A stretch of DNA of 64,000 nt from Yuukianura sp. NJ FZ-2021 (GCA_046563655.1 CM102289.1:2790001-2854000); one strand, 5' to 3'. Counted from the stretch's first letter, positions 1 through 64,000 are shown. The notes: generated by a model from the letters alone, not told the origin. Made by a program: numbers and translations.

Positions 1-987
1 GAAATTCTTGAAGCACAGCGTCCACTCAGTTCTTGGTGACATTCGGGAGCATAATGCCATCCGACATTACCTTTAGGAACACATTCTCACATTTCAGAAC
101 CACATTCGTAACGTAATCATTCGGAAGAAGGAGTCCTCCTCTTGAAAGCTGCATAATCCAGCTAGTTTCAGAATCTGGAAGTGCAAATGTTGAAGAAGGA
201 ATGCCAAAAGTTCCGATTCCTTGTCTCTTCAACTTCCACGCTAGGTATCATTCGATTGATAGTAAACGTCTTCATCAGCAATTTACGTTTCAAATTGAGT
301 AAACTCTGCTCAAGCTTATGGATTTTGAGTTCTAGAGATTAAAAAATATATATAATAGAACCAAAAAATCTCATATCATTTTAATTTCGTTGTCAGAATT
401 CACCATTGTCCGGAGTCTTGGTTTGCGTACACGCATGCGCACAGAATACCCGGAATTCCACAAACGCAGCTGGTGACTCGACTTCCATTTCTTCTGGCGT
501 AGGAGATTCACTTGTTTGTTGTTCTAGAAAATCCAAACCGATTGAACTCTCAAAATCTAATTAGTAAAAGAACACTGGAAAAGGAATGCAGTGCCTAATT
601 GTATCTGTAACGTACTTGTATGGATTTCTTCTTCCAGCAATGTTTTTATGATTTGCGCATGCTCCTTCCGTTTCATTCGTGCGTCTCGTTCATTCGTAGT
701 GTTGGTAGTTGGATTTGACTGGGGGACAGCGTCACGCTTCAGCTTCTTCCGGAGTGGAAGCCCCAGCAATTCGTGTTTCAAATCCCGTTCGTAATCGTCT
801 TCGGCAAAGTGTGCTGAGCATACTCTGTGAGTCACTGGGCGAAATATTTGTCGGGACGTCTATGGCACTTTTCAATCCATCGACTGCGAACCATCTTCAC
901 ATTTGGAAACTCGTGAAACACAATTCCAGATCCAGCACATGCTTCAGAATTGTTCGTACACGTTGGGAATGCGCAGTAGTTCGGCAT
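1..987 (-). mobile_element. P-element/THAP9-type transposase relic, internally deleted and frameshifted; runs off the left edge
   Basis: ATG at 987. THAP signature CAFPTC..FHEFP..W..C, then after a frameshift near 845, THRVCSAHF..LKRDAVP. The 26-250 segment reads YLAWKLK..SWIMQLSRGGLLLP, resembling the P-transposase C-terminal region. The catalytic core between them is absent. Confidence 0.75.
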
Positions 988-1476
988 AATGTGCCAAGAT
1001 AACTCCCCAAAGCGAAAACTCTCGAACTGTACTGACAACTGAACTTAAACTACTAACTGGGTTAACTAAATTGTAACGATTAACTTAAATATGAGCAATT
1101 AATCGGTCTAAACGTGAGGAATACAATGGAACTTAATTGGATTTCCTAGCCACGCCCCCTCTACCGCTCTCGGAATGACGTCACGTTTTTTTTCGTTGTT
1201 TATTTTTGAAAAATCGGTTTTGGTCGCTAGGGCACTTTTGCCGCTAGCTGAGTGCAAACAACTTTTTGCCCCAATTTTGCGCCAATTCCGCTACTACAAA
1301 TCATTACCATAGTAAGGCACGGTGAAGCAAGTTTTGCAAAGTATTTAACAAAATTAAAAAACGTCGAGTTAATGAATAACCTCTTGTAGCAATCAACAAT
1401 CTGCTTGTTTACCCACCTTGATAAGTACTGTACATAAGTAAATATTTACAATATAAATATTATTTTAATTCCTTAG

Positions 1477-1930
1477 CACATTGTGTATTGATGGCAACGT
1501 GACCACATACCGCCAACTGACTGTGCTCAACACTTTGTTCAACAGTTGGTTTGCACCCACCTACACACCTACCCTCGTCGGACTCCTGGCAGTCTTCTGG
1601 GTTCGCAGCATCTACATCGCTATCCGGGCAGCTTCGGTTTTGCCCCCAGGCGAATACTATGTGTATTTGACTATTCTAATTGGAAACAGCATAGTTTCGC
1701 TGGTGACTTGCTCAATGACAAGTGCGATCCAGCACAACGCTGAAACTCTCCTGCAACACTGGCATCGGTCAAAGCAACTCAAAACCCCTAAAGAACACCG
1801 TCTTCTGAAAAGTGTACATCCATTTGGAGTGCGCGTTGCACGCCTCTACGTCATTGGTCATGGAACGAAGGTCACGTTACTTCGATACGTCTTTGACGCT
1901 ACAGTGAACGTACTCGTGGGGATAGAGTGA
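1477..1930 (+). CDS. Terminal exon of a gustatory/odorant-receptor-like 7TM chemoreceptor; upstream exons not found
   Basis: Acceptor ttccttag at ~1476. Hydrophobic helices, YRQLTVLNTLFN and a C-terminal SVHPFGVRVARLYVI..TLLRYVFDATVNVL pattern; same architecture as the last exon of the neighbouring gene. Confidence 0.5.
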
Positions 1931-2761
1931 GTCCAAGCTTCACAGTAAGCTTTAGTAGTAATAGCGGGTTAGCTAAATTGGCGTATATTAAACTAATACC
2001 TCATAATCCATGTCAATGATCGCTTTCTTTTTCTATTTTCTTGCGAATCGCTGCAAACATAACCGGTATAGGAAAAGATTTAATCATATGGAAATTGGTA
2101 AAGGTCGGATTGACATAACTGACTAAATTGATCTGGCTTTGATGAAAACTGAGTAGTCATACTTCCTTTTGTTTGCAAAATTTTTTCAAAAATTGTTAGG
2201 TTCCGCAAAACTATCATGTGCCCTCCTTTCCTCAATTTTGTTCTAGGCAAAAATACGCCCATCATGTTCATATCTGCAGATGAGCATATACAAGTTATTG
2301 ATTTTTAAAGTTGCTTATTGAAAATAACTTATAGTCAAGTTAAACGCAAACAGTTAGATTCTAACAAAAGCTGAAAGTCGCTTTTTTTGCAATAATTTTT
2401 TGAAACATTTTTAATTTTCTCTTCTTTTTTAAATTCCTTTAGCATTAAATCGACATTTGATTTTAAAAATTAATTCAGCGGGGTTTCACCTTTTTTTCGA
2501 AGATGAAAAAGTTGGCGACTCGCGAATAATTCCGATAAGTGCTTTTGTGTTTTAAAATTAAAAACAATTCCACTTGAGCGGTTTTAGTATGGATTTCTTT
2601 CAAATGTATTATCCAAGAGGTTTTAGGTTTTTGTAGTGCTTAACGAAGCTATTACACAGAAAACCCGGTTTCACTGGGTCGAACTTTAGTGCTTTTTCGA
2701 TTCACCTCAAACCAAACAGAAACAGAACTTCGTTAATATTAGAAGCTTCGTTTTGCCCAAA

Positions 2762-4259
2762 ATGATTCCTGTTGAAACGCTGCAACTTTTTTTTCGTGTG
2801 AACAACATTGTTGCTAAGTGTTGGCTTTCGCCTTTTATTTGTGACCTAAACACAACGTCTGTTCGGGTGTCGAATGACTCTATAGGAAGAGGTCACCTTC
2901 AAATTTCAAAATGGAAACTGGTCACATTCGTGTCAATTTTAGTTCAGGTACATTTGATATTCATGTACACTGGTGTGTTCTTTTTAGAAATTTCACCCGA
3001 GGAACGAACAATTCTTGCTTGTTTCATCTGTATGCTAACGCTAACAATACTTGTGCAACATTTCATTCTTACCGAAGCTCCGAACATAGCCAGTTCAATG
3101 AACAACCTTCTCGCAATCAACAACAAATTTCGTAAGTTTAAGCCGCGCTCACACTTTTCTAAAAGGTCAAAATTTTTTTTAACCCTGAGACCTACGTAAG
3201 TCTCAGGATTAAAAAATTACGTACGTAACCTAGCAAATTTCAGCTCCTTTAAACGGGTAAAAGTTAATATTTAAGAATTAAAATAAATTTATAAAATAAA
3301 TAAGAATTAAATAGTTAACAAAAAGTTAATTTAACTTATGTTATGGCACGACGACTTGAAATAAATGTTTCTTGATTGTAGAAACAGCTTTTGACATACC
3401 AACACTAGACAAAGATAGTACGAAGAAACTTATCAAAGGCGGAGTTGCTTTGACGCTACTCTCTCCGCTGTTCAACTACCCGGCATTTCTTGTGTTCTGC
3501 TCCCGCAAGCATTATATAATCGTTCGAATCATCTTATTTTTCAGCCAGTTTATACCACACAATGTCAGTTTCACGGCAGCAGTAGCAACTGTCCTAGTTA
3601 CGGTATTGTGGATCCATATGCTAGGCTTCCTTATCATAGGAATCCTGGTGGAAACTTCGTTCAGATGGTGGTTGTTATCCAGAAATGCGAGGTAACTCAT
3701 AAATTAAAATTATTTTCCTTGGAATTGTTGCAAACAGTGTTTCGCAAAAGAAACAAAAAACTACACGTAGTATCACTGTCGCTTTTAAAAAATTGATGCT
3801 GAATTTAGGGCTAAAGCTGAGCCTAGGAAAATAAATCGAACGGGCACCGAGCTACTGTATCGATCGCTTCAACTTCTGCATAGTCAAATGACGGATATGA
3901 CAAGGTACATTTGTCCAGGGGCTCAAGTAGTCACAGCGTCTGTTCTGATTACAATTTCCTACAGCTTGGTCACCCTTGACCTTCATGCAAACCCTGCCAT
4001 CGCAACCATGCTCGTAGTCATGGCAACGATTGCTTTTTTCTCATACTACTACCTCATGGAAATATTTGGGTCAATTCAAATTGCTTCGGCCAAATTTCCT
4101 ATCGTCCATGTTGGAGTTCTGACACCACAGTTCAGACGGTCGTGTAGTCAAATTAGGTGGAAAATGGGAAGTTCATACTATGTGCACAAAAACACATTTC
4201 CGTCCATGATCAAAAACGTCGTCATCAAAATATTGATAAAACTAATCATAACGTTTTAA
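2762..4259 (+). CDS. Gustatory/odorant-receptor-like multi-TM chemoreceptor, 3 exons (2762-3131, 3382-3691, 3809-4259)
   Basis: GT-AG introns join three ORFs in phase. About 7 hydrophobic segments; LYRSLQLLH and a RSCSQIRWKMGSSYYVHKNTF C-terminal motif. Confidence 0.6.
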
Positions 4260-4707
4260 GGCTTTAGCATAACTTTTTTTTTTGTATTGTGTCGACAAAC
4301 AATTTCATGTAACCTTTCCTTTTTTTTTTCATCTAGCAAAAACTGAAAAACATGCTATTTTTTTTTGTGTCATAGATGAACTCTTGTCGTTGTGTTTTTG
4401 TTGCATGCCCACAGTTTTTCTGACATACTACAGGCAATTTGAATAAAAATTGACCAATATTCACAATAAATCAATAAATATTAGAATATGCATAACTCTA
4501 ACATCAAAGGGAGCACTACAACATGTTGACTTGTTTACACAATTGAAGCAGAACAAAACTTCCTGCTATCTTTTTTGAAGCAACTTGTGTTTTAAATTTC
4601 AAGTTGAATTAAACAGTCAATTTCCGTTGCAATTTCCAAAAACTTGTATAGGTACCAACCAATGTTAAAAAAACCACAACATTTTTTTTAATCTTCTCGA
4701 TAAACAT

Positions 4708-5981
4708 TTATATGAGGCACACAAGAAAATAAATGATGAGAAAAACAATAGACGCTATTGGGATCCCCATGGTCAAAAGTTTTCCAAATTTTTGAAAGCA
4801 TGGCGGCTTTTTCTCTTCCTAAAACAAAAACATGAAGTTTGGTGAAATTTTGAGTTCTAGAATTTTGAAATACTCACCGACTGAGAATGCCAAGATGGAT
4901 TCTTGGAATGTGTGAAGACAAGGAGGTTGTAAATAAACAGGAAAAGTTGAAGCGCAGAGGCAGTGAAAATCCAAATGTCGCATGCCGTTAGTGCTCCGCT
5001 GCTTGCAGCAGAGACGTAGTACATTTGAGTCATTATTTGGTAGACTAAAAACAGCGTCAGTGAGAAGATGGTCCGAATTAGGCCCAATTGCAAATTAGGT
5101 GATGAATTTTCAGTGTCTGCTGAGCTGTCTTCCCTGAGAAACAACGTAAAGTAGGAAAGTATTGCAAATACAAGACCGGGAAGCATGATTAATTTAAAAT
5201 GTCGGAATGGATTTCGTTTCAGTTTGATTCCGACAGTCAAAATTCTGAATTCTCCCGGCATTTCGACTTCTTTGTGAGACATTTGCGTAACTGAGCTCAG
5301 ACTGAACTGTGAGTCATAAACTCTGACGCTGGACTCCACAATTCTGCCGTTCCAAACCATGTCTAAGGACAGTGTTGAAAATGCATCTACTTAAAAAAAT
5401 AAATAAGGTAAGATTTATATTTTGATGCGTAAAGTGTAATTTTTAGACTTGCGTGTTTTAAAACGAATCCCACAATCTTGGATGTCAAAAGGAAGTTTCA
5501 TGAATGAGAACTGGCAATGGACTTCAGCGACATGCCTGATCAAAAAAAATTGTTTAGCTGATACGCATGAGCATGAAATTTTTGGAATCATTTAGTTTTA
5601 CCTTTCAGTGAGAACTATTTCTCCCTCTGGTTTGATTTGCATTGACTGTCCAAACGTTTCATCTGAAGCGTCTACAATAAACAGTGGTGGGAACCAAATG
5701 TTTGGCAGAATACTGACAAATGTTGTGGATTTGTTAACCGCATCTTTCAGGCGTGGATCAGTCCAACTTGTACGTAAAGTCAAATCTGTAATGAACTTTG
5801 ACCCTACCTCGTCGATTCCGCGAATACTGAGAGCGTCTACAGAGATGCTCAACACATCTTCCACGGCTCCATGGTTTGGTCGAAAGTTTTTGTCATATGT
5901 TTTCGGAATATTGGCAACATTATGTTGTCCATCAAATGAAAGTTCGAAGGCAGTGGCATACGGAATTCTAAGAACAAACAA
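4708..5981 (-). CDS. Divergent Cys-loop ligand-gated ion channel subunit, multi-exon; true 5' end not resolved
   Basis: YDKNFRP, IRGIDE, SWTDPRL and IWFPPLF in the ligand-binding domain. Cys-loop CQFSFMKLPFDIQDC at ~5475-5520. LKRNPFRH pre-M1, ALTACDIW before M3, and an M4 exon ending TAA at 4708-4710. Confidence 0.85.
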
Positions 5982-7185
5982 ACAATAACAAACACAACTA
6001 GAATTAAAAACTAGAAAGCGAAAATGTCGTGTTTTAAATTTTAACTTGTCTTAGTTGCCGTTAAACTAAAAAGTCACTCCTGCAAAGCAAAAATTCCATT
6101 CCATTTCCAAGCATTATTTTTGGTTGTTCGAATTTTTGGATTTTGACATCACTTTAAAACCAGGTTTATTATTGTAAGAACTCAAGCGTTGGGTTTAAAA
6201 TTATGAAAAACTACCAACGTTTAAAAATAGAATCGATTTTTATTGTCAAATTAATTGAAAGTCTCTCAATGTCCACCACGATTTCACGTAGCAATGGCTA
6301 AAATAGGCAGACACGCAAGTTCTACTGTAATTTACTAAAGAGTGGCATTGTCAACCATTGCCATGATTGATGGTTAAATCAATTAATTCAAATTGTACTC
6401 ACAAGGACAAGAGGATTACTTTCCACAAACTCCTCTCCATTGCCATTTTCTTGTGCTTTACCAAAACCAAAAACGAACACCGTAACACGAAATTTTGAAA
6501 ATCACTTCCATAATACCAGAAAATGTTGTTTCAGGGCACCGAGGTCATTGGAGCACCAATGTCTTACACTATTTTTGTTACGTCGTTCTAACTTTCATAA
6601 ATAAAAAATAAACAACTTTTCTCTCGACTTGTAAAAATGAAAGTTTGAGTTTCTTGAATGACGGGGTGTGTTGCGAAATCTCAATCACCAAAAATTAAGA
6701 ACAAGTTTTTGTTTGCGTCTTGTACCATGAGCGGAGAATGCCGCCGGAGGTCGAACTTGGCTCAAAACTGCTTGATTCAATTGGCGAGGCGAAAGATTTT
6801 TTTCCTGTTGTTCAATTTAGTGATCTTATAAGAGATGATCTTTTGACTTGGACATTCATGCACGATTGGGTGGGATAATAACGTTAGAGATCACTAAAGG
6901 GCCAGAATTGAATAGTTTATTGTAACCATACAGCCTATGCATTGCACACTATAAAACTGTTGAAAAAGAAAACAACATAGCCACACTATAATACGATCAA
7001 TGACGTTGTGCGATCAATGCGTTTGTGATGAAAAAAATTGGCATCATGAAATAATAGACGGTAAAAAAAACTTGGCAGAATAAAAGACGTCACTACAAAA
7101 TTTTCTGAAGCAATTTTTTTTTTGGTTTTGAAATGAACGCAAAATGAAAACCAAAACCGAATTTCAAAAATATTTTAAACTCAGA

Positions 7186-8121
7186 TTAAGCGATTGAAAA
7201 GTTGACCTTGGGCCCCTGAATGTTCATTTTTCTGAATTCCAATACAAACGACAAGATGTAAATGTCAATCAAGACGGCCGTTGTCCACTCTGCCGTAACA
7301 GAAGCAACACGCAGATTCCAACCTGGTTCGCTTCTGTCCCATTTTAGCATGTTTGATCCTAGAATACATATAAAAATGCGTTTAAAAAATTTTTAGTGCA
7401 TTAATTTCCAAAATTTCTATTCTAACGCGTCTAACGCGTTTTGGTTTTTGACTGACCTTGAAAATCAACAAAAGAGAAAACACCGCATATGTAAGTGACA
7501 GCAAATAGGATAATGCCAAACACGCCAATCAATAGTCTGACGATGGCTATTGTTGTGTTTACAAATGCCGGCAACATTTTGAATGTAAAGTAGGCCTGAA
7601 ATAAGTACAAACAATCGGGTCATTGAACTCTTCAGTTCCCGCTCCACGGCTAAATGATGGTTAATTGAGTTGTACCTGAAAGGTCAAGTAAATTGACCCA
7701 CCAAGGAATGCCATGAAGGCTCCCACCATATGTATTGTGATGGCATTCGTTTGCTGGAATGATGCTACGATCAGGACTCCAAGTGCAGCACTTAGGCCAA
7801 TCAGCAGCGTAGCGACGTTGAATCGATGTGTCCAAACTTTCTTCCCGTAAAAGTAAACTTTGATTTGTTTATAACGGACGTACATGACAGATCCAACTGT
7901 TCAAATTTTACTTTTAGTCTTGGGCAAAATTCAAGTTTTTTTCTCGAAATTCAGAAATCAAAATTTGTTGTTCAATTTTTTGTTTGTACTATATCTTACG
8001 TGAAACTCCACATAGGGAGAGTAGAAGGCTAAACCAGCAGGATTCTGGTGGCAGCGTCCCGGTATCGGAGATGTAAGCAAATACGGGGTCGATGTGTTCA
8101 TAAGACAAAGCAATTGTGTAG
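7186..8121 (-). CDS. DRAM/TMEM150 (Frag1/DRAM/Sfk1) family membrane protein; 4 exons found, first coding exon not located
   Basis: Spliced frame gives YISDTGTLPPESCWF, MYVRYKQ, IVASFQQT..IHMVGAFMAF and SVTAEW..EFRK; stop at 7186-7188. Confidence 0.85.
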
Positions 8122-8732
8122 CTGTAGATTTTTGAAAAAAAAAAAAACAGAAAATTTTATTTTGCAATCAAGGTTGAACGAAATTGGATGAATGAACCGA
8201 CGAAAGTTTTATTTTCTACAGTACAGCCAAAATCGTAAACTGTGTGCTAAATTCGGTACCGTTGATAACCCGCTATGATTTTTAATGAAACTGGGCCAAC
8301 TGAACTGGAAAGCAATACATCCGCCTAATCTCATCTCTTTTGTGATAAACGATAATTTACAAACCAAATCTACCAATTAGATGGCTTTATACTGTTCCGG
8401 CAAAAGCACCGTGACCTTTGACCTCTCAAAGTTGAAATGAAAACGTCTTATTTCTTCATAGTGACAATTCTTGCATGCAATCTCACGGTTACTCAAAATT
8501 GGAATTCAGCATTTCGGTTTTACGTTTTGAGCGAACATCCACTTTGCTTAAGATGTTTCTTAACCTTTGACCTCTGCGTCTCCAGGCGACACTGCCGGTT
8601 TATTGTGGCAGTTTAGCTCTCATCCCCAATTGGAATTCTGCAATATTGAAAAAACATCGAAAAAATTTGCGTTTCGTGTGAAATGCATTACTACTTACAT
8701 TTTCTTTTAAATATTTTGTTCATTAAAAAGTG

Positions 8733-8944
8733 ACCACTCAGATTGCCACGACCCCCTCCCCGGAGCCCGAAGGCTTCCGAGGAACGGTCATCGGAGACCG
8801 AGTTTCGTCCAGACGGGCGACACTCGGCCAGTCTCACGCTCAGAGACCGTGGCTACCTCTCCTCCTCGTGGTTTGTTCCTTCGCCAAAGAGGCTAAGGGT
8901 TTGAGCATTCATACTAAAGAAATGATCCTTTGAAGTATGATCTC
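8733..8944 (-). ncRNA. U3: U3 snoRNA
   Basis: Minus strand reads GAGATCATACTTCAAAGGATCATTTCT (boxes A'/A), AAACCACGAGGAGGAGAGGTAGC (C'), CTGAGCGTGA (box B), CGATGACCG (box C variant) and CTGAGTGGT (box D plus terminal stem). About 212 nt, with hairpins between the boxes. Confidence 0.92.
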
Positions 8945-10071
8945 GAATTCTACACTCCCAGGCAGGCTAAACTAGGCCACAAGCACAGAAAACACAATCC
9001 AGACCATACACAATTTACACGAATTCATTAAGGAATTAAGTATATGGTAGGTTCGGCATTAAGAGAATTATGAAGGAAATTTTAATGGCTTTTTGAAAGT
9101 TTCATTAAAAACTGGATAAAACGTATAAGGAAGTTGAATTAATTGAATTTTGTGAATCGATTTTCGTATTCATTAGAACCCTTGCGGTGAAACGGGAAGA
9201 AACTTTTGCAACGCTAAAACTACATTTCAAACTTCACTGTGCAGTGGAAGTGAAAACAGCTTGCATCAGTTGTATCCACGCTAAGCAGTCATCAACGCCG
9301 TGTGGGACGTTTACAATTTATGTGTCTTAACTACACATTGGCATTAGAATAATTAAATTCTTACTTTGACTACAGTGCAGTTGAGAACACAATGTTGAAA
9401 CTGGTATACTGTCTTATATTAGTTATATTCTATATATCATATCGTATAAGCATTCTCTTTTAAGTATTACACTTGCTCAGCTAAACATTATTTAATAAAC
9501 TATTTTAAACTATTACTGTTGATAAAAGTTCAGAATGTTAGTTGTGTTGATGAATTTGATATAGTAGAGGCTAATTTTTAATTAGTCAATGAAAAACACA
9601 TTTATTGCTGCTAAACTGCAATCAGGTTAAGTTTACCCTCAGTAAAGGGCTTTCTTTTCTAATAAAGCCCATTACTTTAATTTTTGACCATTGGTTTTTG
9701 CTTGTTTAATTGCTATAAACATCCCTTAATTATTAATTATACTTCCTATGAAAGTAAACCAGGAGTTTTAGCAATAATACTCCGAAATAATTTATCTCTA
9801 ATCATGCAATAAGCAAAGTAAATACAAGAAAGAACAAATGCAAACAGGAAAACATGAAAGTAAAACAATAAAGTGCTTAAAGTAGAAAAAAAAACTATAT
9901 AAGTATTATACTCATATTTTATTTAATATTAAACTCCAAAAGCATCCGTGGTCACAACGGTGATATTTACCCGTCTTGCACTCAGGTTCCCCTTGGAGAT
10001 CACATGTGCTTTTCACATTGTGAAATAGTGGGAGCTCTTGCTAACCAGCCAACCGGTTTTTCATTGGGAAA

Positions 10072-11820
10072 ATGAATTTCGCCTTTCTCAGAGGTGTTTC
10101 AGCTGTGTCCACGTCAGCGTCCAGGAAATACTTTTCAGTTGCTAATGTGCTCTGGACAGAACGGGCTGCTTCATTGACATTAATTGCTTTCCTGAATCAA
10201 CTGTCATCGACTCGCGTTCTGTCTACTGTTGCGCCGTTGAACATGTCTAAGTTCACAATTGAAGAAAGAGGAAGTCTCAATGACTTCAACTACCGAATCT
10301 ATTTCCGTAAGTTAACATGTACATGATTAGGCTATAGATTTTTTATGTTATGTATTGCTATTTTTTTTCTTACTTCTGGTTAATCTGGGTTGTGGTTGGT
10401 TCAATATAATAATATAACGTGAAACCGTGGTCAATGTCAACCGTACCGTGACTGTGAATGAGAATGGCGTTGCCGTTTTATGGACTTGCATAATGATTTG
10501 GCATTAATTTTGTTTTAGGGGATGCAAATGGTCCAATTTCACCGTTCCATGACATTCCACTACGTGCCACTGGAAATGATTGCAACATTTTCAACATGAT
10601 TGTCGAAGTACCTAGATGGACTAACGCAAAGATGGAAGTACGATGTTCAGTTCGCAAAAAATAACACACCATGTCGAGTCAAAGTCTTAAATTGTTTAAA
10701 TCTTTTCACTAGATTGCTACGAAGGATCCACTGAACCCAATCAAACAAGACATCAAGAAGGAGAAACCTCGGTTTGTTGCTAATTGTTTTCCACACCATG
10801 GATACATTTGGAACTACGGAGCTCTTCCACAGACTTGGGAAAATCCTCATGCCGTCGATGCTGCTACGAAGTGCAAGGGAGACAACGATCCAATTGACGT
10901 GTGTGAAATTGGCAGCAAGGTACACACAGAAAGACATTCAAGTTCATACTTCATATCAAAATTACTGTCGATTTATTCAAAGTTTTGTTTTTTCTTGTGC
11001 TTATCTAAAATAGATTCATAAGCGTGGAGATGTCGTTCAAGTCAAAGTTCTAGGAGTCTTTGGTCTTATCGATGAAGGTAAAGCTTCTGTAGAAGATTTT
11101 ATCTGGATGCTAATTTGAGATAAACGTTGTATTGCAGGAGAGACTGACTGGAAAATACTCGCAATCGACATTACCGACCCAATAGCTGATAAACTAAAAG
11201 GTGATACAAGATTACACGAATGTCTAACTTGTATGCGGTGTTTCTAAAGTGTAGTGTTCTTAATTTTCAGATATTGAAGATGTTGAGCGACTAATGCCAG
11301 GATACTTGAGAGCAACTGTGGAATGGTTCCGAATCTATAAGATTCCAGATGGTAAACCTGAAAACCAATTTGCCTTTGGCGGAGAAGCTAAAAATGCTGC
11401 ATTTGCCCTTAAACTTATTGCTGAAACCCACGAATATTGGGTTAATCTTTCCAATAAGAACATTCCGAATGACGGCGGATTGGCACTGTAAGCACGTATC
11501 ACTAGTATCTATCTAGTATCTGAACATCCACATCTCAAGCATAAGTTGATTAATTAATCGCGTGGATTTTCCTAAGTAGTTTTGATTGTATTGTAGCCAA
11601 CGTGTGAATGATGCTACCTCATCTTTCGCAATCAGCAGTGATGACGCCACTACAATTCTAAACAGCAATCCACCCGCCGGAGAACCCCGTCCTTTGGATC
11701 CATATGGTACTGAAAACTCAAGTTTTAAAATTATCATACTATATTTTTTAAATATTATTATATTTCTATATAGTTGACAAGTGGCACTATGTTACCGTCA
11801 ATCCTGTCAATCAACAATGA
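10072..11820 (+). CDS. Soluble family I inorganic pyrophosphatase (PPA1/PPA2, Nurf-38-like), ~8 exons, with N-terminal transit-peptide-like extension
   Basis: [87 protein letters not shown] introns; stop at 11818-11820. Confidence 0.95.
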
Positions 11821-12803
11821 TAATCCACTCGGAACGGATACGAACCACAACGAGCGAGCTAATTCAGATGACAAAACTAATACATTGTATCACAAACTTC
11901 CTTGTGGGTGAAACAAATCTAATGTATCACAATTCAAAGTCAACTTATCACTGTAACTTCAACAGTGATCTTAAGGTAAAAATTGGATTTCTGAAAACTT
12001 TAAGTGAAAATAAAGTATAATCGGTGATTCTAGCTTAACTTCCAGGCGCGAAACGTTCGTTCATTGTTATTACTAATCGTAAGTACTAACCTTAACTATA
12101 GCAGAAACTTCAAAAGAATCTAATAACTCAAATGCATTGTGTGAATGTGAAACCAAAATTGTGTGTGAGCTTAAGAAACTACTGGAAGTCCTCTTGGACT
12201 TTTTTGTACAATGGATGGAACACGTGGATTCTGAAATTTTGAATTTTCGAAATATCTATTTTCGTTTTTTTTTTTCTGAAATGGTGTAAAAATCAATATT
12301 TTTAGTATAAATTAAGTTATTGCGCATCATATTCATAAATCATAATACCGTGAATTCGTATTATTATTTTTTTGCTTGACCTACTTCTTCTCTTCGTGTT
12401 TAAAATTCTTTTTCCTTTCGTTTTCTTTTTCAAAACGTAATTTTAGTTCGTGTTAATTTTTTTTTGTCATTCTAACAATCGGGCCGAGAAAGGAGGGGGC
12501 AAATCGAACATTTTAGGCATGCAATGGGCTGACACTTTACGACAACGAAAAAATTTGCCCTTGGATTTTATTTTTTTTTTACCTTATTTTGTCCTCAATT
12601 TTAAGATTAAAAACTAGAAATTCGGGGTCTTTTGTCTGTACTGCAGATTTAACGTAATTTTAATTTTGATTACCTAAATTTTATTAGGTGAATTTACAAA
12701 TTAATAAGCTGACAATAAAGCAACAAAAAATACACACGAAAATTCATTACCGAATTGTTCCTATTACAGATTACCTACTACTTGGCATTAAATTACTAAG
12801 TAA

Positions 12804-15039
12804 TTAAAATGACAAATTTACCGGTTTTCCCCACATAGTATACCAATAAATTGTAGCAATATCAGCAACGAATTCACAGACGAGAGACAAAATTAGGATC
12901 AGAACGGCACCTAAGTACACCAGAAATATTCCGCCAATGTTGTCACTGAGGTCAAGGACCTTAACACTACTATGCCGTACCACACCGTGGGTGCGGACAA
13001 AGTGGATTTCCTGAAGGTGGGACTTCATATCCATCCAGTACTTGAATATGCCACCATCAACTATGTGGGCCAACCTGTCTGGAATTCTTGGATCCACCCA
13101 ATTTTCCAAATACCATCCAACAGTAGAATTGAATACACTTTCGTTACTGCGTGCAAGGAATCTTCCTCCTGCGCAGCTCCCCTGTGCAAGCAACGCATTT
13201 ACAACTGGAACGATCAAGTGGGCCCAGGCAGCGTAAGCTGTTTTCTTCTGTTTTGCAATTCTCTCCACAAAAGTGTTGTTTGGAGTAGGAATTAGCATGC
13301 GTGGATACAAGGAGTAAATAGTTTTGAACGAGTGCTGTAGGAGTCAAAAAATATTCATTGAAAAACTTGAAGTTTTGAAAAAAATTTTTTTGTTGGGTTA
13401 CCGTTTTCTTAAAGTTGCTATCAACATAGTGTCTCGCCATTATCATTTTATAAACTTCTGTACTTCCAAAAATGTGACTGTTGCCCATGAGTTCGTAAAG
13501 CGGTTTATACCTTGGAGAATGCAGAGTAACGAATATGGTGTAGTTGCGTTCCACGAGTTGCGCAAATGATTCTAGCAGTGCTACGTGCTTCGGCGCAGTA
13601 ATGTCAGTGGTCATGTCTCCTTTGTAGTACGTAATCAATACAATGGTCGTAAACAACCAAGGTGCAAGAAGCCAGTAAAGTGCTCTGAGTTGTTTTGGGT
13701 TTAACATTGGCTCGAGACTTTGCTCCACCAGTGACCCCAGTATGTCCAAAAAAGGCCATTGTCCCGCACTGCTCTTATGATATTTTAATATTTGTTTTAT
13801 CGTTATTGCCGCTAGAACAGCAACTACCAAAAGGGAAAGCCAAGTGAAGGATTCTAAAGCAGAGTAGAGTGAATCAAATTTGAATTCTTCGTGAAGCGCG
13901 CCATCACACGTGACAAATCTAAATTGCAGCTCTTGTCTAAAATATGGTGGGTGTATTAAATCAAAAAAGAGTTTAGGTATGGGGCGGAATTGAGTTGCAG
14001 AGGATCGACTAGGCGGCACGTCTCCCCTCATATTAGGTAAAGCAATATTGACAAGGATGTAGTGGATGCAGTAGACATGCATTGTTGACATCTTCAAATC
14101 CATTGCCCGCAAATTTTTGAATTTCACAATATCTGCATGTCGAAGTTGACCAAGGTCTCTTGCATATACTTTATGAAGAGTCAGTTGTGGCCAAACTCCT
14201 ATGTCCCAACCCAATTTGGAACAATTTTCCCGTGTTTCTAGAACTCTCCATTCTTTTTCCAACCCAGTGCGGCTAAAGTTAGATATGTCAAAATTTGTAA
14301 ACCGATAATTACACAAGGCGACGATTTGTATATTAGTCTGATTATGTATGTAATAGTCGGCTTCAGCATTTGGTAAGCGAGACATTTGGAATTCCAAATT
14401 CCGCGTGTTTTGTCCAATAGCAATTCGAACGTTGATGGCATTGACCCAGAGGAATGTAAAACGCGTAGTTCTGTTCGAACTGAAAAACAAAAAGTATTGA
14501 CCTGATGCTCTAACTTCTGCCGTTGGCCAGGCCAAATTATCATTGCGAAGATTCAAGGTTTTGCCGAACGGATTGAAATAGTTGACCAATGACGCTTGAA
14601 TGGGGACCCTGCTCCATTGGAGTACACGACTAGCATTAACAATGGTTTGAAAATTAGGAATCAACAGAATATGTACGACGCATGCCCAGTTGAAAGGTAC
14701 AAGCGTCGAAGAGGAATTAGAATTTTCAAGCGACAAGGATGAACTGAGTAGTCGAGTTTCGCGTTTACCTAAACTGTTTCCAACAAAAATCTCTATGGGA
14801 TTCCAGTTCAACCGTTCAACTCGTGCTCCAGCCCTTTGTTTAATAGTATTTTTATGGTCGACATCTTCCAAAATGACTGGGATTTCAAACGGATCGAAGT
14901 CTAGAGTCTCATGGCTTATTATATGGAAATGACAGTTGGAAAATGGGGACAAGAAAAAATTAAACCCCAATATTTTAGAACAAGAATTTGTTCTAAAAAT
15001 TAAAAGTAGAATTATGCAGTAATAATATCCCTTCATCAT
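12804..15039 (-). CDS. Divergent ionotropic receptor (IR/iGluR-like), copy 1; exons 15039-13402 and 13334-12804
   Basis: Signal peptide; FRFVTCD..FDSLYSALESFTWL (pre-M1), GSLVEQS, WLFTTIVLITYYKG..TAP..LESFAQL, IVDGGIFKYW and NIGGIF (M4). The 67-nt intron 13401-13335 (acg|gtaacc...ctacag|cac) joins the two ORFs in frame. Confidence 0.8.
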
Positions 15040-15775
15040 TCTCGTCGAGGTAATATTCAAAGACTGGCATGTTGGCGTGATGGTTTACTGATATGATATA
15101 CATTGAAATGAAATTCTTTGACGCCTCAAAATCCATAATTAATTGGTTCCTAGAAAATAAAATTTGATTATGTTGATGGATTTGCAATTAATTTTTTATT
15201 TTTGAAATATCGACGTCAATTCCTAGTTGACTAGAAATTAAAACCCGGCCGTCTTTGAGTCAAAAATGTTCAAAAAAAAGTGACAAACATTTAACCCTAA
15301 ATTAAAAAAAAATTAATACTCAAAACATTTTTCAAGATATAAAAAGCTCGCTTGGCTTCTAAACAAAAACTTATGAAACAAAAGAAAATTAAAGGTGAAC
15401 ATAAAATGTAGATTGAGATACTCAATTGTTTATTTTAATTTTTGGTCCATGCTTACGAAGTTAGAATCGTTTTCATATTCATTTCCTTGAATTTCCTGCA
15501 ACTCAACTTTGCCATTTTTAAATTTCGAGTTGTGGGTTGAAAACCTTGAATAAGATGACTCTGATACAAATCGCGCCAATTCTGGAATGGGGCGGTGGTT
15601 CTCGAAATTAGTATTTTGGATTAATTGAAATTCCGGAAAAAAAAGTTTTTCTTTGGAAGGAATTCAAATGTAAAAGGTGCTTGAAGGATAAACCTCCTCC
15701 GCTTTTTTCGGATTTGCCCAAGGGCTTTGTCTTTCATTCCACTCAATTTCAATTTCAGTTGTGCAACATCTTCAC

Positions 15776-15963
15776 GTTCTCTGTCTGTCTGTCCGTCTGC
15801 CTGTGTGCACTATAACTATACCTCCGAAACCCCTGGACCGATTTGCAATCTGTCTTCGTAAATCAGTTTGGCATAGGTGGTGATTAATACGGCTCCGGTT
15901 TTACGGGAAGTGCACTCTAGCTTACTTTCGCTACTTACGTACGGCGTTTACAACGGTTTATTG
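15776..15963 (+). mobile_element. 5'-truncated DINE-1/Helentron-type non-autonomous element at the duplication junction
   Basis: ctgtctgtctgtccgtc microsatellite, ctttcgctactt subterminal motif and a ggcgtttacaacggtttatt 3' end, shared with the elements at 30393 and 32755. Confidence 0.6.
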
Positions 15964-16400
15964 TTTTTTTGCTTCACCTGCTTCTTCTCTTCGTGTTTAT
16001 GCAAAAACGTTTGTTAAAAATTCATTGAGTTTTCTTTTTCAAAACGTAATGTCAAGTTCCAAGTTCGTGTTAATTTTTTTTTTGTCAAACGGTCCAAGAA
16101 AGTAGAACATTTTAGACTTGCGATGGGGTGACATTTTACGACAACAATGAAATTTGCCCTTGCATTTTATTTTTTATTTTTTTTTGCCTTTTGTATTCAA
16201 ATTTAAGATTAAAAACTAGAAATTCTGTGTCTTTCGTCTGCACTGCAGATAAATTTAACGTAATTTTGATTACCGAAGCTAAATTTTGTTAAGTGAATTT
16301 ACAAATTAATAAGCTGACAGTAAAGTAACAAAAAATACACACGAAAATTCATTACCGTATTGTTCCTATTAGAGATTACCTACTACTTAGCATTAAATTA

Positions 16401-18645
16401 CTAAGTAATTGAAATGACAAATTTACCGGTTTTCCCCACATACCAATAAATTGTAGCAATATCAGCAACGAATTCACAGACGAGAGACAAAATTAGGATC
16501 AGAACGGCACCTAAGTAGACAAGAAATATTCCGCCAATGTTGTCACTGAGGTCAAGGACCTTAACACTACTATGCCGTACCACACCGTGGGTGCGGACAA
16601 AGTGGATTTCCTGAAGGTGGGACTTCATATCCATCCAGTACTTGAATATGCCACCATCAACTATGTGGGTCAACCTGTCTGGAATTCTTGGATCCACCCA
16701 ATTTTCCAAATACCACCCAACACTCGAATTGAATAAACTTTCGTTACTGCGTGCAAGGAATCTTCCGCCTGCGCAGCTTCCCTGTGCAAGCAACGCATTT
16801 ACAACTGGAACGATCAAGTGGGCCCAGGCAGCGTAAGCTGTTTTCTTCTGTTTTGCAATTCTCTCCACAAAAGTGTTGTTTGGAGTAGGAATTAGCATGC
16901 GTGGATACAAGGAGTAAATAGTTTTGAACGAGTGCTGTAGGAGTCAAAAAATATTCATTGAAAAACTTGAAGTTTTGAAAGTTTTGAAAAATTTTTTGTT
17001 GGGTTACCGTTTTCTTAAAGTTGCTATCAACATAGTGTCTCGCCATTATCATTTTATAAACTTCTGTACTTCCAAAAATGTGACTGTTGCCCATGAGTTC
17101 GTAAAGCGGTTTATACCTTGGAGAATGCAGAGTAACGAATATGGTGTAGTTGCGTTCCACGAGTTGCGCAAATGATTCTAGCAGTGCTACGTGCTTCGGC
17201 GCAGTAATGTCAGTGGTCATGTCTCCTTTGTAGTACGTAATCAATACAATGGTCGTAAACAACCAAGGTGCAAGAAGCCAGTAAAGTGCTCTGAGTTGTT
17301 TTGGGTTTAACATTGGCTCGAGACTTTGCTCCACCAGTGACCCCAGTATGTCCAAAAAAGGCCATTGTCCCGCACTGCTCTTATGATATTTTAATATTTG
17401 TTTTATCGTTATTGCCGCTAGAACAGCAACTACCAAAAGGGAAAGCCAAGTGAAGGATTCTAAAGCAGAGTAGAGTGAATCAAATTTGAATTCTTCGTGA
17501 AGCGCGCCATCACACGTGACAAATCTAAATTGCAGCTCTTGTCTAAAATATGGTGGGTGTATTAAATCAAAAAAGAGTTTAGGTATGGGGCGGAATTGAG
17601 TTGCAGAGGATCGACTAGGCGGCACGTCTCCCCTCATATTAGGTAAAGCAATATTGACAAGGATGTAGTGGATGCAGTAGACATGCATTGTTGACATCTT
17701 CAAATCCATTGCCCGCAAATTTTTGAATTTCACAATATCTGCATGTCGAAGTTGACCAAGGTCTCTTGCATATACTTTATGAAGAGTCAGTTGTGGCCAA
17801 ACTCCTATGTCCCAACCCAATTTGGAACAATTTTCCCGTGTTTCTAGAACTCTCCATTCTTTTTCCAACCCAGTGCGGCTAAAGTTAGATATGTCAAAAT
17901 TTGTAAACCGATAATTACACAAGGCGACGATTTGTATATTAGTCTGATTATGTATGTAATAGTCGGCTTCAGCATTTGGTAAGCGAGACATTTGGAATTC
18001 CAAATTCCGCGTGTTTTGTCCAATAGCAATTCGAACGTTGATGGCATTGACCCAGAGGAATGTAAAACGCGTAGTTCTGTTCGAACTGAAAAACAAAAAG
18101 TATTGACCTGATGCTCTAACTTCTGCCGTTGGCCAGGCCAAATTATCATTGCGAAGATTCAAGGTTTTGCCGAACGGATTGAAATAGTTGACCAATGACG
18201 CTTGAATGGGGACCCTGCTCCATTGGAGTACACGACTAGCATTAACAATGGTTTGAAAATTAGGAATCAACAGAATATGTACGACGCATGCCCAGTTGAA
18301 AGGTACAAGCGTCGAAGAGGAATTAGAATTTTCAAGCGACAAGGATGAACTGAGTAGTCGAGTTTCGCGTTTACCTAAACTGTTTCCAACAAAAATCTCT
18401 ATGGGATTCCAGTTCAACCGTTCAACTCGTGCTCCAGCCCTTTGTTTAATAGTATTTTTATGGTCGACATCTTCCAAAATGACTGGGATTTCAAACGGAT
18501 CGAAGTCTAGAGTCTCATGGCTTATTATATGGAGATGACAGTTGGAAAACGGGGACAACAAGGAATTAAACCCCAATATTTTAGAACTAGAATTTGTTCT
18601 AAAAATTAAAAGTAGAATTATGCAGCAATAATATCCCTTCATCAT
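16401..18645 (-). CDS. Divergent ionotropic receptor, copy 2; exons 18645-17008 and 16934-16401
   Basis: Near-identical to copy 1; 73-nt intron at 17007-16935. A 5-nt indel near the end changes the last residues. Confidence 0.8.
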
Positions 18646-19420
18646 TCTCGTCTCGGTAATATTCAAAAACTGGCATGTTGGCGTGATGGTTTACTGATAT
18701 GATATACATTGAAATGAAATTCTTTGACGCCTCAAAATCCATAATTAATTGGTTCCTAGAAAATAAAATTTGATTATGTTGATGGATTTTCAAATAAATT
18801 ACTTATTTTTGAAATATCCTCGTCAGTTCCAAATTAACTAGAAATTAAAATCATGCCGCCGTTGAGTCAAAAATGTTCAAAAAAGTGACAAACATTTAAC
18901 CCTAAATTAAAAAAAATATTAATACTCAAAACATTTTTCAAGATATAAAAAGCTCGCTTGGCTTCTAAACAAAAACTTATGAAACAAAAGAAAATTAAAG
19001 GTGAACATAAAATGTAGATTGAGATACTCAATTGTTTATTTTAATTTTTGGTCCATGCTTACGAAGTTAGAATCGTTTTCATATTCATTTCCTTGAATTT
19101 CCTTCAATTCAACCTTGCCATTTTTAAATTTCGAGTTGTGGATTGAAAACCTTGAATAAGATGACTCTGATACAAATCGCGCCAATTCTGGAATGGGACG
19201 GTGGTTCTCAAAATTCGTATTTTGGATTAATTCAAATTCCGGGGGAAAAAAGTTTTTCTTTGGAAGGAATTCAAATGTAAAAGGTGCTTGAAGGATAAAC
19301 CTCCTCCGCTTTTTTCGGATTTGCCCAAGGGCTTTGTCTTTCATTCCACTCAATTTCAATTTCAGTTGTGCAACATCTTCACCTTGTTGGATACTTATTG
19401 TTGTTTACGTTTTGAGAACC

Positions 19421-20921
19421 ATGGACCTGCTTCCAGTTCTTGTAAGACGCAAAATTATTTTCAAGTTTAAACAAGTATTTTCAAAATTTCCGCTTTGTAA
19501 AATTTCAGTTCATTTTCGGAGTGCTAGCAGTGGGCTGTAGTGAAGCGTCGAAAAAACCGAAAGCGCCAAAACAAAGTCGTTTTAATTTTCGCCTTGAACG
19601 ATCGCTTCCTTCGGTTTCAGACGATCATTTCCAGGAGTTGGCTCCGGATGGCACCTACAGGTTAGATTCAAATCATTGGTTTCAATTTACTAAAATCATT
19701 TTTCTCAAAGCCAAAGTAATGCCCATTTCCACATGGTCGTGATTCAGTTGGATGCCAATTGTGATAAGAGTTCGTTCAACTGCCAAATTCTTTTCACTAT
19801 TCTCCCTTGCATGCTTAAAAGCAATTGAAACCTGACTTTTTTTTTTGTTTTGCAAATTGACTTAAGATTGATTTTTGTTTTCATTTAAGGTATGCTTACA
19901 CTGGGCAAGATAGCTACCATGCAGAGAGACGCCTTGCTGATGGGACAGTCGAAGGAGAAACACTCTATGTTCGTCCAGACGGAATTCCAATCAAGGTCAA
20001 ATTGCGAATTTTGGTAACAAGCATTGTAAATGAGCAACTAAAACATGAATTTTGGTTACAATTTAGGTGCACTATTTTGCAAATGCAAAAACGGGCTATC
20101 GCCCACGCACCGAAATTCTCTACGCAGAAAGACTGAGGACGGCTACAACGATTGAAGAGCCAATTCCAACGCCCAGAGCGCATTCGGCCGATGTAATTCC
20201 GTTAAGGCCGTCTGTACTCCTTGGTGACTTTTATGAAAAGGCTAAAACAAAATTTAGCTTGCAGATTTTTTTTAATCATAAAATTTTTCAAAATTTTTTA
20301 GCACCACCAACCGACAGTGTGATTGTCCCCGTGAGAATTCCCGGAAGCGAAGAATCAAATCAAGTCAACGCTGTTGTTGAGGGTAACAAAATTTCTATTG
20401 GAAATGGACTTCGAAGTGGTGACAATTTGGCCATTTCTAGTCCTTCTGTCACTGCAATCATCGGACCTGGTAATTTCCATTTTCAAAATTTGAACTTTCT
20501 CTGTTCGAGAAGTTTTTTTTTTCAAAATTGTTTAGGAGGACGAGCTGAACTGCGGCCAGAAAGTCATGCCAGAACGGGCAGTGGAAGCGGGATTTCCATT
20601 TCGAATCCTTCGAGCACCGCCATAATCGGACCGGGTGGATCTGCTGTTCTCGCTCCATCGTCTTCAGCATCTACTGAATTCGGTTCCAGCCCTACTACAG
20701 TAGTGGTTCCATCTGAACCCACCAGGGGCATCTGGACTCCGGTTGACCTTCAACCTGTCCCAGTAGTTCCAGTAGTTCACCAATCCAGGTCAACTGGTCC
20801 ACAGGTTGTTGTTGTTCCAGCAAATCCAAGCTACGAGTACACATACACCTACTCTTCACCCGATGTCAACCATCCCCAAAGAGACAGTTCCGCTTTTGTC
20901 AATGTTAGGGTTAACCAGTAA
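19421..20921 (+). CDS. Cuticular protein with Rebers-Riddiford chitin-binding domain (Chitin_bind_4), ~6 exons
   Basis: Signal peptide across exons 1-2; spliced DGTYRYAYTGQDSYHAERRLADGTVEGETLYVRPDGIPIKVHYFANAKTGYRP; P/V/S-rich tail. Confidence 0.85.
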
Positions 20922-21447
20922 TTTCGATTGTTTTCAAAATTTTTAAAATTTCAAAACATCTTTCTAATGAACTTTTGTCAGTTGATTTGTGAAACGTTTC
21001 TAACTTTACCTGTCTATGTTTTCTGTAAAACTTTTAAGTTTCTCAATTTTCTGAATCATCAAAAAATTTTCAATTTTAGTGCTGATTTGTTAAACTAAAT
21101 TTAACCTTTTCTCCATTCACATTGCAAGTGAATCAATTTTGCTCTGTCAATGTATGCAAGTTAATATTGTATTAGTACGTGAAATCTGCAAGGATAATGC
21201 CATCATGCGTAATCGCGATAATTTCATTGCTTTCATAACTCTATGCTTTGTTTTTGCGTATGTTTTCATTGAAGGAGAGCAGAACTGGGTTGATTAAATG
21301 CTTACTAATTACAGAAATTAATTAAAGATGTACTTTCAATGATAAATTGCACCACATTTGCGTTTGGATGTCAAAGCAGTTTAATATAAAAGACGCATGC
21401 CCGTTCGGTAAAAAGTGTCGCGAAATTGATTTTCGAAATAAACGAGA

Positions 21448-23664
21448 ATGTTTAAAGAATTTCCGCTTGTTTGCGGCATGCTGCTGCTGTTCAGCATTTC
21501 GAAAGCCTTCGCTTCAGAAGTAAACGATTTCCATGAGGAGGACTTGGGTGTTGACGGAATCCTGCGCACAGATGATACTCCGAATACAGAAAGCAGAGTT
21601 GTATCGATTGAAACACAACCAAAAGCAATGGTTGTTTTCTATGAGTACGCAGACTATGAAGGTTAGACTATAATTTAAAGTTGATGTCAGCAACTGATCA
21701 ATTTAAAATACTAAGCACTGTAACTAATAAGTCTGCTCTTCCAGGTACTCAATTTTATGCAACTTTATCGACGTCTTGCGCCAACGTCAAGAAAAAGTTC
21801 AGAAATCGTCTCGGCTCAATCGACACACAAGGTCACTGCGTCGTTATTTTCAACGAGCGGAATTGTGAAGGTCAGGGTACACACATTACTCGTCACTCGC
21901 CAGAATCCAAGGACATTCGTGGACGTGTGGGAACGCCCCTCTCAGTTCGATTCTGTAGCCAATACGACTATCATACAGTCATCTTTTTCGCAGCAGAAAA
22001 CTCAAAATGTAAGTCCAAACTTATCGACGCCCTAAAAACTTCCAGCCAGCATACTGTCTTGAATGAATTAATTTATAAATATAAAAAGAATAATAATAAT
22101 TGTGAAAAATTTAATGATAATAATTCAATTAATTCACTTTTGAGGGGAATATGCCGACTACAAATTCTATTTGGATGGAAGCTGCGTCAACATTGACCGG
22201 CATGTGAGCAGAGAAGCTACGGAAGTAGCTTTCATCCCGTCGACTACTTGCATTATTGTAAGTAGGGCATCCAAGTTCGGAGCTTTTCAGAAAAGCCCGG
22301 ACTTCGGACTTAGCGGACTCAGCCTGACAAAAGTCCGGACTTTTCGGACTTCGAACTTCAAACCTAAAACCATATATCTGACCCACACTGCGTAAATTTT
22401 GTTCGCCGGTTTTTTTAACAATCATTTATCTGGAAATGTGTGTGTAAGAAAGAGAAAATTTCCAGTGTGTCATCGTTTCAGCTGGCAGTAACATTGTCTC
22501 AAAGATATCTCAGGGCATAAAATACTCCTTCCGATTCTACATTAGGGGTCGCAAATCCGGAGGTGTCTCAAGAAATCCGAATTTTTGCGAATTTCTAGCG
22601 ACAAAATCCGGATTTTCCGTAACATGGTATATTCTGTAAGAAAATTTTCGATACCATTAGAAGCACCAAAAAAGTATGAAGCATACACGAGTATCCAAAA
22701 ATCTTAATTTTTGGGTATTCAGGATGCTAAAAATTTCTCAAGAAAATACATTTAAGGTGATGATGGCACAAGCTAAGATGGACTCCTCGGTTGCAATTCT
22801 TGTTTTTGTTGGAGTAGCAAAAATGTCGCCAAAATCATTGTCCACTTTTCCAGGATGCAGATGCCAGAATAATTGTTCGTCGCTCTTGAATTCGTAGCCT
22901 GGGAAATTGCCAATGAGAATGCTGTGCCGAAGTCACTGTTCTTTAGAGGGACGAGCGTCCTCTCTAGAGATCTTTTGTACATTCTTTTTTCGAAACTTTG
23001 CAACGAGTGGCACAATACGTCTTTTCAAAAATGATACGATTTAAATTTTACGCGCAATAAAAATAAATTTTTTGAGTCATTTTCTCCAATTCCGAATTTG
23101 TTCCATATTTTCAATCTGAGTCCGGACTTTCTGCCCTTGAGTCCGCGGACTCGGACCCAAAGTTTAAAAAAAAAGTCCGGACTAGTCCGGACTTAAAGTC
23201 CGGACTTGGATGCCCTAATTGTAAGTCACCTATATTTGAAAATGTGCAATTTTTTTTTCAAAATGCGGTAAATTTTGTAGGTGTATGACGAACTGGGGTG
23301 TAAGGGGAAACCCACGCGTGTGGACGCCTTGAACCCACCTACACGCGGCTCAAAGTTTCTCTCTGGCCGAACGTGTCATGCCGTTGACAATATGCATATG
23401 ATGTACTTAGGATGTTTGCCAATGATGACGGGACACGCAGCATCAGGACGTGATACGCCTCTCAAGAATGCCACTGAAATTGAAATGGAACAACCGGGTA
23501 TTCCAGAAACCGACTCTCAGAACGATGAAGAGGATGAAGCTGACGAGTACGTGGAAGACACAAATACGTTTACAACGAAACCTTTCGACGAACAACTCAA
23601 ACCCAAAATTGAGCAGTATAAGCGACTCAAACGATCGCTGCGTGGCAATCACGCAGAATTTTAG
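21448..23664 (+). CDS. Secreted protein with two beta/gamma-crystallin-like Cys-containing repeats and an acidic tail; exons ~21448-21661, 21746-22008, 22145-22257, 23281-23664
   Basis: Signal peptide; VVFYEYADYEG..SCANV..SIDTQGHCVVIFNERNCEG and a second repeat VIFF..GSCVNI..TCIIVYDELGCKG; phase-compatible introns. Confidence 0.6.
22263..23217. mobile_element. hAT-type non-autonomous element, 955 bp, in an intron
   Basis: TIR tagggcatccaagt / acttggatgcccta; 8-bp TSD attgtaag at 22255-22262 and 23218-23225; subterminal cggact/agtccg repeats. Confidence 0.9.
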
Positions 23665-24063
23665 ACTTGTTTCAATACATGGCACTTCTGTATTACTTTC
23701 ATTCTTTAAAATTAAAGGATTGGAATGAGCTTCTCTGGTTTTGAATAGCAATTTAATCTTCCCGGCACTGTTTTTTTGGATCAGTGTTTTCTTCGCGTCG
23801 TTGGATCTTTTCTCAACTTTGCTGTCGACAAAACTGTAAAGAGTTTTCAACAAAATTGAAGGTTGCATGAAATTCCATTTTTCAGCCTTCTACAAAATGG
23901 TTGGTAGGTCGTTTTAAAAATAACACATTTTATGGTTCTATGCTACAAGTAGTTGCCCATTCCTTTTTTCAAATTTTGCTTTTTCCATTTTCACACGAAG
24001 ACTGCAGTAATGCTAACGTTCGAAAGCATTGGTGAGCTTGTGCGAATCTAAAATAAAAACAAA

Positions 24064-25955
24064 ATGGGCACAGTAAAAACTGACGCATTACAAAAATCAA
24101 TACGTGAAACTGAAACTATTACGAATAAATTTCCAGATGAGGTAATTTGTTGTAATTTATCCCATTAGCATGTAATGTTAAATATATTTTGTTTTTATTT
24201 TTTTGTGACTAGATTTTTTTCAAAATACTTTCTTCACTTCCTGCCAACGACATTTTAAGATGTCGTCTCGTCTGTCGAAATTGGAGGGACAACCCATTTA
24301 CACTTTTGGCTCTAAGAAATAGTAACCACCGAATCACATTCCGAACTGACAAGGAAATCCAGTATTTCTCGTTGCTCATGCGCACTACTCCAGGAATAAG
24401 CATTCCATTCTTTTATAGTACCTTTACATTCTACGTTGATCACCACATTACTGCAAAAGCAATTGAGGAATTCCTGGAAAGCTATGGTGAAGAAGTTAGT
24501 AAATTAAGCATTCAATTTAATTTTCGAAAGAAATCGGGATACAAAATTCCAAGGTGGGAGGTCAAAAAAGGCTTCAAGTGGGGAATTACCTATGCTAAAA
24601 TTACTCGCCAACTTTTGTTCAACACTTCAAATTTGACTTCACTGTCGCTGCTGGTGTACGAAAACTTTGATTTTATGTGCACCAACGAATTGGATTACTC
24701 TCAAGCGTTTCAAAAGTTGAGGAAATTTAAGGTAAAATTTTACCTCGCGGAGTCGTCCGGTCAACCCGAACATGTTGACCAGTTGACACTGTTTGAAAAT
24801 GTCATCAGGAATGCTCCTCATCTACAAGTATTGTCTCTACTTTACTACCCGTTCTTTTGTTCGATTGGACGCGACCAATTCGGAAATCCAGGAAGGTATA
24901 ACATCCCACAGCCGTCCGTTATAGGACAGACAATGTCAACAACAGAATTACAAAAACTCCCAAATTTTCTTAGCCTTTTGTGCTCATCTTCCGTAAAAGT
25001 CAAACTCCGACTTGGAATCATCACAAACATATTTCAAAATGTTTTCAATCAGCTCGTAGCCTTGGAGCCACAACCAAGGATTGCAGCTCTTGCCATCTCA
25101 CTTCCGCCCCAACTAGATTTGGCTCTCAAAACCTCAATTTGGAAATGGATTCAAACTTTGCCGCTCTACAAACTCAAATTCTTCCATGACTATGGTCGCT
25201 ACGCTGACATTCCTGATTTACCCACGAATCCTTTCTACACCGTCCACCAACTACGTTTGACGTTTGTCAAAGGCATAACTTCAAACAATGCGCATTTGCT
25301 GTTCCCAAATGTCAGAAAACTTACGGTGCGCTTACACAATTATTACGATCGGCAGCGACAGTCGCCCCTGTCTCAGCAGTTTGATGATTTTCGGTGTTTG
25401 ATGACAAGTTTGCCTAATCTGGAAAATTTGAGGCTAACTGGAAACTCATGGGAAGTGTTGACTGCTGAACCTCTCGAGTTGGACAGTACAGTTACACTTA
25501 ATTACGTGCTTCAGCAAATTGAAAATTTTGATGAAAAAACGTGTGTCGCTAAGAGTCCGATCTGGGAGCTGAAAAGTAATTTACAAACAATTGTGTCGTT
25601 TGATATAAACGTTTAATTTCCCAAAATTTATAACTGAATTTATAATTTTAGAATTGAGATGTCTGGAGGTTGATTTGAGACTCGACCACGTCAATGGTGC
25701 TTTATATGCTTCTGGAACGCGAAGGCTCCAACGTCTACCTCATCTCATTTTTAAAAAACACTACCAGCGTGTAGGCCTAACACACTTATTATGAATTAAT
25801 TAACATAATTATACCAATTTTGTCAAAACGTGTGGATACTACAAATACAACTGGTATTTTTTTTTCAGAATTCAGACCCACAGTACTATGAAGATGCTGC
25901 AAGTGCAATCAACAAGTATCATGACAAGGTGGAGTTTATCAACGAATTCCAGTAG
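24064..25955 (+). CDS. F-box protein, array member 1 (4 exons)
   Basis: Spliced FPDE|IFFKILSSLPANDILRCRLVCRNWRD; long exon 2 with LRR-like LxxLxL repeats. Confidence 0.85.
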
Positions 25956-26277
25956 GGTTTTCAAGCTAATTGAAACCATATCTGAAAATTATTGCGTAGT
26001 TTTCTGTTCATTTTAGTGTTACTGTGAAATAAGAATTTTGTCTGAGAAAGGCATATTGTAACATTGTATGAAAAATTTTAAGTCTGTTTTTCAAATTCAG
26101 TTTTTCACAAAAAAATTGGTATTGTTCTTGTGTTAAAAATAACTTTTTCAAGGTTTTGGACTTAAGGGTTGTTTTTGAATTTGTACGATTACCATTTCTC
26201 CGGCATGGCATAGTTTGACACTACAACAAGTGAGTATAACCATTTGTGAGTTCCAAATTTCCAAAAGAAAAACTAAG

Positions 26278-28180
26278 ATGGAGCAAACAGATCCAGAAGA
26301 ATTGCAAGAATCTAGACAATCAGGAAGTATAATCGTTGATATGTTTTCAAATGACGTAAGTTTTGTTTTTGAATTTTCGACTAAAACGCATTCAAAATAT
26401 TTTGTTTGTTTCCTTTGTAGATTTCTTTCGAAATCTTTTCAAGACTTCCTATGAAAGACGTCCTAACATGTCGACTCGTTTGTCGCAATTGGAGAGACAA
26501 CCCTGCTACACTGTTGATTCTAAGAACTAATACAAAACCAATCAACATCCGATCCAATATTGAGTTAAAGTATTTCTCGTGGCTCATGCGCACAACTCCA
26601 GGAGCTCAAATTCCATTTTCTAAGTTTGCATTCCACTTTGACCAAGACGTTGCTCCAAACGTAGTTGGAGAATTTTTGAGCAGATATGCTCTTGATGTCA
26701 CTGAACTAGCAATCCATTTCTACATTCAGAAGAGAGTGACCTACAAAATTTCAAAATGGGATTTACCAAAACATAGCAGTTGCACTCGAGTTGAGGACTA
26801 TCGGCAATCAGTTCCTCTGTTACTTCTAAATTCGTTAAACCTTACATCACTATACTTAACTGTTCACTTCGACTTTACGTTTCCAAGCACAGATGACTCA
26901 AGTTATGTTCAAGCATTTCAATATCTGAAAAAGTTCAAGGTAAAATTTGAATTATTGTACTCCGGAGATCGCCCAACGATATTCATGGATGCAACGATAT
27001 TCGACAACATAATCAAAAATTCCCCTCGTCTGCAAGTGCTCACTCTGCTCTACTATCCATATTTCTGCTCAGTCAACTACGATTATCCTGGATGTCCTGA
27101 AATGTACCGAGGAGACGGGACTAACCATGCTAAAGATACGATTTTTACAGAGGAAATGCGAAAGCTACCGCGTTTTTTAAGCCTCCTGCGTTCATCTTCT
27201 ACAAAAGTAAAACTTCGCCTTGGAATCATCACGGACAAATTTAGAAAAGCATTCAACCAACTCAGCAACTTGGATCCACAACCCAGGATCGTCGCCCTTG
27301 CCATTTCACTTCCACCGGAACTTGATCCTTGTCTCAGTACTTCAATTTGGAAATGGATTCAAACTTTGCCGCTTTCGAAACTCAAATTTTTTGAAAACTA
27401 TAGTCACTACTACGACATTCCCGACTTACCCACAAAGCTTTTTCACTCACTTCACCAACTACGCTTGACTCGTCTTACACCAATCACTTTAAACGATAAT
27501 CACTTACTTTTTCCAAATTTAAGAAAACTCAGTATTCAAATATTAGTTTCGGAAAAGATCCTAAACGGGCCTTCGATGTCTCCTAGTTTTGAGTCCTTTT
27601 GTTCTTTGGTAGCCAATGTTCCGCATCTGGAACATCTTAGGTTAACTGGAGATGTTTGGGAAATATTGACTGCTGAACCATTTAGAGACAACGAAAGTCA
27701 TGAAGCAATACAGAACTATGTACTACAACAAATTGAAAATCAGCGCGGGAAAGCATGTGAGATTTGGAGTCCAATCAAAAAACTTAAAAGTACAACAAAC
27801 GTGTTTGTTAAATTTATCAAGTTGTAGCTACTGCATAACTGATTATTGATTTAAAATTGATTTTTTTTTGTGAATTTGTGTTTCAGAGCTAAGAACTCTC
27901 CAGATTGATTCGTATTTTGATAGTTTGTGTGCTGCGGCATACGCTTCAGAAACTGGAAGGCTCCACCGACTGAGCCAATTCATCTTCATGACGAAAGCAA
28001 AGCTCGTAAGCCTTTTTGCTATGTTAAAAATTATTATTCAGTTAGAAACACCTCACTCAAAGCAAACTATACTTTCAGGGGAGCCCCTACTACGTTGAAG
28101 GTGTGGTTGCCGCGATTCTTCGCAAGTCTCATGACAAGGTGGAGTTCCCAAACAAATATATCAAAAATACACATACATAA
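26278..28180 (+). CDS. F-box protein, array member 2 (4 exons)
   Basis: FSND|ISFEIFSRLPMKDVLTCRLVCRNWRD; same exon structure as member 1. Confidence 0.85.
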
Positions 28181-28828
28181 AAGAAATGCATTCATCAGAA
28201 TCACAAATATATACTTCATTAAGAACGAGTTCATTTATTATTATGGGCAATTTTTGTATTTCAATTCCTTTAAATTAAGAAGTGAAAAAGTTGAAATTAA
28301 GTTATAAATTTACTTTACTTTAATAGTTGTAATTAGGTATCTATGTAAGCCAATCCTTCATTCCAAAATAAAGCCACTCATTCCACTATTAAAAAATTTT
28401 CATTTAAGTTTGTTCACTCATTTAGTTTCAATTTCTTGGAAATTTTGACAATAAAATTTATAAACTATCCCGCTAGTAGTATAAGTGGGCCATGTTTGCA
28501 GTTAGACCGTTGTTTTTTTTTGAAGAAACAATAGGATGCAATTCCGGTTTACTCCAACCGTTTCCATTGTTTGGTTTATGGTTTCCCACTACCCTGCACC
28601 TGCACGTTCACTACATGTTTGTTGTTTGCAATTGCAATGCAATCCAAGCATTCAGCTCGAAAGTTTTCACAAATAGCGTATCTCTTGTTCTAAAAATAAC
28701 TTTTTAAAGGTTTCGTGCTTAAGGGTTGCTTTTTGAAAAGTTGTAGAATTACTTTTCCTTTAGTTCCACACTAACAAAACAAGGAAATCGACGAAACGTT
28801 CGTGAGTTCTCGGAATTACAGAATAAAA

Positions 28829-31800
28829 ATGGAGCGAAAAAAACACCAAGAATTACAAGAATCGAATCAGTCAGACAATATCAGTAATCAATTTTCAAAT
28901 GAGGTTAGTTTTCCTTAACTTTGCGACGAAAAGGTATGCCTTAAAGTTTTCTTTGTTATTTGTATTTGTATAGATTTTCTTCAAAATCTTTTCCGCTCTT
29001 CCTGTGAAAGACGTCCTGACATGTCGACTCGTTTGTCGCAATTGGAGAGACAACGAAGCTACACTGTCGATTCTAAGAACTAGGACAAAACCAATCAACT
29101 TCCGATCCAATATTGAGTTAACATATTTTTCGTGGCTAATGCGCACTACTCCAGGAGCTCAAATTCCATTTTCTAAGTTTGTATTCCACTTTGACAAAGA
29201 TATCGCTGTAAACAAAGTTGAAGACTTTATGACCAGATATGGTTTAGATGTCACTGGGCTAGCAATCCATTTCTACATTCAGAAGACAATTATGTACGAA
29301 ATTTCAAAATGGACCATGCAAAAACAAATCGGTTACAAGCTGATTTCAGACTATCGACAATCAGTTCCTCTATTACTTCTAAATTCGTTAAAACTTACAA
29401 CACTATACTTAACGGTTCCGTTCAACTTTGACTTTCCAATCACAGATGACTCAAGTTACGTCCAAGCATTTCAGTACCTAAAAAAGTTGAAGGTAAAATT
29501 TGCATTAATGGACTCCGGATATAGCCTTCAGAACTCTGAGCTGCCAACAATGTTCGAAAACGTAATCAAAAATTCCCCGCGTCTACAAGTCCTCTCGCTA
29601 CTCTACTACCCGTACTTCTGTGCAGTCGAAAACGACTACCTTGGACGTCCGGAAAAGTACCCAGCAGACGAAGATACAATGCGTACTGACGAACTGCAAA
29701 ATCTGCCAACTTTTTTAAGCCTCCTTCGCTCATCTTCCACAAAAGTAAAACTTCGACTTGGAGTCATAACGAGTACGTTTCAAAATGCATTCAATCAACT
29801 CAGCAACTTGAATCCACAACCCAGGATTATTGCCCTTGCCATTTCACTTCCCCTTGAACTTGACCGTGCTCTCAGTGCTTCAATTTGGACGTGGATTCAA
29901 ACTTTGCCACTTTTGAAACTGAAATTTTTTGAAAACTATAGCCGCTACAGAGACATTCCCGACTTACCCACAAATCCTTTTTACTCTGTCCACCAACTTC
30001 GCTTGACTCGTTTCACACAAATCACTTCTAACCGAGACCATTTCCCGTTTCCAAATTTAAGAAAACTGAGTATTGAAATATTAGTTTCCGATGAGAACCA
30101 GAGAAGGTCTTCTATGTCTCCAGAATTTGTCGCTTTTTGTACTTTGGTAGCCAATGTTCCTCATCTGGAACATCTTAGGCTAAAAGAAGACGCGTGGGAA
30201 GTTTTGACTGTTGAACCATTTAGTAAAAGGCGAGGCGGAACGGGGGAATACGTACTACAGCAAATTGAAAATCAGCGTGGGAAACCTTGTGAGATACGGA
30301 GCCCAATCCAGCAACTCAAAAGTAAAACGAGAGTTTAAGAAAATATTTTCAATTCTTTAGCTCTAATTTGTGGCAATTACTTTTCTTTTATTAAGTAGCA
30401 AAAGCTATTTATTGGTTGACCTTGTCTGCCTGGCTGGCCGTCCGTCTCCCGCAATTATCTCGGAAACAGTTCATCATTTCCGGAATCTGTTTTCGCCGTT
30501 TGACCCCTAGTGACCCGGTGATGTTCAATATTGAATGTCACCTCGTTGGGTCAACTCCTTCCGGGTCAAAGATCATGGTCAACCGGTTTCATCCCCGGTG
30601 ACATGGAAAATGAGCTCTACAAAAGTTGTCCTCCTCATTGAGACCAACAACTTTTCTGTAATCACATGGCCGGAAGTGGGCTCCTTCCGGGTCAAAGGTC
30701 AACTTTTTTCATTTTAACGTCCTGCTTGGCGAGAAAGTAATGGGAACACACCCCCACTCCCGCGGGGGGGAACCCACTCCCACTTCGGAGGGGGTGGGAA
30801 AGTAGGAGGAACCCACCCTACTCCCGTGGGAGGGGGGCGTGAAAGTGGGGCAGGCGCACCCTCACTCCCTGGGTGGGACCGAAGCACGCCATTAGGCCCT
30901 ATGAATTAGGCCCTATGAATTAGGCCCTAAGCCAACAGGCCCTGCGAACCTACGAATTAGGCCCTAAACTTTTAGGCCCTAAGTGCCTTTAGGCCCTAAT
31001 AATTTTTAGGCCCTAAACTTTTAGGCCCTAAGCATCTTTAGGCCCTAGACTTTTAGACCCTAATAATTTTTAGGCCCACGTGATTCTATCAAATCTGTGA
31101 TCCACCAAAAAATTGAAACCCGAACAAGAAATTAAATTAAATTGTTTAATTAACTTATATTTTGTACCCACCCATTGTTTCCACCAGGTGGGGACATTTG
31201 TACCCACCAAAATCAAAAACAGTAAGTCCACCTAGCGGCAATAGAGAAACCTCTGAATTCACGCTGACAACATTTACTTTCTGATTCATTAAGTCTTGTG
31301 TTATTTTCCCGCGCCGAAGGCGCGGTGTTAGGTTTGGTTTAATTCACAATACTGGTACTGGCTTTGAATAGCATAGCAATGCTTTAGGGCATCTCTGATG
31401 CCCTTACGCAAAATTACAATGTGTACCGGGTTTCAATTTTTTGGTGGATCACAGATTTGATAGAATCACGGGGACGTAAAAATTATTAGGGTCTAAAACT
31501 CTAGGGCCTAAAGATGCTTAGGGCCTAAAAGTTTAGGGCCTAAAAATTATTAGGGCCTAATTCATTAGGGCCTAAAGGCAGTTAGGGCCTAAAAGTTTAG
31601 GGCCTAATTCGTAGGGCCTGTTGGCTTAGGGCCTAATTCATAGGGCCTAATGGCATGGAACCGGTGGGACATCTTTCGCTACTTCCGTACACCGGTTTAC
31701 AACCGTTTCTTGTTAATTTCAAATGAAATTTACTTGTGAATTTGTCTTTCAGAGCTGACAACTCTACAGGTTGACTGGCGTTTTGCTGGTTTGTGGGGAG

Positions 31801-32046
31801 CGGCGTATGCTTCAGCAACTGGAAGGCTCCAGCGGCTGAACCGATTCATCTTCTTGACGCAAGAAAAATATGTATGCTTTGTTGTTTAAATAGTTTAATT
31901 ACAAACGTATCGCTCACAGTAACTAAATTATTCGCTTTCAGCCAGGCGACCCTTCTTACGTTAAAAGTAAGGCTGCAGCTATACTTCGAGAATGTCATCA
32001 TAACGTGGAGTTCCCCAACGAATATATCGAAGACTGGAAAATATAA
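28829..32046 (+). CDS. F-box protein, array member 3 (4 exons; intron 2 expanded by nested transposons)
   Basis: FSNE|IFFKIFSALPVKDVLTCRLVCRNWRD; exons 3-4 at ~31754-31871 and ~31941-32046 match the paralogs. Confidence 0.8.
30393..31714 (+). mobile_element. DINE-1/Helentron-type non-autonomous element carrying a nested foldback MITE
   Basis: Subterminal IR aagtagcaaaag / ctttcgctactt (31673-31684); degenerate ctgt/ccgt tract; 3' hairpin accggtttacaaccgtt; body similar to 32755-33110. Confidence 0.7.
30880..31662. mobile_element. Foldback/Mutator-like MITE with ~235-bp TIRs built from taggcccta sub-repeats
   Basis: Left arm ~30888-31121 is the reverse complement of ~31427-31654; flanking direct repeat ggtgggac at 30872-30879 and 31663-31670. 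Confidence 0.85.
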
Positions 32047-32496
32047 TAAGCTTATTCACCACCAACACAAGGAGACACTCTGCGTTCATTTATCAGATGC
32101 ATTTAGATTCTTTCAAGTCGATTTTCACATCGCATCGGGAGTTTTTGTAAATTTGTGTAATAATTAATAAATGTTACGTTGTAGCAATACGATATTTGTA
32201 TTTAGACTTATATTTAGTTTGCTTTTTCTTTGTTAAACTTGCTAAAATGGGCGTAACAAAGGATTATGTCTTGGAAAGGTGTGGGGATCACTGGCAAAAA
32301 CATTTCAAAACATTAAAAGAAAACAGACGTCGACTTTCTCTCATAACTGGACGGCTGGGGATGTCCTCAGAGACGCATAGTAATCTGCCTCATTATTCTC
32401 CTAAGTACCATAATCTATAACAGAAAAATACGCAGTGAAATGTGTGTAAGAGAGGAGAAAATATAGATTGAATATTATATAACTAATGCGATTACA

Positions 32497-32703
32497 TAGT
32501 GAGGGGCACGAAATCCTGCACACCTCAAAAGTAGCGTTCTGCTTATTTTGTGAAATTGTGGGGGAGAGGAAATGGTTTCACGAAAATGAGAGTTTTGCAA
32601 CAAATTCAAAGTTTTCTACAAAAAAGTTACGTTTTCGTCTTCACACTTTAGTTGCTACTGGGGAGACAAAATTCGGGGTTGCGGGTTTTTGTGCCCCTCA
32701 CTG
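32497..32703. mobile_element. Tc1/mariner-type MITE (~207 bp)
   Basis: Imperfect TIR tagtgaggggcacgaaatcctgca / tgcgggtttttgtgcccctcactg followed by TA. Confidence 0.65.
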
Positions 32704-32754
32704 TACAACACAAATTATAATTTCCCTACTTAAATTAGTAGTTACTTCATTATT

Positions 32755-33566
32755 ATAATAGCGAAGCTATTATGATAAAAGTGGTTTGTCTGTCTGTCTG
32801 TCTGTCCGTCCGTCTGTCTGTCTGTCCGTCTGTCCGGATTAATTATCTCAGAAACTACTGGTCCGATTTCATTCCGGTTTTCACCGGTGACCATGTCATG
32901 ACCCGGGCTTGGTCACTATTGAATATGACCCCCGGGTGTCAACTCCTTCCGGGTCAAAGGTCAAGGTCAACCGGTTTCATCCCCGGTAACATAGAAAATG
33001 ACCTCTACAAAAGTTGTTCATCTCATCGAGAGGAACAACTTTTGTGTGTAATGTGTGACCCTAGGTCACCTGCTTCCGGGTCAAAATCGATTTCAAAGGT
33101 CATTTAACTCTGCTTGTGAGACTGGAAAGACAATTGGCATGGGAGTTGGTTCTCTGCTTAGCAAAAAATCTATTACGCAGTTGACATAGTATACACATTA
33201 CACACTCATGCACTGTGTCCACCGGGTGTCACCTGTCACTTGGCGGGTGTCACCTGTCACTTCCGGGTGTGACCTGTCACCTGTCACTTCCGGGTGTCAC
33301 CTGTCACTTGCCGGGTGTCACCTGTCACCTGTCACTTCCGGGTGTCACCTGTCACCTGTCACCTCCGGGTGTCACCTGTCACCTGTCACTTCCGGGTGTC
33401 ACCTGTCACTTCCGGGTGTCACCTGTCACTTCCGGGTGTCACCTGTCACCTGTCACTTCCGGGTGTCACCTGTCACTTGCCGGGTGTCACCTGTCACTTG
33501 CCTTTAGAAAGCTGCCCTATTGCTTCGCTATTATCATTATGGGCGGTTTACAACCGGTTTATTATT
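32755..33566 (+). mobile_element. DINE-1/Helentron-type non-autonomous element with internal minisatellite
   Basis: Perfect 13-bp subterminal IR ataatagcgaagc (32755) / gcttcgctattat (33522); ctgt/ccgt microsatellite near the 5' end; 3' hairpin cggtttacaaccg. Confidence 0.8.
33221..33500. repeat. Minisatellite of ccgggtgtcacctgtcactt units with variable tgtcacc sub-repeats
   Basis: About 12 tandem units of roughly 20-27 nt, directly visible. Confidence 0.95.
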
Positions 33567-34059
33567 ACCCAACTTTTTTCTACGTCGACGTTTTTCCGCA
33601 ACGATCCCTTGTCTGTAACCTTTCCGTTGCTGCAAAATGGAAAGTTGACGTAGAATTTTTGTTGTTGTTGCAATTTGTTCATATGTTTTTGCTAGTGATC
33701 TCCCCCCATAGATATGGGGTTATATTACAAAAGAAATTTTAAAAGTTTGTTTTTGAAATTTATTTTTTTCACAAAAGGGTAACTTTTTTCTTGTTTTGAA
33801 AATAACCTTTTCAAGGTTTCGTTGTTAGGGTTGTTCTTTGAATTTGAGGTTGTGTTGTGCTTTTCTGCTGTTACCATTTTTTCTTCTCCATAGTTCGAGA
33901 ATAACAAAATCAGTAAGTTCGAGCCGTTCCACTATGGGAAATAAGAAGAGAATGTGTTTCAAGTTTTACGGGCAAAGTGAATGGAAAACCTGAAACACAT
34001 TCCCTCTATATCTCCCACTGTGCGTTCGTGAGTTCTCGGAATTCCAAAATAAGAATAAG

Positions 34060-35955
34060 ATGGAGCAAGAAGAATTACAAGAATCTAATCAATCAGAAAA
34101 TATGAGTAATCAATTTTCAAATGGGGTATGTTTTCTTTAACTTTGAGACTAAAGATATAGTAGCTCAAAGTTCTTTATTTGTTTTATTTGTAGATTTTTT
34201 CAAAATCTTTTCGGCTCTTCCTGTTAAAGACGTCCTATCATGTCGGCTCGTTTGCCGCACTTGGAGACACAACCAAGCTATACTGCTGATTCTAAGAACT
34301 AGGGCAAAACCAATCAACTTCCTATGCAACACCGACATTAAGTATTTCTCGTGGCTCATGCGCACAACTCCAGGATTTCAGATTCCATTTCCTAAGCTTG
34401 CATTCCACTTTAACCAAAATATTGCTGCAAGCACAGTTGAAGATTTTTTGAGTCATGGTTTGGATGTCACTGGGCTAGCAATCAATTTCTACATTCAGAA
34501 GAGAGTGACTTACAAAATTTCAAAATGGGCCGAACAAAAACACAGTCGTTACACGCCGGTTACTGACTATCGACAATCAGTTTCTACGTTACTTCATAGC
34601 GCGTTAAACCTTACATCACTCTATTTAACGGTTCCCCTCCAGTTTGAATTTCCAAACACAGACGACTCAGGTTACGTTCAAGCATTTCAGTACCTAAAAA
34701 AGTTCAAGGTAAAATTCGTAGTAATGAATTCCGGACTTCCCCTTCATAGCTCTGAGCAGCCAACAATTTTTGAAAGCATAATTAAGAATTCTCCTCGTTT
34801 GCAAGTCCTCTCTCCTCTACTATCCGTATTTCTGTGCAGTGCAGCACGACAATCCTGCAAGCCCAGGAAAGTATCCATCAAATGAAGTTACAATGCGTAT
34901 GCCTGAACTGCAAAGACTGCCAATTTTCTTGGGCCTCCTTCGCTCATCTTCCACAAAAGTAAAACTTCGACTTGGAATCATCACGAATACGTTTCAAAAT
35001 GCATTTATTCAACTCCGAAACTCGGATCCACAACCCAGGATTGTTTCCCTTGCCATTTCACTTCCCCCGGAAGTTCACTTCGCTCTCAGAAAAGCAATTT
35101 GGACATGGATCCAAACTTTGCCTCTTTTGAAACTTAAATTTTTTGAAAACTACAGTCGCCATATGCTGGACATTCCCGTCGTTCCCACAAAGCCTTTCTA
35201 CTCTCTCAACCAACTACGCTTGACTCGTCTCACACAACTCACTTTAGAACGTGATTATTTACTTTTTCCAAATATAAAAAAACTCACTATTCACTCAGTT
35301 TCAGAAGAGATCACCAACGGCCCTGCGATGTCTCCAGACTTTGAAGCGTTTTGTTCTTTGGTAGCAAATGTTCCTCATCTGGAACATCTTAGACTAAATG
35401 AAAACGCGTGGGAAGTTTTGACTGCTGAACCATTCAGGGACATCAGAGAAAGCCATAACGCAACCGAGAACTACGTATTACAGCAAATTGAAATCAGCGT
35501 GGGAAAATCTCTGAAATATTCAGCCCAATCAAGAAACTTAAAAGTAAACCAACTTTAGTTTTTTGTTTTGCAATTTTTCAAATATAAGCTACAAATGGCT
35601 GATTTTTTTTATTAGTGTTGACTTCATGTGTTTTTTTTTTTGTGAATTTTATAGAGCTAAAAACTCTCCAGGTTGATTGGGATTTTGTTAGTTTGTGTGC
35701 TGCGGCGTATGCCTCAGAAACTGGAAGGCTCCAGCGACTGGGTCGATTCATCTTCATGACGAAAGAAGAGCTCGTATGCTTTATTGATTTACTAAAAATT
35801 TATACAAGAATTACAAACGCCTCACTCATAGTAAATTATTTGCTTTCAGCCGGGTGACACATATTACGTAAATAGTGTGGCTGCAGCGATTCTTCGTAAA
35901 TGCCATGACCATGTGGAGTTCCTGAACAAATATATCAAAGACTGAAGAATATAAC
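34060..35955 (+). pseudogene. F-box array member 4, two frameshifts
   Basis: F-box IFSALPVKDVLSCRLVCRTWRH. A 2-nt loss in a CT run at ~34810 and a 1-nt loss in an A run at ~35492 relative to the paralogs. Confidence 0.7.
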
Positions 35956-36519
35956 AAACGTATTCGAATTTGAATCGCAAATACACAACAAACACATAAG
36001 TAAATAAAAGTATGCGTTCATTCTTCAGCAACGGAAACTTTGTATTTAGATTTTTTCAAGTCGATTTTAACATTTCTTTGAGAATTTTTATAATATGGGT
36101 TGAGTTTTAGCAATTTGTAATTAGACTGTATGTTTTCTTAAAACAAAACTAAGGTAAATACAAACGCCCAGCTCTGGTGTTATAGCGCTTAATGGCTTCG
36201 CCAATGTGTTTTTATTAATATAACAAAAAATATGGTTTCGCTGTAATTCCCACAAAGAACAAAAAAGTTCTTCATTTCCTTCAGCATGGAGTACTAATTT
36301 ACAAAAAGGGTTTCGAAAGTTCCTTGACCAGGCACAAAAGCTTTTATTTTTGGTGTAAATAAAATTATTTTTAGTTCACCGTTTGCCCTTTGGCGTTTTC
36401 AAAACATTTTTTCTTTCAAGTTTGAGCATTCAGTTTTCACTTTGTAGTTACACACTCACAACCAAACAGAATTGGAAATATTAAGTGCACGGTTATTCAA
36501 GTATATAAAAATCTATAGA

Positions 36520-39268
36520 ATGGAAAAAATGTTGAGTTTGGAAACTTCAAGTCAAACACCAACATTTTTTGGAATCCTGCTTCCACAGGAGGTATTTTTC
36601 GTTTACGAATTTTAAGATCTTGTATATTCTTTGTCGTATTTTTTGAACTTTTTGATAGGTTTTTGTTGAAATCCTTTCATGGTTACCCATCAACGACCTT
36701 CTGAACTGTCGTCTTGTTTGTCGCAGTTGGAGGAATGACCCAGCAATATTTTACGTACTACGAAAATGTCACAAGCCAATTCATTTTCGAACAAACAATG
36801 AAATCAAGTATTTCATGTGGCTCATGCGCACAACTCCAGGAAACACTCCGTTTTCAAAGTTTGCTTTCGAATTTGATCAAGACATTGCTCTGAGTACAGT
36901 TCTAGATTTTTTGAAAGTTACGGAAGTTACTGCAATTAGTTTGCTGCACATCCTTCAGAAGAGATTCACTTTTAAATTTCCGAATGTGAAAGTAAAAAGT
37001 AATTCGTGGAAACAAGATTATGGACTATCAGTTTGCAAGTTCCTCTTCAGCACTTCAAATTTAACATCCCTGTATCTGGTGGTTTTCTACGGATGCAAAT
37101 TTCCAACAACAAATGAAGCAAGTTGTGCTCAAGCGTTCCGAGGGTTGAAAAAGTTCAAGGTCAAATTTGCAATAGTCTATTCTCGAAGGCTTTCTGAGGA
37201 ACCCACAGTGTTTGAAAATATTATCAAGCACTCTCCTCGTCTTCAAGTACTTTCTCTGCTATACTATCCATATTTTTGCTCGGTCGACTACAATTATCCA
37301 GGCATTCCACTGGCTGTAAGATACAGTAGGAACGGAACGGAAAACTATCATGGAAAAATAATGGAACAAGCAGAATTACAAAAACTGCCGAATTTTTTGC
37401 GTCTTCTTTGTTCACCGTCAACAACAAAAGTAAAACTTCGACTCGGAATCATCACCGAAGCATTTCAAAATGTTTGTACGCAACTTGTGGCCTTAAATCC
37501 GCAACCCCGAATTGTTGCCCTTGCAATTTCGCTTCCCACTGAACTTGATCTGGCACTCAAATCGTCAATTTGGAACTGGATTCAAACTTTGCCGCTATCC
37601 AAACTCAAGTTTTTTCAAAATTTTAGTCATTATGACGACTTTCCTGAGCTGCCCACTAGCCCATTCTACACTGTTCATCAACTTCGCTTGACTAGTGTCA
37701 CAAACATACCTACAAATGCTGCACATTTGCTGTTTCCAAACTTGACGAAACTTAGTGTGGACATACGGATAAATTACCGTGGTCAATCATTACATCCGGA
37801 TTTTGATGCTTTTTGCTCCTTGGTGACCTGTTTACCTCAATTGGAACATTTAAGGATCAGTGGAACGTCATGGGAACTGTTAACTGGCGAAACTTTAACA
37901 AACGACTCGAAGATTTACGTGCTTCAGCAAATCGAAAATTTGGAAGGAAGAACATTCGGCGTTGCTAAAAATCCAATTCAAGAAATTAAAAGTAAATGAA
38001 TATAATTTAACCCAATTAAAAATTAGTTTAATTTTTAATTTTAATACACGGGTAATGATGCACAAGTAATATTCAATTAGTTCAATCAAAAAGTTTAGTT
38101 TTTAACTCAACATCGCTTATTTCAGAACTGAAGTATCTTGAAATTGATTGGATATTCGACGGCATGTATGCTGCTTTGTATGCCTCAGCCACGGGAAGGC
38201 TAAAGAGACTCCAACGATTCACTTGTTTCACATACAACAATGACCCGGTAATTTGTCATGTTTTTTGTTTGGAAAATGTCAATTCAATTAACAATTATAG
38301 TCCAAGTCAAAATTCCGTACAGATTGTTGATTCGTCAAATTTCTCCGTTGCCCCGACAAACACCCAAATTGACGAAAAATATACCGAGCAGCATTGTACC
38401 CAAGTTTGCACAAAGTTTTAATTTGCATTTTAACTAAATTATAATTTATTTCTTAGTTAAGGGGCAACGGTAACGTAATTTAATTAAGAGTCATGCGCAA
38501 CTCCGTATGGTTGATCTTTGAATGGGGAAGTCGCGAGTATCTTTTACAACAACGCATTGCAATGGTTTGTTCTTTGTTTTGTATTTTCATCTGAGTTTTA
38601 AAAAATGCAATTTTTCGAAAAGGTTAGTTGATTAAGGGTAATATTGTTTACTAATCCACAATTAGAATGACAGTACTTTCGCATTAAATGCGAAAGTACC
38701 TACAAGTTAGCAAGGGAATCCCGTTCGGTGGACGGAATTGCGTCCCCGAAAAACAAAAACGCTGGCAGAAATAAAATTGTTCTGGATTCTTTTGATGAAG
38801 GTGTAATCCGAAGAATAATTCTCACTGCTTACTCCAACAAAAGTGGAATACCTCAGAGTCCTGCGTGATGACCCCTATTTCCCGGCAATGAGTGTAACAA
38901 CCCTACAACGAATTATGAAACGTCAACTTAAGTTCAAATTTAGCAAATTTAAAGGGAAGCCAGTGCCAGTCGATCTAATCGAACTCGAATAATTTTTCCT
39001 ATTTTAGTTCCAATTGGGTAGCGCATACCCACTTTAAATTTACAGTACTTTTTCATTCAGAAGGGTGCATTGTGGTTAGTTTTGCCGTAGCGTAACCATG
39101 GGGAAAAATATGAATTTTTAAATAAACAATCTGTACGGAATTTTGACTTGGACTATAAATGTTATTTACCATTCGTAGCCCCCGTCAAGCAGTTACGTAG
39201 AAGAGGTCATGAACCTTATTGGGAAATACCATGACAACGCAGTCTACATCAATGTAGAAATAAAATAA
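36520..39268 (+). CDS. F-box protein, array member 5 (4 exons; last intron holds a Tc1/mariner derivative)
   Basis: LLPQE|VFVEILSWLPINDLLNCRLVCRSWRN; last exon ~39179-39268. Confidence 0.8.
38298..39155 (+). mobile_element. Internally deleted IS630-Tc1-mariner element (858 bp)
   Basis: Perfect 31-bp TIR tagtccaagtcaaaattccgtacagattgtt flanked by TA on both sides. Decayed HTH-region coding at ~38710-38960 (SPKNKNAGRNKIVLDSFDEGVIRRII..SVTTLQRIMKRQLKFKFSK). Confidence 0.9.
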
Positions 39269-39381
39269 GTTGTACAGATATACGTAAAATATAATGACCA
39301 GTAGTGTGTAGTTCCATAAATTTATATTACAATATATACAACTATTTTTAGATTTGGGAAATCGTGTTTTATTAATATAAT

Positions 39382-39877
39382 CAGAGATCGGAAAAGTACG
39401 TAAAAACTTTTTTTTAGGACGTTTAGCACTTTGCGGACTTTTAAAAACTTAAAAAAGTTTTAAAAACTTTTTTGACCATAAAAACTAATTTAGGACTTTT
39501 TTCCTTAAATATGTCAAAAAATGCCAATTTTGTCATCAAAAATGGCAAAAGTTTAAAAAAAAATAAACAAATTTGATCGAATTCGGTTGGGAAAAAAATC
39601 ACTGAAAAACAAAAGTCCAGCTTCAGAAAATAAAATTTAGAAAAAATACATCAGGTAATGGTCGACAGCGTTTTGTCATAGAAAACTTTGAAGGTTTTGA
39701 ATTTTGAGCTTGCCACGTGGCTTGGGGGGCAATAAATTACTGATATTTCTTAATTTTTGGGACTTCTCGTATACGTTTTTAGAACTATTTTGGAACTTTT
39801 TTGACCAATTTTGAAGAACTTTTTAAGCGCTTAAAACTTAAAACGCCCTTTTTTGGAGCGTACTTATCCGATCCTTG
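39382..39877. mobile_element. hAT-type MITE (496 bp)
   Basis: TIR cagagatcggaaaagtacg / cgtacttatccgatccttg; TSD aatataat / aatataac; paralogous empty site at ~36205-36230. Confidence 0.85.
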
Positions 39878-40186
39878 AATATAACAAAAAATAATGCACT
39901 GGTTCCGCTGTAAGGTCCACGAAGGACAAAAGAAACTTCCACTTTTTCTTCTGCGTGGAGTAAATTTACAAGAAAAGTTTTGGAGTTTATTGACTCACAC
40001 AAAAGCTTTTATTTTCGGCTTTAAAGCGTATTTTTAACGCGGTCTTTTCCCTTTGGCGTTTGCGAAGCCTTTTGCTTTATTTGTGCATTCATTTTCCACT
40101 TTGTAGTAACACACTCACAACCAAGCAGAACTGGATATATTTGTGCACGGTTATTTAAATGTATAAAAATCTATAGACTGGAAGAA

Positions 40187-42041
40187 ATGTTGGAAACATC
40201 AAGTCAAACAAAAACATTTTTTGGAATCCTGCTTCCGCAAGAGGTATTTTTCGTTTGCTAATTTTAAAATCATATATTCTTTGTCGTATTTTTGAAATTT
40301 TTGATAGGTTTGTGTTGAAATACTTTCATGGCTACCCATCAACGACCTTCTGAATTGTCGTCTCGTTTGTCGCAGTTGGTGGGATGACCCAGCAATGTTT
40401 GACGTGCTACGAAAAAGTCACAAGACAATCCATTTCCGAACCAACAATGACATCAAATACTTCTTTTGGCTCATGCGCACCACTCCTGGAAGAACTCCGT
40501 TTTCGAAGTTTGCCGTTGAATTAGATCAGGACATTTCTTTGAGTACAATTCAAGATTTTTTGAAAAGTACGGAAGTTACTGAAATGCGCTTACTACATAA
40601 CCTTCGGAAGAGATGGACTTTTGAGCTTCTCGATGTGAAAGTAAAAAGTCGTTCTTGGGGAGAAGGTTATGGGCAATCAATTTGCACGTTGCTTTTCAGT
40701 ACTTCAAATTTAACATCTCTGTATCTAGTGGTTAACTACGGACGTGAATTTCCAGCCACAGATGAAGCAAGCTTTACTCAAGCGTTCCGAAGTTTGAAAA
40801 AGTTCAAGGTCAAATTTCTACTAGAGTTTTATAGAAATCGTCCTGTCGAACACAGCATATTTGAAAACATTATCAAGCATTCTCCTCGTCTACAAGTACT
40901 TTCTCTACTATACTATCCATATTTTTGCGAAGTCGACTACGACTACCCAGGCATTCCACTGACTTTTATGTTCAGGAACAGAGATAAAAGCTATCATGAA
41001 AAAACAATGGAACAGACAGAATTGCAAAAACTGCCAAAATTTTTAAGTCTGCTTCGGTCACCTTCAACAAAAGTAAAACTTCGACTCGGAATCATCACAG
41101 AAACTTTTCAGAACGTTTGTACGCAACTCATGGCCTTAAATCCACAACCCCGAATTGTTGCCCTTGCAATTTCGCTTCCCAGTGAACTTGATCTGGCACT
41201 CAAATCATCAATTTGGAACTGGATTCAAACTTTGCCGCTTTCCAAACTCAAGTTTTTTCAAAACAATAGTCATTATGACGACTTTCCCGATTTACTCACG
41301 AACCCATTCTACACTGTCCATCAACTTCGCTTGACTCGTGTTACAAACATAACTTCAAATGATGCACACTCGCTGTTTCCAAACTTGACGAAACTTAGTG
41401 TTTACATACGGACAAATAACAGCTTTCAACAACCATTATCTTTGCATTCAGATTTTGATACTTTCTGCTCCTTGGCGAACAGTTTGCCTCACTTGCAACA
41501 TTTAAAGATAAGTGGAACGTCATGGGAAGTGTTAACTGGCGAACCTTATCGACAGGCGTATGCTCCTGGTGTAACTCTAAACTACGTGCTTCAGCAAATC
41601 GAAAATTTGGAGGGAAGAACGTTCGACGTTGCTAAGAATCCAATTGGAGAATTAAAAGGTAAATAAAATATATTTAACCCAATTACAAATTAGTTGGATT
41701 TAACACGCTGTATTTGCTAAAACTGTTTTTTTAGAACTGAAGTACCTTGAAATTGATTCTACATTGGACGGCATCTATTCTGCTTTGTACGCCTCAGCCA
41801 CAAGAAGACTAAATCGACTCCGACGACTCACATTTGTCACACACAATGACCCGGTAGTTTATAAAAGTATTTATCTGTAAACATTATTTCTTGAAAATTT
41901 TAATTCGATTAATAATTCAGTTTATTTCATTGGTTATTTACTTTTCAGCCCGCATTTTTAAACAGTTACGGCGAACACGCCATGACTCTTATCCGGAAGT
42001 ACCATGATAACGTAGTACACACCAATGTATCTATGAAATAA
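40187..42041 (+). CDS. F-box protein, array member 6 (4 exons), closest to member 5
   Basis: LLPQE|VCVEILSWLPINDLLNCRLVCRSWWD; flanks are paralogous to those of member 5. Confidence 0.85.
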
Positions 42042-43077
42042 GTTGTACGTATGTAAAATATAAAATGACCAATAGCATATAGTTGCATAAATCTGTTTGC
42101 AGATTAGATTTTCACAATTTTAACACCGCCAACCGCCATTGTGTTGGTGTGCCTCAAAGCACAACGTTACATGTTGTCCATGGTGAAATGATAAAATGTA
42201 GAATGTGTAGAATATATTAGTTTTTAAATAGAAAAAAGTGAAATCGTGTAACAGAGTGCATGCTTGTTTGTAAATTGACTTTGTATTTAGGAATTGAAAG
42301 TTTTATCTCATAATAAAAATGCTAAAATAGACAAGGCTGAATTAAATAAAATCAAGCTGAAACACTTTAATAGCATTTTCCTTACAAGTTTATTTTTTTC
42401 ATAAAGTTTTCACCCAGTTGTTACATAATTTGGTTTCACAATATTTTGGCGCACAGTAGGTTTGGGTACCGGTTGTCACTATTGTTAACGTTCAAGATGA
42501 AAGTACACCTCATCTGGAATTCGCACATCGCATTGTGACGTTCTCATAGAGTATTTCCATGATGTGCTAAGATTAGGTTTAGATTTGACTCTGTTCTTAG
42601 TGATGCCGTTTTTCTGAAAAGTGAAATAATTTCTGAAAGTTTTGTGTTCGAACGATCTTGAATTGCGTTGAACAGTAATGATAAACAATGCTGAAAAAAT
42701 TACTGTATGCAGATGCATTTTGATACTAAATGTATTTCGTGATAAAAACGTCTTACTATTCTTTAGACTTTTTAATTAAAATTTTGTAGGTATACATTTG
42801 ACATTTCGTGCAGCATATATTTTCTCGGACGTTTTTAATTCCTTTATGCAATTTTTGTAATGTTTTCTTCTTACGTGACGACTGGGCGTTTAAATAAATT
42901 TTATTTGTTCCATTTAATAGAAATGCTTAAGATTAGCAATTATGTTTAAGTAAAGCCAATAATTTTAATTCAAATTTCTCTTTTCCTTTGGAAAGTGATC
43001 CTTTGAGCTCAAAATTTCTACGAGTTGCAATAACTTCTGAAACTGTAAAATTGCGATAAATCTCAAAAGCGGAAATA

Positions 43078-45486
43078 ATGCTCCGGTTTTGGTTTTTGGT
43101 AAAAATAGTTTTAATTTTACTTGTACTTGGAAGTTTAGAGGAATCGAACACGACTTTCCACATTCTAAACCTGCATCAACTGGTAGATCAGTTTCCACAT
43201 AGCGACAATATGATAATTGCTGAAAATCTTCAATTTGAAATTACTTCAAGTTTTGCTGTCCCAGTAAAGTTGTACTACATGTGGCACAGACATGGAAACT
43301 GCGAAGGTATTTATCGCGACTTTGACGGAATTGACAGCAAGCAGATCAGTGCCAAAAAATTACAAAACTTTGAAGTTTTTCTCATATTTCCAAACACTGT
43401 TTTCGAAGAATTGGAATACAGAGGCCCATCTAAATCTTGTTTCAACTCCAACTACGGCTTTCAATCTGAGTCTGGAAATGTATCCAGACGGTACGGCGTT
43501 TCATTTCATGTTTTACATTACAACGCATCTGTTAAATATACCATTGCTTCATTAGTTTCCTACGGCTACTATAGATCAATCTTCTTGTACAACCTTGCAT
43601 ACACTCAACATTCAAAAAATAATGGTAAAACCGAATTTGAAATTACCGCTTTATCATTCGTGTATGGCCACCAAGCAACTTCTCATTCGATGAACACAAC
43701 TGAAGCCTTGCTGTTGCATCGTTTTAAACAAATGGTTCCGAAAGTGACAAAAATTGCCAGAAATTTACTCATTCCTCCTCGTGTCACTATTTGGCCTAAC
43801 GGAAGTGAATCAGGGAAGGCAAGAATAGAAGTCGCCAAGATTTTAAATCCATTCAAACAGCACCAATTGGCGCCAAAATCTCTTGCGCTCCATGATTACA
43901 TTGACTTTCATCTAAAAAATATTCTGGTTTACCCCGTTAAGTTTTCCGGAAAATCTAAAACTCCCGAATGGTGGATTTTTAGCAATCGACAAAGTCTGTT
44001 TAATTTACAAACGCCAACAATACTTGTACACCATTTTGTACCTACCAAAATGGAAAATATTAGTTTTGTGACTTGTGATGGAATAGTAATTGACATGTTC
44101 AGTTTTAAAATTTATACAAAACCGTACGATATTTACTTTTGGAGCACCGCATTAGCAATATTAGTGTTATTAATATTTGTTGCCTCGTGGATAAACCATG
44201 TTCGGCGGTCTAAAATTTCTCAGTTGCAAAATTTTGGATGCGTAGCTCTAGATTTCTTTTTTCTATTTCTTGGAAGCTTGTTTGAAACATTTTCTAAACG
44301 ACAACAAATTACAACAAGAAATCGCAGAATATTTGTAGTTGGCTTATGGTTTCTTTTAGCCGTGGTTGTAACAAATGCGTACAAGGGTGTAGTTGTATCG
44401 TACTTGATTTCTGCAATACCTATAAGGCAAATTTATCATAGGTTTAATCAATTACAGGACTTTGTTGTATTCATTGATGGTATATCCCATCATCACATCC
44501 TGACTGATCCAGAAAATATGTTTGTCAGATTTCTTCGTTACAAGTTTCAAGCGATAGAGCTTTTGTCATTGTTTGAATGTGATGATGAACTAAAAAGTAA
44601 TACCCAAGTACGAGCGCTTGAAACATTTCCGATGGCAATTTCCGGAAATTCCGCTTTAAGGCGGATAGCTAATCTTCAGAGATTAAACAAATTTCAATGC
44701 CTAAATATTTCAAAAAAACCATTGGGAAGGTTGGCTAGCGCCGACTCGTTTGCATACTACGACTATCCGCAAGGATTTAACAAAATAAAGTCTGTAGGTA
44801 ACTTTCTAAGACCAAAACTACCAAAAAAATTTGTGCTTGGGACGCTAAAAGTCTTGAGCTACATTGACAAATACAGAAATATTGAATTTGGACTTACGAG
44901 ACTTTCGGAACTTTTATCACTTTGTACTAAAACAGCCCTCGTGTCAACCGACTCAAATTTAGATTATGTTTTAGCACACTATGGAAACACCGTAGAGCAG
45001 AAAAGACGCCAAGGTTTGAATTCTGCTGAAGATTGTGTATATTTTCGCAAAGGAACTGAACCTGTTGGAACACTTTTTCTAGGATACAATGTATATACAC
45101 CGTGGGACTATACAAAGTTACTGGAAATTATGGCCTCTGGAATTTATCATTTGTGGGAAAAGTGGTTTCCCATTACTAGACCTACTGAACGGGACAAACT
45201 GATAAGGCAATATGAAAAAACAAAATCACCAACATATGTACCCAAAAAACTAAATTTAACCGGAAACATAACTACTGCCTTTTACATTCTCCTGTGTAGC
45301 TTGGGTTTGGCTAATTTAGCATTTATTTATGAAGTGAAACTAATAGGTTGTAACTATCTAATTCGGATGAAAGCTAAAGTTTATAAACTAAGAATCCACA
45401 TTTCACGGCATTTTAAAAGAAGAAGAACGAAGATTTCCAGGGTTTCTTCTGCTAGGAAAATACGAGTCGCGAGTTTACAACAATAA
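43078..45486 (+). CDS. Intronless divergent ionotropic receptor (802 aa)
   Basis: Signal peptide; SFVTCD..FSFKIYTKPYDIYFW, GSLFE, WFLLAVVVTNAYKG, IMASGIYHLWE, KLNLTGNITTAFYIL..LAFIYE. Confidence 0.8.
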   Translation: MLRFWFLVKIVLILLVLGSLEESNTTFHILNLHQLVDQFPHSDNMIIAENLQFEITSSFAVPVKLYYMWHRHGNCEGIYRDFDGIDSKQISAKKLQNFEVFLIFPNTVFEELEYRGPSKSCFNSNYGFQSESGNVSRRYGVSFHVLHYNASVKYTIASLVSYGYYRSIFLYNLAYTQHSKNNGKTEFEITALSFVYGHQATSHSMNTTEALLLHRFKQMVPKVTKIARNLLIPPRVTIWPNGSESGKARIEVAKILNPFKQHQLAPKSLALHDYIDFHLKNILVYPVKFSGKSKTPEWWIFSNRQSLFNLQTPTILVHHFVPTKMENISFVTCDGIVIDMFSFKIYTKPYDIYFWSTALAILVLLIFVASWINHVRRSKISQLQNFGCVALDFFFLFLGSLFETFSKRQQITTRNRRIFVVGLWFLLAVVVTNAYKGVVVSYLISAIPIRQIYHRFNQLQDFVVFIDGISHHHILTDPENMFVRFLRYKFQAIELLSLFECDDELKSNTQVRALETFPMAISGNSALRRIANLQRLNKFQCLNISKKPLGRLASADSFAYYDYPQGFNKIKSVGNFLRPKLPKKFVLGTLKVLSYIDKYRNIEFGLTRLSELLSLCTKTALVSTDSNLDYVLAHYGNTVEQKRRQGLNSAEDCVYFRKGTEPVGTLFLGYNVYTPWDYTKLLEIMASGIYHLWEKWFPITRPTERDKLIRQYEKTKSPTYVPKKLNLTGNITTAFYILLCSLGLANLAFIYEVKLIGCNYLIRMKAKVYKLRIHISRHFKRRRTKISRVSSARKIRVASLQQ

Positions 45487-46375
45487 TATGCATTGCGGTT
45501 TAGAAAATTAAGTTATTTTTTACAGTTAAAAAAATTTGGGTCGAATTTTTAATCAGCAACAATTTTGGATTTCGTGTCACACGCTTTCAGTTTTCGAATT
45601 TAATGTAAATTATGTATTAGTGGACATTTCGTGTTAAAACAAAGTTTTAGAAATAAAAGCCCAGCCCTTTGACCTTAGTACCATGTCGGCCTGCTTAAAA
45701 ATTCTTTCCATTTCACGCAAATGGAACACATAGAGTGAGCAAATTCCATTTCTCTTTCACTTTTCTGTCTATTTCTCTCTGTTTCTTTTTAAGCAAAGTT
45801 TATATGTAAAAGGAAGTTTGAAAACACCTTTTAAACTTAAGTTCGTGCTACTTCTACTACTGAAACTCTTCATTCGGAATTCAAAATAGGAAACTAAAAA
45901 AATATACCAGAGTTCCTTTGATGTTTTGAGTTTACACAAACAACTCCCAGTCCCATATGAAACTAAATTCTTCTTAAGTATTTTCTTATGCATAGGCCAC
46001 TTAAACATTTTATAAGCATTTGTAGCATCATATGGCTCTCACGTGTTTTTTTTGTACTTGGAAGGCATGACATCCCAGATCCAAGTTGCTAAGATTAATA
46101 CACGAATCGATAATTATTTCAAGTGTCTAAACCAACTCAAAGTGAATGGATTTAGTTGAAAGACAAATTCCACTAGCAGGTGATACTCCTATAGTTCAAC
46201 TTTTGTTGATCAGTCAATTTTTAAATTACAATTAAATGGTACTAATTTTAATAATATTTCGAATAATTATTACCTTCACAGGAAAAAAATATCGTCTCTA
46301 CTAACCCTTCGTGAAAAGTTCGCACAACTGCGGAATCATTCTTTAGCGAAAAGCACTTACAGGCTTGTAATTGGA

Positions 46376-47727
46376 ATGACAAGTCTTTCGGTAATTGTGA
46401 ATTTAATAAAATCAGCTAAATTAGGTTATGAAAAGCGTATGCTTAATATGTATACAATTTCTTCATTTTCTTTTTTAGATATTTGAGTATAACTCGGCGA
46501 AAGTTAGAATTAGAAATCGAGAAGAGGTGACAGAATTAATTACAAGGCTTCGTTCCGGAGGACCTTCAAATTTACAGGTAGCTAAACTGCGCATGTCAAT
46601 TGGAATGAAACAAAAATGCGTTTTCTTTTCTTTTTAAAAACTTGAAAAAATTCACTTGTTCTTTTTATTTCAGCAATAATTTGAGCATGCTAAATAGTTT
46701 CCTTTTGGTAGGTTATTACAGACTTTGATTTCACTCTTTCCAAGGCTCATACAGAAACCAAGAAATGTCTTCCAGCGGCAGGTCAGTTTTACTCTTTTAC
46801 TGTTTTAATGTTGATATTTTTTTACTTAAGTTTTCTAACTATGTTTGGAGTATTCTGAACACAAATATTGATTACTTTAGGTATTATTCGGCAAAGTTCG
46901 CTCATGCCGGAAGAGTTCAAAGCCCGAGCCCGTGAGAGATATTACAAGCTACTTCCAGTTGAACTTGATCCCACGATGACAATTGAGCAAAAAATTCCAA
47001 TTGTGGTAGCCAGTTTTAAGGAAGGTTTTGCAGATTTGGTCAACATAAATCTACTCAACAGAAAAAATTTAGCTGAACTAATTTCCAATGGTGACAAAAA
47101 CTGTAATTTTGAACTAAGGTAATGCTTATGAAGTTACAAAAGTTACAAAAGTAAGATTTAATTATTGACTCTATATCACAGAGATCGGTGTGATGTAACT
47201 CTGCAGTTCTTAAACGATGAAAACATTCCAGTTGTGATATTTTCTGCTGGATTTGGTGATGTGGTTGAAGGACTCCTTAAAAAATTTTCCTTGGACTTTC
47301 CAAATATTCATGTCATTGGGAACTTTATGGACTTTGATGAAAACGACAAACTTATTGGCTTCAAGGAACCTCTCATACACAGTTTCAACAAGGACGAATC
47401 CGTTTTGCCTCCAAATTGTCCATTTCTGGATGATCTCGCTCATAGAAAAAATGTGATTCTACTTGGAGATTTAATCGGAGATGTCACTATGGCCAATGGA
47501 GTCGAAAATCCGGAAACTGTGTTAAAAATCGGGTTTTTAAATGATGTCGTAAGTACAATACTATTTCAAAAGTTGCGGTGAATTAGTGTTTAGTAATATC
47601 AAATTTGAATTTTTAGAACGAGGAGCTACTGGACAATTTTCTGGAAATCTACGATATAGTTTTGCTGGATGATCAGACTATGGATTTTGTCAACTGCCTG
47701 CTGCGAGAAATTTGTACCACAATTTAA
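46376..47727 (+). CDS. Cytosolic 5'-nucleotidase III / m7GMP nucleotidase (HAD, UMPH-1 family), ~6 exons
   Basis: LQ|VITDFDFTLSK (DxDxT), IPVVIFSAGFGD, GFKEPLIHSFNK, NVILLGDLIGDVTMANG, LKIGFLND, YDIVLLDDQTMD. Confidence 0.92.
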
Positions 47728-48287
47728 AAAAAATTGAACTAATTTTTTTGATTTCCAAAAATCATTATTTTTGAAAAAGATGGCAGCTTCAATGTCAGAA
47801 AAAACGCCTAAACTCGAATTAGTTTGTAAATACTTGTAACGTTTTGGACTAAAATACATCAAAACTTTTTTTACGTCCTCCATTTTAGTCATGTTTTTTT
47901 CGCAAACCATCACCGTAAATGCAAGTCTTGATACATTGACAGAACCAAGTCTGAAACTAAACCACTTCCTAATCAAGTAAGTCCGGTTTAAAGAATTCTT
48001 GAACACTTTCTCTTAATTCAATTTTTTTTTGTGTTAAAAAGATGTGTGTCAGTCAGCTTGAGCTTTTAGAGAAAGTGCTTCAAAGTTTTATGAAAAAAAA
48101 TGAGATCAAAAGTTCAGTATTCAAGTTTTTCTCAATGAGGAAACAGTCGCCACATGCGAATTTGTCGATGTGAAGCAATTCTGTTAAAAGTATTTGAGAA
48201 TTTGAAAATTTGAGTTTTTGCTATCCGGAGTTGAGGAGATCGAATTTAGGTTTTAAAGTTAGTGCCAATTTTGATAAGTCAGCAACC

Positions 48288-48740
48288 ATGAGTCAATTCC
48301 TTCAAAATGTGTTAGTATTCAGTCCGATTTTGCTCAACCGGATGAAATCTGTGTTATCTGAAGATTTTTCACAACAGTATCACTACATGTCTCACGGAAA
48401 TCAAAATAGCAGGCCAGTAAATGCTGCAGGTAATTCTGCCATTGACTCAATTGCTGCTGATCCAGTGTATGCTCAGTTCCTTGCGGTTGGATTTGTTATT
48501 ATGACGGCTGCACTTGGATTTAGTGAGTCCATTTTTAAATCACTTTTTTAAAAAAAAAATTGTGTTTTTACGACTTAAATTTGTACTAACCGTTTAATTT
48601 CTTTTGCAGTAATTTATCCAATCTTAAGTGAAAAAGGAGGCGCTCGAGTCAAAAGAAGCATCCAGAAAAAGCAACCAGCTCTAGATACGTTTTCAATAGA
48701 GAAAGTTTTGTCTGGAATTGAAGCTTACAATTCAACATAA
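48288..48740 (+). CDS. Small hypothetical membrane protein, 2 exons (48288-48522, 48610-48740)
   Basis: GT-AG intron joins FLAVGFVIMTAALGF|IIYPIL (TM), followed by RVKRS and EKVLSGIEAY. Confidence 0.5.
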
Positions 48741-49829
48741 TGGAAGCTCATACACATCTGGTGTTCTAGCTAATAACTTCATGTTTTCATCTATTATTTA
48801 TTTATCTATTACTCTTTCAGTTTGCTAACTTTAAATTAAATTATGCAGCGATATGTTGCACAGAACTAGAAAAAAATAGGGAGCGGTTGACATCCTTCTC
48901 ACTTTCTCTATGTATTTGCTATGTATTAAGTTCTTAATGTCACACATGCACAATGGTCGTCTTAAACCGGTTCTGCTGAAAAACATGGTTTGCACTATAC
49001 GACAACAAAACAACTTGATTAATTGTTCCAGACTTATTTTTTCTCCAACTTTTCAACATCGCAAAATAAGGTTCAAGGTTTGTTGGAGCAGCAAGTTGTA
49101 TTTACTTCATGCAAAAGGATGCACAATACCACGTACAGCAAAAATGTTCAGAAAACTAATCATACAAAATCGAGACTTGCTTATTCTCAAATATCTGTAC
49201 TATACTGTACTATATAGGCATCTACATTATAGGCATAAGTAGGGTAGCATTAAGTTTTTAACTTAACAACCAACACAATTAGATTCTAAATTGCGTAAGG
49301 CCACTTCTGTGGGGGCAGTTAGAAATTGTATGAAAATGAAACAATAATCGAAAAATAAATCAACTGGAAATCTCAAAAAAAAACCTTGTTAACATGCTAA
49401 TGCCCTTGCTAACGATGCTAATGCTAATGCTAACGAGAAAAACCTTGAGAAAGTATTTCTGTAGAGTTTGAAAACTGGTGGAACGTCTACTTTAACTAAC
49501 CAAACGTTGCATATGCTGCCAAAAATTTTATTTGGTGAGCAGCGCGATTCCATGAAAACTGGTTTTGGGTTTATATGTATTCACAATTTTGTCACCTTCA
49601 TAGTTTTTGCTATTGTGCAATAAATACTAATTGATCACCTAAGTTAGGGTAAAGTGAATTTGTTAATTTAAAAAAAAAGAAGAAAACCTGAACCACTCCT
49701 AAGGTTTTGAAGGCTATAAATATGGCGAGTACAAAGGAATCTCGAAAAGTTTGATTTCAATGACACACTTTGGATTCAGTTTAGTCAGCATAATAACAGC
49801 GTAATTTAGTTTACAGAAAGAATACAATC

Positions 49830-51179
49830 ATGTCTACTCGTTTTTCGACTTTTCAACGAAAATTTTGCATTGGAATAGCTTTACTTTATATCATAGGATT
49901 GGGAAATGGACAAGTGACGTATACCCAAAAAGAACGTGACGCTTTGCAGAAGGTACGTACCAAAGTGTTTCAAAATGGAGTGAAAACGCCCGCATTTTTC
50001 AGAAATTAAAGTTCAGTTTAACCTCACTGAAAGTTAATGCGGACAAGGTTTTGTCCGAAAAGTGCGACAATTGGCTTACTTTGAAACGTTTTGAACAAAG
50101 TATTAAAATATGCTATGATAAAGTTTGACAAACTTTTGATCGAATTTCATATTTCAGTTTCGGAACAAAGTCAGCAAGGAATTGGTTAAAGATTTTCATA
50201 AGCGAGATGCGTATTTAATGCGATATCTACGAAGTACGTTACCAAATATTTTAATCATTCAGAAAAAAATTAATTGCAGTTAGGTAATAACTTTTTATGT
50301 CTTGTCAGCTCATGATTTTAACATGGAGAAAGCCGTCAGGAGCCTTGAAAAGGTAAAAACAAAGTAAACCCTACAGATTCATAGCAGCAAAAAGAGTATA
50401 TTTTAATTGTTTTTGAAAAAAAATCATAACCATTCCGTAGGTCCACGATTGGAGAAAGGATAAGGAAATTGATCGAATCTTAGAAGCTGATTTATCACAG
50501 CATTATAAAAACCTGCCTTACAAAATCGATGGAGTTGACAAAGAGGGAAATCCGCGTGAGTATAAAACTAATTAACCTTGTCCGCTCATTCTATCTGAAC
50601 TTATAATTTACCTTGAATGTGTGCTGGTCTTTAGTCTTACGCCTATACTTTGGAAGATGGCAAATTCGTAAATATAGCATCTCCGGAAAACGGGACACAA
50701 TTATTAAAGTATTTCGACAAATGCATGAAAAAATGTTTCAAAAAATTTGGGAAACGAGAGACAGCACAAACCAAGATGTGGACCAGTTTTATTTTGTGGT
50801 CGAATTGCTTGGCTTCAACGGCAGAGATCAACTTTGCTTCGGATGCTTGCCAATCATTCTACAATTTGCCGCTGGGTTCGACGCTGGCTCAAGTGTATTT
50901 GTCCGGAACACTACACTGGTTAACAGTAAGTACTTTTTGATCTAGGAGGAAAAATTTAGTAACAAAAACATAATTATAAATCCATTCGCTTCAGCACCAA
51001 GAATATTTCTGCCGGCTTTGGGGCTGGTCAAACAACTCTGGACGGGTTCCACACTTTTGAAGTCTTTTGGCATATACGATTCGGACAAAACTATCTGGCA
51101 GCCAGCACTGTTTAAAGACGTCGATCCTAGTCAGTTGCCAAAATCTTTGGGTGGTACGAAGCAAAATGACAAGGTTTAA
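49830..51179 (+). CDS. SEC14/CRAL-TRIO lipid-binding protein with N-terminal signal peptide, ~6 exons
   Basis: FRNKV..DAYLMRYLRAHDFNMEKA..WRK..ID..PYKIDGVDKEGNP..VN|TPRIF..VDPSQLPKSLGGT; hydrophobic N-terminus FCIGIALLYIIGLGNG. Confidence 0.88.
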
Positions 51180-51377
51180 AAGATTCACGAAAATAAAATT
51201 ACAGATGGAATTCGATATATTAAAGTAAACTATTTAGAATATTTAAAATTTTTGGAAGCAAAAAAGAATTAGTCATAATTTTTGCATAGCGGATATTGGA
51301 ACTGTTTTTACTATTGCCGATATAATTTTTAACGCAGTTTGTGAAACTTTTGAATTAAAAGTTTAGCTTAACTTTGA

Positions 51378-52578
51378 CTAATTCTGCCATTGATCTTGTC
51401 TTAAATTGTAGCGAATCAAATCCATGTAAGTTCCGTAAAAATTTGCAGCAGTCGGATGAATGCGTCTTAATTCATGGAAGCCTAGTCTTAGAGCAATGTT
51501 TTGACTTTTGTAGTTCTCCACAGCACAATCAATTGCAATTTCTGTAAGTTGCAGTTCCTGAAATCCAATTTTCACTAGTTCAGTGCAGCATTCTGTAACA
51601 ATACCGAGTCCTTGAAGTTCTTCTGTAAGCCAGTATCCTATTTTTGCCTCTTTTTTGAGCAAATCCACTTCAACAAAACCTGCTGTACCAGCAATAGCCC
51701 CTTTGTAAAAAATTCCAAATACGTGACCAGTATTTTCTGAGAAAGATTTTTGTGTGCTGATGATAAAATCCAAACTGTCACTTTCTTTTGTGCAAGTGTC
51801 TAGCCATGGAAGCGGTTGAGGTAAGCTTTAACGAGCGCCATTGTAGCCGCACAGTGTAGCCGCTGGCGGCCATCTTGCGTGGCTACAATGGGTGGCTACG
51901 CTTGAGCGGCAACATTTGTAGCCGCCAGTGAGAAAATTCGTATTGTCGCCACCCTATTGTAGCCGCACATGCTAAATAATGCTGGCAACAATGTTTGAGA
52001 ATTACCTTACTAGATGCACTCGAACTAACGCACGTAACTAAAACCGACAATTTAATCACTATTGTCTAGTATCCTAACCTAACACCGCGCCTTCGGCGCG
52101 GGAAAATAAAAGTGAATTCACGAAATTAAACAGTATAAAAGGTCCGCCAGTTTCCTGTTTTATACTGTTTCATTCGGTGAATTTATTTACTTTTATTTTC
52201 CCGCGCCGAAGGCGCGGTGTTAGGTTAGGTTACTTGATTAAAGTGGCCTAATTCTAAAACAGTGTTGCCGGCATTATTTAGCATGTGCGGCGACAATAGA
52301 GTGGCAACAAGGAAAATTTTCTCACAGGCGGCTACAAATGTTGCCGCTCAAGCGTAGCCACCCATTGTAGCCACGCAAGATGGCCGCCAGCGGCTACACT
52401 GTGCGGCTACAATGGCGCTCGTTAAAGCTTACCTCAACCATGGAAGCCATTTCCGCAAATATGATCTGTTCGTTTCAGTTAATTTGAAAAGGGCTTCACT
52501 ATGAATCGATTCTAGTCTTCTTAGTTCCAAATCGTCCGAGAGGATTCTTGGGGATGACACTACTTTAGTTGCTTCCAT
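51378..52578 (-). pseudogene. RimL/YdaF-type (bacterial ribosomal-protein N-acetyltransferase-like) GNAT, interrupted by a MITE
   Basis: Removing 51814-52439 and one TSD gives an uninterrupted ORF: MEATK..LELRRL..LFKLTETNRSYLRKWLPWLD..AKIGYWLTEELQGLGIVT..CAVENYKSQNIALRLGF. Confidence 0.85.
51814..52439. mobile_element. Nearly fully palindromic MITE (626 bp)
   Basis: Arms start ggttgaggtaagctttaacgagcgcc and pair over almost the whole length; TSD atggaagc at 51806-51813 and 52440-52447. Confidence 0.95.
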
Positions 52579-52583
52579 GCTTA

Positions 52584-52965
52584 CGCCTGGTTTATAGTCT
52601 CACTCTTCACTTCATGCTCACTTCGCTGTTATGTCGCTTTCACTATCACTTTTCTTGCGAGTGAACTATAAATTAGACATACAGTTTCATTACAACATCA
52701 CTTCACCTTCATTTTCACTCCGTCGTCACTTTGAGAAAAGTTGACTCCGGTTCAACTTTGAAAAAGTGAAGGAAAAGTGACGACGAAGTGATACGAAAGT
52801 GAAACTCAAAATAGGCAGCGAGTGAAAGAGGAAGTGAAGAGGAAACGAAAAGTGAGACAGGGATGATCATGTCCTCATCACTTCCGACTCTAAATACGAC
52901 AAAGTGACGGAGGAAGTGAAGTTCAGCACAAAAGTGAAGTGAAAAGTGAGACTATAAACCAGGCG
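52584..52965. mobile_element. PIF/Harbinger-type MITE (382 bp)
   Basis: TIR cgcctggtttatagtctcact / agtgagactataaaccaggcg; 3-bp TTA TSD; internal tcact/agtga repeats. Confidence 0.9.
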
Positions 52966-53703
52966 TTACTACTTTCGTGCCATTTAAGAAACCCAAGGAT
53001 CGGACAAAGCTCTGTACTAAAATTTAAAAACGTAAGTAATTCAAGTTTGACCTTGATGATCAGCAGAAAGTAAATAAAATCAAAAATTAAACCAAAAGTA
53101 AAATCAAGGAAATTGGGTTTATAAATCCTTACCCGAAGAATGCGCTTGATCGTCTTAATTTTCAAAATGACCAAAATAACGGTTTTAATTGATTATAATA
53201 TTATTAAAACGTTTATAGTTTATCACACCGCTTTACTTTTGCAAGTAACGTTTTATTTCAGTATTTTACAAGAGAAAAGCTCTTGCTTTTTTTATTGGAT
53301 AGAGAAAACTAAACTTCTGTTTGATGTTGGTTTGTCTGAAAATCGACTCGCATATTGCATCACACATATACTTTAATAAATCGTACAGAATTTAATCAAA
53401 TCATCCTCTTGCTATAAGTAAATGATAAGACCATAAATTTTAACATACAAAAAATTCCTATACTGAAAAGAGCAATGTCATTCTTTCCAAGCAATTCGAA
53501 CTCTTGTAGTAGTGAATTTGACAGACCAAAATGAACGCAACTTTTTCGACAGATGAAGAAAAACGCATACAGTTATGAGAAAAAAGACAAAGTACGGAGA
53601 CTCCGATTTTTGTGGATGCCAAAAAATTGAAGTTTAAAAAAAAGCTTCCAATCTTTATTGACTTTTATTTTGAATTCACGTGAGGTTATGAGGGGTCAAT
53701 CGC

Positions 53704-55346
53704 TTACAATCCTCGTCTAGCAATCAACTGACTAACGGCTCCTAAAGCACTCAGGCGGCCATACCCAACATGATTGTTTGGATACTCCGTTTGCGGAACT
53801 TCGCCACACGGGAGGATGCATGTTTCTGGAATTGTATGCAGAGCACTTTGAGCCAGAATGCTTTTGACCTCGCTAAATGTTAACTCTGTTCCATTTGTAT
53901 GCAGCAGAGCCACAACACCAGCAACATGCGGAGCCGCCATGGAAGTACCGGACATTGTTGCCAAACCGGTATCGCTCTTAGCATCAGCCGATACGACATT
54001 CACTCCAGGAGCAGTTATGTCCGGACGAATTGTGCCTTCTCTTCCTGGACCACGGCTGCTGAAGTAGGCCAAATGATCGGTTGAATTGGAAGCTCCAGTT
54101 GCAATTAGGTCTAACGAAGTTTGAGCCCGGTAGCCATTGGTTGAACAACGTGAGCCACTATTTCCAGCGGACCACACCGGGATAATTCCAGCAGCATTCC
54201 AAGCTCTGATGGTGTCATCCAGAAAATCTTCGTCATCTCCTGGACTTTTACCCCAACTGTTGCTGATGATATGTGGAGCAACTGTGCAATCGGGTTCAGT
54301 TCCATTGGCATGTGTTGGACACAGGAAGAATTGACCACACTCCAAGTATTCGTCATAGCCTGACATGGAAGCGGCACAGGCAATCCATTGCGCCTCTGTC
54401 ACACAGTTTAATTTTATTTTTAAAAGGAATACTTTTTCAAATACAGCACAACCTCAAAATAAGAAACAAAAAAGCCTCAAGCCTTTCTCCATTTCTTGTC
54501 ATGGGCCTCAGTGAGGCTTCCTTTATGGCCGCACTGAGATTTCATTGAGATGAAAGGGAGAAAGGGTTGAGGTTTTTTGTTTCTTATTTAGAGGTTATGC
54601 TGTAACAAAATTTTAGAATTTTCAGTACCTGGTGCAACTCCAATGCCACCTCGACCTAAAATGGTTCCCATTACATGTGTACCGTGACCTCCATCATCGT
54701 GTGGAGTCAGGTAGCCATTTTCAACGTCAATCCAACCGCGGTTTTCACGATAGTTCTCTGTCAGCGTTACATGACTAAGCCTCACTCCGGTATCCAACAT
54801 TCCAACAACCACGCCTCTACCAGTAAATCCAAGAGCCCAAGCCGCTGGAGCTTCAATCATGTCAACTCCCCATTGAATTTCATTGGCAGCATCCAATGGC
54901 GATGCTGGAAAACTCTCTTCACGCGGATCAAGAACAATTTTATTGTCTCGAATGGCTTCAATGTCTTCCAAAGCACTGAGAGCTCGGACAAGCTCAAGGT
55001 CAGCATCCTTCACCAAAATTCGGTTGCTGATCCAGAAACTCTTGAAAACCTTATTTCGGGAACTCAAGAACTCAGTGACGGATTTCTGAGAAAAAGCAGT
55101 AAACTTTTGAAGAGCCGACGCAAGCGTAGTAATACGATCTCCACGAGACGCAAATGATTGTTGATTGATTTGGTTCAGAATGGCCGCAGTTGATTGGCGG
55201 AGAGCAAGAACAATTTCAACAGTGGGTTCGTTTTGTATGGCTTCTAGAACTGATGGTGCAATTCGAGCATGCTGCTGCTGCAAATCCGCTGAGCTGGCTT
55301 GATTCCAGCACACTGCCAGTACAACAATGACGGTAACTTTGTACAT
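53704..55346 (-). CDS. Secreted S8 subtilase, bacillopeptidase F-like, copy 1; exons 55346-54629 and 54395-53704
   Basis: Signal peptide and propeptide; catalytic motifs VGMLDTGV, HGTHVMGT, SGTSMAAPHVAG; PHIISNSWG and SAGNSG. Confidence 0.93.
54444..54602. mobile_element. Small TA-flanked Tc1/mariner-type MITE (159 bp) in the S8 intron
   Basis: Imperfect ~50-bp TIR cagcacaacctcaaaataagaaacaaaaaa / ttttttgtttcttatttagaggttatgctg; TA on both sides; absent from the paralogous intron. Confidence 0.8.
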
Positions 55347-55879
55347 TTTCAAAATTTTACAAAAAAAAATTAATCTGAAAGGTGGAACTTAATTGGAATA
55401 CGACTTTAAATATATTCAAAACGGCAGTTTTTATCGGGAAATGTGGCTGAAAAGTTGGGAAATCTGAAGTGGCAATTTAACAAATTTACTTATAACTAGC
55501 AACTTTCCGCTTGTCAAGAAACACTTGCGTCCTACAATGTCCAAAGGCAGATTCAATTGAGAATGTGGGAGGGAAAACCGAAACCAAGGTCAAACTTAAC
55601 CCGAAGCTGACCGGACCAGTGAATTCAACAGGAATTTTGCTTTCACCTTGCAATCATACTATTCCAAACTTATCTCGAGCCAAACATAAGCTTTTTTTTA
55701 TTGTATTCGCCAACACTATTGCACTTGTTAGCTGAGATGACGTAATCGTTATTAATAAACCATCATAAATATTCAATAATTGAAACCAAATTTTATCGAC
55801 CCGTTTCTGAACTTTGTTTTAAATTACATATTTTTTAATTCAATTTTGATAACCTAGAGTGTTAAAATATTTTCAAAGT

Positions 55880-56298
55880 CAATTTTAGTTGGTTTCCTTG
55901 CGTTGCCACCGTACGTCGCCATGACATCCAGAACTTCATTGACTGCACGACGCATGTGCATTGCACTCTTGTAACCTTGATTGCACATAAGCAATACAGG
56001 CACCTCCCCCCGTTCGATCAATGACCATTTCGGCATAAATTATCCCATTACTTCCATTGTGCCAAACACTTACTCTCTGAGCCCGCAGCTTTCAAATAAT
56101 CCACTAACCCAGCCCAGAGAATATGGCTTGTTAAAGGCACCGGTGTGTAGTCGAGTGTAACATTCCACGGTGAAAAGTCCCGAAATCCCGAGATCTCTCC
56201 GAAGATGATCCAGTACAAATTTAGCAAAATCTTCCAAAGGAACATGAACTGTAGCAGCAGGACTCAGGTAGTGAGCCCATGGTGGAGTGAGTTGAGGA
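55880..56298 (-). pseudogene. 3' fragment of a beta-lactamase-family gene with deletion and frameshifts
   Basis: LTPPWAHY|LSPAATVHVPLEDFAKFVLDHLR matches the intact paralogs minus 16 codons; downstream frameshifts. Confidence 0.88.
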
Positions 56299-56300
56299 CA

Positions 56301-56368
56301 ATTAAGGACATCGACCCTAGTCAGTTGCCAAAATTTTTGGGTGGTACAAAACAAAACAACAAGCTTAA
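56301..56368 (+). pseudogene. Duplicated 3' tip of the SEC14 gene
   Basis: KDIDPSQLPKFLGGTKQNNK matches 51114-51179 (KDVDPSQLPKSLGGTKQNDK) at the DNA level. Confidence 0.88.
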
Positions 56369-56678
56369 AAAACCGTTCTCAAAAATAATATCTATAAAAA
56401 GTTACTAATACTTGTACAAACAAGTCAATAAATTAATGTACATAAGAATAAATCTAGGCTTCTGAAAAGTCAGCCTCCGATTGCAATATTTGTTACAACC
56501 TAACGCAATACACATCGCGAAAATATGTTGGACAAAAGGAAATTTTTTTTTACTGTTTAACTGTTAATACCAAAATAAATTTTCAATTTAAAGAAAAATT
56601 TAAGTTTAATAAAACTTCCATTTTTTAATGAAATTTGTGTTATTTTTGGATTGATCAATTTTTGGAGAGGTCAATCGT

Positions 56679-58155
56679 TTACAATTCTCGTCTTGCAATC
56701 AACTGACTAACGGCTCCCAAAGCACTAAGCCGACCATATCCAACATGATTGTTTGGATACTCCGTTTGCGGAGCCCCGCCACACGGGAGGTTGCATGTTT
56801 CTGGAATTGTATGCAGAGCACTTTGAGCCAGAATGCTTTTGACCTCGCTAAATGTCAACTCTGTTCCGTTTGTATACAACAGAGCAACAACACCAGCAAC
56901 ATGCGGAGCCGCCATTGAAGTACCGGACTTTGTCGACAAACCGGTATCGCTAAGAAAATCAGCCGATACGATACTGACTCCAGGAGCAGTTATGTCTGGT
57001 CGAACTGATTCTTGTCTCCCTGGACCACGACTGCTGAAATAGGCCAAAAGATCGTTTGAATCCGAAGCTCCAGTTGCAATTAGGTCTAGGCTGGTTTCAG
57101 CTGGATAGCCATTGGTCGCACAATCTGGGCCACTATTTCCACCGGACCATACTGGAATAATTCCAGCAGCATTCCAGGCTTTGATGGTATCATCTAGGAA
57201 ATTTTCGTCATCTCCTGGAGTTTTGCCCCAACTGTTACTGATGATATGTGGAGCAACGGTACAATCCGGTTCAGTGCCGTCGGCATGTGTTGGACACAGG
57301 AAGAATTGACCACATTCCAAATATTCGTCGTAACCTGACAGCGAAGCTCCACAGGCAATCCATTGCGCCTCTGTAAGAAAGTTTTATCAAAAAATATTTC
57401 AGGCAAACCTTTTGAGATAACAAAATTTCAAAATTTTCAGTACCTGGTGCAACTCCAATGCCACCTCGTCCTAAAATTGTCCCCATCACATGTGTACCGT
57501 GACCATCAAGATCCCGTGGAGTCGGATGTCCGCGGTAAACGTCAATCCATCCGCGGTTTTCGCGGTAGTTTGCAGTCAGCGTTTCGTGGCTCAGTCGTAC
57601 TCCAGTATCCAGCATTCCAACTACTACACCTCTACCAGTAAATCCAAGAGCCCAAGCCGCTGGAGCTTCTATCTTTTCTACTCCCCATTGAACTTCATTA
57701 GCAGCATCCAATGGCGATGCTGGAAAGCTCTCTTCACGCGGATCAAGAACAATTTTGTTGTCTCTAATGGCTTCAATGTCTTCCAAAACACTGAGAGCTC
57801 GGACAAGGTCAAGGTGAGCATCTTCCACCAAAATTCGGTTGCTGATCCAGAAACTCTTGAAATTCTTATTTTCGGAAATCAAGAAGTCAGTGACATATTT
57901 TTGGGAAGAAGCTGTGAAATTTTGAAGAGCAGACGCAAGCGTAGTAATTCGATCTCCACGAGAAGCAAATGATTTTTGGTTGATCTGGTTCAAGACGGAC
58001 GAAGTGGATTGCCGGAGAGCGAGAACAATGTCAACAGTGGGTTCGCTGTCTAGAGCTTCTAGAACCGCTGGAGCAATTCGAGCTTCCTGCCCTTGTGCTA
58101 CCGAGGCGTAATGGCAGCTTATAGCCAGAAAAACAATGACAATGACCTTGTACAT
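56679..58155 (-). CDS. Secreted S8 subtilase, copy 2; exons 58155-57444 and 57370-56679
   Basis: Same catalytic motifs and intron position as copy 1; 73-nt intron. Confidence 0.93.
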
Positions 58156-58500
58156 TTTAAAAATGCTGGAGTAAAAAAATTGAACGCAAGTCACAGTTAA
58201 ATTACGGATTTAAGTAATCCAAAACGTTTTATCACTAAATCTTGCTTTGAAGTTGGATAATCTGAAGTGGCCAATATTGTGATAGTTCAGAAAAATTCCC
58301 GCTTGTGGAGAGACACTTACGTCATATTATTTGGTGCTGTTGCACTGATTAGGTGGCCTGAGGTAATTATTATTAATAGAGAATTAGTTTTAATTTGTTC
58401 TACACTAATTGCTTAATTTCTCAAAATTTCTTACTGAATTACTTATTGGTTAATTAGAGTTTAGTAACGCTAGGCATAAAATATTTCTTTAAAATCGATT

Positions 58501-59795
58501 TTAAATTTGTTGTCTAGCGTTGTCGACATACGTGGCCATGACATGCAGAACTTGATTGGCTGCTCGACGCATGTCATTATCACTGTTAGTATAACCTTCA
58601 TTGCACGTAGCAATACAAGCGACTCTTCCCGTGCGATCAATGACCATTTCGGCATAGTTTACCCCATTACTTCCATTGTGCCAAATAGTTAAACCCTGAG
58701 CCCAGCTTTCGAAGAATCCATTAACCCAGCCCAGAGCATACCGCTTGTTAAAGGTGCCTGTGTGTAGTCGTTTATAACTTTCCACGGTAAGAAGTCCTGG
58801 AATCCCTAGTTCTCCACGAAGATGATCGAGTACAAATTTAGCAAAATCTTCTAAGGAACAATGAACTGCAGCAGCAGGACTCATGACCAGGGGATTGTCC
58901 CAGTGAAGCGGAATACTGGAGTTGCCCACGGGGTAGTGAGCATACGGTTGAGTGAGTTCCCCTGGAACGGAAGTAGGTCCATATCCGACGCTGGTCATTC
59001 CTAGAGGTCCAAATACATGCGTTGACATCAATTCTTCATAGGATTGACCCGCTAAACGCTCCAGCATGGCAGCGGCAACGACAAATCTACAAATTCCAAA
59101 ATTAAGTTGCAAATTTTGAAAAGAATTTGCGACTACTGCAAATAGATCTATTTGCAGTAGGCGCAAATAGAAAAAATGCTAACTCGAGTTAGCATTTTTT
59201 TTTCGTAATTCAGCTTGCTTTGTTTTTACCCCCAGTTTGAATACAGTGTGACCGTTCCGGGAGTTGGGATGGAATCCACTATGTCATTTAACGCCTTGAC
59301 AGTGTTGAGCCTTTGCTCAACCAAAGTGGGAGCTGATTCAGACAGCGCAGTCCAATTCGGGTTGCCGGGAATTCCAGCGGAGTGACTCAAAAGATGCAGG
59401 AAGTTGACTGAGTCGAATTCTGGGCGGAGGTCAAGGTCATCGAAGATGCTGCCCACCGTGGTTTCCCAAGTCACACTTCCTAATTCTACGAAACGAGCTA
59501 CGAGAGTTGCCGTCATTGCTTTTGTACAAGACCCAAGATGCCAAAGGTCATCCGTCGTAACGTTGACCCCTGACCAGCGTTTTCTGGTTCCCCAGGCGCC
59601 GATTCGCACTGTGCCATTTTCGTTCATAAAGAGACCACCGAGTGCTGGAGCATTGTACTTTGCAACGATTGGTTCCAGTAGAAAACTCACATCTTCCACA
59701 GCGTTCGTTTCAATTTTTCTAGCGAAGCCTAACTCTGTTCTAAGAATACCAATTGCAACTAAACTTGCAAAAATTAAACCAAACCTGCATTGCAT
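58501..59795 (-). CDS. Secreted beta-lactamase-family (class C/AmpC-like) serine hydrolase, copy 1; exons 59795-59230 and 59086-58501
   Basis: Signal peptide; WHLGSCTKAMTA (SxxK), LLSHSAG, YSNWG|F (YxN), SPAAAVH, WHNGSN. Confidence 0.92.
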
Positions 59796-61887
59796 TTTGA
59801 AAAAACAATTTCGAAAATTTTATGAAAAACAAAATTTCGATGCTTAAAAAAATCAAGCGCAACAGTGCTTCAGAAGGATAGAAGGTTGAGCGTGTTACAC
59901 AATTAGTATTTCCCAATAAATAGGTATATTTTGTTAAGTAAGTCAAAAAATGAGCCAATTTCGGTGATGATAAGAGTATCACCGATGTGATGCTTATCTG
60001 TTGTTTTTTCGACCAATGTTTCAATTGGATTTTAAAATTTTTGAGTGTTTCAGGACAAATTCATGGATGAAACTTATCACTGTGCTCTGCACTGTATTTG
60101 CAAGTAATTCCTTGCAAATTCTGACGAATTGCACTCTAGTCATAAATACATATAACGCCGAATTAATAAAACGATGACATCACATTTCGAACGTGTAACA
60201 AAAAAACTTGTTTTTTAAACAATTCACAGATGGAGTTACGGATTTAAGTCAACCCTAGTTTCGAGATTGGCGAAATCTGAAGTGGCAACTTTTGCCATAG
60301 CTTACATAATTTCAAAGTTAATCGAGCTGATGTAATCTTATTCTTATTACAGTATTTCTGTCCGGACTCAGTATGAGTGAGCCAACTCCACATCTGTTGT
60401 AACCACGCAGTGTAAACCCCACTGTAATTTCTGGTTACACTCAACTGAGCTATCAGGAGGTTGCAAAATAATTATTTGTGTGTTGAATAATTTAATTGGC
60501 ATTACGAATTGTATCAACTCCGTAATTACGAAAATGCTGTTGCTGGGTACACTCCGTGGATACAACAGTGGCAGATGAGGTTCAATACACGATGTTTCCC
60601 TCCCTACTGTTGTTCCCTCTCCCTCTCACATGCTTTTTCCACAAACAGTGGAAAGCATATCTAACCTATAGCTGCAGAATAACATCATCTACATAAAACC
60701 TGGCTGCGGGCTGACGTACACTTTACACTGAGTCATTGTTCTCTACCAATACTTTGGTCAGTAATAAAACTTATTGTATCCCAATGGATGTCAACTCAAA
60801 AACCCAATACGCCTATAATTTACTAACTAACCTAACTTATGCCCAACTTTAATTAAATTAGTGTTATGTTAGGCAAAACAATCACACAACTTCGGTGGGG
60901 ATACAACGAGGTGGTATTACCTCGCCTGCAGAGGTTTAAGCATGACTATTCCTCTGAAGTGAACTTTTCATCTCAAATAAGGCTGAAGCGCATTTTGTAT
61001 TTCGCCATTGTTCCCTTTAGTTTACGCTTACCAACGTATTGTATCCGTAAGCATGTAAACTAAAAAAAAGTACGTTTTGCAATTAAATACCTAACCTAAA
61101 CCTGCACTACTCTTGCTGGCTTAGTCTTCGTGCGGAGTAATCTATACCATAATACAAAATCTCCTTAGCCCCTCTGCCGTTCGGTCGTCTTCTTCGTGTG
61201 TGACAGGGGTCTGGCTAAAGGTCGGATATTGGACTCCTCTGATTGCTCATGTGAAAGGCTCAAATTGGAGCAAAAATTAAAAAAAAACAACAAGGAATGC
61301 AATGCGGCAAAACGGAATTGCATCCGCTCCGCTGTCTCCTTGCGAAGTGTGACTCGGATGTTTTTGTTACGACTTTGTCCGTCAATCCAACGTTTTGATT
61401 TGCCGTTATGCAAATTCGTGTGTGAGAGGGATCATGCTAAAGGGCAGATCTCTGACTCGAGCGAGGAAGAATAGGTTAGGTTTAGCAAAATCTTATAAAA
61501 CCTAACCAGTGGTGTAATTTAATTTCAAATCGGTAGAGTTTGGGAGAATGATTTGATTTTTTTTAAATGCGGAGTCCGAAATAAACAATCAGAGGAATCC
61601 CAACGCGTACGCATACAAATCCGATTAACTCGAGATCCGAGCGACGGTGTATGTTCCCATCAACGGATTATTTTTTTTTGAAGGGGTACTTAACGGTTGT
61701 GATATTATTTCTTTGTCCAATTACTCCGTCAATCTGGTTACATACGCAATCCTCGAGCTATCAGCGCCCCCGCCAGGGGGCGCGATGGCTCGTTTATTAA
61801 TTAATGCACGTTCATAAGTTTTGATGTATTTAATGCATTCGATTTAAAATTTTAAAATTTTACCATGAATTACATATTACTTATATC

Positions 61888-62649
61888 CAGGCATCCCAGA
61901 AATATTTCTTATCAATATTGTAAATATTTTAAATATAAATTTTTTATAAATATTGCCGAAAAAAGAAAATATTTACTAAATATTTCGGGGTTTTTAAAAA
62001 ATATCGATATTTTTTGCCGATTTTGGACCAAATTTACGGTTTTTTAGACAAATTTTAAACTGAAAACATACAATACACAGGAGGTTTGCTAAAATTGACC
62101 AGGATTTCCAACAATCAATAGCTGTTGTCGTTTTTTAACAACGTAAAACCAAAGTCGATATGCCAGCAGCCAAAACTTAAAGACCAATTTAAGTTTAATC
62201 ATAGGGCATAACGTTCTGAAATTTGAAAAACAATGCGAAATCTGTGCAAAAGACTCCACTCCACTCATGTCAAGCTTTTCGAAACGTTTGTGGCGAGTGT
62301 TTCCCAAGTATACAATTTTCTGAATAATGTATGCAATTTCATAAAGAATAGACGTAAGCAGAACTGTAACATTTTGACCAAAGTAACAGTTCTACGTGGT
62401 GATATGGGTAGGTGAAAACGGTTCAGCGTAAAGAATGCTGAAGTGGATCATGTCACCCACTGTTGCTAAGTAACTAACCGTTACGACGACTGTTGGAGGT
62501 TGCAAGTGAGTTAAATTTTTTGAAAATATATTAAATTTTAAAAAATATTTGCAAAATTAATAAATATTTTAACAAATATTTGGGCGTTTTTTAGTAAATA
62601 TTTCAATAAATATATCGGCACTTTTTAGTAAATATTTCTGGGAAGCCTG
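61888..62649. mobile_element. hAT-type non-autonomous element (762 bp)
   Basis: TIR caggcatcccagaaatattt / aaatatttctgggaagcctg; perfect 8-bp TSD cttatatc; subterminal aaatattt repeats. Confidence 0.9.
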
Positions 62650-62678
62650 CTTATATCACAGTATTTTAGAGGAGCAAA

Positions 62679-63887
62679 TTAAATTGCTTTTCGTGTGTTA
62701 TTGCTAGTGTAGTTGACCATGGCTTCCAGAACTTCGTTGACTGCATTATGCATGTTCATTTCACTGTTGTTACCTTGATTGCAAGAAGCAATACAAGCAA
62801 CTCTTCCCTGGCGATCAATGACCATTTTGGCATAGTTGACCGTATTACTTCCATTGTGCCAAATAGTTAAACCCTGAGCCCAGCTTTCAAACCCATTAAC
62901 CCAGCCAAGGGCATACAAATTGTTAAAGGCGCCGGTGTGTAGTCGCTTATAACTTTCCACCGTGAGAAGTCCCGGAATCCCGAGGTCTCCACGGAGATGA
63001 TCGAGTACAAATTTAGCCCAGTCTTCTAAAGAACAGTGAACTGTGCCAGCAGGACTCAAGACAAGAGGATTGTCCCAGTGAACTGGAATACTGGAATTGC
63101 CCACGGGGTAGTGAGCCCACGGTTGATTAACTTCTCCTGGCACGGAAGTGGGTCCGTACCCGGCGCTGGTCATCCCCAGAGGGCCAAAGACATGCGCTGA
63201 CATCAATTCTTCATAGGATTGGTTCGTGACACGCTCCAACATCGCAGCAGCTACGACAATTCTGCAAATGCAAAATTATTTTTAGATACTCCAAATTTTT
63301 TTAATTTGGTTTTGTTTTTACCCCCAGTTTGAATAAACTGTGACCGTTCCGGGTGCTGGAATGGAATCCACTATGTCATTTAACGCCTTGACAGTGTTGA
63401 GCCTTTGCTCAACCAAAGTCGGAGCAGATTCAGACAACGCAATCCAATCCGGGTTGCCTGGAATTCCAGCGGTGTGGCTCAAAAGATGCAAGAAGTTGAC
63501 CGAGTCGAATTCTGTGCGGAGGTCAAGGTCATCGAAGATACTGCCAACAGTGGTTTCCCAAGTAACACTGCCTAATTCTACGAAACGAGCTACGAGAGTT
63601 GCTGTCATTGCCTTTGTACAAGACCCAAGATGCCAAAGGTCATCCGTCGTCACGTTGACCCCTGACCCGCGTTTTCTGGTTCCCGAGGCGCCGATTCGAA
63701 CTACGCCATTCTCGTTCATAAAGAGACCACCGAGTGCTGGAGCATTGTACTTTGCAACGATTGGTTCCAGCAGAAAACTCACATCTTCCACAGCGTTCGT
63801 TTCAATTTTTCTAGCCAAGCCTAGCTCAGCTCTAACAATACAAAGTACGAGTAAACTTTTAAAAATTAAAGCCAACTTGTACTGCAT
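62679..63887 (-). CDS. Secreted beta-lactamase-family serine hydrolase, copy 2; exons 63887-63322 and 63261-62679
   Basis: Same SCTK, YSN and HNG motifs; 60-nt intron at the same position as in copy 1. Confidence 0.92.
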
Positions 63888-64000
63888 TTTGCAAAAAAAA
63901 GCAATTGGCTAACTATTAAAAAACAAAATAACGAAACTTTAAAAAATGCAATTTCGAAAATTTGAAAAAAAAATCGTATGAGTCGGGGTTTTGGAAGACT

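Follow-up and report, generated by a model that had tools for sequence, protein, structure and literature searches.

A 12.5-kb island of foreign-type enzyme genes, probably of three separate origins, in a springtail-like hexapod genome

How did a compact run of enzyme genes of nonanimal type come to lie among native genes on an animal contig? In the window (the whole 64-kb stretch of DNA analysed), the minus strand of positions 51378-63887 carries a GNAT gene, two genes each for an S8 subtilase and a PF00144 (beta-lactamase-fold) hydrolase, and a pseudogene fragment of the hydrolase. An earlier note had placed three gene families here, all on the minus strand, and both the ORF scan and Pfam bear this out: every ORF of the GNAT, S8, and PF00144 families lies on that strand. 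The note had further read them as a single, horizontally acquired module of bacterial style. We propose instead that these 12.5 kb are probably a foreign-gene island, resident in a springtail-like hexapod genome, built by three separate acquisitions and later remodelled in place; in the same joint reading, the donors of the S8, hydrolase, and GNAT genes would likely be three different nonanimal sources.

Our data support the view that the island genes are of nonmetazoan type and reside in an animal genome. In supported trees of best matches, all three families nest among nonanimal sequences, and in the assembly they have native neighbours and, in the S8 and hydrolase genes, GT-AG introns. As assembled, the island shares its contig with a pyrimidine 5'-nucleotidase gene (UMPH-1; 46859..47581, plus strand, two exons; PF05822, E 9.4e-44 and 5.2e-7) whose atlas neighbours are eukaryotic UMPH-1 clusters, with Cys-loop and iGluR-like genes, and with a SEC14-like gene, the exon end of which lies beside the island at 51112-51199 (weak CRAL_TRIO match, E 0.0016, below the Pfam cut-off); other animal-type Pfam matches on the contig are Neur_chan_LBD, a weak Lig_chan, and DUF4774. 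That microbial contamination or a chimeric join in the assembly accounts for the cluster is barely credible: although the sequencing runs that contain most of this DNA derive from a single sample, possibly the very one used for the assembly, (i) four of the genes have GT-AG introns at conserved positions; (ii) GC is host-like, staying between 0.33 and 0.44 throughout the window and showing no jump at the cluster, as is GC3, at 0.31 to 0.47 in the cluster genes versus 0.32 to 0.43 in eight neighbouring ORFs; (iii) the exon end of the host SEC14-like gene is found again, as a copy, within the cluster; (iv) one repeat motif is common to the cluster and the host part of the contig; and (v) the nearest relatives are only 45 to 61% identical, so that no donor-like contaminant is known. 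Taken together, the introns, the dN/dS values, GC3, and the SEC14-like copy make both contamination and vertical metazoan ancestry appear unlikely. The earlier note's case against contamination thus stands, on intron positions common to paralogs, on purifying selection, on a GC3 like that of the host, on transposable-element insertions, on a duplicated host exon fragment, and on the multi-exon UMPH-1 and SEC14-like genes in the flanks.

The two S8 subtilase genes have the same structure. Gene 1 (53704..55346, minus strand, 469 aa) consists of exon 1 at 54629-55346, an intron at 54396-54628 (GTACTG..GACAG), and exon 2 at 53704-54395, and gene 2 (56679..58155, minus strand, 467 aa) of exon 1 at 57444-58155, an intron at 57371-57443, and exon 2 at 56679-57370, both as spliced models supported by Pfam. 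The intron position is identical in the two paralogs, which share 85% of their protein sequence and 81 to 86% of their DNA (blastn), with a dN/dS of 0.238 over 467 codons. PF00082 (Peptidase_S8) matches ORFs 53704-54402, 54588-55352, 56679-57320, and 57271-58194 with E values of 1e-30 to 3e-9, the C-terminal halves scoring 107.6 and 107.5 bits and the N-terminal halves 39.3 and 37.2 bits against a gathering cut-off of 21.8. Read from the sequence, the catalytic D-H-S order is present in both copies as MLDTGV, GHGTHVMGT, and SGTSMAAPH, where we take DTG, HGTH, and GTSMA to name the catalytic Asp, His, and Ser motifs of S8, and G-T-S-M-A-x-P-H is invariant in the homologue alignment. The products are predicted to be pre-pro-enzymes, in which a hydrophobic N-terminal leader is followed by a pro-region of about 120 residues and the Asp/His/Ser catalytic domain; for the S8 and hydrolase products, putative signal peptides were called by visual inspection of N termini such as MYKVTVIVVLAVCWNQASSA and MQCRFGLIFASLVAIGIL. 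Assignment to kexin/PCSK (S8B) was rejected, as Pfam finds no domain beyond S8 (no P-domain), PCSK9 ranks below archaeal and bacterial subtilisins, and the trees put both genes among S8A proteins of oomycetes and Collembola.

Where did this protease come from? Among the best 120 of the 4726 S8 matches with an E value of ≤0.001 (7996 scored), the rows with organism names comprise 28 oomycete, 7 bacterial, and 3 collembolan (Orchesella dallaii and, twice, Allacma fusca) sequences and 1 from another eukaryote. A careful tree of 47 rows puts the window genes in a Collembola-like clade (99/96) that is sister to a Pythium/Globisporangium/Saprolegnia clade (99/95), with bacteria separate (100/99), and a quick tree of 122 rows agrees; organism names stand on 3 of the 31 rows of the Collembola-like clade, the remainder being short contigs, and it is these three rows, together with the gene families of the window, that lead us to call the host springtail-like. 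The S8 genes thus appear to belong to a lineage common to other Collembola, and since the closest outside relatives of this lineage are oomycete subtilases, an ancient acquisition of oomycete type, in the stem of Collembola, is suggested. The bacterial style that the earlier note saw across the cluster therefore does not extend to S8. A possible but rather doubtful alternative to a transfer from oomycetes to Collembola is that the two groups took up the gene separately, from a bacterial lineage missing from the sampling. The next group out in the trees does indeed consist of bacterial S8 proteins with this architecture, many rows are metagenome proteins of unassigned origin, and the root was assumed rather than inferred, the join of the bacteria with one oomycete clade being weak (47/18). 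Yet one particular oomycete clade pairs as sister with the Collembola-like clade, and further oomycete clades split off between the latter and the bacteria, so that, when the tree is rooted on bacteria, oomycetes are paraphyletic around the Collembola-like clade. The secreted subtilases of Aphanomyces, Saprolegnia, Pythium, and Globisporangium are likewise pre-pro-S8A proteins of about 465 aa that align end to end with the window proteins, at 40 to 48% identity over the catalytic half. The window genes differ from them in having one intron each and an animal genome location, and some of the oomycete proteins have additional ricin, PAN, or tandem S8 domains that are not seen in the window proteins.

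The hydrolase genes, predicted to encode serine hydrolases with a leader, are built on a similar plan, and the earlier claim of one intron for each S8 and hydrolase gene proved correct, a GT-AG intron being readable in each and the spliced models intact. Gene 1 (58501..59795, minus strand, 383 aa; motifs SCTK, YSN, and HNG) has exon 1 at 59230-59795, an intron at 59087-59229 (GTAAAA..TGTAG), and exon 2 at 58501-59086; gene 2 (62679..63887, minus strand, 382 aa; Pfam, spliced model) has exon 1 at 63322-63887, an intron at 63262-63321, and exon 2 at 62679-63261. Again the intron position is identical in the two paralogs, which are 84 to 90% identical in DNA (blastn) with a dN/dS of 0.275 over 381 codons; both paralog pairs, S8 and hydrolase, have stayed under purifying selection. 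PF00144 (Beta-lactamase) matches ORFs 58501-59166, 59226-59795, 62679-63242, and 63318-63887 with E values of 3e-15 to 5e-12, and both halves score 46 to 63.6 bits against a gathering cut-off of 27. The SxxK and YxN motifs are present, with S89, K92, Y185, and N187 invariant in the homologue alignment, and WHNGSNG in exon 2 aligns with the HsGSNT (H-x-G) of relatives.

In a profile search of the PDB, the hydrolases match Pab87 (4e-35), Flp, alkaline D-peptidase, and ClbP, with R61 at 1.7e-26 and AmpC lower, at about 1e-20; among solved structures, then, the window hydrolases appear closer to the D-stereospecific and DD-peptidases of MEROPS S12 than to AmpC. They have SxxK, YxN, and H-x-G in common with Pab87, Bacillus alkaline D-peptidase, ClbP, and the Streptomyces R61 DD-peptidase; although the Pab87/ClbP/R61 group contains their best solved relatives, identity to it is low, and neither the C-terminal lipocalin-like domain of Pab87 nor the transmembrane domain of ClbP is seen in them. 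Class C (AmpC) beta-lactamase was rejected as an assignment: the NCBIfam profile bla_class_C gives the exon-1 half 31.5 bits against a cut-off of 415 and does not match the exon-2 half.

All 8 organism-named rows among the best 120 of the 582 hydrolase matches with an E value of ≤0.001 (2919 scored) are bacterial, with no eukaryotic name among them, and in prokaryote genomes, relatives are encoded by 597 of the 600 matches to a pattern, at a best identity of 46%. The window pair falls in a clade of 19 rows (support 98) that includes 8 Verrucomicrobiota, 2 Planctomycetota, 2 Aminicenantota, and others. Proteins of these three phyla are probably its closest relatives; the stem leading to the pair is very long (0.9 to 1.69 in the trees), so that no single donor phylum stands out. 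The S8, hydrolase, and GNAT trees were built from the best 120 to 150 matches of word-filtered or representative searches, and bacterial S8 proteins or animal hydrolases that lie nearer to the window genes could for this reason have been missed.

The third family points elsewhere again. Acetyltransferase domains (PF13302/PF00583) match the GNAT ORF at 51378-51773 with an E value of 6.5e-16, Acetyltransf_3 (PF13302) reaching 59.7 bits against a gathering cut-off of 25.4, and the best PDB matches are YdaF (1NSL; 4.6e-20), MccE (3e-12), and RimL (about 3e-8). The gene would thus encode an acetyltransferase of the RimL/YdaF/MccE type, with which it has PF13302 in common and from which it differs in being interrupted by a transposon. 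The RimL (L7/L12 serine acetyltransferase) equivalog was tried and rejected, PRK10151 giving 54.2 bits against a cut-off of 184 for the 144-aa downstream piece, which lacks the N-terminal 44 aa; more generally, with half-protein queries, no island protein reaches the curated NCBIfam cut-off of any named equivalog. The best match is a GNAT protein of the nematode Ditylenchus destructor (P0241, 51% identity), and another relative (P0261, 45%) is encoded by a Cardinium that lives as an endosymbiont in Nabis limbatus; the clade (Cardinium,(Ditylenchus,window GNAT)) has a support of 99/95, and of 96 in a tree of 187 rows. Cardinium is recorded from Ditylenchus weischeri in PMC12842512. With Cardinium and Ditylenchus proteins as the nearest relatives, an endosymbiont-to-host transfer of GNAT is suggested.

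These placements bear on two further explanations. Ordinary vertical inheritance of metazoan genes (LACTB, PCSK/TPP2-type subtilases, and eukaryotic NATs) is very unlikely. PF00144, PF00082, and GNAT domains all occur in animals, and PCSK9 is among the PDB matches of the S8 half (E about 8e-10); however, archaeal and bacterial subtilisins outscore it at 4e-15, the only named animals among the best 120 S8 matches are Collembola, which lie beside oomycetes and away from kexin/PCSK-labelled rows, no named animal is found among the best 120 hydrolase matches, 8 of which carry organism names, and GNAT comes closest to one protein from a bacterial endosymbiont and one from a nematode. Very improbable, too, is the transfer of GNAT, S8, and hydrolase genes in one step, as a bacterial operon or module domesticated as a unit, despite the tight clustering and common minus-strand orientation of the genes and the fact that a hydrolase adjoins an S8 gene in both duplicated units. 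The nearest relatives differ, being oomycetes and Collembola for S8, PVC and Aminicenantota bacteria for the hydrolases, and Cardinium and Ditylenchus for GNAT, and three families with three different nearest relatives argue for three separate origins. Moreover, the S8 lineage is common to named Collembola, whereas the hydrolase has no named animal among its best 120 matches, which suggests different ages of acquisition. Phylogeny by family therefore upholds nonmetazoan placement for all three and speaks against one bacterial source, and with it against the single module of the earlier note.

Remodelling in place took several forms. Each S8 and hydrolase gene carries one intron of spliceosomal type, and a hydrolase-S8 unit became duplicated in tandem, with one hydrolase copy decaying. 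A hydrolase pseudogene fragment, 3' part only, with frameshifts and stops, lies at 55822..56294 (minus strand; blastn, tblastn); it is 81% identical to 58437-58883 of hydrolase gene 1 (blastn) and 52% to hydrolase residues 232-381 (tblastn). This fragment (about 55822-56294) had escaped the earlier note. Fused to it, at 56302..56391 on the plus strand, is a copy of the SEC14-like 3' end (blastn, 81% over 90 nt, E 1.4e-17), a host exon fragment that was brought into the cluster. Hairpin elements with terminal inverted repeats (TIRs) also inserted after the genes arrived. The interleaving with MITEs that the earlier note described is matched by 11 inverted-repeat pairs found in 51000-64000, but multicopy status is only partly shown, since just one terminal motif recurs: a 39-nt motif of the nested element described below returns at 31301-31339, within host sequence on the contig, and is the only recurrent terminal motif in the 64-kb window, within which the elements of 626, 384, and 163 bp have no second copies. 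The last of these, a MITE-like hairpin (54442..54604; 32-nt arms at 54442/54573), lies inside the intron of S8 gene 1; S8 gene 2, with an intron of 73 nt, lacks it.

The largest element bears on whether the GNAT gene still works. Its coding sequence is in two pieces, an upstream one at 52433..52578 on the minus strand (ATG at 52578; BLASTP E 1e-13, P0241 residues 7-48) and a downstream one at 51378..51825, also minus (Pfam and the 51% identity to Ditylenchus; exon 2 if spliced at TTAAAG/C). The upstream piece does not appear in the earlier note. Within the coding sequence lies a 626-bp foldback/TIR element (51814..52439), whose arms (51814-52004 and 52249-52439) are 191 nt long and 94% complementary, whose terminal 29-mer occurs only at its two ends in the 64-kb window, and which contains a nested hairpin element of 189 bp (52057-52245). 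It is flanked by an 8-bp target-site duplication, GCTTCCAT (51806..51813 and 52440-52447, minus strand), and so has both the TIRs and the target-site duplication of a MITE or nonautonomous transposon. A MITE-like element of 384 bp (52583..52966) with 32-nt TIRs (97%; arms at 52583/52935) ends 5 nt upstream of the ATG.

The 626-bp element would be either an intron or a disabling insertion, the two being considered because its ends hold splice-like sites (GTAAGC and AAAG), and the functionality of GNAT depends on its being spliced out. We see about an even chance that GNAT is a nonfunctional remnant, disabled by this element in the conserved LRKWLPW/LD motif and by the second one at the ATG. The insertion interrupts a motif that runs unbroken in the Ditylenchus homologue, and removing the element with one copy of the duplication restores LRKWLPWLD, as in P0241, in an open ORF of 188 aa; every canonical splice adds or removes residues; and the 384-bp element abuts the ATG region. 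On the other hand, both coding pieces are open, with no stop or frameshift, even though the element arms have diverged by 6%, which is a weak argument because few disabling hits are expected at that divergence. The TIR ends also supply a donor-like site (GAG/GTAAGC), at which the upstream coding piece stops, and an acceptor-like site (TTAAAG/C), which together give an open 197-aa model with an in-frame footprint of 27 nt; this is likewise weak, as other in-frame acceptors exist. Introners are transposons, MITE-derived, that create spliceosomal introns. Like them, the 626-bp element is a noncoding TIR element with a target-site duplication in an exon and GT...AG-compatible ends, but its canonical excision would leave the 27-nt footprint and so would not restore the exon.

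What the island does can be proposed in outline. The proteases and hydrolases would be secreted and would act in the gut or on the body surface, digesting microbial protein and the D-amino-acid peptides of cell walls, or else acyl compounds related to these; the GNAT product would act inside the cell; the secreted gut or antimicrobial role put forward in the earlier note is one that we, too, infer from the sequences. Horizontally acquired genes with bacterial, fungal, and protist donors are described for the genomes of Folsomia candida and Orchesella cincta in the main texts of PMC5490193 and PMC4987106. The island resembles those genes, as described there, in being of foreign type in a soil hexapod, with introns and linkage to native genes, but differs in having three donor types side by side within 12.5 kb. 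The words lactamase, subtilisin, and acetyltransferase are absent from the two main texts and from part of the supplement of PMC5490193, and other supplements may list them. In Folsomia candida strains, families labelled "Bacillopeptidase F," "Beta-lactamase," SEC14-like, and F-box are expanded, according to PMC10087712, and these expanded families, given there as annotation labels only, match the content of the window at the Pfam level.

In this assembly, the locus at 51378 to 63887 is a real, resident island of foreign genes within a window that is otherwise animal-like. The earlier note had observed that every gene here belongs to one of three families on the minus strand, and our ORF and Pfam analyses confirm this, with ORFs solely on that strand and solely of three families, namely (i) one GNAT ORF (PF13302, E = 6.5e-16), (ii) four Peptidase_S8 ORFs (PF00082, E = 1e-30 to 3e-9), and (iii) four ORFs of the beta-lactamase family (PF00144, E = 3e-15 to 5e-12). 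Read on the minus strand, the S8 and PF00144 ORFs are joined in pairs by single GT-AG introns. The spliced models, built by script from predicted GT-AG sites, have intact reading frames and comprise two subtilases, S8_1 (exon 1, 55346 to 54629; exon 2, 54395 to 53704; 469 amino acids) and S8_2 (58155 to 57444 and 57370 to 56679; 467 amino acids), and two hydrolases, hydrolase 1 (59795 to 59230 and 59086 to 58501; 383 amino acids) and hydrolase 2 (63887 to 63322 and 63261 to 62679; 382 amino acids), all on the minus strand. Outside the island, Pfam identifies a UMPH-1 pyrimidine 5'-nucleotidase in two exons (E = 9e-44 and 5e-7), for which the nearest Atlas clusters to an exon are eukaryotic, together with an exon for the ligand-binding part of a Cys-loop receptor, a weak match to an iGluR channel, and a DUF4774 domain. 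GC content does not jump at the cluster, and the GC3 of the cluster genes (0.31 to 0.47) overlaps that of eight neighbouring ORFs (0.32 to 0.43). Of the five DNA sequencing runs listed for this stretch, four come from one sample, and the fifth, from a different study and carrying a second organism label, contains 0.20 of the sampled words of 51300 to 61200.

For the subtilases, a protein search with the catalytic half as query, restricted to longer target proteins, found 4,726 proteins at E ≤ 0.001 among 7,996 scored. Among the best 120 of these, the rows named to an organism were 28 oomycete (Aphanomyces, Saprolegnia, Pythium, Globisporangium, and Thraustotheca), 3 collembolan (one from Orchesella dallaii and two from Allacma fusca), 7 bacterial, and 1 from another eukaryote; 15 more were labelled bacterial by inference from their accessory domains, and 66 of the 120 carried no label. 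The closest four relatives in this set, at 53 to 61% identity, lie on contigs of 1.5 to 3.4 kb. A metagenome scan with a generic pattern matched at least 603 stretches, of which 516 code for relatives and 80 were retained; the best of the matches listed reached 42% identity over the full match, and the 61%-identical protein-search relatives P0123 to P0126 were not among them. A quick tree of 122 rows and a careful tree of 47 rows (LG+C20) agree in topology. In the latter, the window pair and the three Collembola rows fall into one clade (99/96), whose sister is a Pythium/Globisporangium/Saprolegnia clade (99/95); a bacterial group is separate (100/99), and between these lie the clades of Aphanomyces and of Thraustotheca. 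With bacteria as the root, the Collembola-like clade is thus nested within oomycete diversity, with the root being assumed and one internal join being weak (47/18). The best solved-structure matches are archaeal and bacterial subtilisins (4e-15), with PCSK9 being weaker (8e-10). Collembolan subtilases labelled "bacillopeptidase F" may have a eukaryotic, oomycete-type source instead of a bacterial one. We found no report of this link in the literature searched, which also yielded nothing relevant on horizontally transferred subtilisins in Collembola; further supplements may list such genes.

The hydrolases point to a different source. A search with the exon-1 half as query returned 582 proteins at E ≤ 0.001 among 2,919 candidates, with a best identity of 47%, and among the best 120 of these 582, the eight organism-named rows are all bacterial metagenome-assembled genomes, with no eukaryote-named relative among them. 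When prokaryote species genomes were scanned with alignment A1, at least 600 stretches matched, and 597 of the 600 listed code for relatives; the best identity among the matches listed was 46%, to Aminicenantales, in a collection that is prokaryote-only and so names donors but cannot exclude animals. In a 51-row tree that includes named loci, the hydrolase pair sits on a long stem (1.69) within a clade of 19 rows (support 98) made up of Verrucomicrobiota (8), Planctomycetota (2), Aminicenantota (2), Lentisphaerota (1), one more group, and otherwise unlabelled rows, and the best protein match, P0001, groups with Aminicenantales (97); a 122-row tree gives the same picture. The SxxK (SCTK) and YxN (YSN) motifs do not vary across the alignment, and exon 2 adds HNG. 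A profile search of the PDB ranks Pab87 first (E = 4e-35), followed by Flp (3.5e-31), alkaline D-peptidase (3e-29), ClbP (8e-28), the R61 DD-peptidase (1.7e-26), and the AmpC enzymes (about 1e-20). With the NCBIfam class C model, whose cut-off is 415 bits, the exon-1 half reaches 31.5. On the strength of this ranking and this score, we file these proteins as S12-type penicillin-binding-fold hydrolases and not as beta-lactamases. The literature searched yielded no link of this family to PVC bacteria, and further supplements may list such genes.

The acetyltransferase has yet other relatives. A word-indexed search found 3 proteins at E ≤ 0.001 among 13 candidates, the best being a GNAT of Ditylenchus destructor (51% identity), and an exhaustive search of representatives found 4,310 at the same threshold, 6 of them at E ≤ 1e-30. 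One protein among the closest single-domain matches (45%) is the GNAT from the Cardinium endosymbiont carried by Nabis limbatus. The window, Ditylenchus, and Cardinium proteins form a clade in a quick tree of 187 rows (96), and a careful tree of 43 rows gives the arrangement (Cardinium,(Ditylenchus,window)) with support 99/95. Since Cardinium is reported to occur in Ditylenchus weischeri as well as in further nematodes (PMC12842512), an endosymbiont source is plausible for both animal copies, and a GNAT common to a Cardinium symbiont, a nematode, and this hexapod suggests that one gene passed repeatedly from symbiont to host. We found no link of a collembolan GNAT to Cardinium in the literature searched, where further supplements may list such genes. 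The best solved relatives of this GNAT are YdaF, MccE, and RimL. Many of its best-scoring relatives (P0259 to P0299) are proteins of about 370 amino acids with two tandem GNAT domains, which form a large tree group of their own.

Overall, these results uphold the part of the earlier note that saw foreign, domesticated genes, but not their uniformly bacterial origin, because the subtilases group with Collembola and are sister to oomycetes (99/95). Nor does the idea of a single module hold, as the nearest relatives of the three families differ, being oomycete-type for S8, PVC/Aminicenantota for the hydrolases, and Cardinium/Ditylenchus for GNAT. Three donor types side by side, namely an oomycete-type source, a PVC-type bacterium of free-living habit, and an endosymbiont of Cardinium type, point to a permissive landing zone rather than to a transferred module. 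The putative secreted subtilases and S12-type D-peptidases would be plausible tools for the digestion of microbial biomass. Foreign genes are well documented in Collembola (PMC5490193 and PMC4987106), so that the phenomenon itself is not new, and the expanded families of Folsomia candida strains include "Bacillopeptidase F," "Beta-lactamase," SEC14-like, and F-box families (PMC10087712). The terms lactamase, subtilisin, and acetyltransferase are absent from the main texts of the F. candida and O. cincta genome papers (PMC5490193 and PMC4987106) and from two supplement files of PMC5490193; other supplements may list them.

The island has also evolved in place. Within each paralog pair the intron interrupts the identical codon, and the introns share their first bases (GTACTGAAAATT in the S8 pair and GTAAAAACAAA in the hydrolase pair), which indicates that the introns are older than the duplications. 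The S8_1 intron (233 nt) corresponds to that of S8_2 (73 nt) plus a 163-bp hairpin element at 54442 to 54604; this element is ruled out as the maker of the intron, since S8_2 has the same intron without it. Similarly, the hydrolase 1 intron (143 nt) corresponds to that of hydrolase 2 (60 nt) plus two short palindromes, which are adjacent (59125 to 59200), perfect or near-perfect, 44 and 30 nt long, and missing from the hydrolase 2 intron. In a self-comparison of the window, the S8 paralogs are 81 to 86% identical and the hydrolase paralogs 84 to 90%, and a third hydrolase copy survives as a 3' fragment with frameshifts (55822 to 56266; 81% to hydrolase 1); tblastn across the 64-kb window yielded no other piece of any of these families. 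As each S8 gene has a hydrolase directly upstream, a two-gene unit was duplicated, with subsequent decay of one hydrolase copy. Fused to the hydrolase fragment is a 90-nt copy (56302 to 56391; 81%) taken from the 3' end of the neighbouring SEC14-like gene on the plus strand, whose original exon (50946 to 51179) matches CRAL_TRIO weakly (E = 0.0016, short of the cut-off). By the Nei-Gojobori method, dN/dS is 0.238 for the S8 pair (dS 0.39, 467 codons) and 0.275 for the hydrolase pair (dS 0.33, 381 codons), which argues that both members of each pair are retained under constraint. The 2.8-kb spacer between the hydrolase genes (59900 to 62679) has no similarity to the three families; a 774-bp stretch of it (61882 to 62655) has 26-nt inverted repeats at both ends.

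The most unusual and most testable element of the locus is the transposon-split GNAT. Its upstream piece (52578 to 52433) aligns to residues 7 to 48 of the nematode protein and ends in ...LRKWLPWL, and the downstream piece restarts with ...LPWLDTCT. Between them lies a 626-bp foldback element (51814 to 52439) with 191-nt arms that are 94% complementary, a nested 189-bp hairpin element (52057 to 52245), and GCTTCCAT as an 8-bp direct duplication. Once the element and one duplicate are deleted by script, the motif that the homologue carries uninterrupted is restored, in an open frame of 188 amino acids. The ends of the element hold GAG/GTAAGC and TTAAAG/C, and a predicted splice there gives an open frame of 197 amino acids, with nine extra residues. 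This in-frame splice is weak evidence for an intron and was discarded as such, because at least two other nearby AG sites (GAAAG/T and GACAG/T) are equally in frame. Judged from sequence, it is improbable that the element is an intron-making transposon in a hexapod. Its termini are near-palindromic (GGTTGAG/GTAAGCTTTAAC ... GTTAAAG/CTTACCTCAACC) and on this reading would provide both splice sites, donor and acceptor, whichever way round the element lies, with splicing leaving 27 nt behind, composed of 7 + 12 nt from the element and the 8 bp of the target duplication. Such a leftover would be a multiple of three at any landing site, so that exons could bear such insertions, which could become fixed there as new introns. 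If this were true, the window would show a gene of foreign origin, at first without introns, just as it gains one. It would also suggest that a single permissive, transposon-rich landing zone gathers foreign genes, here from a donor of oomycete type, a free-living bacterium, and an endosymbiont resembling Cardinium. We found no relevant report on introners in Collembola, or on intron gain by introners in arthropods, in the literature searched, and the split GNAT offers a direct test of whether terminal inverted repeat (TIR) elements can turn into introns in hexapods. A second TIR element (52583 to 52966) ends 5 nt upstream of the GNAT ATG, and the gene itself may be either spliced or dead. The nested element recurs in the window only as its 39-nt terminal motif, a solitary palindrome at 31301 to 31339 (TTTCCCGCGCCGAAGGCGCGGTGTTAGG; 97% to the termini of the 189-bp element) that probably survives as a remnant, or as a solo end, of its repeat family.

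Several other gene families occupy the window. On the minus strand, two nearly identical tandem ORFs (13144 to 15060 and 16744 to 18666; 638 and 640 amino acids), neither with a Pfam match, are each followed by an ORF of 168 or 169 amino acids. An 802-amino-acid ORF at 43078 to 45486 resembles them and matches Lig_chan weakly (E = 6e-4, short of the cut-off). On the plus strand, 24306 to 41666 holds an array of at least six paralogous single-exon long ORFs (394 to 458 amino acids); the array ORF scanned, 24306 to 25616, had no Pfam match, and several of the ORFs start with MKDVLTCRLVCRNWRDN and are F-box-like in appearance. Within this array, also on the plus strand, lies a low-complexity, coding-like repeat of VTCHLSLPG units (33215 to 33742) that is readable in two frames.
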